In this document: positions 1 to 64,000 of the stretch, piece after piece
Numbering within the stretch: position 1 is the stretch's first letter
Layout: every line of letters starts with the position of its first letter
Assembly (NCBI GenBank): GCA_004431415.1
Contig: QPMI01000514.1
Coordinates: 310,001 to 374,000, forward strand
Length of the DNA: 64,000 nt
Origin: Cyanophora paradoxa CCMP329
Taxonomy: Eukaryota; Plantae; Glaucophyta
Direction: 5' to 3'
The notes under the pieces: generated by a model
Seen by the model: only the letters and a program-made list of their open reading frames with translations
Told to the model about the DNA's origin: nothing
Databases searched by the model: none
Position numbers and translations under genes: made by a program

Positions 1-1210
1 CCGAACGGCGGCGCAGGCGCTGGGGACGTGCCGGCGGGTCACCGTCAAGCAGAACAAGACGCTGCTGATGGCCGCGGACATCCCCGGCGGCAAGGAGGCC
101 GGTGCGCCCGCGCCCGCGCCCGCGCCGCCGCCTCCCGCCGCTCCGCCAACGCCGGCCGGCCCGCCTTCGCAGTCGCGGCGCGCATCAAGGCCCTGGAGAC
201 TCAGAAGGAGGCGGAGGAGGCGCGCCCGCGCCGGCGCCCGCGCCCGCGGCGGCCCGCGTGGGGCGCTGACGCCGGCGCAGAGCGACTTCGAGTACGACGT
301 GCTGGACCAGCGCATCGCGCGCCTCGCCGGCGGCATCGCCATCATCAAGGCCCGCCGCCCCTCGCCGCCCCTCGCGCCCCGCCGGCCTGCCGCCCCCTGA
401 CGCCTGCGCCCGGCCTGCAGGTCGGCGCTGCGACGGAGACGGAGCTGGAGAGCAACCTGCTGCGGGTGGAGGACGCGCGCAACGCGACCGTCGCCGCCGT
501 CGCCGAGGGCATCGTCCCCGGCGGCGGCACGGCCTTCTGCAAGCTCGCCCCCAAGGCCCGCCCCGCCCCGCGCCAGCCCGCCCCACCCCGCGCCGCCTCA
601 TCCGTCTTCTGCAGGTGTCGGAGTGGGCGAAGACGCTGGAGGACCTGGACGAGCGGGCCGGCGCCGAGATCGTCGCCCGCGCCATGCTCTCCCCCCTCTC
701 CCAGGTCTCCCTCCCGACCCGAGCCGAGCCGAGCCGAGCCGAGCCGATGCGGGGGGCGGCAGATCGCGGAGAACTGCGGGCTGGAGGGCGGCCTCGTCTC
801 GCAGAAGGTGCAGGCGCTGGGGAAGTGGGAGGAGGGGTACAACGCGGCGGCGGACCGGTACGAGGACCTCGTGGCGGCCGGCATCATCGACCCCGCCAAG
901 GTCGAGCGCGTCTCCCTCCTCGTGCGCCCCCTTGTTCTTCGCCCGCCCGCCCTTCCCTCCCGCCCCGCCCGCCTCACGCGGCGCCGGCCGGGCGCGCCGC
1001 AGAACGCCGCCTCGGTGGCCGGCTACGTCCTCACCTGCCAGGCCGTCGTCTCCGAGGTGTACGAGACCGCCAAGGTGCCGCCCCCGCGCCCCGGCCCCGC
1101 CCCGGCCCGCGCGCCCCCCTCCCGCCCACCGCGTGCCGCGCCCCCCGCAGGGTGTCTTCGACGCCGGCGCGATGGCGGGCGTGGACGACAGCCAGTACGG
1201 CACCATGTGA
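1..1210 (+). CDS. cpn60: Chaperonin-60 (GroEL/Cpn60), probably plastid-type; multi-exon, 5' part outside the window
   Basis: Spliced exons read ...RIARLAGGIAIIK|VGAATETELESNLLRVEDARNATVAAVAEGIVPGGGTAF...IAENCGLEGGLV...GYNAAADRYEDLVAAGIIDPAKV...QNAASVAGYVLT...GAMAGVDDSQYGTM*, which are GroEL C-terminal motifs. Stop TGA at 1208-1210. Plastid assignment is inferred from overall resemblance. Confidence 0.95.
719..747 (+). repeat. (CCGAG)n microsatellite inside a cpn60 intron
   Basis: Five full CCGAG units plus a partial unit, read directly. Confidence 0.85.
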
Positions 1211-2043
1211 GCGCCCGTCTGGCACAGCGTAGGCAGACTAGGCAGGCTCCCTCCCTCTTGTTTCAAGCAGAACCCATTCTCGATCGCATGAGGCCCTAGG
1301 GCGGTGTCCAAGCTCATGGTCTCGGTCTCGCTGCCCAGGCGGCTGAAGGTCGAGAGCAGGCGCGCGGTGCTGCAGTGCTGCAAGCACCAAACCCTTGTCC
1401 TCCCCCAGGCCCTCGCCCCGTCTAGATCTCCTCCTGCGCCGGGCGCCTCTGTGATCTGCCCGCCTCCAGCTCAGCTCCCCCCGCCTCGAGCACCCGTCTC
1501 TGCCCCGCCGGGCGCCGGCGCCGGCCTTCAAGTACTAGTACTAGTTCAGACACCGGCCCACCCCCCCTCGGGCCCCTCCGCACGGTGCCGTCGCGATCGG
1601 AAAAGGCCTCCGAAATTCGAAAAGGCACTAGAGAGTACTCAGTACTACCCCGGTATTAACTGTCGGACCTTTTTTTTTCAACTGTCAGAGACTCCGACAG
1701 ACTCGTAATTTAGACGAATTTTAGAGTCGTAAGCGTACGAGTTAACGGTACACCGGTACCTGACACCTATACTGTGACTCTGTGAGGCTATACTGTCTGA
1801 GCTTATACATGTGCATGTCAGCAAAGACTTGAATATATGCATATACATGTATAGCAAAGAAAAGATCGAAAAAATATTTTTTTAATAAAAAGTGATCTCA
1901 ATTTTATCAGGTATGATACATATATATTTACATAAAGAATACATAAATAGAACAGTTTGAAAGTTTTCGAAATACATTTTACATTTACGGGAAAATACAT
2001 GTACGTATATACATATTTGCGCACGTGTGTATGCCGACTTTCA

Positions 2044-2225
2044 CCCGCGCTTTAGCGCAGTGGTATAAGGTCGTGCTACGACCTCCCGGATTCCCGGGTT
2101 CGGTTCCTGCTGTTTCCGCTACGTTGTACTTCGAATCCCTGTGATTCCCGATACCGTGACTTGTATCCTCGTTGTGTACTACGAGTGGGCACGCCCACCG
2201 TAGATCAAAAAAAAAAAAAAAAAAA
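2044..2225 (+). mobile_element. tRNA-derived SINE (~182 bp) with poly(A) tail and 14-bp target-site duplication
   Basis: TATGCCGACTTTCA occurs at 2030-2043 and 2226-2239. A-box-like TAGCGCAGTGG at 2053-2063, B-box-like GGTTCGGTTCC at 2097-2107, 3' stem-loop at 2179-2203, A19 tail at 2207-2225. Confidence 0.88.
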
Positions 2226-2906
2226 TATGCCGACTTTCAGGTTTCAAATTTCGGAGTTTCGCAGTACCCTTCCGTCCTCGCAAGTTAGAGTCGCAAGTTC
2301 TCGCAACCGGTCGGCGCCGACTCGCCGAGTCTGCGGACCGTACGGTAAGCGACCTGGCGCCGAATTAGACAGGCGTACATACCTTCTCAGAGGCGGCCGC
2401 GTGGAGCCTGGCCGCGGCCCTGGCGCCGACTCGGCGAGGCTGGCGCCGCCTGGCGCCGGCTGGCGGTCGACCGGTCGACTGCGCACTGCGGCAGTGCGCA
2501 CGCGGAACGTTAACGCGCTGCGCCGCGGCGGTCTGCAGATCCGATCATGAAGACCTTGAATTCGAAGCGCGCGCGCAGACTTTGAAGCGCGCGCGCCGCG
2601 GCGCTGCAGATCATCGGATGTGCATGCCGCCAGCATATGGCCAGCGGCAGCTCTCAGTCTCAGCTGCAGCCGCCGCCATCCATATTGCCAGCAACAGCTG
2701 CAGTTTGCATATCTAGATCTGCATAGCTGGAGCTTCGCGCTCGGTGCCGATAAGAAGCTGTTTTGTGAAGCTGATTGCGGGTGGAGTTGCGACGTCCACG
2801 TCCATCGATCGCGATATCTGCGGCATTTAGATGCTCACGTAAAGCTGTCAGCTCGTCGACCAGGATTCGCCGCGTAAACTCTAGATACTGCAGCACACGC
2901 ACACAT

Positions 2907-5900
2907 ATGGAGCGTCTTGCGGACAGGAGCGTGCGCGTGGGCAGCGGAATGCATATGGCGCCGCCAGCTTTGAATATCACCGGTCTCGTGGGCGGCAGCG
3001 CCCTCTCTAGCTCGGGGAGGCTGGAGAAGATTCGACAGCTCGTCAACGGTGCTTTGTTCTACTTGACCGACAAGACGGGAAAGAATTGTGCGAACTTCGT
3101 CCATGGCCACTTGCATCACCGCGCGCGGGGCTCATGATCGTTGGGTTCTGATCATAACGCTTCGTGCACCCAGACGATGTCCTGTTCTCCGTCGTTTGGC
3201 CCACCGTGGCTGTCATTCTCGACGCATGCCAGTTGATTGGTCTTGCTTTGACTGCCGCGTGGCACGCTCCTTCTGTCTCCTGGTACGGTCTTTCCCCCGG
3301 CTACCGTGAGTTAGTACGCGAGCTTGCCCCGGGCACCGGTACCTGCAGGGGCTATACATGGCGCTCCGAATCCCTTTTATGCACTTGAATCCGGATATAG
3401 ATGCATATGGGTATACTAGGTCTAGATCTAGATCTAGCTATTGTTCTGCATCGATCTAATTATATAACCTCTCACGGCCGGCTTTGTTAGGCTTCAAGTT
3501 GGTCTGGACTTTTACGTTCAGTTCCAGCGCGCGAATATCGCCTTTGTCTTTCTGTATTGGTCGGTAATCGCAGTCCTGGTCCTCACCTTTTCGCTGACGG
3601 TACGCCTCAAGCCTTGGCCCCGCGGCCGCGCGGCCATCGCCACGTGACCACTGCGCGATCGCAACCTGATCGTGCGCGCGATGTTTTATCAGGCCCACGC
3701 CGCATACCTGTACCATCTTCACTCGTTTCGCGTATTCCCCATACGAGTCCTCAGGTGTGCACGACACAACTACGCGGCCATTCGCAACTGCCAGCATCAT
3801 CAATATTCAATCTGGCTAATTTGCGCATGCTGCCTCTGACCGCAGAGCCCTGGTTCCACTACTGGTGTCGGCATTCTACGTGAGTATCCGCATGCGGCGA
3901 TTTTGTCTCTGTAACATTCCAAAAAAGAAGCCACCATTCGGAGCTTAAAGCTTCCGACCCTTCAGATTTCAAATTTAAATTTGCGCGCAGATTCCAGTCC
4001 TCCGCCTCGTCACCACGCCCTACTTCTGCCGAGAAATCCAGGGGGCCGGAGGAGGCGCTGCGTCACTGTGTTCGTCTCCGCAGCGGTGTGCAAAGACCTT
4101 TCGACTGTGCCCTGCGCATGCCGCTCGCCGCGAAAACGGCTGCGCATGCAGCCGACGTCTATAGCTAGATCTAATTACTGCTTGCAATTGCTCTGATTAT
4201 AAATGAGCCCCCGCGTGCAGGGTAGCAGCCGTCGGGGCCTCGACTGCTGCACTGGTGGTGTACCTCCCTTTCGCTGGGGTGATGGCGGGTGCGCAACGTT
4301 CACTTGCTTTTGTTTTCTTTCGCGAGCAGCCGTTTATTTTGCACGTACGTATATACGCTGGGGTTCGTTACTGCCGATCGCGAGCAGCTGTCTTCCACGA
4401 CATGTCGGTAAGCGTTCCTTCTTTTTGAACGCACGGCGGTTGTTGCTGTTTCATCGACCGCATCGCGATATCGATCGCGATGTACATGTGATCCATGACG
4501 CAGCCACTCTCGGCGGACGTGACTGCACGGACGCACGGCCGAGTCCACCTCATGTACGTCGCTGTGCAGTCGATCCTCGTCTTCGTCGAACCTCCTCTAC
4601 GGGAGAGGCACTCCTTTATCTTTCTTCTTCTCATCTCTTTTGCGTGTTTCCTGATGTCCTTTCTCTTGTGAGTTTCCTTGTAAGGATATCGATCTGTACA
4701 GACTGCATTCCACCTGAATCATGAACTCTCACACCCGGTACGTTCGCAGTGTAACGCTTCAACCACACTACCACCGACCGATGAACATGCTCCGCGCTGG
4801 CTGCTTCGCGGCAGCGGGCACGTTCGCAACGGGGTCGCTGGTTCTGTCGGGAGTGAGCGTCGACGACAGCAGTCGCGCTGTTATCTCCGTTTCATTCATC
4901 GGCTTGATGGTGCGTGATCATTCACGCGTACGTACAATTGCAAGAGTACATGTACAAGAGCATATATATGCATGTCCGGACGCTAATTCTATTCGCTGCC
5001 GCGGCAGCCCCTTACCGGCTCCTTCGCCGCCCTCGCAGTGTACATGCGCTTGAGCTTCATCCGCCGCGCGTGCGTTCATTTTTGACGGATCCTGGTTCCT
5101 CAAAAATGCACTGAATAATCATATGCATGGCTTTTAACCCCAACAGAATTTTGCGGAACATCAGGACCGGCTTCGAAGGCATGGTAAACGAGCACTTTGA
5201 TCACGAAGAGGACGTCGAGGGCGAGGAGGGCGCGGGCCCCGGAGTCGATTTCATGGCCGACAGGCGGAAGAACCACGCGCATTCCATCACCGATCAGCGG
5301 CGCGACCGGCGCTCCAGCGGGGGGTGAGCCTTAGTTTTCATTGAGTTGCGCGGCAGAATCCTCATATTACGCTCGAATTGTGCAGAATTTTTGCACGATC
5401 AAAGGGGTTTTTAATGGAGGCTCAAGTGGAGATTTGGGCGCGCGTCGCGCTGACAGGCAAGCTCTAGCCGCCTGCAGCTGCAGCTGCACGTTGTTGGCTG
5501 CCCCCGTGTATCATGATCATGTAACGCCCCGGCCCGGGGCCTCAACAGACTCGTCGATCCGGGAGGAGGGGATTGCGGCGGCAGAGGCCATCTTCGAGTC
5601 GGGCCTCGCGCGGTTCCGGACCAGCGCCTACGTCGCCCTCCACTACGCCATCTTCCTCTCCACATTCAAGAAGGATCAGCAGCTCGCCACGCACCGCCTC
5701 CGGTCCTTCATTGCACATTCTCTCTCGTTCTAGTTAACGTTCCGCTTTAGCTTCTAGTTACGCCTCTCGCATTTGCATTTGTCAGGATGGCGGAGCGGCT
5801 TCCGCGGGTTGGCCTCGACATCGCGTTTCTGCTGCTGGCGAAGCGCCGCGCCATCGTGCAGATGGACCAGTCGAAGTCGCTGGGCGAAGACACCGGCCTC

Positions 5901-8900
5901 AGCGTCGTCGCCTTCCTCGAGGTGAGACGGCTCACGCTGAGGGAGCCCGAGCTGCGCGATCGGACGGATGCGGCGCAGTTCCAGCAGACGCTGGAGGACG
6001 CGACGAAGCACCAGAACATGGCGCTCCAGGAGATCCGCAGCTTCTGGCGGAACATGCTGCGCCTCTCCCACTCGCTGGCCTGGGAGGGCGCGAATTCGAA
6101 GACCGAGCGGCGCCAAGGCGGGGCGACATTCGATGCGGGCGGCCGCGCCAGCGCTAGCGCTGGCAAGCGCGACGGCAGACGGCGGGTCACTCTCATCGAT
6201 CAGAACGGCGTCGCGCCGCTCGCCGCGATCACCGGGCTCGAGCAGCGCCTCGCGACGATCGAGAAGTCGAAGGCGCGGGTCGAAGGCGCCTACCAGCGCC
6301 TCATCTCAAAATTCCCCCGCTCCCCCGCCCTCTGGTGCGCTTTATTGTTTTTACTTTGAGGCCTTGGTACGCTTAACATGCATTCTTGCGCGCGCAGCCG
6401 CGCGTATGCGTATTTCAAGGCCGAAGGTCGGCTCTCGATTTGCTTTCGAAGTTTAATTTGTTGAAGCGTCATGTACGTGCGCTGAAGCGCCACAGTCTGC
6501 AACCAGCACGCCGAAGCGGCTGTCTTCCAAGCAAGGGCCGACGAGATCGAGGACGCCGAGGCGGTACGCTGCAGCTGCCGTCAGGGCTGCAATGTCGGTC
6601 GCCTTCGGTGACGTCGACTCTGCGCTGCGCAGATGGCGTTAGCGCTGGCGGGCCCGGGCCAGCTGCACGGCTCCACCCAAGGAGGCTCCACAGGCGGCCA
6701 GGACATCGAGCTGCAGGACGATCGCGAGACAGGCTCCGCCATCTCCAAAGGCATCAAGAAGCTGCGCGACCGGCACGACCCGGCGGCGGCGGTTCTCGAG
6801 GCGGTCGCCATGAAGGGCGCGCGCGCCGTCCGCATGCTGAAGCGCGGCGTCGTCATCGCCTGCTGGCTTCTTCTTATCTTGCTCGTCGCTCTCTGCTCGG
6901 TGCGACAATGTTGAATTCCAATAGACGGATAGATACATTTCATTCACGACCTAAAATTTCTGAATTTGATTCTCCACAGACGAGCATCGACCGGCTTCAG
7001 GACCAGCACGGAATAATGGAACGGTTTATATCAGTCTCGTCAATTGTGCGCGTGCACATATTCTTTCAAACCCGCAGAATATTCGAAGTCGAGGTCTAAC
7101 GTGCTGCTTACCGCAGCGCACGTCGATTGCCCTAGTGATCGACTCCGTCCGCTCGATTTCCCTGGCCGTGCAAACAGCGCTGCTGGACGTCGCATCTGGC
7201 CGCGGAACGCCCCCGCGGCCGGCGGATCTCGCAGACGCGTCGGCGGCGGCCACGGAGCGGGCGCGGACACTCGTGAAAAGATCGCGGGAGCTCTACTACG
7301 CGGGAGACAGGGCCGCCACATCGTGGTCCTCCATCCGCTTCGACGCGCCCCTGTACATCCCCGGCCACGCGGCCGCCGCTTTCAACGCGTCAGGGCCGGG
7401 CATCGCAACGATCGCGCCGACTTCTATGTCGATTCTGTTCGCGCGATCTTTCTAAATCAATTAAAGCTTCCGTGCGTGTTCGAGGTCCGCTAAACCTCGG
7501 CGCGGCGGCCGCAGCGACGGGGTCCTCGTGTTCGTCGACCGGGTGGGCGCCATCGCCTCGGCGCCCTCCAGGGCCGTCCCGACCGATCCGGCCTTCCGCT
7601 ACGTCTGCGACGCCGGCCTGGGTCCCCTCGCCTCCAGCATGCACCAGCTGAGCCGCGACTACGAAGAGGCCTTCATCCTCGAGCTCAACTCCCTCTACGT
7701 GCGATACGCCGCCCTGACGGCAGCGTACGTCGCTGTGGCGATCGTCTCCGGCGTATTCGTGGTCCGCCGCATCAGCGTCCCCTGCTTTTTACTGTCCCCG
7801 TTTTCTTTCTGCCCTTGCATTTGCAGTTGACACGAGTTTCTCGATCAGTCGGTGGGCCTGACCAATGTGAGCCGCGACAAGATCAACTTGGCGGACGTGG
7901 TGGTGTGCGATGTATCTCATATATCTACTTCTAGATCTCTATCTTCTTCTCTTTTAATTTCACCCTGCCATTCACCCCATTCAACATCTATCGGCCATTT
8001 GAAGGCCCTCCCCCTCATTCGTTTCTCATCCCTATCCCGCTTCCCCCCCGCCCCTCCGGGTTCCTGGCCATGGACTAGGTTCCTGGGTCCAGTATCCAAG
8101 AGCTCTGGCCCCGCCGCCCCGTCGTTCCGCATAAACCACCTGGCTTTTATTGTTGGCCCGGAATTCAACGTTAATTATACAACTCGAATGATTCGCCATC
8201 CCAGGTCAAAATCCCCAAAGTCCTCATCAAGTCTGTCGTGAAGCACTACGAGATGGTCAGCATTGCAATATTAATACGCGTATCGATTTTCGTCGACGTC
8301 GCACCGGAGCGTGGCACCAACCGGAGGGGCGCGCGCGCAGGTCAAGATCATCGCGTCTGACACGGAGGAGGACCGCGGCGACCACACGCACCGCTGGGAC
8401 GACTCGCAGCACTCCTCCGACGCCGAGGGCCAGAGCTCCCGCGATCGAAGCGCGGCTCGCCGGCACCGTAGGCGGTCGTCCGTCGTCAGCACCGGCGCCG
8501 CCGGCTCCGGACACGGCAGGCGCGGCAGCGCTAGCGGCGGCGCGGGCTACTCTCCCTCGGGGGACCCTGCAGCTGCCATCTCCAAGCGCAAGCTGGAGCA
8601 GGCCGGGCGCCGGCTCCGCGCCGACGAGGGCGCAGGCGCCATCGATGCATATGGGAACGACCCTGGCCGCAGCGGACATTTTGAACGACACGCCCATGAT
8701 CAGAGGGATGCCGCGGCCCCCGTGGACAACGTCGCGGGCAGCGACGCCGTGATTTTTGTCGCGGCGGCACTGAGCCAGCGTCAGCGGCGGCGAAAGTCTT
8801 CAGACGATCTTCTGGATCCCGATCACGAGCGCGACTCTGGAAACAGCAGCGCACCGGGTAGCCGAGAGGAGGAGCGCAAGCCGCAGCCCATCGAGCAGCC

Positions 8901-11900
8901 GAGGCCTGGGCTTCTGCCCTCACCCATTCCGTCCCCGCCGGGCTTGTTGCGCTCAGTTTCTCCGGGCCCGGACGCGCCGCCGCGCCTCAGTGGACCCGTC
9001 GCCGTCTCCCTTATGGAGGACGAAGAGATCGTTCCAAGTCCGCCCCGTCGAGACTTCAAGGAACTTGAAGATGGAAAGGGCGCCTCAATGAGATCTACCA
9101 GCGCGGCCAGCAACGAGCCCAGCCTCAGCTCGGCCCCGCACAGGGAACCATGTGCAGAATCCGACACGCCGACGTCGCTGGCACATAGAACTGCAGCTGC
9201 CTCGCAAACGTTGACGTCGGCGTTTCATCCCATACATGAACACCCGCAACAGAATCTCCAATTACAAGCCCCCGCCGGGGACCGCGCGCACTCGCAAGGG
9301 TCGGAGGTCGCGATTGCAACGGGCCTCACTTCGCCTACCGTAGCCTCGACCGCTGACACGTCCATCTCCTCTCGCTGGAACCTCCCCCTCGATGCAAAAG
9401 GAAAGGATCCGGGCCCGGGCGATGTCGAACGCGAGCATGCACAAGCGGTGCTCATATACTCTATTATTTCGAATTACGATCCGCCGAGGATGCTTTCCAT
9501 CGCTTGCTTAAGCTTTCCATCGCGCGCAGGCGACGCGGGATGCGGACACGCTGGTCTCGCTCGCGATCGTGCGGCCTCCGACGGTGTTCGACCTCGAGGG
9601 CCCTCAGGCGGGGTGCGCACAGTCGGCGGCCCTCGTCATGGGCGAGTACCCGAAGCCGGTCTCGAGGGCGGCGAGCATTCGCTCCAACTCGGGCTCCTCG
9701 CTGACGGCGGCCCCGGGGATGCGGAGCAACTCCCGGAGCGGGGCCTCGAGCTCGGGGCGCCCCCTGGGCCTCCTGCCCAGCGCCTCCCGCTCGACCATCT
9801 TCCCCCCCGCCCTCCGCCGCATCATCGAGCGCGACCGAGATCGCGAGCTGCGCGACCCCGCGGAGCTCTCCGCCTCTTCCGAGGCTTCCAAGCCGCGACA
9901 GAGGGACCGCCACATCGCCCGTGCCCCCCGGCCGCCTTCAAGGTGCTCTCGCGCGCGCGCGTTCGTGCGCTCTAGATCTCTAAATCCTATCTGTCGATCT
10001 ATACTCTTACGTAAGACTTCCACCGGTACCGCAGCCGGCTCACTTACCTCTGTTATTGCAGGACGGGCGAGGTCTATCTGGTCGACAAAAGCAGGCGCGA
10101 GGGGAACGACGTCGGCGGGGGGGACGGCACGCTGCTCGCTAGCCGCAGCGCCGGAGACGATTCCGATCCGGCGCCGGCGGGGCGAGACCTACGCCGGAAG
10201 GCCGCCGGCGTCCGAGTGGCCCCTCTGCCCGCCGGCTCAGGCGCTGCTGAGGCAGGCGCCGATCGCGATGCCGCCATTGCCGCCAGCGCACAACAGTCGA
10301 CATACGCAGCGAGACTTGCGGTCGCGGGGGACGCCTCGGCGGGTGCGCGAAAAATCGAGTTTTGCGCGAAAACCCGCGAGCCCCAGCTCGGTCAGTCTGA
10401 TGGATTCTCGCACGTGCAGCGAGCGAGCTTCCTGGAGACGGAGCGAGGGGTGGGCTCGCGGCGGTCTCGAGAGGGGCCCTCTCGATGACCAAGTCCGTCC
10501 GGTTCCGCGTGTGGGCCTGCCTCTTCGGCATCTCCCTCATTGCCGTCGCCACGTTTCTGGGTCTGCTCCCCGACTACCCGTCGAACCGCAGCCTTCTAAG
10601 CAAACGCGAGACGTCGACTAGCACTGATTGCCGCTGTCTATCGCCGCAGCCTGCTTCTTCCTCGCGGCTCAGACGCGGAGCGCGGTGGACGAGCTCTCCG
10701 CCGTCGGCCGCGTCGGGCACGCGCTCGCCGACCTCCGCCTCCTCTCCAGGGAGCTCTGTCCGCCTCCGCTGCTCGATCCCCCGCGCCTGCGCCCTGAGGG
10801 GTCTGACCGCGGTCTCTCCGGCTCCCCTCCGCGTCAGACGTGGGCGACGGCGCTCTGGGGCTGGGCGCGGCCGCCCTCGCTCGCCGCGTGCACGGCGACG
10901 TCCGGACCGTCCACGACCTTTTCGAGGAATTCAAGTTCGGCTCGGACGGCACCACTCAGCGCGCCACCGGCTTCGACAGTGCGCACTTAAGCTTTTTCCG
11001 AATATTAGTCTTGCGCAGATCATGATCATAGCTATATATCTAGCTATATAGCGATTTTCTGTACGATATCGATGTCGCGTCAGGTCTGCTTTACGGCAAC
11101 GTTAACGTCGAGCCGGCGGATGCAACGTCCGCGAACCTCGCCGAGTATCGCGGGCTCAGCGTTCAGGCGTTCTCTTGTGCGCATCTACCGTAGTGCTAAG
11201 ATTTGCCTGCGATTAACTCCCAGGCTGACACGCCGGCGGCAGACCTGGAGGCCACCCTGAACGTCCTCAAGACGAACGGCCACCTGAGCACCGCCGGCGC
11301 CCTCGTCGAAACGCCAGCGCCCGGCCCCGCTGGGCGAGACCGGCCCAGGTACCCATGGCCACTCGTGATCTCAAATAACCTTCAGCCTTGAACTTATACC
11401 CTTTTCCTTGTTCGAATTCCTTTGTTCTCTAACCTTGTTTCTTATTTCGCGGACGCGGCAGGTACGAGGGCTGGGAGGACGGCGCCTCGTTCGGGGACCC
11501 CTCGCTGCGGGCCGTGCGGACGGAGCTCGCCCCGCTGCTCGCCGCCTTCGATCGCGTCACCGCCGCCGTCGTCGCCAGCGCCGACGTGCATGCGCCCCGC
11601 CCGCCCTCCTTGATTCCATTCGTTCCTAATTGTCTTGAACTGCCTACAAACATAAACTGAATTTCGCGATTTTCTTGCGCAGTCGAGCGTGGCGTTCCTG
11701 CGGTCCATCCTCGCCGCCGTCCTCGTCGCGGACACCCTCGCCATCGCCCTCATCGTGCGCCCTCGAATCGGATCTAGAGCCTTACGTATTATAATCTGCC
11801 ATTGAAGGATAATCATCGCATCAAATTCTGATTCGAGTTTGCCCCTTATATTAATTAAGCTTGAGATGCTAACCTGCGCTCTTGCATGGGGCGCTGGCAG

Positions 11901-12056
11901 TACGCGCTGCTCTTCCGGCCGATGCTGCGGCGGCTGCAGGAGGAGAGCTCGCGGGCGGCCCAGCTGCTCCGCATGATCCCCGCCGCTCTCCTCGCCTCTG
12001 CCCAGCTCTCCATCCGCGACCTCCTCCCCACCTCCTGGCACCCCCCCAAGAAGTAG
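2907..12056 (+). CDS. Large multi-exon multi-pass membrane protein, TmcB (tiny macrocysts B)-like
   Basis: ATG at 2907 (MERLADRS...). Hydrophobic N-terminal exons, then YVALHYAIFLSTFKKD and LATIEKSKARVEGAYQRLISKFPRSPALW, then repeated TM-ectodomain-TM modules. Ends LLFRPMLRRLQEESSRAAQLLRMIP...HPPKK* (TAG 12054-12056). These motifs resemble TmcB-like proteins as I recall them. Whether this is one gene or two is unverified. Confidence 0.68.
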
Positions 12057-12510
12057 CGCCAGGCACAGAGAACAGCAACACGCTCCAGCGCCACCTCAAG
12101 CAGCCTCTGACCAGTCAAGTCTTTATAAATCATAATTAACCAAAGATCCCTCGCCAAAGCTTGAGCATCATACGCATTAATCGGCAATCTCTCAGCTGCA
12201 GCTTCGAATTCATTTTTTTTCAACTCGATCAGTACGTAAACTTGAAATATGCAGCCGTCGACGTCACAGTATTTACAGCGAATAATCAATTGCAATCATC
12301 CATCCATCAATTCAGATCAGTGAACATCTTTCGCCGATGTCTGTATTTGGACTCTCAGCAAGTCTATCGGCAGTGAATATATATGCGGCCATCAGGACCG
12401 GAAGCGGGGCCGCCGGGGGCGCGGTGGTCCAGGCAGCGGGGGCCAGAGAAGCTTATATAATTAAGGGGAGATGGCAGCGGGCAGAGCGGGGGTCCAGGAA
12501 GGGTCACCTC

Positions 12511-13353
12511 GAGCAGGCGGGCGGGGCGCACCATCGAGCGATCGGCGCGCTTGCGGCGCGCGGGCCTTGGCGCGCTGTCAGCAGAGGGGTCAGCAGAGGC
12601 GGGGCGGTTGCGGAGCGGGTGCGGGGCGGGCCTGGTCCCAGCTGCGGGCGCCGACGGCGCCGCTGGCCTCCATCGCGGCGTCGCCCTCGGCGCCCTCGTC
12701 GTCCAGCTCCTCCCGCAGCGGCGCGAAGCGCGTCTGCCGCCGCGTCAGCCCGGCAAGGGGCGGCGCGGACAGGGCGGGAGGGCGCTCGGCGAGCCCTGGA
12801 ACGGGGCGGCGGGGAAGGGCGGGGCACCTCCTGCGCCAGCGCGATGCGGCGGAGGCGCTCGCCCATCGCCCGCGCCGCCTCCTCGTGCCCCTGCCCAGCC
12901 GCCTCAGGGCTCTCGGGAGGAAGAGATGGGCGGAGGACGGGTCACCTCGAGGGAGATGCGGCGGGAGGAACGGTCTTCCCGGTCCCGGCCGCCAGCGCGC
13001 GCTCCGACTGCGCCCCGGGGGCCCGCCGCCGCCGCCAGCGCCGCCGGGGCCGGGGCCGGGGCGGGCGGGGCGGGGGCAGGACCCCGGGCGCCCCGCCTGC
13101 GCATGCGCGGCGGGCGGCTCGGGCGGGCCCGGATCGGAGAGGGCTGGGCGCGCCGCACCGGCGGGAGGGTGGCGGAGCGTGGCGGCGGGCGGCGGCGCGC
13201 GGTGAGGGGCGCCGCGGCCGCGGACGGCGAGGGCCCGGGGCCGGGCGAGGACGGGCCGAAGTCGATCAGATCGAACGACACCTGGAGAGGAGTGAGGGGG
13301 TACCGGAGGGGGGGACGGATCGGGGGGGGTACTGGTTCTAGGGAGGCCTCGAT
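12511..13353 (-). repeat. Inverted near-identical copy of 20270-21121 (5'-truncated duplicate of 3' exons of the 18792-21349 gene)
   Basis: The reverse complement matches 20270-21121 across exons and introns (e.g. ATCGAGGCCTCCCTAGAACC at one end, CGCTCGATGGTGCGCCCCGCCCG at the other), with mainly small indels. Confidence 0.93.
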
Positions 13354-14063
13354 ACAGCGACGGCGTCAGCGTGGACCGCGCCGAGGTGGCGACCGCCCTT
13401 GGGGCGATCCCGACGGGCCTCGCGGGGCTCTGGATCCGGATCCACGTCCCGCTCACCCCGCCGCTCGAGTTCGGCGGCTGGTGGCGCCTGCTGCAGCCCG
13501 TGCTCGCCGCGCGCGCCCGTTGCCTCGTCGAGCTCCACGTCTCCTGCTCCGGCGGCTTCGCTTCCTCGCGATCACGATCTTTCTGGCCGGCCGCCCTCTT
13601 CCCGGACTCGGTCCGCGCGCGCACGCCCGTCCCGCCCTCGCGGCCTGCCTTAAGCTTGCCGGCCGACCCTCGCTCGCCCGCCCAGGCGCCATCCCTGCCG
13701 AGGCTGCACGTACGCGTGCTGGGGGCCCGCCTGGCGGTTCCCCCCAGTGGGCTGACGGCGGGCGCGGCCGCCGGGGGCGGGGCCCAGGGGGCGGAGGGCG
13801 CTCCCCCGGGGTGCGAAGGCCTGGGCGACGCGCTGGGGGCCGTCTTCCGGCCGCGCTGCTGGGCCCGCGGCCCGGCGCGCCTCTGGCTGGCCCCTCGGCC
13901 ACCACCTGCGCCCCGGGCTTCTGGGGCCCCGTCCCCTTCGAGGGCTCGAGGAGTGCGCCCGCCCGCCCCGTCAACCCCCCGCCCCCCCCCCCCCCCCCCC
14001 CCTCCCCCCCCGCCCCCCCCTCCCCCCCCGCCCCCCCCTAGCAATGACGGCGACGAGGCCTAG
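13354..14063 (+). pseudogene. 5'-truncated coding fragment (C-terminal part of an unknown, possibly LRR/F-box-family, protein) fused to the inverted duplicate
   Basis: Coding-like frame VDRAEVATALGAIPTGLAGLWIRIHVPL...ARCLVELHVSCSGG... starts abruptly at the duplication junction with no ATG or upstream exons. It ends after a poly-Pro run at TAG 14061-14063. Confidence 0.45.
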
Positions 14064-14267
14064 CAATACGTATAGGCCGCTCGCCGCTCGGCGAGGGCTG
14101 CGAGCGCCGCCCGACGAAGCCCCATAAGGCACTGCGGCGCCAGTGCTGTATTTATCAGTGGCATGCACAACATCTGGATTACGTGAATATTGTTGAATAT
14201 TAATATCGATCTTCTAGAGAACTCCAGACTCAAGCGCCTAAGCAACCGGACGCTGCTGCGACGCATG

Positions 14268-15821
14268 CTAACGTGCCTTCGCCTGTACCCCGGCCTGCCT
14301 TAGCCTCCAGTACTTTTCCCGTACCCCGTCCTCGGCGATCAGCTCCTCCAGCACGCCGAGCGCCGCGCGCGCCGCCCCGTCCCTCTCCGGCCCTGCCCGG
14401 CGCTCGCTCAGGGGGGTACGCCGTCGGAAGCGTCCGGGGCGGGGAATGGGCACCGGCGGGAGCCGACTCGAGGTCCTCCTCCAGCACGTCCAGGAGCAGG
14501 CTCATCGCGTGCGCGCAGCGCCGGTCCCGGCCCCGCCAGTCGAGGCATCCCTTCGGGGGTACGGGTTCAGGGGCGGCGGGGTACGCGTTTGATGGCGAGC
14601 GGGAAAAGGTACCTGCCGCACGATGGGGAAGTCGGAGAACCTGTACTCGCCCCCGTGCTGCACCATGCTGCGGGGTACAGGGTCGGAACGGGGTGTGGGG
14701 AATTCGGAAGAGCAGCGTACCCTCGCACGTAGCTCCAGGGGCTCTCGTTTGTCGGGTCCCGGGCGATCCAGTTAAAACCGTACCTGCAGGGGTACGGCAA
14801 TCAAGACGCGGACGGGCGCGCGGCGGGTTCGAATCCGGGCGGGCGCACTGGATTTCCTGCCCCCGCACTTCTTGCGGCAGGGAAGCCACCTCCCCGCCCC
14901 GCGTCAGCACGAAGAAGCGTTGGTTCCACGCCTGCGCGTGTACCCCCCGTCGCCCCGTCAGATCACCGTAAACACCGAAGCAGCGCTGTACCCCGCACCG
15001 AGTTGTTCCGGTGGTCGTCCTGCAGGAGGTCGTGGCAGAACTGGAGCTCGTTCTCCCAGAGGCCGAACCTGCGGATGGCCCACTGCCTGTGCCCCGCCGC
15101 CCCGCTCAGCTCGCTTCGCTGACGCTGCAGTTCCGCGGCAGGGAGGAGGGAAGCTGGCGCGCCTGTGCGCCCAGGCGTGGTAGTTCTTCGCGTCGTCGGC
15201 CAGCTTGCTCGCCGTGAACTCGAGCTCCCGCGAGCCGTCGCCGAGCTCGTCAACGATGGCACGCCGGTGGAACCTGCCGCCGTCGAACCGCGGGCCGGCG
15301 CATCAGAGCGGGGCCGGACGCGGCGGCGCTCGGCCCCGCGCGCGCGCCATATCTGGTAGTTCTTCGGGTTCTCCATCGAGACGTCGTCGATGTACTCTAG
15401 CTCCTCGCGCAGGTCGCGCTTCAGCGCCCGCACCAGCTTGCGGCGGAAGTGCCTGCGCTCCGCTCAGCGCCAGCGCCGCGCCGGCCGCCGCGGGGCCCGG
15501 GTCCGACCACGCGGTGTAGTTGCCGGCGTTAAGCCGAATCGCGTCGCTCGTGACCTCTAGGGCCCGATCGCTCATTTCATCCGCGAACAGCACCGCGCGG
15601 AAGTAGTCCATCGTGTCTGTGACTGCGCGGCGCCGCATCAGGCGACGCGGGCGCGGCGCTCGATGGTGGCGCCACGCACACTCTCGCGGGTACGCGATGC
15701 GCACGACAGCGTGCGGCCCATCGTCCTGTGGCACAGGAGCAACGTCGCGCCACTCCGGGCGCTCGCTGTACGGCACCCACGGCTCGCCGCCTTCCTCGTC
15801 GCCGCTGCCATCCGAGCTCAT
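14268..15821 (-). CDS. FNTA: Protein farnesyltransferase/geranylgeranyltransferase type-I alpha subunit, multi-exon
   Basis: MSSDGS...[28 protein letters not shown]; [10 protein letters not shown]...[19 protein letters not shown]; [19 protein letters not shown]; DDAKNYHAW; [10 protein letters not shown]; [13 protein letters not shown]; EDGVREKYW. These are PFTA repeats typical of FNTA/RAM2. Confidence 0.95.
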
Positions 15822-16204
15822 CGCAAATGGCTCAGTGTCAGCTCCGCTCCGCGCAGCGGGATTCTGCTGCGGGAAGCGCCGGGAGGCTCCGCAGGAGCGC
15901 AGCGCAGTCAGGGGTACAGGTCCCGAAACCGCAAGTGGCCCTGGGCCTTCAGCGGCGTTCCAGCGCACGTGCGAGCCCGAGGAAAGGAGACTGTAGGCTT
16001 GGAGTAGATCAATATCTACAGGTTCCGGTGCGCTGGTGCATGCTCCGGCGGTGTATGTCACGGCGTCGGGACGGGACGCGCTAGAGCAATGGATCTTGGA
16101 GCGCTGTCGCGGATGCGCATGTGACGCATGCATTCGTCTCTCGCAGCAGCGGCGCAAGCCAGGTGGAGGTGGTTGACGCGCCGCGCACGTGGACCCGAGT
16201 TTCA

Positions 16205-17999
16205 ATGTCCGAGGCGACGTCGCGTCCGCGGAGAGCAGGCGCTTCGCGGTGAGCTTCCATGCTTGGGCTCCTCGCAGTAGGCCTAGGGCGACGGAATCGG
16301 GGCGGAGTTGGCTTGGCGCGAAGTCGCGTTAATAGCGTCCCTTGCGGGCCTTGGGCTTCACTAGTCCCTCCCGCGAGCTGCTAGAGCCACAAAAAAGGCC
16401 TCGTGGCCGGTCCTCTAGCCGCGCGGAAGCTGGGAGATTCGCGACGTGCAGCTGACGCGCACGTGCAGCGGCCGCGAATCCGTTGCTGCCCTCATCGCGG
16501 AGGAGCAGAGCGATCCGGAAGCGGTGTCGGTGTGTCGTGTGCATCTTTCCCGCTGTGCAGACGCTCACGCCCGCCAGACCCGCGTGTTGAGTCACCGCGA
16601 TAAGGAGCAAATCCGCAGAGATCGAATCAACCAATGTGCGGGATTCCTTTCGCCTTCGGCGCCGCTTCTTTCATCTTCCTCATCTCGTTCGCAGGGATCG
16701 CTCGGATAAAGGACCTCCTCGAGCTGCAAGAAGGAGAGGACGTCAAGCTGGATAAGGCGCGCTGCCCCTCGGATTGCGGGAGAGGCGCGCGCGTGCTGAC
16801 GCGTCGCGCAGGTCACAATCTTGCAGAAGGCCGCGGAGTACATCGAAGACATGCGAGAGATGCGGAGAAAGCTCGTCGGGTGCGCGTCCCGCGGGCGCGC
16901 TCGCCGGCGGTCCCGGCTGATCCGCACACGCGCCGGCGGCTGGCCTTGGCAGCTCCAACCGCGCGCTGCGGAAGCGACTGGCGGATCTGGGCGTCGTGGT
17001 GAGCGACGAGGAGATGCCGGAGGAGGGCCCCTCGGGCCTGCACGCAAACGGCCTGCCGCCGGCTGCCATCGCCGCCGCCGCCGCCGCCGCCGTCGCGTCG
17101 GGCGGCAGAAGTCGTCCCGTCAGCCGCGTCGGAAGCCGCGCCGGCAGCCGCGCCAACAGCCGCCGCAACTCGCTCTCCGCCGCCCCTCCGCCCCCGCCGA
17201 AGTCGGCCCCGCGCTCGCGCGCCTCCCCGTCCCCTTCCTTCTCCGTCTCCCCCGCCGCCACCGACTTCTCCCTGGGCTCCGTCAAGAAGCACAGGCACGA
17301 AGACGACTTCGCGGTACCCCGGCCCGCCTCCCCCCCCCCCCCCCCCGCGCTCTCGCTGACGTACCCCCCTCACTCCCGCGGGCCCCGGGGTTCCGCCAGG
17401 CCGAGTACCGCCGTTCGACTCGGGAGAGCAAGCGCCAGCGCGGCGAGCCGGGGGACGGTGCGGAGGGCGAAGCGTCCGAGATCGAGGACCTGTCGCCGTA
17501 CCCCCCGCACCACACGGGCTCGGACGACGGCGCGGGGGCGGGCCACGCCGCGGCGGTTTCGGAGGCGGAGAAGGCGGCAGCGGCGGCGGTGGCGGCGGTG
17601 GCGGTCGCCGCGGCCTCCGCCGGGGCCTCCTCGGACGACGGCGGCGGCTCGCCGCCCTCGGGCGCCGAGAACGTCGACGGAGTGGGGTACGGCAGCGTCA
17701 GCTTTGCGCGGATGCCTGCGGAGGGCCCGGAGCAGACCTCCTCCCCCAGCCCTGCAGCCGCGGCCGCCCCCTCCGGCGCCGAGAGGTGCTGTACCCTTCC
17801 GGAGGGGCGTACCCGCCCCCTCTGACGCGCCGCCGGACGCAGCCCCCAGGACGCCGTCGTACCCCGTCCCATTCCCGTCGAGATGAGGTCAGCGACGGCT
17901 TCTCTCACCTCCCGCGCGCGCGCCCTCCCCTCTCGTGTTCTGACCCCCGAACCGCCGCTCCTCAGAGAGGCTATAGAGCTCCTGACGGGCGTCTGCTGA
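16205..17999 (+). CDS. bHLH transcription factor, multi-exon
   Basis: Spliced RVLSHRDKEQIRRDRINQWIARIKDLLELQEGEDVKLDKVTILQKAAEYIEDMR is a basic helix-loop-helix with the H-E-R residues of CACGTG binders. ATG 16205 splices in phase to an exon at 16469. Predicted last exon EAIELLTGVC*. Both ends are less certain than the domain. Confidence 0.85.
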
Positions 18000-18791
18000 G
18001 CCGGGGCGGTCCCATCCATTGCATTTAATCGTTTCCCTGTTGCGGTTCTCGAGCTGGCCAGCATGCATTTGGCAGCTAATATCGAGCGAGATTGCCTTCT
18101 TTTGGTTATCTCCGTTATGTGCAGTGACTTTTGACTCGCCCGCCTTCTTTTTGCAGTGATCATGAATAGTTCCTTTCAGCGTCAAACCCCCTTGCAATTC
18201 AGCATTAAAACCTCTTGCAGTTCTTTATTCAAATTCAACTTCGTTTCGTGACCATCGACGCCATAATCAGCAGGCATTTCAGAAGACCTCGTCGAGATAT
18301 CCATATCGGTGCTGCCTGGCATGACAATTTCAGGCCACATTTAATTTACCCTCGAGCTCCTTCTAGGCCATCGCTAGTGGCAGCCTATATATAGTGCTAT
18401 CGCCGCCTACCGGTCGTGACCAAGCCAGGCTTTGGTTTCGTATATTAACTCAATTTCGTTCATACGCGGCCGACCGTCGGACACACGGCACTTGGGAGTT
18501 AAGCTAGCGCTGCAGCACCCCGGGCCCGTCCAGTCGACGTCGCGATCGACCACGCGTACGCGTACGCGTGCACGACTAGTACTAGTACTCAGAACATGTC
18601 ACGAAAATGCCGCACCCCCGCCCGGCTTGTTCCCCCCGGGCCCGCTGTGCTCAAGCGTCCGTAGTTCGAATTCGCCCCGTGGACGCGTAAGGTTTCGCAG
18701 GCCGCGTGCACGCTGTGACACGCGGCGGCCGAGCGTGAACCGGGCACGACGCGCGCGCTCCGTTTCCGGACCACCACATTCCGTAGCCGTC

Positions 18792-21349
18792 ATGTCGACG
18801 TCGGCCGATGTCGATCGCGCTCCTGCGTCGCCCCCGCAGACGTCCGCGGATGCTCCTCAGGCTCAGAACGTCATTCCAAGGCGATTCAAACTGCTGATGA
18901 CGTCCTTTGGACGGTGCAAGGCTAAGGCGCGCCGTTTCGCCCGTCCTCTCGGCTCGCCGGGCCACATTCCGCGATCTGACGTCCGGCTTGACACAGGGCT
19001 GCTTTTGCGATGTGCGATCTCTCCTCCCGCGGCCCCCGCGCGCCGTTCGAGCGCGACCACAACCGCCCTTGACCAGGATTTTTGCTTTCTCCCGACCGCC
19101 GGCGAGGACGCCAAGAGCGCCGCAAGGGCCGGCGAGCAGCACGCGTGCTCGACGTGCGACCACCCTGCCTCGGACCACACGAGCCGCGGGCTCAAGAAGT
19201 CGGTCCGTCCGGGCGTCACCGGTGCCGGCCGCCCGCCCGCGGTCCCGCGCGCTCATGCCGCCGGCAGCTTTCTATGCTGCGCTCGGCCATCAACGGCGGA
19301 AGCATCAGCACAAAGTGGCGCGCGTCGGATCGCCGCCGCTCTCTCCGATCCGCCGTGCGCGCGTCTGACGCTCCGATCCTGTCGCCCGCAGGCTCTACAC
19401 CTTCGAAAGCGCGCCCGCCGCCCGCCCGCTCTGCTCTCTGCGCGCGCGCGGGGCCCGAGCGCGCGCGCCCGCCCGGCGGCGCAGGGGGCGAGCGGCTGAT
19501 CGCGCACGTGGAGAGCAAGGGCACCCGCTGCTTCGGCCTGGTCGAGGCGTTCGGTCCGCCCCGCCCGCCGCCCCGTCGGCCCCGCGCGCCCCGGCCTCGC
19601 GCTCGGGGGCGACGCGGGGTGGGGCCGCCGGGGGCGCGGGGCAGGAGAGTTCATGGTGGAGGGGCGGAGCCGGGACGTCGCGGAGGCCGCCCTCGCCTGC
19701 CAGCGCGCCCTCTTCGCCCACTACGGCGAGCCGTGCGTGCCCCCCGAGCGCCCCCGCCGGCCGCACCCCTCCCGACCCCTCGCAGCGTCCGCGGGAAGGG
19801 GCAGCGGCGCCTGAGCCAAGGCGAGGTCATCCGGTTCCTCGAGGAGCGCCGGGGTACGCCCCGCCCGGCTCCCGCGAAGCGCGTACCCCTGACGGCGAGG
19901 CCAGGGGTACGCGTGGCACCGGGCTTCGAAGCGGCGGACCCGTCGGACGCGGCGAGCACCCCCCGCGGGGCCCCTCCCGTGGCCCCGCGCTCGAACTCCT
20001 GCCCCGACATCTCCCGCGGGGGTACCCCCAAGCCGGCGGCGGCGGAGGGGGCGGCCGCTGGTGACGCTGGCCGCGGGGGGGTACCGGAGGTCGCGCCTGC
20101 GGCCCCAACCACTGCCCCCGCTCCTGCCCCGGCCCCGGCCCCTGAGGAGGATCTGCTGTCGCTCGGTACCCCCGGCCGCTCGCCCTCCCCCGCTGCGCCC
20201 CCGTCTGCGGGCGCCACTGTGGCCCCCGCCCTCCCGCCCGCCCCGCGGGTACAGACGAACCTCGAGCGCATCGAGGCCTCCCTAGAACCAGTACCCCCCC
20301 CCCCCCCCCGATCCGTCCCCCCCTCCGGTACCCCCTCACTCCTCTCCAGGTTTCGTTCGATCTGATCGACTTCAGCCCGTCCTCGCCGGGCCCCGGGCCC
20401 TCGCCGTCCGCGGCCGCGGCGCCCCTCACCGCGCGCCGCCGCCCGCCGCCACGCTCCGCCACCCTCCCGCCGGTGCGGCGCGCCCAGCCCTCTCCGATCC
20501 GGGCCCGCCCGAGCCGCCCGCCGCGCATGCGCAGGCGGGGCGCCCGGGGTCCTGCCCCCGCCCCGCCCGCCCCGGCCCCGGCCCGGCGGCGCTGGCGGCG
20601 GCGGCGGGGCCCCCGGGGCGCAGTCGGAGCGCGCGCTGGCGGCCGGGGACCGGGAAGACCGTTCCTCCCGCCGCATCTCCCTCGAGGTGACCCGTCCTCC
20701 GCCCATCTCTTCCTCCCCGAGAGCCCTGAGGCGGCTGGGGCAGGGGCACGAGGAGGCGGCGCGGGCGATGGGCGAGCGCCTCCGCCGCATCGCGCTGGCG
20801 CAGGAGGTGCCCCGCCCCTTCCCCGCCGCCCCGTTCCAGGGCTCGCCGAGCGCCCTCCCGCCCTGTCCGCGCCGCCCCTTGCCGGGCTGACGCGGCGGCA
20901 GACGCGCTTCGCGCCGCTGCGGGAGGAGCTGGACGACGAGGGCGCCGAGGGCGACGCCGCGATGGAGGCCAGCGGCGCCGTCGGCGCCCGCAGCTGGGAC
21001 CAGGCCCGCCCCGCACCCGCTCCGCAACCGCCCCGCCTCTGCTGACCCCTCTGCTGACAGCGCGCCAAGGCCCGCCGCAAGCGCGCCGATCGCTCGATGG
21101 TGCGCCCCGCCCGCCCTGCTCTGCAGGATCGAGGGGAGGCTCGGCGACAGCTCACGGGGGTCCCGCAGCGGCGGGGCCTGACGGGCTTCACGTCCGGCGA
21201 AGGGTCCGCCCCCCTCGAGGTGCCCCCAGCGTCGGCCCGCCCCGCCGCCCTCGAAGGGCAAGCTCGAGGCTCGCCGGGCGGGGCGCGCTGACCTCGTGTG
21301 GCTGGTGCAGGGGCGCCTCGAGCACGACCCGCGGGGCTTCGCCGCCTGA
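18792..21349 (+). CDS. Hypothetical multi-exon protein (Cys/His-containing N-terminus, Pro/Ala-rich middle, helical C-terminus)
   Basis: ATG 18792 (MSTSADVDRAP...). Exons include GCFCD, HACSTCDHPASDH, ERLIAHVESKGTRCFGLVEAF, GHEEAARAMGERLRRIALAQE, and GRLEHDPRGFAA*, separated by typical short introns. No family recognised. Confidence 0.65.
20270..21121 (+). repeat. Source copy of the inverted duplication (partner at 12511-13353)
   Basis: Direct comparison with the reverse complement of 12511-13353. Confidence 0.93.
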
Positions 21350-22088
21350 GGGCCCATGGCCCACGCCAGCTCCAGCCCGCTGCCGCTGCTGCAAGTGTGG
21401 ATTCTCGTTTCCTTCCTTAGGCCAGACCTCGGAAGCCTGCAGCTGTACAGACTCGCATTTTTTTAGGCGTAATTATCGTACCAGGATCCGCCCCTCCAGG
21501 AGATCTAGACCCCCAGACTCAGTAGACTTTGCAGATTTCTTCCGTATCAAGCACTTTTCTTCGAATCCGAGATTATCGGGATTAGAGTGTACCTTCGTAT
21601 ACGTAATCTGGTTCGATGTAATTTGTCTCTTCTGTTCGAATTCTCAACTCACCGACCGCGAGTCGGCAAGCGCACAGGGGCACAGGACATCATCGCGATC
21701 GGGTCTAGCGCCCTCATGATCAGGATTAATTGCTGTCTCTCCTATGTACATGTGCGCTGTCTAAATTCGTAGTACTACGGTAAATCCATCGATGTCGATA
21801 TCCTAGGCCTGCCGCAATTGTTCGAACTTCGGAACTGCCGTGGGATCTCTCGGACAACGTGCAGGCACACTCAGCCGGCTTGATCACAATGCACGACGTC
21901 GACGTCGACAGGCTCGCTGCGGCGCCGTCGCGATCGGCTGCGATATCGATCGACCCACACCCCCTCCATGCTCCCTTATGGCCAGGCCAGAGCCGCACGT
22001 CTCTGGGCACCGGTCTAAGATGTGTCACATCATGTGTGCTCTGAGCGGCCGAGAAAGATTGCGTTCTATGCCCAGTGGCAAGCGCTAA

Positions 22089-23411
22089 TCAATGCAGGGT
22101 GTTGCAATTGACTGGCGTAGCCCAGACCAGCCAGCACACCCCGTTGCATTCCGCGGCGCCTGCGTACCCCTCCCCCGCGACCTTGTGGTCACCCTCTACG
22201 GGAATATTGGAGAGGGCCACAAGCTCTGCCAATCCGGCCGGCTGCCGGCGGGAGCCTCCTCGACGCGACGCCGCTTGCAGTCGCTCACCCCGGCGTGCTC
22301 GCCCCCCGGGCCCTCGAGCGCGAGCCCGGAGCTGCCGCTGGGCTGGTTCAGCGTGCACGAGGGTGCAGGCGCGCACGGCGAGCTCGGGACTCCTTGCAGC
22401 AGAGGGCCGCTCGGGGCGTCTCTGCGTGATTGTAAGGAGGGGGCGAGGGCGCTGAGGGGAGCCGATGGGGGGCACGACGGACCGGAGTGCGAGGAGCTCG
22501 CCGTCCGACAGGTCCCGCCACTGCCACGCACCCGCCTGCTTGGCCCTGCCCCCGCCCCTCGCCGGCCCCGCCCGGCTTGCGAGGGGGGGGAGCGGGCGCA
22601 CGGGTTGGGCTGGGCCCAGCCGAGGCGGCGGGCGGCGAGGACGACGAGGGCGCAGAGGGCGTCGCGCCTCATCGCCATGAGCGCCTCCTGCGGGACCTCG
22701 TCGGGGAGGTGCCGCAGGACAAAGGCCCGGATGTCCTCCGCGTTGCGCTTGAAAAAGGTCTTGGAAGAGTACACCCGCTTCCTGCGTCCCCGCCGCGTTC
22801 CCGTGGAGGAGGGTACGCGATCAGCACGGGATGCGAGGAGCGGGAGGGGGTACGGAGAGGGCCCGGCCCGCGCGCACGCAGCCTCGGGATCAGCAACAGG
22901 CAGAGCGACGGCGGCGCGCTGCTCCGGCCTGAGAGCCCGGCGGCGGGTGTGAGGGAGCGCGGTACCCCGCGGGAGAGGCGGGGTCGAGCCGCACGCACGC
23001 GTCAAGGCAGCGGTTCGGGTGCGGGTTGCTGCGCGGTGAAGAAAAGCCGATGAGCGGGCGCGCCCGGCGCCGGGGGGGCGGGCGGGCGGGCGCGGCGCCG
23101 CACCAGTGGGAGAAGTCGAGGCCGCGCTCCGAGCAGAGCCGCACGGCGAGGATGCGAAGGGCGTACAGGTCCTCCCCGATCCCCTCCGCCTCGTCCCCGG
23201 CCCCGAGCGCCCCGAGGAGCTGCCGCAACCGCCGGCAGTCCCGGAAGGCGCTGATGCTGATCCGTGACTCCATCGCCGCCGCGGCCCTGCGCGGGCGCCA
23301 GCGCGGACACACGTCGCCGCACGTGCAAGGCGGCCCGCGCTGGCGGGGCGCAGCGCCGTGGCGGCACGCTTCCAGCACGCGTACCTAGAGCCCGAGACTG
23401 ACACTCGTTGG

Positions 23412-23446
<35 letters not shown>

Positions 23447-24234
23447 GGCGGGGGGCTCGAGGCCGCCGGCGGGCGGACGCGGCGCGCGAACTTCGGCGGG
23501 CTCCAGGAGGTGGCGCACGGCCTTGCGCTCGATCGGGACGGCGGTGCGGAAGAGGCAGTCCTTAACGGAGCAGCGCTGCACCAGCGCCGCCTCGGGAAAG
23601 ACGTGCCTGGGTCTCCCCTCGCGCCCCTGCGTACCGCAGGCCGGGCACCAGACCCCCGGGGGAGCCAGCGCGAGCGACTCGAGGCCGGCCACCAGCTTGG
23701 TCCCGCGCGGCATCGCCGCGCACCTCTCCCACGCCTCGGGCTCGAGCAGGACGCGCCAGCCTGCGCGTGCCGGACCCGTGCCAGTCAGCGGAGCAGCCGC
23801 GCAGGCCGCGGCCGCTGCGGGGAGCGGGCGGGGCGCGAAGACAGCGGGCAAGACGTACACATTTCAAGGACGGCGCGAAGGGCAGTGGCCCACGCCACGC
23901 GCTGGGTGGCGCGGAGCTCCCCGGGATATTCCTGGGGCGCATAAGCAGAAGCTCAGCCCGCCGGCCGCGCGCGGGACGGTCACCGCGCGCGGACCTGGAC
24001 GGGATGGTGGGCGTCGGCGCCTGCAGCTGCCGGCGCCGCGGGCGCGGCCGCAGCCGTAGTCTCGGCCTCGAGACCTAAGAGGCCAGCGAGTTGAGCGATG
24101 GAGCGGGCATAGGCCGCGTCGAGGTCATCGGCCGTCCAGCTGCTGGCTTTTCCGGCGTCCTCGAGCCCCAGCAGGGCCAAAGGATCCGCAAGCGCGAGGC
24201 CCCACCGATGCCCCGGAGCGGATGCCGCGTTCAT
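22089..24234 (-). CDS. Hypothetical multi-exon protein
   Basis: Coding-like exons MNAASAPG...PLALLGLEDAGKASSWTADDLDAAYARS; VWCPACG...QRCSVKDCLF; EDLYALRILAVRLCSERGLDFSHW; KTFFKRNAEDIRAFVLRHLPDEV. The 3' end is uncertain and no family is recognised. Confidence 0.5.
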
Positions 24235-24700
24235 GCAGCTTTCTCTGCCTGCAGCTGGCCGTATATATATCTGCAGTGAAGTCACTGCCGAAGGCAGTGC
24301 CTGAGTGCTGTCGGTGGCTGGCCCGCTGATGCAGACGTCTCAGACACACGTGCGGCCGGTGCACTCGGCACAGGCTGGCGCAGCGCGGGAGAGCTCCGCT
24401 ATTCGATGTACCCCGGGAGCAGCTGTAGCCTGCTGTAGCCTGTAGCTTCGTGTTTGCCGATATATAATACGGCTCGGCAGCTCTCAAACGATCAACAAGC
24501 TGTTGCGGCATTCTTGCGAGTACGCACTGCCAGCGCGATCCCAGCCTCCGATCAAAACGAAGAGACGAGACAAGCGTGCGCAGGCCGCGCAGACCGCGTG
24601 TCGAATTTGAACTGCAGCGGCAGCGCTAGCTGCAGCTAACTCGAGCAAAGGCGGCGAGCTGCGCTTGCCGCTGGATTGATAACGCAGCACGTTGCAAGCC

Positions 24701-27700
24701 ATGTCCGCCTCGCAGCCACGCCTGCCAGGCCAGCCGATCAAGGTGTCCAGCAAACCGAAGGCGCCCGCCGCGGCAGCCGCGCGAGCCGCCCCGGGCCCGA
24801 AGAAGGCAGCTGCAGCGCCCGCGGCGCCGGCAGCTGCTGCAGCGGGGGCCCGTGCTGGTTCCGCGGCCACTGCGGCCGCAGCCGCATCAACCGGGGGCGC
24901 GGGCGCGGGCGCCAAGCTTAAGGGACCCGCAGCGGCTCCGATCCAGGCGCAGGCTTCGCATGCGGCCCCAGGGCCTTCGCCCCTCGCTTCGATCATCAAG
25001 AACGATTACCGCCTGGTTCGCGCGCCCGTGGCCATCGCGCGCGAGAGCGCGTTCCATCCCGCTTTCGCGCACGCAGCCGCCGGACCGACCGGCCGCGCTG
25101 GAGCACCTTCGGGACGCGATCGGGCGGCAGCTGCAGCGGGTCGAGGGCGAGGAGCGGGCGCGGGCGCCCCGGACCTGGCGGGAGGCCCGCGTCTTCGTCT
25201 CCAGCACCTTCAAAGACATGGCGCGTTGAATCTTCGATCAAAGAACATTATACTTAGCTTCGCTTCCTCTGCGCGCAGCAAGGGGAGCGCAACCACCTGA
25301 ACAAGGTCCGCTGCCTTGATGGCCTTGAGCCTGGCGCGGGGCGCGCCCTGATCACGAGCTCGGGGATCGGAGATTGTCTTCCCGCGGCTGAACGCCGAGT
25401 GCGGGCGGGCGCACCGCGTACGCTTCGTCTGCATCGATCTCCGCTGGGGCCTCACCGCGGTCCGTGCAGCGCACACGCCCCCCCCCCCCCCCCCGCCCTC
25501 AGCCGGCGCGTGGCACAGGAGGACACGTCGGTCGCGGGCCGCGGGGCCGTCCTCCTCTGCCTCGACGAGATCGCCCGCTGCCGCCCCTGGTTCCTCTGTG
25601 CGCCGTCGTACCCCCCGGCCTTGATCCCCCGCATACCCCTGCGACCGACCCCCCGCGCAGGCTTGCTTGGCGGACGGTGCGGCTCTCCAGATGTATTCCA
25701 GCGCCGGAGCCTTTGATCATGTACCCGGCCTGAGTGCGTTCCGCTCAGGTACGGGTGGGTACCCCCCGAGACCTATCTTCCGTACGTTATGAAGGACGTG
25801 GATCTTGAGACGTCCGTACCTCTCCGCCCTCCGCCCCGCCCATTCTCCCCTCCCCCGCCCCCGCCCCCCGCCCATCCTTCCCTCCCCGCCCCCGCCCCCC
25901 GCCCCCGCCCCCGGCCCGCGCCCCCCACCCCTCAAAAGTTCGGCTCGACTCGGCGCAGGTACAAATGGCTCCGCCTCTGGCCCCAGGGCGACTCCGTCAC
26001 GGCGCGCGTCGTACCCCCCTTTGAACTAAAACAGTTCCCGACCGGGGATTTCCCAGCCCGAGCTGACGCCGGCCCCGCAGGAGCTGGAGATCATGTACGG
26101 CCTCCTGGGCGCCGCCGGGGCGGCCGGGGCGGGCCCGGGCGCGGGGGGCTCGAGCTCGGCCGCCCGCCTCCGCGCCTTCGCCTTCCACCGCGACCCGTCC
26201 TTCGTGGACACCGTGCGCCTCAGCCTCGACTTGCTCTCCCCGCCTCTCCTCCCTCACGCCCCGCCCCCGGACCCGGTCGCGCCAGATCCCGGCGGAGGAT
26301 GCGGCGGGGCGGGAGCTCTTCGCGCCCGACAACGCGGCGAAGCAGGCGGACCTCCGCGCCCGCGTCGCCGCCAGCCCCCTCTGCAAGGCCCGCCCCCGGC
26401 CCGCCGCCCCCAGCGCCGCAGCTTCCCACGCGTACGAAGGCTAACGCCGGGGCAGAACTTCACGTACAAGTGCTCGTACGCGGGGGTCGTGGAGGGCGGG
26501 GTCCGCGCCGTCGGCGGCCTCGCCGAGGTCCGCCCCGGGCCCCGCACCCCTCCTGGACCCGACCCCGCCCGGCCCTCGCCGGCTCTGAGCTCAGTCGATG
26601 ACGAGAGCCTTGAGCCCTTAGCTCGCAGCTCATCGATATCCCGACCGGCCGGCCTGGCCTTGCGCATTTGCGTCTCGTCGCTCACATTCGGTCTTGTCGC
26701 AGTTCGGGCAGGCGGTATTCGAGGCGCTGAGTGGCGCCCTCGCCCAGGAGGCGGCGGCCGTGCGCGCACGCCCGGCCCCGCGCGCTCGAGGCGGGCGTCG
26801 TCGACGTCTTAGGGCTAGGGCGTTGCAGGCGGGGGAGGTGGAGGACGGCCTCGGGCTGGGCCCCGAGCGCGCCGCCCAGCGCCTCTTCATGGAGGTGCGC
26901 CCCGCCAGCGCTCGCCCGCGCCCCACTAGGACGCCATAGCGCCCGGCGCATCCGCTTGAGCGCGCATCGCTACGTGCCCGGCGTCCCCGCTCCCGCCCGG
27001 GCCCCTCGTGTCAGCCGCGGGGCGAGCGGGTGGACCGGGCGGCAGATGCGAGCGCCGGGGTGCCTCGGCCGGGACGAGGTCGTCGCTGCCATCGTCGACT
27101 TTGCAGCGTGCGCGCGGGCCCCCCGCACCCCGCAGCGACCGAAGGGCCGGCGTTTCGGATCTCACGGGGCGGCCGGCACCGGCGCATGCGCAGGTGCAAG
27201 CGCGTGGACGCCGCCATTGAGCTGCCCAGGTCCGCTCCGCCCCGCCCCGGGGCCCGCGCCGCCCGCGTTCTCGCAGTCGGTCGACTCGGCGTCGCCTCGC
27301 GCGTGTCCCGCGCGGCCGGCAGCGCCTCCTCCGCGAAGAAGAAGGCCCCCAAGAAGAAGAAGGCCGACGGGGAGGCGGAGGGGGCGGCCCCGGGGGCCTC
27401 GGCGGCCGACCCCGCCGACTTCCCCGTCCTCCTCGTCACCGGCGGTGCGCTCCCGCTCGAAACGACCGGCTCCAGATGCAAGCCGCTACGAATAGATCCG
27501 CACCGCTCCTCGACCCGAATCGAGGCCTGCTCCGCTCTGCTCAAACCGTCGCCCTCTCCCTCGCCCCCGCGCAGGCGCCGGCTCCGGGAAGAGCAGCGTG
27601 ATGGCGCGGGCGGCGCTGGCGCTCTCGGGCCTCCCCGGCGCCCCCGCCCTCGTCGTCCACTTCGTCGGCGCCACCGAGCACCCCGCCACCGTGCGCCTTC

Positions 27701-30700
27701 GAATTCGTACAAACTTAGACGCTGCGTCGACGGCGGTGTCGATAGCTGTTTACGTAGTGCACTTTTTAATTTGGCCCCTTCCGCTTCGAATTCTGCGGTG
27801 GACTTGGATTTCTGGGAGCTTCTGACACGGCGTGGGCGGGGCGGTGGCGCGGGGCAGCTGGACGCTGTGGTGGAGCGGCTGGAGGCAGAGTGCCGGGCCC
27901 TGGCGCCGGCGCCGGCCGAGGCGGAGGCGGAGGGGGCCTCGGAGGCGCCCGAGGCGGACGAGCTCGGCTCGGCGAGCGAGCCGGCCTTCGGGGCGCAGAA
28001 GGAGGCCCCGAAGGTGGCCGAGCTGGCCGCCGCCGCCGGCCGCCCCGTCGTCCTCTGCCTCGACGGTCCGCCTCTCCTGCGCACTCGCCGCTCAGTGTTT
28101 GAGCGCCAGCGGAATCGCGCGCAGCCATCAACCAGATCGAGGGCGGCAAGGCGATCGCCCTCGGCTGGCGCCTCGGCAAGTTCGGCGGTGCGAGTCTCGC
28201 CGGCGCTCCATCGCAGCCTTGAGCTTGCAGCTCGTGATCAGGGGCGCGCGTGGGCAGGGCCGGTGCGGCTGGTGGCGAGCTGCGTGCCCGGGGAGATTGC
28301 GCGGGGCTTCCAAAAGGACTTCAAGGCGGCGACCCTCTCCGTGCGCCAGCCCCAGCGCCTCACGCAAGAGCGCCGCGCGCGCGGCGCATTTAACGTTAAC
28401 ATGACTCTTTATAGGCGCTTAAGCTTAAGCTTCAAAACTTCCGTTGCCCTTGACAGAGTGCGCGCAGATCCCCAAAGCGGGGACGGCGCTCGCGGGCGAA
28501 ATCGTGCGCCGTTTTCGGAGCTTTTGTATCTTAGCTCCAAAAGCGATCGCGGCGGACTTTCAAACGGCGAAGGGCTCTCTCTGATGGGGGCTCAGGTGAA
28601 CACGGTGCTGGCAGACGTGGGGAAGAAGCTGACGGAGCCGCAGCTCGCCGCTGTCCTCGCCAAAAAGGGCGCCTCCAGCCCGTGCGCGCCCCTCCCATCC
28701 GGGCGGGGCCGGGCCGGATCCCCGTCGAGCCGGGCGGCCCCGGGCACGCAGGCTGTACCTGCGTCTGCTGGTGGACGAGCTCATCGTCTTCGGCGTCTTC
28801 GAACAGGTCCCCCCGCCCCGCCCCGCCCGCGTGCATGCGCGGCCGCAATAGAGATCTAGAGCAAACGGGAAGCAGTATTCACCCCCGGCCCCTCGGGCCC
28901 CCGGCGCGCAGCTGGACGCGCGGATCGCGTCGCTGCCGGGCGAGGCGGCGGCGCTCCTCGGGGCCGTCCTCGAGCGCCTCGAGGCCGAGAACGCCCCGGG
29001 CCTCGCTGAGGTGCCTGCCGCGACAAGGGATTATTCAGTTCAGGGATCGAGAGGAAACCTTAGAGTAGAGAAGAGCCGGGGCGCTTAATTAGATAGAGCC
29101 AGCGCGAAGAGCCAAGGCGCTTGAATAGAACCGGCGCCCTTGATCCTAGCTATGTAGGCCTCGCCGACGTGGACCCGCCCCGCCCGCCCTGAATCCGCGA
29201 ATCTCAAGCTTTCTCCCGGGGCGCGGAGAGTCTGGCGGCTTGCTGACGCGGCGGCGCAGGGGGCGCTGAGCCTGGTGGCGTGCTCGCAGGGCGGCCTCTC
29301 CGAGCCCGAGCTCCTCCTCGCCCTCTCCCTCGCCCTCCCCGCCCTCGCGTCCGCCGCCGCCCCGCCCGGCCCCCTCGTGGCCACCCCGCTGATCGCCGGC
29401 GGTGTGGGCGCAGGCCCAGCAGCCCCGGGCGCGACCCCGAGCCCCTGCCCCGCGCCCTCTGGTCCCCGCTCTACAACGCGTGCGCGCCCGCCCGCCCGCC
29501 GCGCCGCTCCAGACAGACACTGCCCCCCGAGCGCGTGGCTCCGCGAACGTGACGCCGCGGGGCAGGTTGGCGCACCTGCTGCGCCCCGCGAGCGCCGAGG
29601 GCGGCGTCCTCTCGTTCTTCCACCGGTAAAACCCTCCTGCCCATGCAGCCGATGGCCCTTCTATATTCCCGAATGAGAGGGCTGCCCCAGGCAAGTCCAG
29701 CGGGCCGTGCGGGGACGCTATTTGGCGGGGTGCCCCCACGAGAAGGCGCGCCCCCCCGCAAATCAAAGATCCCTTTCCCTGCAGCCTCCCCTCCCGCCTG
29801 ACGCTTGTGAGATCAGTGCGAAACGACGGAGAACGGAGACAACTGCAGCGAGGTACGCTCGCCCGCCTCGCAGACTGCGCTAAAGCTAGTTTTATATCGT
29901 GACGCTCTGCCGTCTGCGAATTCGAATGTTAGGCGCGGCCGGAGCCGGACGACGCGCTGATGAAGGGCGTGAAGAACTGGGACCAGCGCTGGGCCGCAAA
30001 GGGTGCCCCGCTAACTCTTCCGTCCCTCTGCCGCCGATCCCCGCGGCCGTGCGCGCTGACCTCGCGCTGACGTTGCGCATGTGCAGACGGCAAGTGGCAC
30101 CAGGTCCGCACCCCGGCCCCCGCTTCAGCTTCCCCTCGCCTCTCGAGCGCCGCGCCTGGGCATCTCGGGCGAGCGGGCGGGCCGGGACGGGGCAGGTGCT
30201 GGCGCTGATGGCGCTGCGGAGCCCGCGGTACCTCCCCAACGTCCGCCACCACCTCCTCATGAGGCCCGCCACCGTCGAATTCCCGAATTCCCGGCCCGCC
30301 TCTCACGCGCGAGCGCCGCGCCCTCCGATGCTCGCCCCGCCCCGCAGCGCGCCGTGGCGCAAGGCGACGGCGGCGGCGCCGGCGCTGGCGGCGGGCATGG
30401 CGCGCCTGAACTCGGTCGCGACCTTCCGCCTGCGCCTCCAGGCCTCCCGATGGTGGAACACGATGGCGCGCCCCACCCGCCCAGAGGAAAGATCGGGCAC
30501 TCTAGGCCCCCGCGATCTCGCCTCTTTTTAAATCTGGAAAACGCTCTTGCTATTACGATCGATTACAACATTTACATATAATGAGCGTTCTATGGATGGC
30601 GCCGGCGAATCGCGATCTCGCGATCGCGCCTCTGACGTCGGCCGGCGCCGCGCAGGAGCTGGAGGGCGCCGTCCGCGGGCTGTGCCAGGTGCCCTCGCGC

Positions 30701-33700
30701 TTCGAATTCAGATTCCCGCCTTCGCATCCTCAGCAGCTAAGACCGGGCTGCCGTGGCAGGGGCTCATCGCCCTCCCGAGCCTTCGAAAGGCGCTCCGGCT
30801 CCCGCCCCTCCTCGCGCGCCCGCCGCCGCCCCGCGGCTGGCCCCGAGCGGCGGGAGCGCAGGTGGACCTCGGCACGCCGAAGACGGTCATGGGCCAGGTG
30901 CGCGGCCGTGCGATCGCCGATTGTTTACAAGACGTAAAAGCAAATCACATCGAATCCGATCGGGATCGGGATTGGGATCACGCCCGCGGGCCTCGCTGAC
31001 CCCGATCCCGCGCAGTCGGCAGAGGCGTCGGTGACGAAGCTGACCAAGGGCGCAGCCTCCTACCTAGCCGGCCTCGTCCGCCGGTGCCGCACGCCGCCGG
31101 CCCCGCCCCCGCCGCCCCGCCCGCTCCCGCTCCCGCTCCCGCTCGCTCGCGGCCTGATGCGTGTGATCGCGGGGGGCGCGGGCAGAGCGCCCCACCTGCG
31201 CGTGCTCGACCTCTCCCGCATTGGAATGGCCTCGGTGCCCCCCGATCATGGCCCAGCGGCCCCTTCGACCCTGCCTTTCTCTGACCGGAGGGGCAGGACG
31301 CGCTGGGCCCGCTGGCGGAGGCGGTGGCGGGGCGGCCCGGCCTCACGGCCCTCTCCCTCTCCGACAACGACCTCTTCTCCGACGCCGCCCCCGTGCGCCC
31401 CGCCCCCGCGCCCCGCCCTAGCAAAATAGGAAAGATAGGGAGGATTAATAGCCTTGGCTGTTAGCTTCGATCACGTTCCTAAGACCACCTCCGACGAGGT
31501 CTCTCCCGTCCCGCCCCGCCCCGCCCCGCCCCCGGGAGCGCGAGAGCTCGCTCCAGCTTCCAATCGAAGAAGCTAAGGCGGCTATCGATGATCGAGTGTG
31601 GGGGGGCCGTGCGCCCCGCGCGTGCCGAAAGCGCGAGAGCGCGATCTAGATCTAGCTTGAGATTGCATCCCCGCGAGGTTCGATGTCATTTCATTCGTCC
31701 GACGGGGCGCGCGGGGCGGGGCGGGTCAGGCTCTGGGGCGGCTGCTGGCGGCGCCGACGGCCCTCCGCGTCCTCGACATCTCCAAGAACCGCCTCACCCG
31801 CAAGGGGTCCGCCCCGCCCCCAGCCCCGCGCCCCCCCGCGCCCGTCCCCCTGCAAGCTCGAGCGTCCTCCATAAACATGTTCTAGAGCGTCTAAACAAGA
31901 CCTGAGGCGACCCCGCGCTCCCCTTTTTTATTTGAGCGCGTTTTCAGGTCTTGTGCCCCCGAATAGATGTGCCTTGAGATCGAGTTATATTATCGATTCC
32001 AATTCGGGATCTCAGGCCTAGGAATAAGGGATCCCCCAACTTATTTTTTCTACGTCCTAATCAATGACTTATCGATCGGAGGCGAATATACATCGCGCAA
32101 CGGGGTTTAGATTTCCTAACGGAGCGGGGGGCCGGGGGCGGGCAGGTTGGAGGCGGCGGTGGGGGCGCTGACGGGGAACGCGGTGCTGGAGCTGCTCCTC
32201 GCCGACCACGTCGTCGTCGACGCCGCCCCCGAGGACGCCCACCGCGCCCTCGCCAAGGCCCGCCCCCCCACTCAAATCAAAGCTTCGAGCTCGAGGGGGG
32301 CCGTGAATATGGAGTTCGAATCGACGAGACCTGTAGTTTTAAGAGATTTAGATGCACATGATCATGAAGAATTAGTTCGAAGAGATTAGAAGCACTTGAA
32401 GACGCAGACGCTCTTTGAGGTCTGACCGAGCCGGCGGCGTCGAACGCAGGCCTTCCTGGCTACGAAGAACTCCACCTGCGAGCTCCGCCTCCTCAGGTGC
32501 GCCCCGGCCCGCGCATAGGCTTGTTCACGAGATGCTTCTTTCACTTCCCTCTCTTCGCCATAAAACACGCCGAGCCCCGACCGAGCGCGGCCGCGCCCGG
32601 CGTTGACGCTGACGTGGATCTCACGGCCGGCGGCCCCGACGCATGCGCAGGCTCGTCGAGGTGCGGCACACGAACCAGCGGCTGCGGAGGAAGCGGGGCC
32701 TGAAGGGGTACCCCAAGTCGAAGGACTTCCTCATGCTCTGGGCCTCCGACCTCGCCGTCGCCAAGTGAGTGGGGCATGGGACGCCCGCGCCGCGAGATCA
32801 GCGTGGGCCCTCGTGGCTATCGGTCTTCGGTGCTGACCGCGAGGCCGGCGCCCGAACGCTGCAGGGGCGGGGCGGTGCAGGAGCCACCGCCCTCGCCCTC
32901 GGCCGTCACGATCCGAACGATCGTCCACGACGTGCGGGTGCGCGCAGGCGCGAAGCTTTATTTTGAGAAATAATCTCTACCTCAACTCCCACGAGCTCCA
33001 TTCTTCGCCGATTCGATCTCAAGCTGGGTCCGGTGGTGAGCAGGTACCGAAGGCGGACGACTGGTACGGGCGGTGGGAGAAGGGCTGGATCGGGCGCGTG
33101 CTGGACCCCCTCGAGGCCGCCTCGGAGCGCCCCCGCTCCCTCGACCCCGCCCTTGGCGCCGAGGCGCGCCCGCGCCCCGGCCTCCATTTCCCCCCGTCCC
33201 CATAGCTGAAACATTCAGGCCTTCGAATCACCTCCGCCCGCCCCTTGACCCGCGCCTGTCGCCCCAGGCGGACGGCCTGGTTGGGATCTGGGAGAGCAGC
33301 GCCGGCGTGGGGGGCGGGACCGAGCTGCGCGTCCAGCTCTGCGAAAGCGACACAGAGGTGCGCGCAGGCGGCGCCAGAAAGAAGCGAGCTGTGCATGCGA
33401 GATATCGATGTTTTTTAAAAAACATTTGTAGTCGTCTTACGCGCGCGCGGGGGGCTCGGCGTCAGGGGGCGATGCGCGTCTTCGCCTGCACGCTGCGGGA
33501 CCCCGAGGTCGGCCTCCTCGTCGGCCGATCCCGCCCCGCCTTCGCCGCCGCCGCCGCCGAGCTCTCCCTCTCCGCCAAGCTCCTCGCCGGTTCGAGCACC
33601 GGCGCTGAGGAAATCAAATTAAAGGGCATAGATTTGATTCTCCGGTTCGCCACCACGATGACGGGTTGCACAGAGCCGGAGGGGACGCCGAAGGAGGGGG

Positions 33701-34036
33701 AGGGCCCGAAGGATGCCCCGAGGCGGCTGCGGGAGTGGCAGCTCGCAACGATAGCTCTCGCCATGCGCGGCCCGGCCCTCGAGGTGCGCGCTGCCCGTTC
33801 CCGGTCGCGAGGAACTAATTGCGCGAGCGCTTGCAATCGAGTATATGTAATTTTAATGAGTAACGCCTGCACATGCGTGCAAATCCGATCGCGAGCTCGA
33901 GACTTGTTTGAGACATGGTTTAATCGTCCCTTGGGGCGCGCAGGCGCGCCTCACGGCATCGTTTGCGGACGGGAGCCCCGCGTCGGCCAGCGTTCCCGAC
34001 TTTGAGAAACGCTGGACGCTCCGGCGCGTTCTGTAG
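24701..34036 (+). CDS. STAND NTPase: DUF4062 - NACHT-type P-loop - RI-like LRRs - extra C-terminal domain (NLR-like architecture), multi-exon
   Basis: DUF4062 motifs RVFVSSTFKDM (25191), FVCIDLRWG, LCLDEIARCRPWF, YGWVP, SVT|ELEIMYG. Walker A VLLVTG|GAGSGKSS (~27420-27600), LVVHFVGA, Walker B VVLCLD|AINQI (~28050-28140). Helical region LYLRLLVDELIVFGVFE, GGLSEPEL, LSFFHR. LRRs HLRVLDLSRIGM, GLTALSLSDNDL, ALRVLDISKNRL. Predicted end KRWTLRRVL* at 34034-34036. Confidence 0.85.
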
Positions 34037-34356
34037 ATGCCACTTCTTTGTGTTCTCCTCGAAATCTCTATAGCTAAATTCGACGTCCAATCGATAATAG
34101 TGGCGCCGGGCAGCAATTGTTTCGTAAACGTCGAAGCAAACATGATCGTCCAGTTCCAGGTCTTAAGCTTTGTCCCGGGAGAAGGACGCCATTCGCATTC
34201 TAATCTATCAGACGCGCAGTCGATCGCAAAACACTCGATCGAGAGTCATTGAAATGATACCGATGTCTCGCGTACCACAGATACTTTAAGCTTTCATGTA
34301 CATTTAATTACATATACACGTGCACAATGGCACGGAATTCAAATTAAAAGATTGGA

Positions 34357-35511
34357 TCACAGGATGGACTGGTCGAGCGCGTCGATGCACTCGGCGTCGG
34401 CCTCGACCTCGTTGTACTCACGGTCCGCATCAACGAGCATCTGCGAACGGGCGTGCGCAGTGCAAATTCAATTGAAAGTCAATCGCAACAAACAATTGCC
34501 AGCTGTACATGTGCGTGTACGCATATACGTATAGATCTGATGAGCGCGAGCGCACCGCAGTGCCGGCGTCCTCGGTGTGAAGGCCCATGCGCATGTCGAT
34601 GGAGAAGAAATCCTCCAGCTCGAGCTCGCCAACGACCGGGGCGGTCTCGTCCAGCTGCCACTTGACACTGCGCGCGCGCCCTTACGGTCAGATACTTGCA
34701 TGAGCATGCGCATGCGCATTGCCAGCTGCTTATTCGATAATAATATAAATTGCGGGACTCACGTCGTGCCGGCGCTGATCTCGTTGGCCGCTTTGGTGGG
34801 AACGACGATGTTGTAGCAGTCGGCCTTCTCATCGTTGCCACCCGCCCAAGAGTGCTGAGTGCTCAGCGACTTGTGCCCGTTGAAGGCACACCTGCACGTG
34901 CGCGGAAACGGAAGGTCACGTGCGCGGTAATTTCTTGTAAACGGAGCCAAGCAGAAAGTGCAGCACTTACACCTTCCAGAAATCATCGCCAACGTTCTTC
35001 GTCGTGAGGACCTTGGTGCCGGTGCACTTCGGCCCCTGTTTGCGCAAAAGCGCGCGTCAGGCAGTGTACATGTCGCGCCCGGGATTCCCGACAATCAATC
35101 GCGAATGTAAGCAAGCTTTAAGCCATGGCCAAGTGCGAAAGTCGCACCGTCCAGCAGGCCTTGTTGTGCGTTCCTGCGCGTGCGGTGCGGGCGCAAGCAT
35201 TGCATTCAATATTGGCGGGTTTACACGTACAGATTGTACATATCGATAATGAAGTGATTCGGTGAGAAATTAAATTATATATAATATTAATGCATATGCA
35301 TGCGCATATTCAGGGCGATACTGAAGATGAAAAGAAGGCGGGGCTGCCGGGCTGGCTCTAGATCTGTACATGTACGCGCACGTATGGATGCAACGGTATC
35401 GTTGCGTTTTAAAATCCCGCACGCGTACGCTGAGCGCTTTTCCTAGATCAAGAGGACGGCGTGTGACGCGCGCGCACCAGAACCAACGGAGATTCCGCCG
35501 ACGGTGGGCAT
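34357..35511 (-). CDS. Small 6-exon orphan protein, 149 aa, not represented as a whole in the ORF track
   Basis: Six exons joined by five phase-compatible GT-AG introns give MPTVGGISVGSGTHNKACWTGPKCTGTKVLTTKNVGDDFWKVCAFNGHKSLSTQHSWAGGNDEKADCYNIVVPTKAANEISAGTTVKWQLDETAPVVGELELEDFFSIDMRMGLHTEDAGTAMLVDADREYNEVEADAECIDALDQSIL*. Confidence 0.75.
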
Positions 35512-35719
35512 GGCTAGCGCTGCTTGCTTCTAGATCTAGATCTAGATTCTAGACTCCCGATTCCTTGCGTATCGCTCCTTGCGTACCGCTGAGGCCTTGC
35601 CGCTGAGGCCTTAATGAGAATGAGACTGCAGACTCAGTGCAGACTCTGCCGCAGTGCAGAGTGCTGCCGCAGTGCAGCCGCACTGCTGCGCGGGCCAGCG
35701 CGGCGCCGGCAGCCGGCTA

Positions 35720-35963
35720 CCGTGTGATACTTATTTACTGCGCCACAAATTACTGCGTTCCAAATTTTCTGCGCCGGTAGGCGCTTTACTGAGCTACCAA
35801 ATTACTGCGTTCCATCGGCCGGACTCGAAAATGTATTAATATTATTTGTTAGGAAATAGGGTAATACTGCGCTACCAAATTAATTACTGCGTTCTAAAAT
35901 TTTTGAGCGCAGTAATATGGTAGCGCAGTAGTTATGTCAGCGCGGTAATTAAGTATTACACGG
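35720..35963. mobile_element. MITE (244 bp), Tc1/mariner-pogo-like, with TA target-site duplication
   Basis: Left end TA|CCGTGTGATACTTATTTACTGCG versus right end reverse complement TA|CCGTGTAATACTTAATTACCGCG: 22/25 identical including the TA. AT-rich interior with several TACTGCG repeats that are inverted in the right part. Confidence 0.85.
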
Positions 35964-36772
35964 TACCGTGACGGCCGCGCCGCGGTCACCGGGCAGCGCT
36001 GCCGCACTGCGGCAGACGCCGGGCCGTCTCCGCCGACTCGCCGGCAGTGCGCAGACTGCAGTCTGCAGCGCAGTGCGCACTGCGGCATGCCGCATGCGCC
36101 CGCGGGGCCGCGGGCCGCGGGCCGCGGCCCGGGGCCTGAACGGTGCCCTCGAGCTCGCGAGGGAGGTTCTGGGTAAAAAAATGTACTTCTCGAAGTACTT
36201 TTCGGCTCGAAAAAACGAAAACACAAAAACAAGAAAAAACTCAATCAGGCTGATAAATCAGCTGCTCGGAGCCTGCTCATGAAAAGTTGTTTCAAGTTGA
36301 GAAAAAAATCAAACAAGCGACATCCAAAAAGAGGACCTTCTCCAGCTTCAGCGGCGCGTCGGCGCGGCCATAAGCGGCGAGCAGGTCTGCGCAGAGGCGT
36401 GCACGTGAGAAGGCGCGGCGGCGGTGACCGGCCGCGGGCGGTCTGCGCATGCATATGCGGGCGAGCGAAGCGGTCAGCTGCAGGGCCTCGCGCGAGCTCT
36501 TGATCTGCTGCAGCGTCTCCAATGCGCCCGAGTGCTGCGTACGTACGCGCCAGCGTCGACGTCTCCTTCATGTGCACGCACGCGAGCCCGACCGCCATGC
36601 TCCGAGCGCCCTTGATTGCCCCGGCCCGCGCCGCGCCCGCTCCGGAGATCCGCGGCCGCCATATATGCATCCGACGCATGACTGCTTCGAATTCGTGCTT
36701 CTTGGAGCGTTCCACCGCCGCGCTCGCGCCGACGCTCGAACGGGAATCCTCGATAACTAGCTCTGCCCAGTA

Positions 36773-36958
36773 CTAGTCGACGCTGCCGACTCGGCGAGAA
36801 GCCGCTTGCAATTGAACCGCTTGTCGACCAAACAGAGCACTCGTCGCCTCGAGCTCGCTGAAGATGCGAAGCACGAGGTCGTCGGGCAGCACATCGAACG
36901 GGTTCTCGTCGTCCGTCGGTGGCTGACGAGCGCGCTTCCGCGATCCTTTCCGCCCCAT
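36773..36958 (-). pseudogene. Truncated F-box gene fragment, paralogue of the 39845 gene
   Basis: MGRKGSRKRARQPPTDDENPFDVLPDDLVLRIFSELEATSA matches MASNGSRKRARQP...DDENPFDMLPDDLVLRILSELEATSA. It then frameshifts (VDKRF survives in another frame) and stops. Confidence 0.85.
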
Positions 36959-37396
36959 TGCGGGTTGCCGGCCACCCGCCGCGAACGTGCTCCTTGCTGC
37001 TGTACTAGTACTACTAGGCTAGTGCGGCGGGAGCGTTCACTGTGGCGCAAGCTTAAGCGTTCGACCCCCGCGCCAGCTGCAGCTGCAGTATCCCGGCCCC
37101 GCGCGCCTCGCGATGCTTGTACCGCAACTTGACCCCGCGCCAGCTGCAGTACGCTATAGCGCTAACACACTCAGCGCTAACACACTGCCAGCACTCCCAG
37201 CGCTAACGCCCTCAACCGTTGAACCCGGCGGGCCCTGCAATTGTACCCCTGGCGCCCTCGAATTAACCCGTAACCCCCTCCCCCCCCTCAAACCTCGCTC
37301 CTCAAGAACCCTTCCCCGCAGGGCGGCCGCCATCGACGTCGACAGCGCGCGGCTACTGCAGCTGGGCTTCAAAGCTCGAGTGCACCCCTGACGCCG

Positions 37397-39329
37397 TTAT
37401 CGATGCGGGAAGACGATGAGGCCGATGTCTGGCCGCGTCCGGAGCATGCCGTCCAGCGCCTTCTGCGCCTCCTCCACCAGCTTCTTCGTCACGTGCACCT
37501 GCAGCCGGCGGCGTCGATCGGGGAGCGGAGGGGGGTACGGGGGACGGGCTGACCGCGAGGTCGTAGGCGGTGCCGTTGCGCGGGCCGCGGGCGAGGGCCG
37601 CGAAGGGGTCGAGGGCCCGCAGGCTCCGGGACTTGATCCGGTTCCTGAAGGAGGCGCACGCGAGCTTCGGGCCGCCCCGCCCGGCCTCCTGCCCGCGCGT
37701 CAGCTCCGCGGCGGTACGGACGAGCGGGAGCACCTCGAAGAGCTCGGCAGATGGCTGGCCGCACTCGACGGCGAGCTGCGTGAGGAGGGGCCGCGCGGCG
37801 CGGACGAGGGCGGCCAGCGCGGGGCCGTCCAGCTCGGGGCCCTCGGCGGTCAGCCTCAGCTCCTCAAGGTGCGCCGCCCGCGCCAGCGCCGCCGCGGCAG
37901 CAAGGAAGGCCTCCCTGCCCTCGTCGGGGCCGGCACCCTGCGCGCGTGTGGGCCGCCGCGTCGACGGCCGAAGGCAGTGGGCGGGCGGCGGACGTCGAAA
38001 TAGAGGGTGAGGTGCCTCAGGCTCTCGATGCCGGCGATGCCGTCGAGAAGCGGCGCCGAGCGGTGGCTGAGCTGCGCGCGAGGGATTAGGGGTGAAAGAG
38101 ACGAGCGGCGGACACACGGGCGCACGCCGATGGTGAGGCTCCGGAGCCCGCTCAGCTTGGAGATGCTGGCCGGCCCGCCGCAGCCGAAGACGAAGGGCCG
38201 CCGGACGTGCGCCAGGCTGTGGCGGAGGAGGTAGGGGACCGGCTCGTGGTGCACGAACGCGAGGCTGCGGAGCCTGGCGGCGCCGGGGCCCGCGGCGAGG
38301 GCCGCAAGGAGGGGCTCCAGGATCGACGTAAGGAGGCCGGAGTCGACGTCGGGGTCCGCTGACACGCGGAGCTCCTCGAGGTGGGCGAGGCGCGCGAGCG
38401 GGAGGAGCGCCGAGCCCGGCGGCCGCTCCGAGTAGCGGTGCGTCGCCACCGCGAGCCAGTGGGGGTACACGCCGAACGAGAGCGAGCGGAGCTCCGGCCA
38501 CGCCTGCGCGATGCGCTCCTGCCGGGGCGTCAGAGCGGCTGGGCGGAGCCGTCGGCGGGGCGGGATGCACCGAGTCGGCGGGGTTCAGAGCGACGCGGCT
38601 GATCTCGCGGCTGTCGATCGCGAGCGTGCGGACGGTCGCGCAGGGCAGCAGGGCGGAGAGGGCCGACGAGGCGAAGTCGGCGGAGGACTGCGCGCCGGCC
38701 GCGAGCTGCTCGGGCTGCGAGGGCCAGCCGGGCTGGTAACCGAGATTGAAGCGCTCCCTCGAGAAGCTCACCTCCTCCAGCGGCACGGGCGCCCCCGCAA
38801 GCGCGGAGATCAAATCTGCGGGCGAGGCCGGATCAGATCGAACCGGACAGGTGTGGCCGGTCCGCGCACCCTTCAGCGCGCCGCGGCACTCGTTCAGAGC
38901 GTCGACCTTCGCCTTGTCCATCTTGCGCATGTCAACGCCCACCGGGCTAATCGCCAGGCGGCGGACGCCCCGCATCGTGCCACGCCGCACACGCTCCGCC
39001 ATCCGCCGCAGCTCCTTTCCACCGGACCGCGAGTCGGGCAATCTGGGCGCCGCGTTGGACAGGGGGAAGACAAATGTCTCGTGTTCCGGATCCCCGCCGC
39101 CGATGCGCAGGCACTTCCACTCCACGCTGCTGCAGAGGCGCCGGAAGCGTCGGTCAAGTTTCCAGAGCTTGCTGCATTCGAATGCGTCGAGCGCCTCGAG
39201 CTCGCTGAAGATGCGGAGCACGATCTCATCGGGCAGGTGCTCGAACGGGTTGGGCTGCTCGCTGCCCGCGCTGGCCGCCGCCGCCTCCAAGCGAGGGCGC
39301 TTCAGATCTCTGTCCAAAAGCGATGTCAT
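37397..39329 (-). CDS. F-box protein with degenerate LRR-like repeats, multi-exon
   Basis: NPFEHLPDEIVLRIFSEL...LWKLDRRFRRLCSSVEW is an F-box. LRR-like segments LAHLEELRVS, LSGLRSLTIG, HLEELRLT. Last exon ...IGLIVFPHR* (TAA at 37397-37399). Confidence 0.85.
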
Positions 39330-39844
39330 CGCACTGCGTGGCCGCAGCGGGGAACTTGTGGTTGCGGGATCTCAACTGCGCATGCCAACGACGACCGACG
39401 AAGCAGCACGAGCTGCCGAGCGCTGGATGCACTAGATCCAGCGCTACTGCGCTACTGCTGAACTCCTACGCCGCGCTCGCTTCGCGCTGCTTGCGTCTCG
39501 CTGCCAGCGGGCTCAGAGCGGGTCCCGGGGCGAAGCCAGAGGGCCGGACGAACCAGTTTGCGAGCAGTAAGCCTTGAAGCCGGGACGCCGAGATGGCCCC
39601 CAGAAGGCGGCAAGGCCGCCGCTCGCGGTCGGGGGTACGCGGCGCGGCCCGAGGGAGTTGGGCAAGAATTCGAATTCGAAACTCTCTCGGCACCCAGCGC
39701 CGGCCTGGGGCACTGCTGCGCGGAGCAGTGCGTAGGTAACACTTGGGATCAGGTGCGGGCACTCCACGAGCAGCGCTAGGCCCGCGCCAGCTCCGTCCTA
39801 TCACGGGCTGCTGGCTGACGCTGTGCGCCGTCAGCAGGGGCGCA

Positions 39845-41703
39845 ATGGCCTCGAACGGATCGCGGAAGCGCGCCCGGCAGCCAGCAGCAGCAGCGGGCGA
39901 CGCGAACGCTGATGACGAGAACCCGTTTGATATGCTGCCCGATGACCTCGTGCTCCGCATCCTCAGCGAGCTCGAGGCGACGTCGGCTTACACACGCCGG
40001 CTCTGGGCGGTCGACAAGCGGTTCCGTCGGCTGCTCGGCAGCGTCGAGTGGCGGGAGCTGCGAATCCATGAGGCTCAGGGCAGGCTCAGCGCGTCCGACG
40101 CCCTGGAGCGCCCCCGGAAGCAAGCGGAGTTTGTGCGCGGGATGGCGGAGCGGCTGCGCCGCGGGGAGATGCGGGGCGCCCGGCGCCTCGTGATCCGGGT
40201 GGCCAGCGTGTATGACTGCGGGCTTTCGCCCGACAACGTCGCTGTGCTGGAGTTCCGAAACGCGGTGAAGGGTGCGCTGACCGACCCCGCGCCCCTGCGC
40301 CGAACTCACGCGCCGGCCGTCCAGATTTGATCGCCGCGCTCGCGGGCGCCGCTACGCCGCTGGAGCAAGCGACGTTCTTGCCGGCGAGAGCGGGCAATCG
40401 TTTTGCGCATGGCGATCCCGGAGAGTACCTGGCCTCCCTGCTGAGCGACCTGCGGCCGTGCACGGCCCTTCGCACCCTGACCATCGAGTGCCGCCTCATG
40501 TGGGACGCCCTCGGTCGTGCCCCCCCGCAGAGCTTCCCTCCATCCGTCCGCGAGCTGCGTGCGAAGAGCGTGCGCGGCTTTTTGTTGAGTGCGCCCAGTT
40601 CCGACTCGCCGTCTGACCGCGTTCCCAGACCCGCTGGACCGATTTCGTGCGCGTTGCCCGTCCTTTGAAGATTTTCGGCTGATCCTTTGCTCAGGCCCGG
40701 ATGGCTCGGCTGTCGCCCGGCCTCCGCTCAGTCCACCTCCAGCAGCTCTCCACCTCTGACGGGCTGATGGCCGGCCTCCCCGAGTGCAGCCAGCTGGCCG
40801 CCGTCGAGCTGGTCTGCAACGACAGCATTTGGAGGGAGGAGCCCCTCGTCCTGCGCCGCACCGCCCACTCGGCCCTCCTCGAGCTCCCGATGCTCCACAC
40901 CCTCGCCATCGGCGTTCGTCCTTCCTCCCTCCCTCATCCATCCTCATTCTGAGCGGGCCCGTCCGCAGATCGACGCGTCGTCCGCGCCACTCCTGGACGG
41001 CATCGCCGCCGCCGCCCGCCTGCGGACCCTCAAGCTCCGCGTCGAGGTCCGATCTACCCGCTCCTTCGGTCTTCGCTCCGCTCACGGTCGCAGATCGAGG
41101 ATGTGCGGACCGAGCCCGACGAGGGGATCAGCGGCGGCCCGCTCCTCCGCGCGGCGGCGTCGGCCCTCGAGCGCGCAACGCAGCTCGAGGAGCTTCAGCT
41201 GAGCGTCTTCTCGAGCACGAGAACCCGCGGGCTCGACTGCGGGGCGCTGGCCGCCCTCGTCCGCGCCGCGCGGCCCCTCCTCACGCAGCTCGCCGTCGAA
41301 TGCGCCCTCCCATCCGCCGAGCTCATCGAGGTGCTCTCCGTTCCCTTCCGTTTGTTCGCAGGGCGAACTGACCGGGCCGCAGGAGATCGCCGCGGGCGGC
41401 CCGAAGCTGCGGCGGGTCTACCTGCGGCACCCCCTGCGGCACCCCGCGGCCCAGCCGGGCCTCGATGCCCTCGACGCCTTCTCGGCCCTCGCCCGCGCCC
41501 CTGCCGGCGTCCGGTACCAGCTCGCGGTAACCCCCCTCCCCCCCTCCCCCCCCTTCCCCCGCGCGCCATTCACCCGCCGGGACCTGACGTGCTCAGCTCA
41601 GGTCCTCGTGCGACGGGAGCTGGTGGGCAAGGCGCGCTGGGCCCTCCGGCGCCGCGTCGTGCCCCTGCCGAGCCCCGTCCGGGTCGCCGTCGAGGAGCTC
41701 TGA
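39845..41703 (+). CDS. F-box protein with degenerate LRR-like repeats, multi-exon; divergently transcribed paralogue of 37397-39329
   Basis: NPFDMLPDDLVLRILSEL...LWAVDKRFRRLLGSVEW. Shares MAERLRRGEMRGARRL, PLLDGIA and ALAALVRAARPLLTQLAVEC with its neighbour. Ends VAVEEL*. Confidence 0.85.
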
Positions 41704-42139
41704 GCGGCGGCCCGAGCCTCGAGCCATGTGTATACGTACGCGTGTACATATACCGGTGTCATTAAGTCACGAATTCGAAAAGGCGAGAATCGTAACACAT
41801 AGCTATAGGCTACGTACGTAGGCGGAACGTCTCATGATCAGACTATCTCATGATCAGCCTGGCAGCGCGCGCCGGATTTGGCTAGCCGTAAATTGGCCCG
41901 TATACGTATACGTAATCACCATTGCCGTATACGTATACGTAACATCCGAGACGTCGACAGCACATGATCATGACTCATGATCAGTGAGCTCGAGGCGTCC
42001 TCGCTCGCCGAATATGTAATCGTGCTTCGAATTCGGAGAGATCTAGAGTCCGGCCGCGGAATTCTCCCACGCGGGTTCGAAGCCATGTGCGTTCGCACTG
42101 CCCGGGCTCCCGCCAGAGTCGAACCGCGGGGTTCGTATC

Positions 42140-42211
42140 GGCTGCTTGGTCTAGGGGTATGATTCTTGCTTCGGGTGCAAGAGGTCGTGGGTTCGATTCC
42201 CGCAGCAGCCC
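42140..42211 (+). tRNA. trnP-CGG: tRNA-Pro(CGG)
   Basis: 72-nt cloverleaf: acceptor GGCTGCT/AGCAGCC, D-arm TGGTCTAGGGGTATGAT typical of eukaryotic tRNA-Pro, anticodon arm CTTGC-TTCGGGT-GCAAG (CGG at 42172-42174), T-arm GTGGG-TTCGATT-CCCGC. Confidence 0.97.
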
Positions 42212-43298
42212 AGCCCATGTCGAGGATATCGATGGCGAGAATTTCGGCCTTAAGCTTGCAGCTACCGCCGCCTAGCGATGTACGGATCATGTACCGGTAG
42301 CTCGGCCGCCTCGGCGCCGGATATTGATTTGGCTTGGAGCACAGGGTCGCAGGCGCCGGCGGACGTCGAACGTCAACTCTAGATCTGTCTCCTACGTTTA
42401 AATTAATTTCGTAGCTAAAGCAAAAGGCCTCTTCGAAATCCGGGGCCGATGATCGATATCGTCTTGCAATTAATATTGTTCAACGCGAAAACGTACGGTT
42501 AACGTTGTTCCTCTTAAGCTTACTTGTCGACGTCTGCTTGGAGACTGCTTCTTAAAGCTTGTGGTTAAATATTTATCTTTCTCATGATCACTTCGATTCG
42601 CGATCATCGGATCGAATTCGATTCTGTGTTCCTGTTCATTTTCGTGCTCTTGTTCATTTAGAGCAGCTACAGCTTGGCTTTGTATCTTTCATCGCAGCTA
42701 TTCTCAACTGCAACCTCAGTTTGGATAGTCCACACGTGCAGGGCCACACACGAGACATAGATCTGTTCGATTTCTCGTCTCTTCTCGATCTGTCTCGAGC
42801 TCTGTGTCTTTTCTTTTTTATTGTCGATTTTGGCTCTTTGTCTTATCTTTCTTCGTGCTCTTGTCTTAGTTATTTTGCTTTTTTGTCTTTATGCCCCCTG
42901 GGCAGCCCCCGCAGTGCTGGTGTCTAGAGACTGTGGCCGGTAATTCACCAAAAAAAAAAAGACATAAGCATACTGCTGATTTAGCTGTTGAAAAAGTCGT
43001 GAACTCTAAGAAGTAAACAGAAAGAAAAAGCCATCGATCGAAAGAAGCTCAAGAGACCAGGAGCGAACTAGCTGCGGATGGCGCGCACTACGCAGTCCCC
43101 CGCTTATTACTAAGTTATATAATTAGTAGAACAGAGATCTAGAAGCGGGATAATTATAAGACGATAACTGAACGTCGATACCGATAGGTCTTACTAGTTA
43201 CTTATATAAAACTAGTCACGAAAGAGGATCACTTCCAGAAATCCTCGAAAGAAGACTCCGAAGGAAAGCCCTCGAGCTCTTCTGAGGGAGAGGCGGCA

Positions 43299-45730
43299 CT
43301 AGGACTCCCCCAGGGCGTCTCGCAGCGTGTCCACGACGTGCTCGGGGGGTACGCGCCACTCCGGGTCGTCGTACCTGCCCCCGGGGATGGGCACGAGGTA
43401 GTAGGGCAGGCCGCAGGCGCCCGCTGCGTAGTACTCGAACTGCAACCAGTGCGCATCGGTACCCAGGAGCTCCACCACCTGAGAATAGCACCGTGGACGG
43501 CGGATCGGACCGACGCCGTGGGAGAGCTGGTGGCGGGCCGGGGCGCAGCTCACCGCCGTGCGGTTGCGCGCGAAGAACATGTTCAGCAGGCCGCTACCGG
43601 CTGCGAGCGAAGTCGTCAGGGGCACGCCGCCCGAGGGGCGCCGGCCCGGGGCGGGCGGGGGGACGGAGTGGCATGCCGGGGCCTATGATGGCGCGCGCTG
43701 CACGGAACAAGGCCAGGCTGCGCCGCGGCTGTGTTTAGATTCCAAGTCCAATCTCGAGACCTCGAATCTGAGCGCGGACCTCGAGGCGAAGGTGTACCCC
43801 TCGCCGGTGAAGCGGACGACGCGCCAGCGCGGGGCGGGGAACGCCGCCTGCACGGCCGACAGCACCTCCGCTTCGTTCGCGAGTACACGCTGCGCCGAGA
43901 TCGTCGGCGGCGGCAGGTGTGTGTGTGTGGGGGGGGGGGGGGGGGGGGGGAGAGATAGGGGGGGGGGGGGAAGAGGGGAGCGGGGGTGGCGCGGGAGGTT
44001 AGCAAGGTGTACCTTGTCGGGGTGGTCCCGCGCGGTTCCCGTCGCCTGCGGGAGCGTGAGCCGGAGACAGCAAACGGCGATCCGGAGCAGCGGCCGCGCG
44101 CGCCTCCTCGGCGCGCGAGTAGAAGACGATCGTGTTGTTCGCGTGGGGTACGTCGCCCGGATCGTACGGCACGGCCTGCAGGGAGGGGGGGGGGGGGGGG
44201 GTTGGCGGCGGCCGAGGGAGAGGGCGGTGGGTCGGGGCGGGGCGGCGCCTCGTCTGCGAAGCGGCGCAGGAGGGCCACGGTCTCCCGCGCGGGGGCCCGC
44301 CCCATGTACATCCCCTGCACGCCCCGCCCCGTCGCCGAGCAGGGGCGGCGAGAGGGGAGGGGTCGGTGGGGGGTTGGGGGGGGGGGAGGTACGGCGCACG
44401 ACGTCGTAGAGGGCGGCGCGGAGGGTACGCGCGCGGTACGCGACGGTGATGTTCGGCTCGAGGATCTCGTGGGCGCCTAGGCCGAGCAGCGCGAAGATCT
44501 CCTGCGGGGGGCGCGGGTGAGGCGAGGGGCGAGGGACGAAGGAAGGAACGGAGCGGCGCACGCGGAGGAAGGGACGGGACTTGGCGGGCACGCCCGGCGC
44601 GTTGTTGTACTCCGCTGTGGCGAAGCGGCGTCGGCGTGCGCGTGGGCGCGGGGCGCGGGCGGGGCGGGCGGGGCGCACGGTCGACGATGGCGAACTTGAA
44701 CTCGGGGTCGTGCTGGACGAAGGGGCGGAGGAGGAGGAGCTTGGGGAGGACGTCCAGCAGGAAGTGCCCGTACGCGTTCCCCCAGTCTGAGCCCCAGCGC
44801 CCGTCAGCCCGGCCCCCGGCCCCCGGCCCGCGGCGAGCGGCGGGCGGCGGGCGGCGCGCATGTGACGACTGAGGCGAGCTTGTCGACGGGCTGGATGCAG
44901 GGCCGGAAGGGCGGGACGAGCATCCGATCCGCGTCGGGGTCGTGGAAGGTCGGCGCAAAGTACACCGCATCGAAATCGTACGGAATCCCCTGCGCGGCAG
45001 CTCGATTCAGCGCGGTGCGGCCCGCTGGCGGGCGGGGGGGCGAGCGGCGCGCTCGCCTGGTTATCCTGCGAGAGCGGCGAGCGAGTCGGAGGCCGGCCGG
45101 CCGGCGGCGGGCGGGCGGGCAGGGCGGTTCACGAGGTAGCAATCGTTGCACTCGATAACCATCATCTGCTTCACGCCGGCGTGCTTGTACGGCTCCCGCG
45201 GCGTGCGGCGCTGCGGGAAGTACGACGCGCCAGAATAGAACTCCTGCGCGGGCCGTCGGGAGGCGAGCGCGCCACGCGAGGCGCCGCGAACGCGCCTCCC
45301 ACGCCGGCATCATGCTACGGAACTCCGGCCGGCTCGCGGGAACCCGCGGCGGCGGGTGGGCGAAGGTGCTGAAGTTAATCTCCGCAAGCCGCCGGGGCGT
45401 TCCGGTGCGCGAGCGGCGGATCGGAAGGCACTCCGGTACTGCGCATGCATCCGTACGTCGACCTCGGGCGCGCGGCGGCGTCGGGCGAGGGAGTAACGCA
45501 CGCGGGTGTGGCCCGTCATCCCCTAGGTGGCAGAGCGCCTCCATCTCCGCGCCTCCGTGCTCCCTGCAGGTAGAACACATTGCTTCCTTCTCGCGTGACG
45601 TGTCGGGGAAGCCATGGCGCTGATCGCGCGACACGGAGCCCGCTGGGCAGGTGCCTCCGACGGCCCGCGCAGCCAGGAGCATCACGGCCAGCGCCGCAAG
45701 CCAGCGGCGGGCCGCGCATGCGTGCGTCAT
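43299..45730 (-). CDS. Glycosyltransferase family 61 (DUF563-type), with N-terminal signal peptide/anchor, multi-exon
   Basis: RRWLAALAVMLLAARAVG leader; WGNAYGHFLLDVLPKL; IVFYSR; RVLANEAEVL; FRAARAIIGPH|GSGLLNMFF; VVELL; YYAAGACGLPY. These are GT61 signature motifs. Confidence 0.9.
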
Positions 45731-45843
45731 CTCCACCTTCGCATCCCTGAAGGCCGGCCCAACCCCAGGCCAGGTTAATTAACTCTACCCCCCCAGATGG
45801 ACTAAGCATTGGACTTCTTTAGCTAGCGAGCTAGCCGAGCGGT

Positions 45844-48706
45844 ATGGACCCCGCGCCCCAGCCAGAGGAGGACCCGTACCTCGATAAGAGGTGCGCCGGC
45901 CTGCGCGAGCCGCGCTAGCAACCCGCTGCAACAGCGCACCCCGCTCCCTTGCCTTGTAGCTAGCATGCAACAACTTCTTTGTGCGCTGAGCCGCTTTGCC
46001 GATACAGGTGCCGGGACTTCGGGTGGCTCCTGCTGCTCGCCGCTTATTCGGCGGGCTTGCTAGTGATCCTAGCGCTGGCATTCGCTCGGGGAAACCCGGC
46101 GGCGCTGCTGTATCCCACGGACAGCGCCGGCAACCTCTGCGGCTGGTCACCCGGCTACGAGGCCTTCCGCTCCGTGCACTATGTCTTTCCCTCCGACCTC
46201 TCCCGGCGCATCTGCGTCACTGCCTGCCCCGAATCCTTCTCCCTCCCTTCCGCCACCACGACGGTGCGCCCCAGCCGCAGCCCTGCCCCGGAGCCGCGCC
46301 GCCGCCGCGATTTGATCCGCGGCCCGCGCGCGCGCGCATGCAGAGCCTGGCGGAGCTGACGCTCTGCTCGCCGTCCTTCGACGCGCGGGCGCAGTGGGGC
46401 GGCTGCCCCGCGACCGCGCTCCGCGCCGTCCGCTACAGCGCCGCTGAGGCGTCGGCCTTCGCCAGCGGGGCCGGCGCGGCGCCCCTGGAGCGGCTGCGCG
46501 CCGCCTGCCCCGCGACGGGCGCCTCGCTGCAGGCGAGCTTCGAGCGGGGCGCTTGCGGCGTGCCGTTCCGCACCGTGAACGTCTTCGGGGTCTGCGTGCC
46601 GGCCGTGGACCCGACGGGCCTCAGCGCGGTCTCCCCCGAGGCGGCGCGCCCCGTGTACGCCGCCCTCAACGACCCCGGCTACCGCCTGCTGCGCTACCAG
46701 TCCGACCTCGTCGCCGCGTACCCCGTCATGGTGCGCCCCGCTGCCCCGCCGCCCCCGCTCGGCGCCGCCGACGCGGGGCGGGGCGGGGCAGCTGGTGACG
46801 GGCCTGGCGGGGCCGGCGGGGCTGGGGCGGCGTGGCTGCTGCTGGCGCGGGGGCGCCGGGCTGCTCCTGCCCGCCTCGGCGGCGACGCTGCTGGCGTCGC
46901 TCGCCGCCCTCTCCCTCCTCTTCTTCCACCGCGCGGGGCGCCTCGGCGGCCAGGACGCCGCCACGGCCGCCTCCGCCTCCCTGCGCGCCGCGAGCCTCGG
47001 CGTCGAGCCGGCCGCCCTCGGCGCACCCGACCCCACCGCCGAGCTCTCCAGGGCCGCGGAGGGCCTCGGCTGGGCCTGCGCCGCCCTGGGGGCCCTCCTC
47101 GGCGCCCTCTGCGCCCTCCTCGCCCGCCGCGCCCGCGTCGCCTCCGGCGTCGCCGCCGAGGTCGCCGCCGCCCTCTCCGCCCTCCCCCGCGCCCTCCTCT
47201 ACCCCCTCGCCACCGCCGCCGCCCAGCTCCTGCTCTGGACCTGCGGCGCCGCCGTGCTCCTCTGGCTCCTCGGAGCCGGCTCGCACAGCAATGGGGGTAG
47301 GGGCTTCGAGTTCGACGACCCGACCCGTGGAGCTGCAATCTACCTCCTTCTCGGCCTCTTTTGGTACCCCCCCCCCTCCCCCCACCCCCCCGCGCCTTGG
47401 CCGCAGGACCCCGGCCCCCTTCCCCTTCTTGAGTCCCCTGCAGGCTCGCGCTCTTCCTGGACGGGGTGGGGGAGTGCGCCCTGGGGGGTACATTCGCCGC
47501 GTACTATTTCACCCGCGACAAGGCACTCCCCTCCCTCCCCCCCCCACCGCCCTCCTGACGCCCGTACCCCTCTCCCAGGACGCGGTGAAGCAGCCGCCGG
47601 TGCTGGGGACGCTGTGGCGGACGCTGCGGCTCCACGCCGGCTCCGTCGCGCTGGCCTCGCTGGCCCTGTACCCCCTCATCGCCCTGCGCGCTGCCACCGG
47701 CGCGATCGCGCGGCGGGCGACCGCCGCCACCGGAGGGCCGGTGCGCCTTCCCGCGCTGTGCCGCACCCCCGCGCCGCCCCGCCCCGGCTGAGGGAGCGGG
47801 GGGCCAGTGGCGGTGGGCGGCGCGGGGCCTGCGGCGCTGCCTCGCCTGGCACGAGTCCCACCTCCAGTACCTCTCCCGCCGCGCCTACGTCATGGTGCCC
47901 CTGGCCCCGCCCCCCGCCTTTCACCCCGCCCCGCGTCCCCTTGAGCTCACGAGTACCCGGCAGATGGCCATCGAGGGGTACGGCTTCTGGCGATCCGCGC
48001 GGGACGCCCACGCCGTGGTGCGCGGGGCGCCTGGCCTGCAGCCGGGAAGCAATCGACTGGCCTGACAAGGTTCGCGCTTCGGTACCCCAGGTGGCGCACT
48101 ACAAGGGGTACGTCTCGCCGATCAGCAACACGGCGGACGGGCTCGTGCTCCTAGGTGCCCCCCTTCTCCCCCACCCTACCCCGGGAGCCGACGCCGACTC
48201 GCCCGCAGCGAAAGTGGCGCTGGCGACCGCGTGTGGGGCCGGCTGCTGCGCGTGGCTGACCCTGGACCGCGCGTTCGACCCGACGTGGGGGGCCCGCCCC
48301 GTCGCCAGCCCGCTGCTCCCCGTCCTCGTCCGCCCCCACCCCCGCCCGCGCCGGCCCGCCTCCTCGGGGGGCGGCGCCGGCTGAAGGCGGCCTCGCGCCG
48401 GCAGCTCGTCTGGGTGGCCGCCTACTCCATCGCCTCCGCCGTCATCTCCGTCTTCGCCATGGCCACGGTGCCGCCCCCGCCCCCGACCCGACCCGACCCG
48501 ACCCGCCCGCCCCCTCACGCGGCCGGCGCGGCGCGGGGCGGGGCGGGCAGAGCGTGATCCTCTTCTGCGCGTGCGTGGACCTGGACCGCAACAACGGCGT
48601 GGACCGCCCCTACTACGCCTCCCACCGCCTCCAGCAGTTCCTCCTCGACACGCAGCTCGCCGCCCTCCGGCCCCGCGGCAACGGCAAGGTCTACCAGGTC
48701 CCCTAG
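45844..48706 (+). CDS. Choline transporter-like protein (CTL/SLC44 family), multi-exon
   Basis: KR|CRDFGWLLLL...GNPAALLYPTDSAGNLCG, RRICVTACP, LRLHAGSVALASL, AYVM|MAIEGYGFW, and ILFCACVDLDRNNGVDRPYYASHRL match the CTL family. Stop TAG at 48704-48706. Confidence 0.93.
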
Positions 48707-49176
48707 CTCGGCCAGCCACCCGCGCGTCTTAGATAGCTTAAGCTGAAGGGAAGTTCTAATTTAAAACGATACCATAATTACCGCGTATCTTACATAGCTT
48801 AAGCTGAAGTGAAGTCCTAGCGCGCGCCGCTCTTGGCCTTTAAATTTGCATACGCAATTGCGACATATCTTGACATATCTTCGCCCTATCGGTATCGGTT
48901 TTTGGGATGCCGCAGTGCGCGCTGGCGCTCATGATCATGGCGTAGAGCCCATTTTGCGCAATCAAGTGAGCATTATATAATTACATGGAAAAATTAAAGA
49001 ATATACAAATCAAATGCAAGCAAAAAAGTACAGCGAAAAGGAAAGAAAGAAAGTACATAAACAAATTTAATGCAGCCGTGAAGGAGGAAAGGTGCTGGCC
49101 TAGGAGAAATTGAAGTGGAGGGGCGCCCGGCGCCAGCGGAGTGCGGAAGTGACGGCCGCGGAAGAGCGAGTCGCGG

Positions 49177-50204
49177 CTAGCGCTGCGGTTCGCTGGCGGA
49201 TGCCTGGGCGCTGAAGAAGTTGCAGGCGACGGGTCGGAGGCCGTGCTGCTCCGCAAAGTCCCGCGCCTTGAAGCCGCAGCGCGACTCGGGGAGCTGCACG
49301 CCCTCCAGGCGCCCCGCCTGCGCCCCGCCGGATCAAATCCGCGCCCGCCCGCGGATCGAATTCGGATCGAGGAGAGAGCGCGGGACCTGCTCGAAGAGCG
49401 CGAAGACGTAGCGGTGGGGGCCCGTGCCCTCGGGCGGGGTCGGCCCCGCGTACTGCGTCAGGACGTCGCCCGTGGAAAGGTCGGAGCCCCGCACGTTCAC
49501 CACGATCCAGTGCCGCCTGCAGGCCGCGTCGCGTCAGCTAGAGAGGCCTGCCCCGTGGGAGCTCGAGAGCCCGGCGCGCCACTCTCCGCAACGTGGATTG
49601 CTGTGAGAAGGAGCGTCCGGATCACTCATTACGAGCTGCGGGCCCAAAGAAGGCGCACAGCGGTCAGCCGCGGTACCGGCGGGCGCAGCAGCATGCGCAG
49701 CCGCGGCCGCTAACCGTGTATAGCTTGCTTGCGTCGCCGGCCCAGCTCACGGAGGGCTGACTGCTAGCCTGCGACGGAGCGAAAGCGTTGCCACCGTTGA
49801 CGTCCAGCGCGCCTGTATGCGCGTGGGTGAACGTGAGGAGAAGCTTATCAGCTAGAGGTGAACGCCGCCCGCGCCTCCCCAGGGACGCACCCGACGACGA
49901 TGGCATCCTCGGCGCCCACGCCCGTCGCGTCCGCACTGGCGAGCTCACAGCGAGGGAGAGAGACGGCTGGAAGCCGGTCGGGAGGACAGAGCTGGCGATT
50001 GTGCTGTCCTCGTACGCATCTTTGAAGCAGTGGTTGGCGGCGTCGACGCTCTCCGCAGCGGTCACCTCGAGCTCATCGACGTACCGGCATCGCTCGCGTC
50101 CGTGAGGCTACAGAGCTCATCTGCGGCTGCAGCTGCGAATGCGGCCTCCGATCCCACCTCAGCCATTGAGGAACTTCGCGCTATACCCCCCAAGGGGCTC
50201 CGCA
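49177..50204 (-). CDS. Phosphatidylethanolamine-binding protein (PEBP; RKIP/FT/TFL1 superfamily), multi-exon; start codon uncertain
   Basis: Spliced QPSVSWAGDASKLYT|LVMSDPDAPSHSNPRCGEW|RHWIVVNVRGSDLSTGDVLTQYAGPTPPEGTGPHRYVFALFEQ|...RCGFKARDFAEQHGLRPVACNFFSAQ contains the DPDAP and GxHRY motifs. Confidence 0.92.
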
Positions 50205-50435
50205 TCTGCCAGCCTCAGCGACCGCAGCGGGACAAGAGCGACCGCAAACACAGGTATTGCAGGAAGGGGTGATCGTACAGCAACCATCAAGTACTGCCGC
50301 CACCCGTCGCTTCAGCTTCAGCTGTGCATAGGTAGTCAGTCGGCTGCAGGCGCCCAGTAGGGTCCTAAACGGCACGGCATAGCATGTGCATCTTCATAAG
50401 CGAGGCCCAGCCCTTGCAGATCATGGAATCCTAGA

Positions 50436-53400
50436 ATGCCAGCGCTGCTTACCCACGGCGATCTGGGCGTCCGGCCTACTGCGAACTCTTTCCCTCCGAT
50501 TATAGCACCACAAGGGAGGCAAGGCGCTCATCCACTTGCCGGCCAGCAGTCGACGGACAACCTCCATGGGCTCCACGCCGGCGGAGCGCCGGGTCACGGG
50601 CAGGCCCGCGGCCCGCGACCGCGAGCAAACTCTGTGGCAGTTGGTTCAGGAAGCTCCGCGCTCTTAGCTGCGGCGAACGGCTACAACGGGGTCGCGCACT
50701 CCAATGGCAAGTCACCGCCGGCAATCGCGCGGCTCTCCGCCGTGCCATCGGTAGTACGCAGACGCAGCGTCGCTACCGATGTCCTCCCGCCGCTCCCCGC
50801 CGCCGGCGACGGGAGCCCGCCGCACGGGATGGGCTCGTCGGCGTCAACCCCCGTCCTCTCCCGCCCCTCCTTCCCCGCACGCACGCCGTCTCCGCAGCCG
50901 CCGACGTACAGCCTCTCAGCGGCACCCACGCTGGACGCATCCCCACCCGCCTCGTTGCTCCAGTCCTCCGCATCTTCCCCCACGCTCTCCCGCCCCTCCT
51001 TCGTTTCGCGCGCACCCTCGCCGCAGCCCAGCTTCCCCTCCCCGTCCTCGGCGCGCCCGCCGCTCCCAACGACGCCGAACCGCTCGGGGTCGCTGCAGGC
51101 GCCCAGCGGGGGCGGGCGCGCGCCGTCGCCCACGCCCCTCCCGCGGACGCCCGCCTCGGTTGCCCTCGCCCAGCACAAGGGCTCCGGCTCCGGCTCCGGC
51201 TCGGGCGCCTCGCAGCACCGCTCGCCCGGCGGCGCGCTCTCCTCGTCGGGATCGAATCCGGCCATAGTGGCCGTGGAGGAGATGGCGGCCCCCGAGACCG
51301 GCGGCGGCGGCGGCGACTCCCGCACCGTCCGGCTCTTCCTCAGCAGGCGCGCGTTCTTACTCCGTACCCCCAGCACGCGCTCAGCGTCTGATTCGATCTG
51401 CACCGCGCAGCACGTTCCGGGACATGGTGCACGAGCGGGACGCGCTGTTCAAGAGCGCCGTGCCCCGCATTCGGCGCGCCCTCGCCGACCGCGGCCTCTT
51501 CTTCGTCGCCGTGGACCTCCGCTGGGTGCGCCTGCGCGCGCGCGCCGGTTCCGCAGCGGGGGGCGGGGCTGAGGGGGCGGGGGCCAGGGGATCACGGAGG
51601 CGGCGGCGAAGGGGGGCGAGGTGGTGCGCCTCTGCCTCCGCGAGGTCCTCCGCTCCAAGTACTTCATCAGCTTCCTCAAGCGCCGCTACGGCTGGCCCGC
51701 CCCGCCCCCTCCCCCCCTTCCATCCTGCTCTCTCCGCCCTTGTTCGGGCCCCCTCACCCTCCCCGCAGGCACCAGGACCCATCCGCCCCCCACGACGCCC
51801 TCTTCGCCAAGCGCGTCGCTCCCCTCCGCCGCCGCCGCCCGTCGCTCACGACGGGTACCCCCGCGCAGGTCGGTGGACCGGGCCGCGACGGAGTTCCCGT
51901 TCCTGCGCTCGTACCCCGGCCGATCCGTGACCGAGTGGGAGTGCCGCCTCGGAGCCTTCCTGGACGCCGCGGTACCCCCTCTCGGTCGCTCGCGGCCCGC
52001 CCTACCCGCCGGCGCCTGACGCCGTACCCCCCCAGGGCCACGCGAATGTCAGGAAAGACACGAGCCGGTTCTACTTCGCCAATGCGGCTCTCATGGCTGC
52101 CGCGGCGAAGGTTCGCCCGCCGCGCGAGCGTTCCTCCGCCGGTCCGAACCCGTACCCCAGGAGGAGGCCTCCCAGGAGGGCGCGTACGCGTCGCAGCGGC
52201 TCGAGGCGCTGAAGGCGGAGATCTCCGGTACCCCAGGGATGCCCGTGGGGGAGTACTCGGGCGCGGCGGACCTCGCCAACTCCGTGTACAATGATTTCAT
52301 GCAGGCGCGCCGCCCGCGCACCCCCCTCACACCTCGCCGGCGCGTACCCCCCTCACCGGCGTTCCGTCCGGGGTACAGATGGTCGAGAGGGACTTCCCCC
52401 GCGGCCGCGAGAAGAGTTGGCTCCAGGTCTGCGGGCGTCCCCCTCCGCACGCTGAGCCCCGACCAACGCGAACCCCCCTCCACAGGCGGAGCGGCAGGCG
52501 CACGAGGCGTTCGGGCAGGCGCGGAGGCGGCTGTGCGCCCTCCGCCCTCCCGCCCCGCGCGGCGCCGGCGGCTGAGGCGGGGCGGCAGGTACTACGGGGC
52601 GCGGAGCGACTACGAGAGGATGGACGCATACGCTGCGGGGGCGGGCCCCGAGATCCTGCTCGTCCGCGGGGAGTCGGGGGCCGGCAAGTCGGCCCTCATG
52701 GCGAACTGGTCCGAGTCCTGGCGCCGCCGCCACCCGGGCGACCTCATCATCGTCCACTTCGTCGGCGGTGCGCGCGCGCGCGGGGCCGGATTAGAAGAAA
52801 CGAGACCTTCAATGTCGAGCTTCTGCAAGAGACCGTCAGCCCCGCCTGAGCCGCGGGGTCGCCGCAGGGAGCCAGCAGAGCGCGCGCGTCTCCAACCTCA
52901 TCCAGTGCGCCCGTCGCTCCGCTCCGCGCCGCCCCCGAGTGCCTTTTCCTGAGGGGCGGGGGGCAGGCGGGTGTCGGAAGAGACGCGGGAGCGCTTCCCG
53001 CTGCTGCCGGCCCTCGACATGGGCGGCTCCGAGGGCGAGGTGCGCCCCGCTCCCGGCCCCGGCCCCGCTGAATAGCTAGCTAGCAAGCACGCCAAGTTGC
53101 TACCGCGCCGCTCTGATCGCCCCTGACATGGCCCCCTGCTCCTCCTCCTGGGCGGCAGCTGATGGCGCGGTTCGCGACGTGGCTCTCGGAGGCGGCGGTC
53201 CTCTTCTCCGCCCGCGTCGTCCTCGTCGCCGACGCCCTCGACCAGGCGCCCCTCCTCCGCAGCCGCCGAGAGCGTGGGGCGTGCACGGCGTGGGGGCGCC
53301 CGCTGACCCCCCTCCCCTCCCCCCGCGCAGCTGGCGGACGACGGGGACGCGCAGCGCCTCTCGTGGCTCCCGCCGGCGGCCGCCCCCTCCCTCCGCTTCA

Positions 53401-56400
53401 TCCTCTCCTGCGTCCCCGGCCGCGCCATGGACGCCGCCGAGGCCCGCCCCGCCCGCCCCGCCCCGGCGCCGCAGCGGCGCAGCAGCGGCGCCGCCCCGCC
53501 CCGAGCTAGCTCACGCTGCCGGCGCGCGCGCGCAGGCGCGGCCGCACCTGCCGCACGTGGTGACGCCGCTGGACAACGCGCGCCGCCGGGGCGTCATCGA
53601 GGCCGACCTCCGCCAGGCGAGGCCTCCACGCCGGCCCTCCCGAACCCCGCCCCCGCCCCCTTACCCCTCCCCCTCAGGCCGGCAAGTCGCTCTCGGAGGC
53701 GCAGATGGAGCGGCTGCTGGGGGCCGAGCAGTGCGCCAACCCCCTCTTCCTCATGGTGGTGCGCGCGGCAGCCGCGGGGCTGGCCGGGGCGGGGCGTGGC
53801 GCGGGGGGTGGGGCGGGGCCGACGGGGCGGGTGCGGGGCAGCTGCTGGAGGAGCTGGAGACGGGGGCGGTGTACGAGACGCTGGACCCGCGGATGGAGGA
53901 GCTGCTGCGGTGCCGCGAGCCCCGCGAGCTCTACGGCAAGGTCATCGAGCGCTGGGCCGGCCTCTACGGCGAGACCCTCGTCCAGGCACGCCCGCGGCCC
54001 CGCTCTCCCCCGCCCCCGCACCCTTGCCTGCTTTCCCGAACGGCGCCGCTCGGCACGGCAGGGCTGCCTCTGCGCCATCGTCTGCTCCAGGCACGGCATG
54101 GCCGACGCCGAGCTGCAGGCGCCCGCGTGCACCCTCCCCTTGGCTCGCGCCGGCGCCTGACCTCTGCGGGCGCGCGCAGCTGCTCCTGGGCGTGGGCAGC
54201 GGGGACACGGGCTCCATGTCGGAGATCGTGACCCCGGCGTCCCCTGCGGACGCCGGCGCCGTCTCCCCGCTCACCTGGTCCGTCCGAGACGAGTCGTCCT
54301 CTTTCGCCGCTCGGGGGGGCCCTGACGGCGCCGTCGTCCCGCCAGGGCCGAGTTCCTCGCGGTGGCCAACTCGATCCTCATCAACCGCGACGGCCTCTAC
54401 GGCTTCTTCCACCGCGCCGCCAACGAGGCCCGCCGCAGCCCTTTCGGAGCGCCCCCGCCCCCGCCGCGCTCTCCTGAGCGCGCCCGCCCGCAGGCCGTGG
54501 AGGAGCTGTACGGGATCGCCGCCAAGGTGGCGAACGTGAGCGGCAAGGGCGCCGGGTGGCAGAAGGCGCGGGCAGCGGGGCGGGCCCTCCGCCGCAACAA
54601 GTGGCACGCCCGCCTCGGAGAGTTCTTCGCCAAGCAGGCGAGCGAGCCTTCGCCCACCCGCCCCGCCCGGCGCCCTCCGAGCAGCGCCGCGTGTCGCAGC
54701 CGCCCTCGCGGAGGAAGGCGGACGAGGCGCCCTGGCAGCTCGCCCGCGCCAAGGAGAAGGAGAAGCTCGCCCAGGTCCGCGCCCCCCGCCCTCTCGCACG
54801 CAGGCCGGAGGCGTCCTCTCCCCGGGGGGCTGAGGCGGGGGCCGGGGCGGGGCAGGTGCTGACGGACCTGGACGTGCTGCGGCGCCTGATGGACTCCTCC
54901 GCCACCCGCCACGAGCTCGTCCAGTACTGGGTCGCCACCGGCGCCAAGGACGTGCGCCCCCGCCCCGCCCCGCGCCCCCCCCACAACTTGCCGGCCCATC
55001 GAGCATCGAGCACGGGCAACTGCGAGCCGCGCCGGCCGCTGACGGGTCTCGCAGGGGGCGCCGAAGCGGTACGAGAAGGCGATCGGGCGGGCGGCGGCGG
55101 GCGGGGAGACGGGGGTGGAGGTGGCGATGCACTGGCAGCGGGCGGGGGCGCTGCTGCGGCTGATGGGGCTCTTCGGGGAGGCGACGCCCTTCCTCGAGCG
55201 CTCCGTCCAGCTCCTCGACGAGGCCGGCTCCGACGGCCTCCAGCTCCAGGCCAGCCCCCTCCGTCCTTACTCCAAATATCGCCCCTGCCGGCCCCGCGAG
55301 GGGCGCCGTCTCACGCGGCCGGCCCGGCGGCGGCGGGGGCGCAGGCGGCGGGGGCGTACGAGGAGCTGGCGAACCTCTACGCCGACCGGGGGCGCTACGA
55401 CCGCGCCCTCCCGCTCCTCCAGGCCCGCCTCGCTCGGCCGGCGCGTTTGACCGCGTGTGTGGCCCCTGACCCCGCCCCGCCCTGCAGAAGGCGATGGGGA
55501 TCCGGACGGAGACGCAGGGCGGGAGGCACCCCGACGTAGCCGGATGGTGCCCCACCCTTTGCTTCCCTCGGCCCCCGCCTCCGCGCCCCTTTGAGCGCGC
55601 CGCGCCGCGCCGCAGCCTGGACAGCATCGCGCTGCTGCACGCCCACAGGGGCGAGCTGCAGAAGGCGGAGGACCTGTTCACGGTGCGCCCCCGCCCGCCG
55701 CCCTTGCTGCCGTCCCGGCGCGCCTTGCGCCGCGCCGACGCGCGCGCGCACACGCAGCAAGCGAAGGCGATCCGGGAGGCGGCGCTGGGGGACAGGCACC
55801 CGGACGTGGCGCTCTCGCTGGACCACATCGCCGCCCTCGACAAGCGCCGCGGCCGCTACGACGACGCCGAGCAGCGCCTGCGCGTGCGCCCCCGTCCCTT
55901 CCCCCGCCCCCTCCCGCCCTCCCCGTCCGACCGCCGGGGCCGCAGAAAGCGCTGCAGATCCGGCAGGCGGTGCTGGGGAAGGACCACCCGGACGTGGCCG
56001 CCACGCTCAACGTCCTCTCCCAGGTCGGCCCACGCAGGCCGCGCCACGCCCGGCGTCCTGTCCACGCTCACCACCCCGCAGATCAACACCCTCTCGGGCC
56101 GCCACGACGAGGCCGAGCAGCTCGTCACGGTGCCGCCCCGCCCCGCCCCGCCCTGCAACTCTGCCCCCGTGACACTCTCGCTCCCCGCGCAGCACGCTAT
56201 GCAGATCCGGCAGCGCGCGCTCGGCGGTGCGCCAACGCTCCTCCCTGCCCGGCCCGGCCCCGCCGGCCCTGACTCCGGGCCCCCGGCAGAGGACCACCCG
56301 AAGACGGCGGACTGCCTGCGGGCGCTGGCGGCGCTGCGGATGGCGCAGGGGCAGCCCGAGGAGGCCGAGAAGCTCTGCCGCAAGGCCCTCGAGCTGCAGA

Positions 56401-59400
56401 AGGTCGCCCTCGGCCGGTCCGCCCGTTGCATTCTCGGGGGGGGGAACCTGCGGGGGTCGACGGGGCGTGGCGCGGGATGCGGGCAGGTCGCACCCGGACG
56501 TGGCGTCGACGGAGCACCAGCTGGCGACGATCTGCGACGCCCAGGGCCGCTTCGACGAGGCCGAGGAGCGCTTCCTCGTGCACCCTTCGCCCCTCCTCGT
56601 CACACGGCGCCGTGTGTGTGACGGGGCGGGTGCCTGCAGCGGGCGCTGGCGATCTGGGAGGCCCGCTTCGCCTTCAACCACGCCTACGTCGCCGAGGCGC
56701 GCCCTCTCTCCTCCGCTTTATCCCCCGCTTTCCCCCCTGCTTTCTTCTCCTCGCTGACGACCGCTTGCGGGGCAGACGCTCTCGGCGCTGATCTCGATGT
56801 TCATGGCCCAGGGCCTCCAGAGGCGGCTGGAGGACTTCCTGCGGACGCGCAACTCGGACCCCGCCCTCGCCCTCCGCGACTGCGCCGCCATCTGCGCCCT
56901 CCAGGGCATGTTCCCCCAGGCGCGCACGCGAGCCAGCGAGCCGGCGCCCCCGCCCCGCCGCCCCTCTCTGACGTCGCCCGCAGGCGGCGGCGATGTACAA
57001 CCGGGCGCTGGAGATGGCCAAGACGGCCCTGGGCCCCCGCCACCCCGAGGTCTGGTCTCCACGCCCTGGATCCCTGCGGGGGCCTCGCGTGCGGGGGTGC
57101 TGAGGGGGGCGGCGGGGCAGGTGGGGGACTACATATCCGCCCTCGCGATGTTCCACGCCGACCAGCAGGAGTTCTGGCTCGCGGAGCCCATGCTCCAGGC
57201 CCGCCCCCCCGCCCCGCCCCGCCTCTCGTTCAGCTGCCGCCGCCGCCGCCTCTGAGCCGGCTCGCGGGGCAGGAGGCGCTGGAGCTGCGGAAGAGCGCGC
57301 TGGGGGCGAACGACCCCAAGGTCGCCGACTCCCTCTTCGACCTCGCCGCCTTCTACAAGCGCCAGCACCACCTCAAGGAGGCCGAGCCCCTCCTCAGGGC
57401 GAGCCGCCCCCTCCTCTCTGGCCTTGCCTTCTCCGCAGCTGAGGGGCGGCCGCACGGCAGCGCTGCCTGGACATCCGGGACCTGCAGCTGGGGGCGGGGA
57501 GCCCGGAGGCGGCGGCGGCGGCCCGCGAGCTCGCCGCCGTCTGCGTCGAGCTCGACATGCGCTCCGACGCCATGCAGCTCTACCAGGTCTCCCCCCGCTC
57601 GTCGCAGCCTCCTTCCTTCTCGGCTCACCGGGGGGCGGGCCTCGCGGGTGCAGCGGCTGCTGGAGAGCAACGAGGCGGTGGCGGCGGCGGGGCAGGACGA
57701 GGTGTCGGTGGCGGCGACCCTCCACGAGCTCGCCACGCAGCTCTACAAGGCCGGCGACACCGACGCCGCCCTCGCCGCCTCCGAGGTGCCCCGGCCCGCC
57801 CCGGCCTCCAGAGCCCCCCGCCGGCCTCTGACGCCGGGCAAGCGGGCGATGCCGTTCTGCGAGCGGGCGCTGGGGCGCTCGGACCCGCGCGTGGAGGAGC
57901 TGGCGCTGAACCTCGGCGCCATCGCCCTCAAGGAGTACCGCCCCATCGACGCCGAGCGCCTCTACCGCGTGCGCCCCCCCGCCCCGCGCAACGCGCGCCG
58001 GCGCCGCCGACTCCCGCCGCGGCAGCGGGTGCTGGACAACCGGAAGGGGGCGAGCGGGGGGAAGGAGGGGATGGACGTGGCGGGGGTGCAGGCGCTGGAG
58101 GGCCTCGCGGCGGCGTACGTGATGCAGGGGAAGACGAACGACGCGGCGGAGCAGTACGAGCGCCTCCTCCACGAGCAGCGCCGCAGCGCCTTCGTCGGGC
58201 CCGACCACCCCTCCACCAGCGACACCGTCCGGCCCCCGCCCCCTCCAGCCCGCGCTCCACCTCTCGGGGCCCCTCTGAGCCGCCCGCGCAGATGCAGCAC
58301 CTGGCGGACATCCGCTCGACGCAGCAGAACAAGGCCCCCGAGGCCGAGGCCCTCTACACGGTGCCCGCCCCGCGCCCCGCCCCGCCCATTAACCCCCTCT
58401 CCGCTCCGCCGCTTACGCCCTCGCTCGCTGCAGCAAGCGCTGGAGCTCCGGAGGCGCCTGTTCGGGCAGAGCGACCGCAAGGTGGCCGCACTTGTTGCTC
58501 TCTTCTTCCTGTTCTTCCTGCTCGCGGATCTCCGTTTGATCTACGCCCCTCCGTCAAGGTGGCGGAGACGATGCTGGGCCTGGCGAAGCTCCTGAGCGCG
58601 AACGGGCGCCACGCGGAGGCGGAGCCGCTCTTCCGGCAGTGCCTGGAGATGCCGACGGGGAGCTCGGCGGCGCTCATCGAGGTGCTCGGCGGCCTCGCCG
58701 ACGCGTACGAGGCGCTTCACAGGCGCTCCGAGGCGGCCGCCACGCTGCAGCGCCTGCTCGCCATGCAGCAGGCCTCCCCGCTCCTCGGCAAGGTCCGCCC
58801 CGCCCCCGCCCCCGCCGCCGGGCCGCCGGCCGCTGGGCCGCTCAGCGCGGGGGCGGGGGCAGGACGCGCCGGAGACGGTGGCGACGGCGTACCGCCTGGG
58901 GCGGGCGCTCGCGGAAGAGCGCAAGTACGAGCTGGCGGAGCCGCTGCTGCAGCGGGCGGTGGCGGCGCGGGAGAAGAAGATGGGCGGGGAGCACGCGGAG
59001 ACCGCCGAGGCCTCCCTCGCCCTCGCCGACGTCCTCAAGGCGCGCCCTCCTCACAGCAGAGTCTCACACAGCTCGCGGGTGATCTCCTCCGCAGGCACGG
59101 GGCAAGTACACGGAGGCGAGCGTGATCTACCAGAAGTGGCTGCGCCTGCGGCTCCCCCGCCTGGGCGGCCCGGGCGCCGAGCAGCTGCAGCTGCTACGCC
59201 TCATCGCGAGCCTGCAGGAGTGCGAGCGCCAGCAGCGCGACTGGGACGCCCTCTCCAAGGTGCTGCCACGAGCGCCCGCCTCGGGTGGCGCCTCTGACAG
59301 CGCCCGGCAGCGCGTGCTGGAGTCGCAGGCGCCGCGGCTGGACATCAAGGACCAGCGGGGGCCCCTCCCAGGCCAGGACGAGTGGCTCTGGAAGGCCCGC

Positions 59401-61429
59401 CCGCCCCGCCGCCCCGCCCCCGCCGCCCCTCCGCCCCTGACGCCGCCGCCGCCGCAGAACGAGGAGGGCGTGAAGCGCTGGAACGAGGCGATGGACGCGC
59501 TGAAGGTCCTCGAGTGCAGCGCCTCTGCTCCGCGGCGCGCCGTGACGCGCCGTGTCGCAGCGGAGCGGCCCGACGTCGGTTGAGTACGCCAAGTCCCTCA
59601 AGCTCTGCGAGGACGCCTTCACGGTGCGCGCGCGCGGGGCGCGACGAGGCCCGGCCCTTCGCCCTCGCTGAGCGCGCCGGGTGCAGGGCTCGCTGGCGGT
59701 GCGGGAGAAGCACCTGGGGCCGACGGACGCGCGCTGCGCCATCGCCGCCGACAACCTCGGCCTCCTCCACGTCCACAGGCGCCCCCGGCCGCCTCCCCTC
59801 CTGCCCCGCCCCGCCCGCCCGCCCTGACCGGCCGCCCGCCCGCTCGGCTCGGCTCGGCGCAGGGGCAACAACCAGCTCGCCGAAGTGCTCTTCAAGGTGC
59901 CCCCCGCGGCCCGCGGCGCCCCGGCGCCTCGCCGGGTGCCGACGGCGCCGGCAGCGCTCGCTGGCGCTGCAGGACGCCGGCTCGGCCTCGCAGAAGGGCA
60001 ACGACGCCCGCATGGCCGCCCTCGCCGGTGCGCGCCCCCGCGAGCCCCGCCCTCCCCGCGCCCCCGCTCACCCCGCCGGCCCCGGCGCCCGGCGCAGACA
60101 CGGTGACGCTGCTCTCGGCCCTCGTGCTCCGCCGCGACGACTACAAGGAGGCCGAGACGCTCCTCAACGTGCGCGCGCCCCGCCTGCGCCGGCCCCGCCG
60201 CCCGGCGCCCGACCGGCTCGGGGCCGGCGCGCAGCGGGCGCTGGACCTGCGGAAGCGCGCCCTCGGCCCCAACGACCCCAAGGCCCGCGCTGGCGCCGCC
60301 CCCGTGCAAAAGCCCGTCGGCCGCTGAGCGCGGGAGGCGTGCGCAGGTGGCAGCCTCGCTCTTCTCGCTGGCGCAGCTCTACGCGGCGCAGCAGAAGCTC
60401 GCGGACGCGGAGCCCCTCTACAAGGTGCGGCGAGAGGGCCGGCCTCGGAGCCCGCGCCTGACCCCGGGGGGCAGCGGTGCATGGAGGCGCGGCTCAAGTC
60501 GCTGGGGGAGAAGGACGGCGCCACGGTGGAGGCGATGATGGCCCTCGCCACCCTCTTCAACGTCTCCGGCCGCCCCGCCGAGGCCGAGCCCGTCCTCCGC
60601 GTCCGTCCCCCCGGCCCCCCTCCTCCCGCGCCCCGCGGTCCCGCCGCTGAGGGGACGGGGCGGCAGCGGGCGCTGGGGGCGCGGGAGAAGGCCCTGGGCC
60701 CCAACCACCACGAGGTCCGCCCCGCCCCGCCCACACGCCCCCCCTACTCTCGCTGCTCTCTCCCAACGCTCCGCACGCCCCCACCGCCCCACCTTTCCGC
60801 CCCACCCCCCCCGCCTACGCGCCGGCGTGCACGTGGCCGACGCCCCGCCTCCCGCGCAGGTGGCGGACGTGCTCTCCGAGCTCGCCGCCTCGTGCCTCGC
60901 CCAGCGCCGCGCCCCCGAGGCCGAGAAGCTCCACAAGGTCCGCCGCCGACGCAATCACAAGACTGCACTCTTAATCGTTTATATAATGGAACAATGCACT
61001 CTCAAACGTTTATAGAATACAGTTCCTTCGGTCGCTGCCGCGCTGACCGGACGCTGCGCCGGGCAGCGGGCGCTGGAGATTCGGGAGCTGCGTGTGGCGC
61101 GGAGCCCGGACCACGTCCGCTCCCTCGCCCAGGTGCCCCGCCCGCGCCGGTTGAGATTGTTCTGCGCGCCCCTGAGCGCCGGCACCCGCGCGCGCGCAGC
61201 TCGCGGCGCTGTACCTTTCGGAGAAGAAGCCGGCGGAGGCGGAGCCCCTCGTCAAGGCGAGCCGGCCGCCCCCGCCTGTCCCGCCCCCGCCCCCTCTGAC
61301 CCGCCCGCCCCGCAGAAGCTGCAGAAGATCCTCAGCGACTCGGGGGCCGGCCTCGCGCCGGCGGCCTCCGTGCCCCCGGCACAGGGCGCCCCCGGGCGGG
61401 CCGTAGTGGGCCCCTCCAAGACCCACTGA
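50436..61429 (+). CDS. STAND NTPase: Ser/Pro-rich N-terminus - DUF4062 - NACHT-type P-loop - long array of 42-aa TPRs (nephrocystin-3/TTC41-like), multi-exon
   Basis: VRLFLS|STFRDMVHERDAL, VAVDLRW|GIT, LCLREV, RRYGW, SVTEWE. Walker A LLVRGESGAGKS (~52655-52690), LIIVHFVG, Walker B VVLVADALDQ|L, NPLFLM, YGFFHR. Many ALxIRxxxLGxxHPDVA repeats from ~55050 to 61330. Stop TGA at 61427-61429. Confidence 0.92.
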
Positions 61430-61926
61430 GCGGCGCTTTAGCTTTCTTTCTGTATAGTCTGTGCCCGTGTGCCACGCTTTTTCGCCTGCGCGTCTATTTG
61501 TATAGCTCTAGGTATGGACCCAGAAACCTTGGTAGGGTATGAGATTTGGCCTCCTTTTTTCGGGCCTATTTGTGTCGCCATTGTGCCTGCAGGATGCGCT
61601 AGCTGTAGAAACTTGGAAACTTGGAACCTTTCAAGAGATGGCCGCTGTGTGTGCGAGACGGACCCTGCCACTGGCCCACTGGCCGCGCTTGAAGCCTGGC
61701 CCCTCAAGCCCCTCTTGAGTCCGGATCCTGAGCTCGATCGGGAGCTCCAGGGACGCAGTCACTGAGTCGCGCGGGTTGTTGAATTTCGCGCAGCCCGGCC
61801 CGGCCCGAAAGCATGCGCCCCGCACACAGCCATTCGAATCCGACTTGCGCATGCGCGCATTCTATGCCTATGACTTGCGCATGCGCGCATTCGAATCCTG
61901 CTACACAATGCACCGCCAAGCCCCGG

Positions 61927-64000
61927 CTACCGCTTGCGGCCCGTCACCGCCCGCCGCAGGCGCTTCGCCGGCTTCTCGCGCTTCTGCCGCCGCGCCGCCT
62001 CGGCCCGCGCCCCCGCCGCGAGCGCCGCCGCCTTGCGCTTCTTGCCCCAGCCCTCGCGCGGACCCCCGGCGCCGCCCGCGCCGGCGACGGCGACTGCGGC
62101 GGACCCGACGGCCGCGCGGACCGCCTCGACGGCCTCGCTCGAGGCGGTGAAGTAGCTCCGGGAGACGCCTGCGCGGAGGGGCGCGGCGCAGGCGTCAGGC
62201 AAGCGGGTCGCCTTCGCTCGAGCAGGGGCGGGGCCGGGGCGGGCCGATGGGGACGAGGGGCCGGGCGAGGAGGGCGTCGAGGTCGGCGCGGAGGCGGGCG
62301 AGCTCGCGCCCCTTCACCTCCCGCGCCCGCTGCTCCGCCAGCTCCTCGCTGCGCCCCGGGCCCGCCGTCACCCCCGCCCGCGCTCGAGCCGGCAGGCGGC
62401 GCCGCCTCGCGCTCGTTAGGCCCGAGCGTGCGCCTCGCTTAGCTCGAGGCGCCGTCGGGGGCCGCCGGGGGCACGCTTAGGTCCAGGTCAAGGCTAAGCT
62501 CGGCTTGAGCGGGGGCCGGGGGCGGGGGGCGGACATCTCGTCCTTGGGGCGGGCCTCCTCGTCCATCTCCGCCGCCTCCGCCCCGCGCTTGAACCACGCC
62601 TCCTTCACGCGCCCCTGCCCGCGCCGCGCCCGATCAGATCAGATCAGGTCAGGTCAGGTCGCATCGGATTTCAGATGAGATCTGACCTTGCGGGAGCGGT
62701 TGAGGGCGACGTCGAGGCGGCGGGCGAGGGCGAGGCGCTCGCGCAGCGCCGGCACGTACACCGCCTCCACCTCCAGGTCCGGCAGGCCCCCTGCCCTGCC
62801 CCTGAGCACAGCGGCACAGCACAGGGGCGCGGCGCGGCGGGCGGCGCACGGCGGTCGAGGAACTTGAGAATGGACGCGAAGAAGGGCCGGTCGTCGGCGC
62901 TGTGGCGGGGCGGGACGGGGGCCGACGTCACACGCCGGCGCGGGGCGGGGCGGGGCGGGGCGGCGGCTGGAGGGAGGGCGGCACCTGACGAGGGCGACGG
63001 AGGTGCCGGTGCGCATGGCGCGCGCCGTGCGCCCGCCCCGGTGCACGTACGTCTGCCGCGCGTTCCAGATCTCAGCAAGGCGGGGAGGGCGAGGGGGGCA
63101 GGGAAAGCGAGGCGACCTCGGGCGTGCGGGGCAGCTGGTAGTGCACCACGCTCCGGACCTGCGGCGCGCGCGTAAGGGCTCGGGATCGACTCCGGGCGGG
63201 TCGGGATCGTCGTGGGGACCTCGGGGATGTCGAGGCCGCGGGCGGCGACGTCGGTGGCGACGAGCACGGCGTTCTCCTCCTTGCCGAAGCGGTCCAGGCT
63301 CTTCAGGCGCTGCCGCTGCGTCCGCCCCGCGTCAGCGCCTTCACGCTGGCGGCGCGGGGCGGGGCGGGGGGCGGGCGCCTGCTGCATGGCGGCGTGGAGG
63401 CCCCAGGCCTTGACGCCGAGCAGCGTGAGGATGTTCACCAGCCTGGGGGAGAGGGGAGGAGGTGAGGGCGGGGGAGGGGGGCGGGGGAGGGGGCGGGGCG
63501 GGCCGCTTGACGGCGGTGACGGCGTTGACGAAGACGATGGTGCGGCCCCCGATGCGCTGCGCCACGTAGTACACGTACTGGTCCTGCGCCGGCGCGCGCC
63601 ACGGGGGCGGCGCGTGGGCGTGCGGAGGAGCGGGGAGATGCGAGGGGCGAGCGGACCTTGTCCTCCTTGGCGCACTCGACCTTGCGCTGGTCGAGGCCCG
63701 ACACGACCCGCTGCAGGCCCCGCCCCGGTCACGCCGGGGCAAGCGCGGGGCGGGACGGGGCGGGGGAGGGGGCGGGGGCGGCGGGCCTGGAGGGGCGTCA
63801 GGTCGACGATGCGCGGCTGCGAGCGGAACTCGATCTTGTCCAGCAGCTCGTCTGCCCCGCCCCGCCCCTCAGCGGCCCCGCAACGCGATTTCGCTCGACC
63901 GCGGCGCCGCACCGAGCTGCTTCTGGGTGGCCGTGCGCTCGTCGCTGGCCTTGCCGCCGCGCCTCGGCCTCTCCTCCTCCTCCTCGCCCTTCCTCCGCCG
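61927..64000 (-). CDS. DDX24: DEAD-box RNA helicase DDX24/MAK5-like, 3' part, multi-exon; 5' part outside the window
   Basis: GRTIVFVNAV, LHAAMQQ|RQRLKSLDRF, VLVATDVAARGLDIP, VVHYQLPRT, YVHRGGRTAR, and RERLALARRLD. The MQQRQRLK and HYQLPR forms point to DDX24/MAK5. Confidence 0.9.

Follow-up and report, generated by a model that had tools for sequence, protein, structure and literature searches.

The window analysed here is a stretch of 64,000 nucleotides from Cyanophora paradoxa CCMP329 (contig QPMI01000514.1). Its forward strand carries a gene whose product looks, from its predicted sequence, like an NLR-like protein, with a DUF4062 domain, then a STAND/NACHT-like NTPase and then about 25 TPRs. 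The main features of the gene are given below.

50829..61429, + strand: whole gene (coding sequence as modelled), about 62 introns and about 2080 amino acids, NLR-like with DUF4062, P-loop NTPase and TPR parts
50829..50831, + strand: likely start codon (in frame with ATG 51282; GC3 jump)
51282..51971, + strand: DUF4062 (NIR, TIR-like) region, 4 exons (single-exon Pfam match and motifs read from the translation)
52589..54118, + strand: STAND P-loop NTPase module, NACHT-like (P-loop exon Pfam matches; alignment to the in-window paralogue)
55067..61256, + strand: array of about 25 TPR units, each with 42 residues, degenerate at about 59095-59690 (unit HMM and Pfam)
61427..61429, + strand: stop codon TGA, in the last exon 61316-61429 (gene model)

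The N-terminal domains were analysed by scoring the exons singly against Pfam. Exon 51588-51692 (35 amino acids) matched DUF4062 PF13271 over model positions 33-65 of 82 with E=2.9e-4 and 21.4 bits, below the 24.7 cut-off, and the remaining exons of this region gave no match. Two motifs were recognised by eye in the translation of the region, SVTE and, as the start motif, FLSSTFRD. DUF4062 has been described as having an 'acidic-SYT region with catalytic glutamate' (10.64898/2026.06.25.731849); the candidate catalytic Glu codon is 51933-51935 in S-V-T-E, and the in-window paralogue has S-V-T-E-L-E, both matched by eye to that description. In the NTPase module, Walker A (GESGAGKS) lies at 52668-52691, and the P-loop exon 52590-52766 matched AAA_16 (E=2.3e-5), NACHT (E=1.4e-3, 19.0 bits, below the 26.7 cut-off) and NPHP3_N (E=0.026); NB-ARC was not among the 13 Pfam families matching this exon at E up to 1. 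The later exons of the module, scored singly against Pfam, gave no match, a PDB sequence search for the NTPase returned nothing informative, and PADLOC models run against the exons gave no convincing match (mad8, E=5e-4, P-loop only). The 260-amino-acid module aligned to that of the in-window paralogue with 28.5% identity (E=1e-20), and a Walker B-like VVLVADALDQ (hhhhDALDQ), SCVPG and NPLFL/SPLYL motifs were recognised by eye, both models being predicted. The DUF4062-NACHT chassis proposed in a preliminary description of this DNA is plausible at the exon level, given the DUF4062 match and the AAA_16 and NACHT matches of the P-loop exon. DUF4062 is usually N-terminal in eukaryotic NLR-like proteins, with an NADase-type function (10.64898/2026.05.01.722283, 10.64898/2026.09.04.749371), and the prevalence of the domain in Archaeplastida is low, at 9% (10.64898/2026.09.04.749371).

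The gene model was obtained by splice-aware dynamic programming with a purpose-built predictor trained on the junctions of the preliminary description. All 16 junctions named there were located; the intervening stretches are 50-129 nt long and in phase 0, with GT (12) or GC (4) donors and CAG at every end, and CTGAC/CTGAG branch-like motifs stand upstream of most acceptors. We infer that translation likely starts at 50829; at about 50796 the GC content of third codon positions jumps, values of 0.57-0.77 giving way to 0.93-0.97. The modelled N-terminus, MGSSAS, forms an MGxxxS myristoylation-like motif and is followed by a 151-amino-acid Ser/Pro-rich leader. ATG 51282 and ATG 50436, the latter from the list of open reading frames, are alternative start codons.

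The splicing model was compared with contigs from three runs of two studies (X1, X2 and X4), a comparison that covers the TPR half of the gene; the N-terminal half (50829-55066) rests on the predicted model. The runs had been called RNA by an automated guess and were taken as such because the contigs contain spliced joints that are absent from the DNA run X8, in which the introns are kept, and because their word share (0.34-0.36) is near the value that a fully spliced copy should give (0.388). Thirteen joints were listed from 58226 to 60345, with 47 more beyond the listing, and all 13 agree with the gene model, allowing for the stated ambiguity of the cut positions. The distances in the contig records from 56916 to 58026 (658 nt) and from 58026 to 60600 (1610 nt) equal the summed model exons, and one X1 contig of 7120 nt reaches 4128 nt upstream of 56774. 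The gene is transcribed, and the splicing model matches the contigs exactly wherever it could be checked.

A self-built unit HMM detected 25 units in the array, and the consensus of 15 of them is RAL..R..ALG..HP.VA..L..LA.....G...EAE.L. Single exons matched Pfam TPR_12, TPR_10 and TPR_NPHP3, and three exons exceeded the curated cut-off: 58559-58792 with 38.7 bits against TPR_12 (cut-off 30.1), 58863-59039 with 36.7 bits in the Pfam TPR search, and 55758-55883 with 30.3 bits against TPR_10 (cut-off 27.5). The repeats are TPRs of the KLC/NPHP3 type. Mean identity between the units is 26% for amino acids and 49% for nucleotides, and the closest pair (57273 versus 60235) reaches 61% and 70% respectively, its members differing by one intron. 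The repeat families seen at the DNA level within the array show 60-81% identity over only 30-80 nt, and the introns do not align. With GC3 at 98%, neither nucleotide divergence nor dS is a good clock here. In the public collection, TPR_12 proteins share 53-63% identity with single units; these matches to generic bacterial and eukaryotic proteins span one unit (29% of the query) and thus say nothing about the NTPase or how the exons are arranged.

The TPR part (55067-61429, + strand) comprises 39 exons and 38 introns, 33 of them in phase 0. Mapping of the introns on the repeat register revealed two recurrent phase-0 sites.

55423-55487, 55683-55757, 55884-55945, 56130-56192, 56578-56639, 57199-57272, + strand: strict phase-0 boundary introns 1-6
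57399-57460, 57587-57653, 57786-57842, 57969-58025, 58361-58433, 59624-59686, + strand: strict phase-0 boundary introns 7-12
59897-59954, 60169-60234, 60425-60474, 60601-60666, 60938-61066, 61257-61315, + strand: strict phase-0 boundary introns 13-18
59260-59310, 59395-59457, + strand: two probable boundary introns, in degenerate units
55250-55344, 57050-57120, 58482-58558, 60283-60346, 60715-60859, + strand: introns at the second recurrent phase-0 site (between unit residues 16 and 17, just after HPx)
59506-59560, + strand: probable sixth intron at this second site
55758-55883, 57273-57398, 57461-57586, 57843-57968, 60475-60600, + strand: exons of exactly one unit, 126 nt (gene model)

The first site lies inside helix B at the unit boundary, between residue 42 and residue 1 of the next unit, and is occupied by 18 strict introns, or 20 with the degenerate units, among about 27 unit boundaries. 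The probability of such a shared position by chance is about 1e-26 to 1e-30, corrected for 126 sites. The preliminary description had counted about 16 introns here; the shared phase-0 position stands, and the count rises with 57786-57842 and 59624-59686, which had been missed. The boundary joints at 59260, 59395, 59624, 59897 and 60169 are among those listed in the RNA-like contigs, as are the second-site joints at 58482, 59506 and 60283, and the remaining boundary introns are consistent with either the distances in the contig records or the overall word share. The second site yields recurring pairs of 48 and 78 nt exons, each length occurring five times. Another 12 introns of the TPR part are at unique positions, five of them out of phase 0, and at least five unit boundaries are devoid of an intron, such as EKLCR followed by KALELQ near 56380 and EPLLQ followed by RAVAAR near 58950. 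The exon bases that precede the boundary donors vary (CAG, ACG, CGC, CTC, AGG, AAG, AAC), which makes a common insertion-site motif unlikely. About 29% of the introns are of the GC-AG type. The neighbouring genes and the N-terminal half of this gene, as predicted, are likewise divided into exons of about 100 nt; in the C. paradoxa genome, introns number 9.2 per gene and average 86 bp in length (PMC6704402).

The 126-nt lengths earlier assigned to 55758-55883, 57273-57398 and 57461-57586, and to the sum of 55946-56023 and 56082-56129, are correct, and the pieces 57841-57968 and 60473-60600 lie within spliced contigs. The 126-nt architecture is nevertheless partial, with five exact exons and five pairs summing to 126, the other units being fused in exons of 127-234 nt. 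Since 28 of the 37 internal exons stand between two phase-0 introns, removing or adding one of these keeps the frame, and because every boundary intron interrupts helix B at one and the same residue, the repeat register would survive such a loss or gain. The former claim that any unit can be removed in frame holds for these symmetric exons, but only five are exactly one unit.

The array is probably an old, fixed relic of the tandem duplication of an exon-intron cassette, which is now constitutively spliced. The ancestral cassette would have been a single 126-nt unit with a phase-0 intron at its boundary and, in some cases, another phase-0 intron following residue 16. It would have been amplified by tandem duplication, probably through unequal crossing-over, and every copy would have stayed in frame because the cassette was symmetric. 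The array would then have aged, with identity between units falling to about 26%, loss of several boundary introns and gain of about 12 introns at unique sites, and at present constitutive splicing would yield a single long solenoid. By analogy, binding of a ligand to the TPR solenoid may induce oligomerisation of the NTPase, whereby the N-terminal DUF4062 domains would meet and act on NAD+. The preliminary description had kept such a relic as a fallback, and it is better supported than the shuffling or skipping which that description preferred.

A wider proposal is that, in this glaucophyte, a family of NLR-like genes with repeat-per-exon TPR tails exchanges or re-amplifies whole TPR exon cassettes within and between loci over evolutionary time. 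We regard this as rather unlikely; if true, it would be an exon-cassette receptor repertoire in a single-celled relative of plants, independent of the brown-algal one and built on a DUF4062 NADase-NACHT chassis.

It is also unlikely, slightly more so, that the array is an active diversifying sensor, in which one-repeat exons vary the TPR surface by RNA skipping or by germline or somatic duplication and exchange. [quoted passage not shown] The transcripts argue against it, as one dominant form with every exon was obtained in three samples from two studies, and no transcripts lacking whole TPR exons were found in the X1, X2 and X4 contigs from 56776 to 60600, contigs being a record from which rare variants drop out. 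All the tests applied here for actual shuffling or skipping came out negative. Among the joints listed there are only two long skips (57227 to 58232 and 57524 to 60174); their sides measure 21 nt, their ends are non-canonical, they lie in GC-rich simple sequence, and one of them is also present in the DNA run. The units are old and diverged, and neither highly similar exon copies nor a recombination hot spot were found, the best pair being that of 61% amino acid and 70% nucleotide identity. A six-frame search with the unit HMM revealed no relic TPR exons in the 38 introns, which are 50-145 nt long, or in both flanks (best E 0.59), nor did the antisense strand (best E 0.046). Over the parts of the locus that the contigs of the 2012 DNA run span, they follow the window collinearly, with no rearrangement. 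Clean one-unit cassettes, finally, amount to only five exons.

Parallel intron gain would explain the shared position differently: the array expanded with few introns or none, and later insertions struck the same favoured site of many repeats independently, in a genome prone to intron gain. The gene and its neighbours are very rich in introns throughout, the 12 unique-site introns indicate that gains do happen in the array, the intron positions of the NTPase module are apparently not common to the in-window paralogue (both models being predicted), and even the most similar unit pair differs by one intron. However, it is very improbable that 18-20 independent events would share one exact site and phase, no consistent target motif is seen in the exon bases next to the boundary introns, and the recurring 48 + 78 nt pairs suggest an inherited two-exon cassette, so that this explanation is a poor candidate. 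That the introns are an artefact of the gene model, being GC-rich stretches in a coding region that is continuous or spliced in another way, is hardly credible: at 75% GC long stop-free frames do occur in all six frames and the predictor was trained on the earlier junctions, but in the checkable part the spliced contigs give the joints and exon sums of the model exactly, the word share agrees with that of a spliced copy, the DNA run retains the introns and branch-like motifs precede most acceptors.

Among the closest known systems are the Ectocarpus NB-ARC-TPR candidate receptors (Zambounis et al. 2012, PMC3341825), whose TPR exons are 126 nt long. Both algae have a STAND NTPase followed by 42-residue TPRs and 126-nt exons with in-frame gain or loss of units, and in both an immune-receptor role is proposed ahead of functional proof. 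The Ectocarpus proteins carry NB-ARC and no DUF4062, whereas the Cyanophora gene has a candidate DUF4062, and NB-ARC is absent from the Pfam matches of its P-loop exon. Ectocarpus introns harbour inactivated TPR exons, and its recent paralogues vary in exon number with signs of positive selection (PMC3341825), in contrast to the short introns free of relic exons, the diverged units and the five exact one-unit exons described here. In domain order the Cyanophora protein resembles animal NPHP3 and TTC41, which have N-terminal DUF4062/NIR, a NACHT-type NTPase and C-terminal KLC-type TPRs, and the gene gave weak single-exon matches to Pfam TPR_NPHP3 and NPHP3_N. The DUF4062-NACHT-TPR architecture has been described for animals, with NWD1, NWD2 and TEP1 as WD40-bearing relatives; TEP1 was the sole active NADase under the conditions tested, NWD1, NWD2 and NPHP3 being inactive (10.64898/2026.05.01.722283, 10.64898/2026.09.04.749371). 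Bacterial PsAvs2, an Avs2-type STAND defence protein, shares the order of DUF4062/NIR, STAND NTPase and TPR sensor, and both its depletion of NAD+ and its defence against phage require a catalytic Glu (10.64898/2026.09.04.749371). PsAvs2 differs in being prokaryotic and intronless and in having a known trigger, and it offers the most concrete mechanistic analogy for the Cyanophora protein.

The present analysis documents, with transcript support, a gene of the DUF4062-NTPase-TPR, NLR-like type in a glaucophyte. DUF4062/NIR is reported to be rare in Archaeplastida (10.64898/2026.09.04.749371), and the same architecture is found in bacterial Avs2 and in animal NPHP3 and TTC41. Read as a relic of cassette duplication, the array would be a record of intron history in a very intron-dense and very GC-rich genome, where the repeat, as it was copied, took two inherited intron sites along, to be followed by losses and by about a dozen gains at unique sites. 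A periodic pattern of phase-0 exons by itself is not evidence of an active diversifying system.

The exon structure of the TPR part of the NLR-like gene (plus strand, 50829-61429) was modelled by splice-aware dynamic programming, and the model was adjusted manually to fit the repeat register before its comparison with contigs. From 55067 to the stop codon at 61427-61429 the model contains 39 exons and 38 introns, the latter 50-145 nt long with a median of 65 nt, and phase 0 was found in 33 of the 38. A unit HMM built from the gene's own exons resolved about 25 units of 42 residues (126 nt) in the TPR array, with the consensus RAL..R..ALG..HP.VA..L..LA.....G...EAE.L. The preliminary description had reported about 16 introns at one equivalent phase-0 position of the repeat. 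All 16 junction peptide pairs were present on the plus strand, each joined in phase 0 across gaps of 50-129 nt that start with GT (12) or GC (4) and end with CAG. The common site was thus confirmed while the count increased, as 18 introns lie exactly at the boundary between unit residues 42 and 1, with two more in degenerate units. A second shared site, between unit residues 16 and 17, holds 6 introns and gives rise to recurrent exon pairs of 48 and 78 nt, and a further 12 introns occupy unique positions, including 5 that are not in phase 0. The chance of the coincidence at the boundary site was p ~1e-26 to 1e-30, and that at the second site ~3e-5.

The gene model also recovered the exons of exactly 126 nt described earlier, three in number, together with the exon pair of 78+48 nt. 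The claim of one repeat per exon was borne out for the recurrence of boundary introns but not for the exons as such, as only 5 exons equal exactly one unit and at least 5 unit boundaries carry no intron. The boundary introns are positioned in helix B, after EAEPLY. and before RAL.IR; since they cut this helix, one exon does not correspond to one structural TPR. Adding or removing one exon would restore a hybrid helix in register.

The splicing of the array was analysed by comparing contigs of three RNA-like runs (X1, X2 and X4) and of a 2012 DNA run (X8) with 55345-61340. The contigs of 7120, 3864, 2189 and 1699 nt showed 13 joints among those listed, between 58226 and 60345, and all of these equal model introns exactly within the cut ambiguity given for them. 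Four of the 13 are GC-AG introns (59040-59094, 59395-59457, 59779-59862 and 60283-60346), this being the sole canonical reading of these four joints. The distances between contig records (658 nt for 56916 to 58026, 1610 nt for 58026 to 60600, and smaller gaps too) all match the summed model exons, which indicates that all exons from 56776 to 60600 are present in these contigs. The X8 contigs carried the same DNA with introns retained, as separate contigs collinear with the window, and the longest pieces among those listed were without differences. In a run search with sampled words, the word share was 0.34-0.36 in seven runs from two studies and 0.56-0.85 in two 2012 runs, the value computed for a fully spliced copy being 0.388. 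The RNA status of X1, X2 and X4 is the tool's guess, and it is the natural reading because of the word share and because the joints are missing from X8. The support for 55345-56774 is aggregate, from depth in all bins and word share, and the N-terminal half is given by the model. Provided that the 7120-nt contig represents a single transcript and that the N-terminal half is modelled correctly, the gene would have a 5' leader of ~650 nt (50181-50828). This stretch has several short ORFs that open at upstream ATGs (50385, 50423, 50567, 50705), and a long in-frame ATG at 50436 whose codon bias is non-coding in look.

The intron ends of the TPR part (introns 55250-61315) are GT-AG in 27 of 38 and GC-AG in 11 of 38 (29%), and a CTGAC/CTGAG branch-like motif occurs in most of them. 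The usual GC-AG share in eukaryotes is ~1%, so that the share observed here is far higher. The GC content of the window ranges from 53 to 77% per 2 kb and is ~75% across the TPR finding; within 55067-61429 the introns (80%) exceed the exons (73%), and GC3 reaches 98%. This pattern is in agreement with the report that intron GC exceeds exon GC in C. paradoxa alone among 65 species surveyed (PMC6142364). For the C. paradoxa genome, a GC content of 67.6%, an average of 9.2 introns in each gene and a mean intron length of 86 bp have been reported (PMC6704402). The intron at 60938-61066 is among the two longest of the array owing to an AT-rich insert of ~85 nt (60945-61035), the rest of the intron being GC-rich; within the insert, GCACTCT.A..CGTTTATA is present in two copies as an imperfect direct repeat, and from its sequence the insert could be the footprint of a small mobile element.

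The predicted genes considered together with this gene were as follows.

25519-31083, plus strand: paralogous NLR-like gene (predicted model)
47227-48697, plus strand: upstream neighbour, multi-pass membrane protein; match to the plasma-membrane choline transporter family in exon 47579-47716, E=2.4e-4
61950-64000 and past the window end, minus strand: convergent neighbour, DEAD/DEAH-box helicase-like; exon 63225-63330 matches Helicase_C, E=1.8e-7

The helicase-like neighbour has an HRGGRTAR motif at ~63043. In the short spacer between its 3' end and that of the NLR-like gene, the motif GACTTGCGCATGCGCGCATTC, which includes the palindrome GCGCATGCGC, occurs twice, 30 nt apart (61840-61895).

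In the predicted models, exons of ~100 nt with short introns also run throughout the N-terminal half of the gene, the choline-transporter-like neighbour and the paralogue, and from this local intron density about one intron is expected per 126-nt repeat. The most economical account of the array, which we hold to be probable, starts from a symmetric cassette of exon and intron. This cassette would have been duplicated in tandem; its copies would then have diverged over a long period, losing part of their introns while intron gain went on, and the present-day array would be spliced in one constitutive form. The relic of old tandem duplication, offered in the preliminary description as a fallback, has thus become the favoured reading. 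Parallel intron gain at one favoured site of many repeats is unlikely because the exon bases flanking the boundary introns vary. In its favour, the 260-aa NTPase module has a homologous counterpart in the paralogue (28.5% identity, E=1e-20, BLAST of predicted models), and the introns of the two modules apparently do not coincide in these models, pointing to heavy turnover of introns after the divergence of the two genes. The P-loop of the paralogue is predicted to be interrupted by an intron (LLVTGG|AGSGKSS).

Another alternative is an active diversifier, in which array exons are skipped or shuffled now; the preliminary description had called the array a shuffling- or skipping-ready sensor. 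Contigs of three samples from two studies gave a single form with all exons (56776-60600); contigs hide rare isoforms. The two long skips listed, of 1004 and 2649 nt, were rejected as isoforms: their sides are 21 nt long, their ends are non-canonical, they fall in GC-rich simple sequence, and the DNA run contains one of them too. The units are diverged, as had been stated, with a mean identity of 26% (amino acid) and 49% (nucleotide); the best pair reached 61% and 70% and differs in intron content. The units are also short and saturated. DNA repeat families showed only 60-81% identity over 30-80 nt, and no alignment was obtained between the array introns. The unit HMM detected no relic TPR exons in six-frame translations of all introns, flanks and the antisense strand, the array introns being too short for a whole unit, and comparison of the window with the DNA contigs of 2012 and with the RNA-like contigs of later date showed no rearrangement. 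The evidence in Ectocarpus consisted of inactivated TPR exons in introns, variable exon number among recent paralogues and recombination dot-plots (PMC3341825); in contrast to those genes, no inactivated intronic TPR exons were found in the C. paradoxa gene. The all-exon transcripts, diverged units, and lack of relic exons and rearrangement leave active shuffling or skipping unsupported for this gene, and it is given a small probability because contigs hide rare isoforms.

The family searches were performed exon by exon, and the joined spliced model was used for the local register, unit-identity and paralogue BLAST work. Single exons matched TPR_12, TPR_10 and TPR_NPHP3, three exon matches being over curated cut-offs. 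One exon upstream of the array matched DUF4062 (E=2.9e-4), and the P-loop exon (GESGAGKS) matched AAA_16 (2.3e-5), NACHT (1.4e-3) and NPHP3_N (0.026), so that the DUF4062 and NACHT membership of the product is a putative, exon-level assignment. Single-exon searches of PADLOC and PDB sequences were uninformative, and a sequence search with the ORF 55494-56618 (region 1-130), under a length window that excluded ~2000-aa proteins, gave generic TPR_12 proteins (259-650 aa) as its only hits, neither a copy nor a paralogue of the gene being among them. Third-position GC suggests ATG 50829 as the start codon, and the predicted protein begins with the myristoylation-like motif MGSSAS, after which comes a leader rich in Ser and Pro.

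DUF4062 has been described as a TIR-like NADase domain whose carriers include human NWD1, NWD2, TEP1 and NPHP3, TTC41 (a human pseudogene) and bacterial Avs2; most eukaryotic carriers are NLR-like with DUF4062 at the N-terminus (10.64898/2026.05.01.722283, 10.64898/2026.09.04.749371). Its essential glutamate lies inside an acidic S-Y-T-type motif (10.64898/2026.06.25.731849), and matching by eye gave a candidate catalytic Glu codon at 51933-51935 in an S-V-T-E motif. If the product works like STAND proteins such as Avs2, its TPR solenoid would bind a ligand, upon which the NTPase would oligomerise and DUF4062 would be activated. The gene is a further example of two known kinds, the DUF4062-NACHT-TPR NLR-like proteins and the repeat-per-exon TPR arrays.
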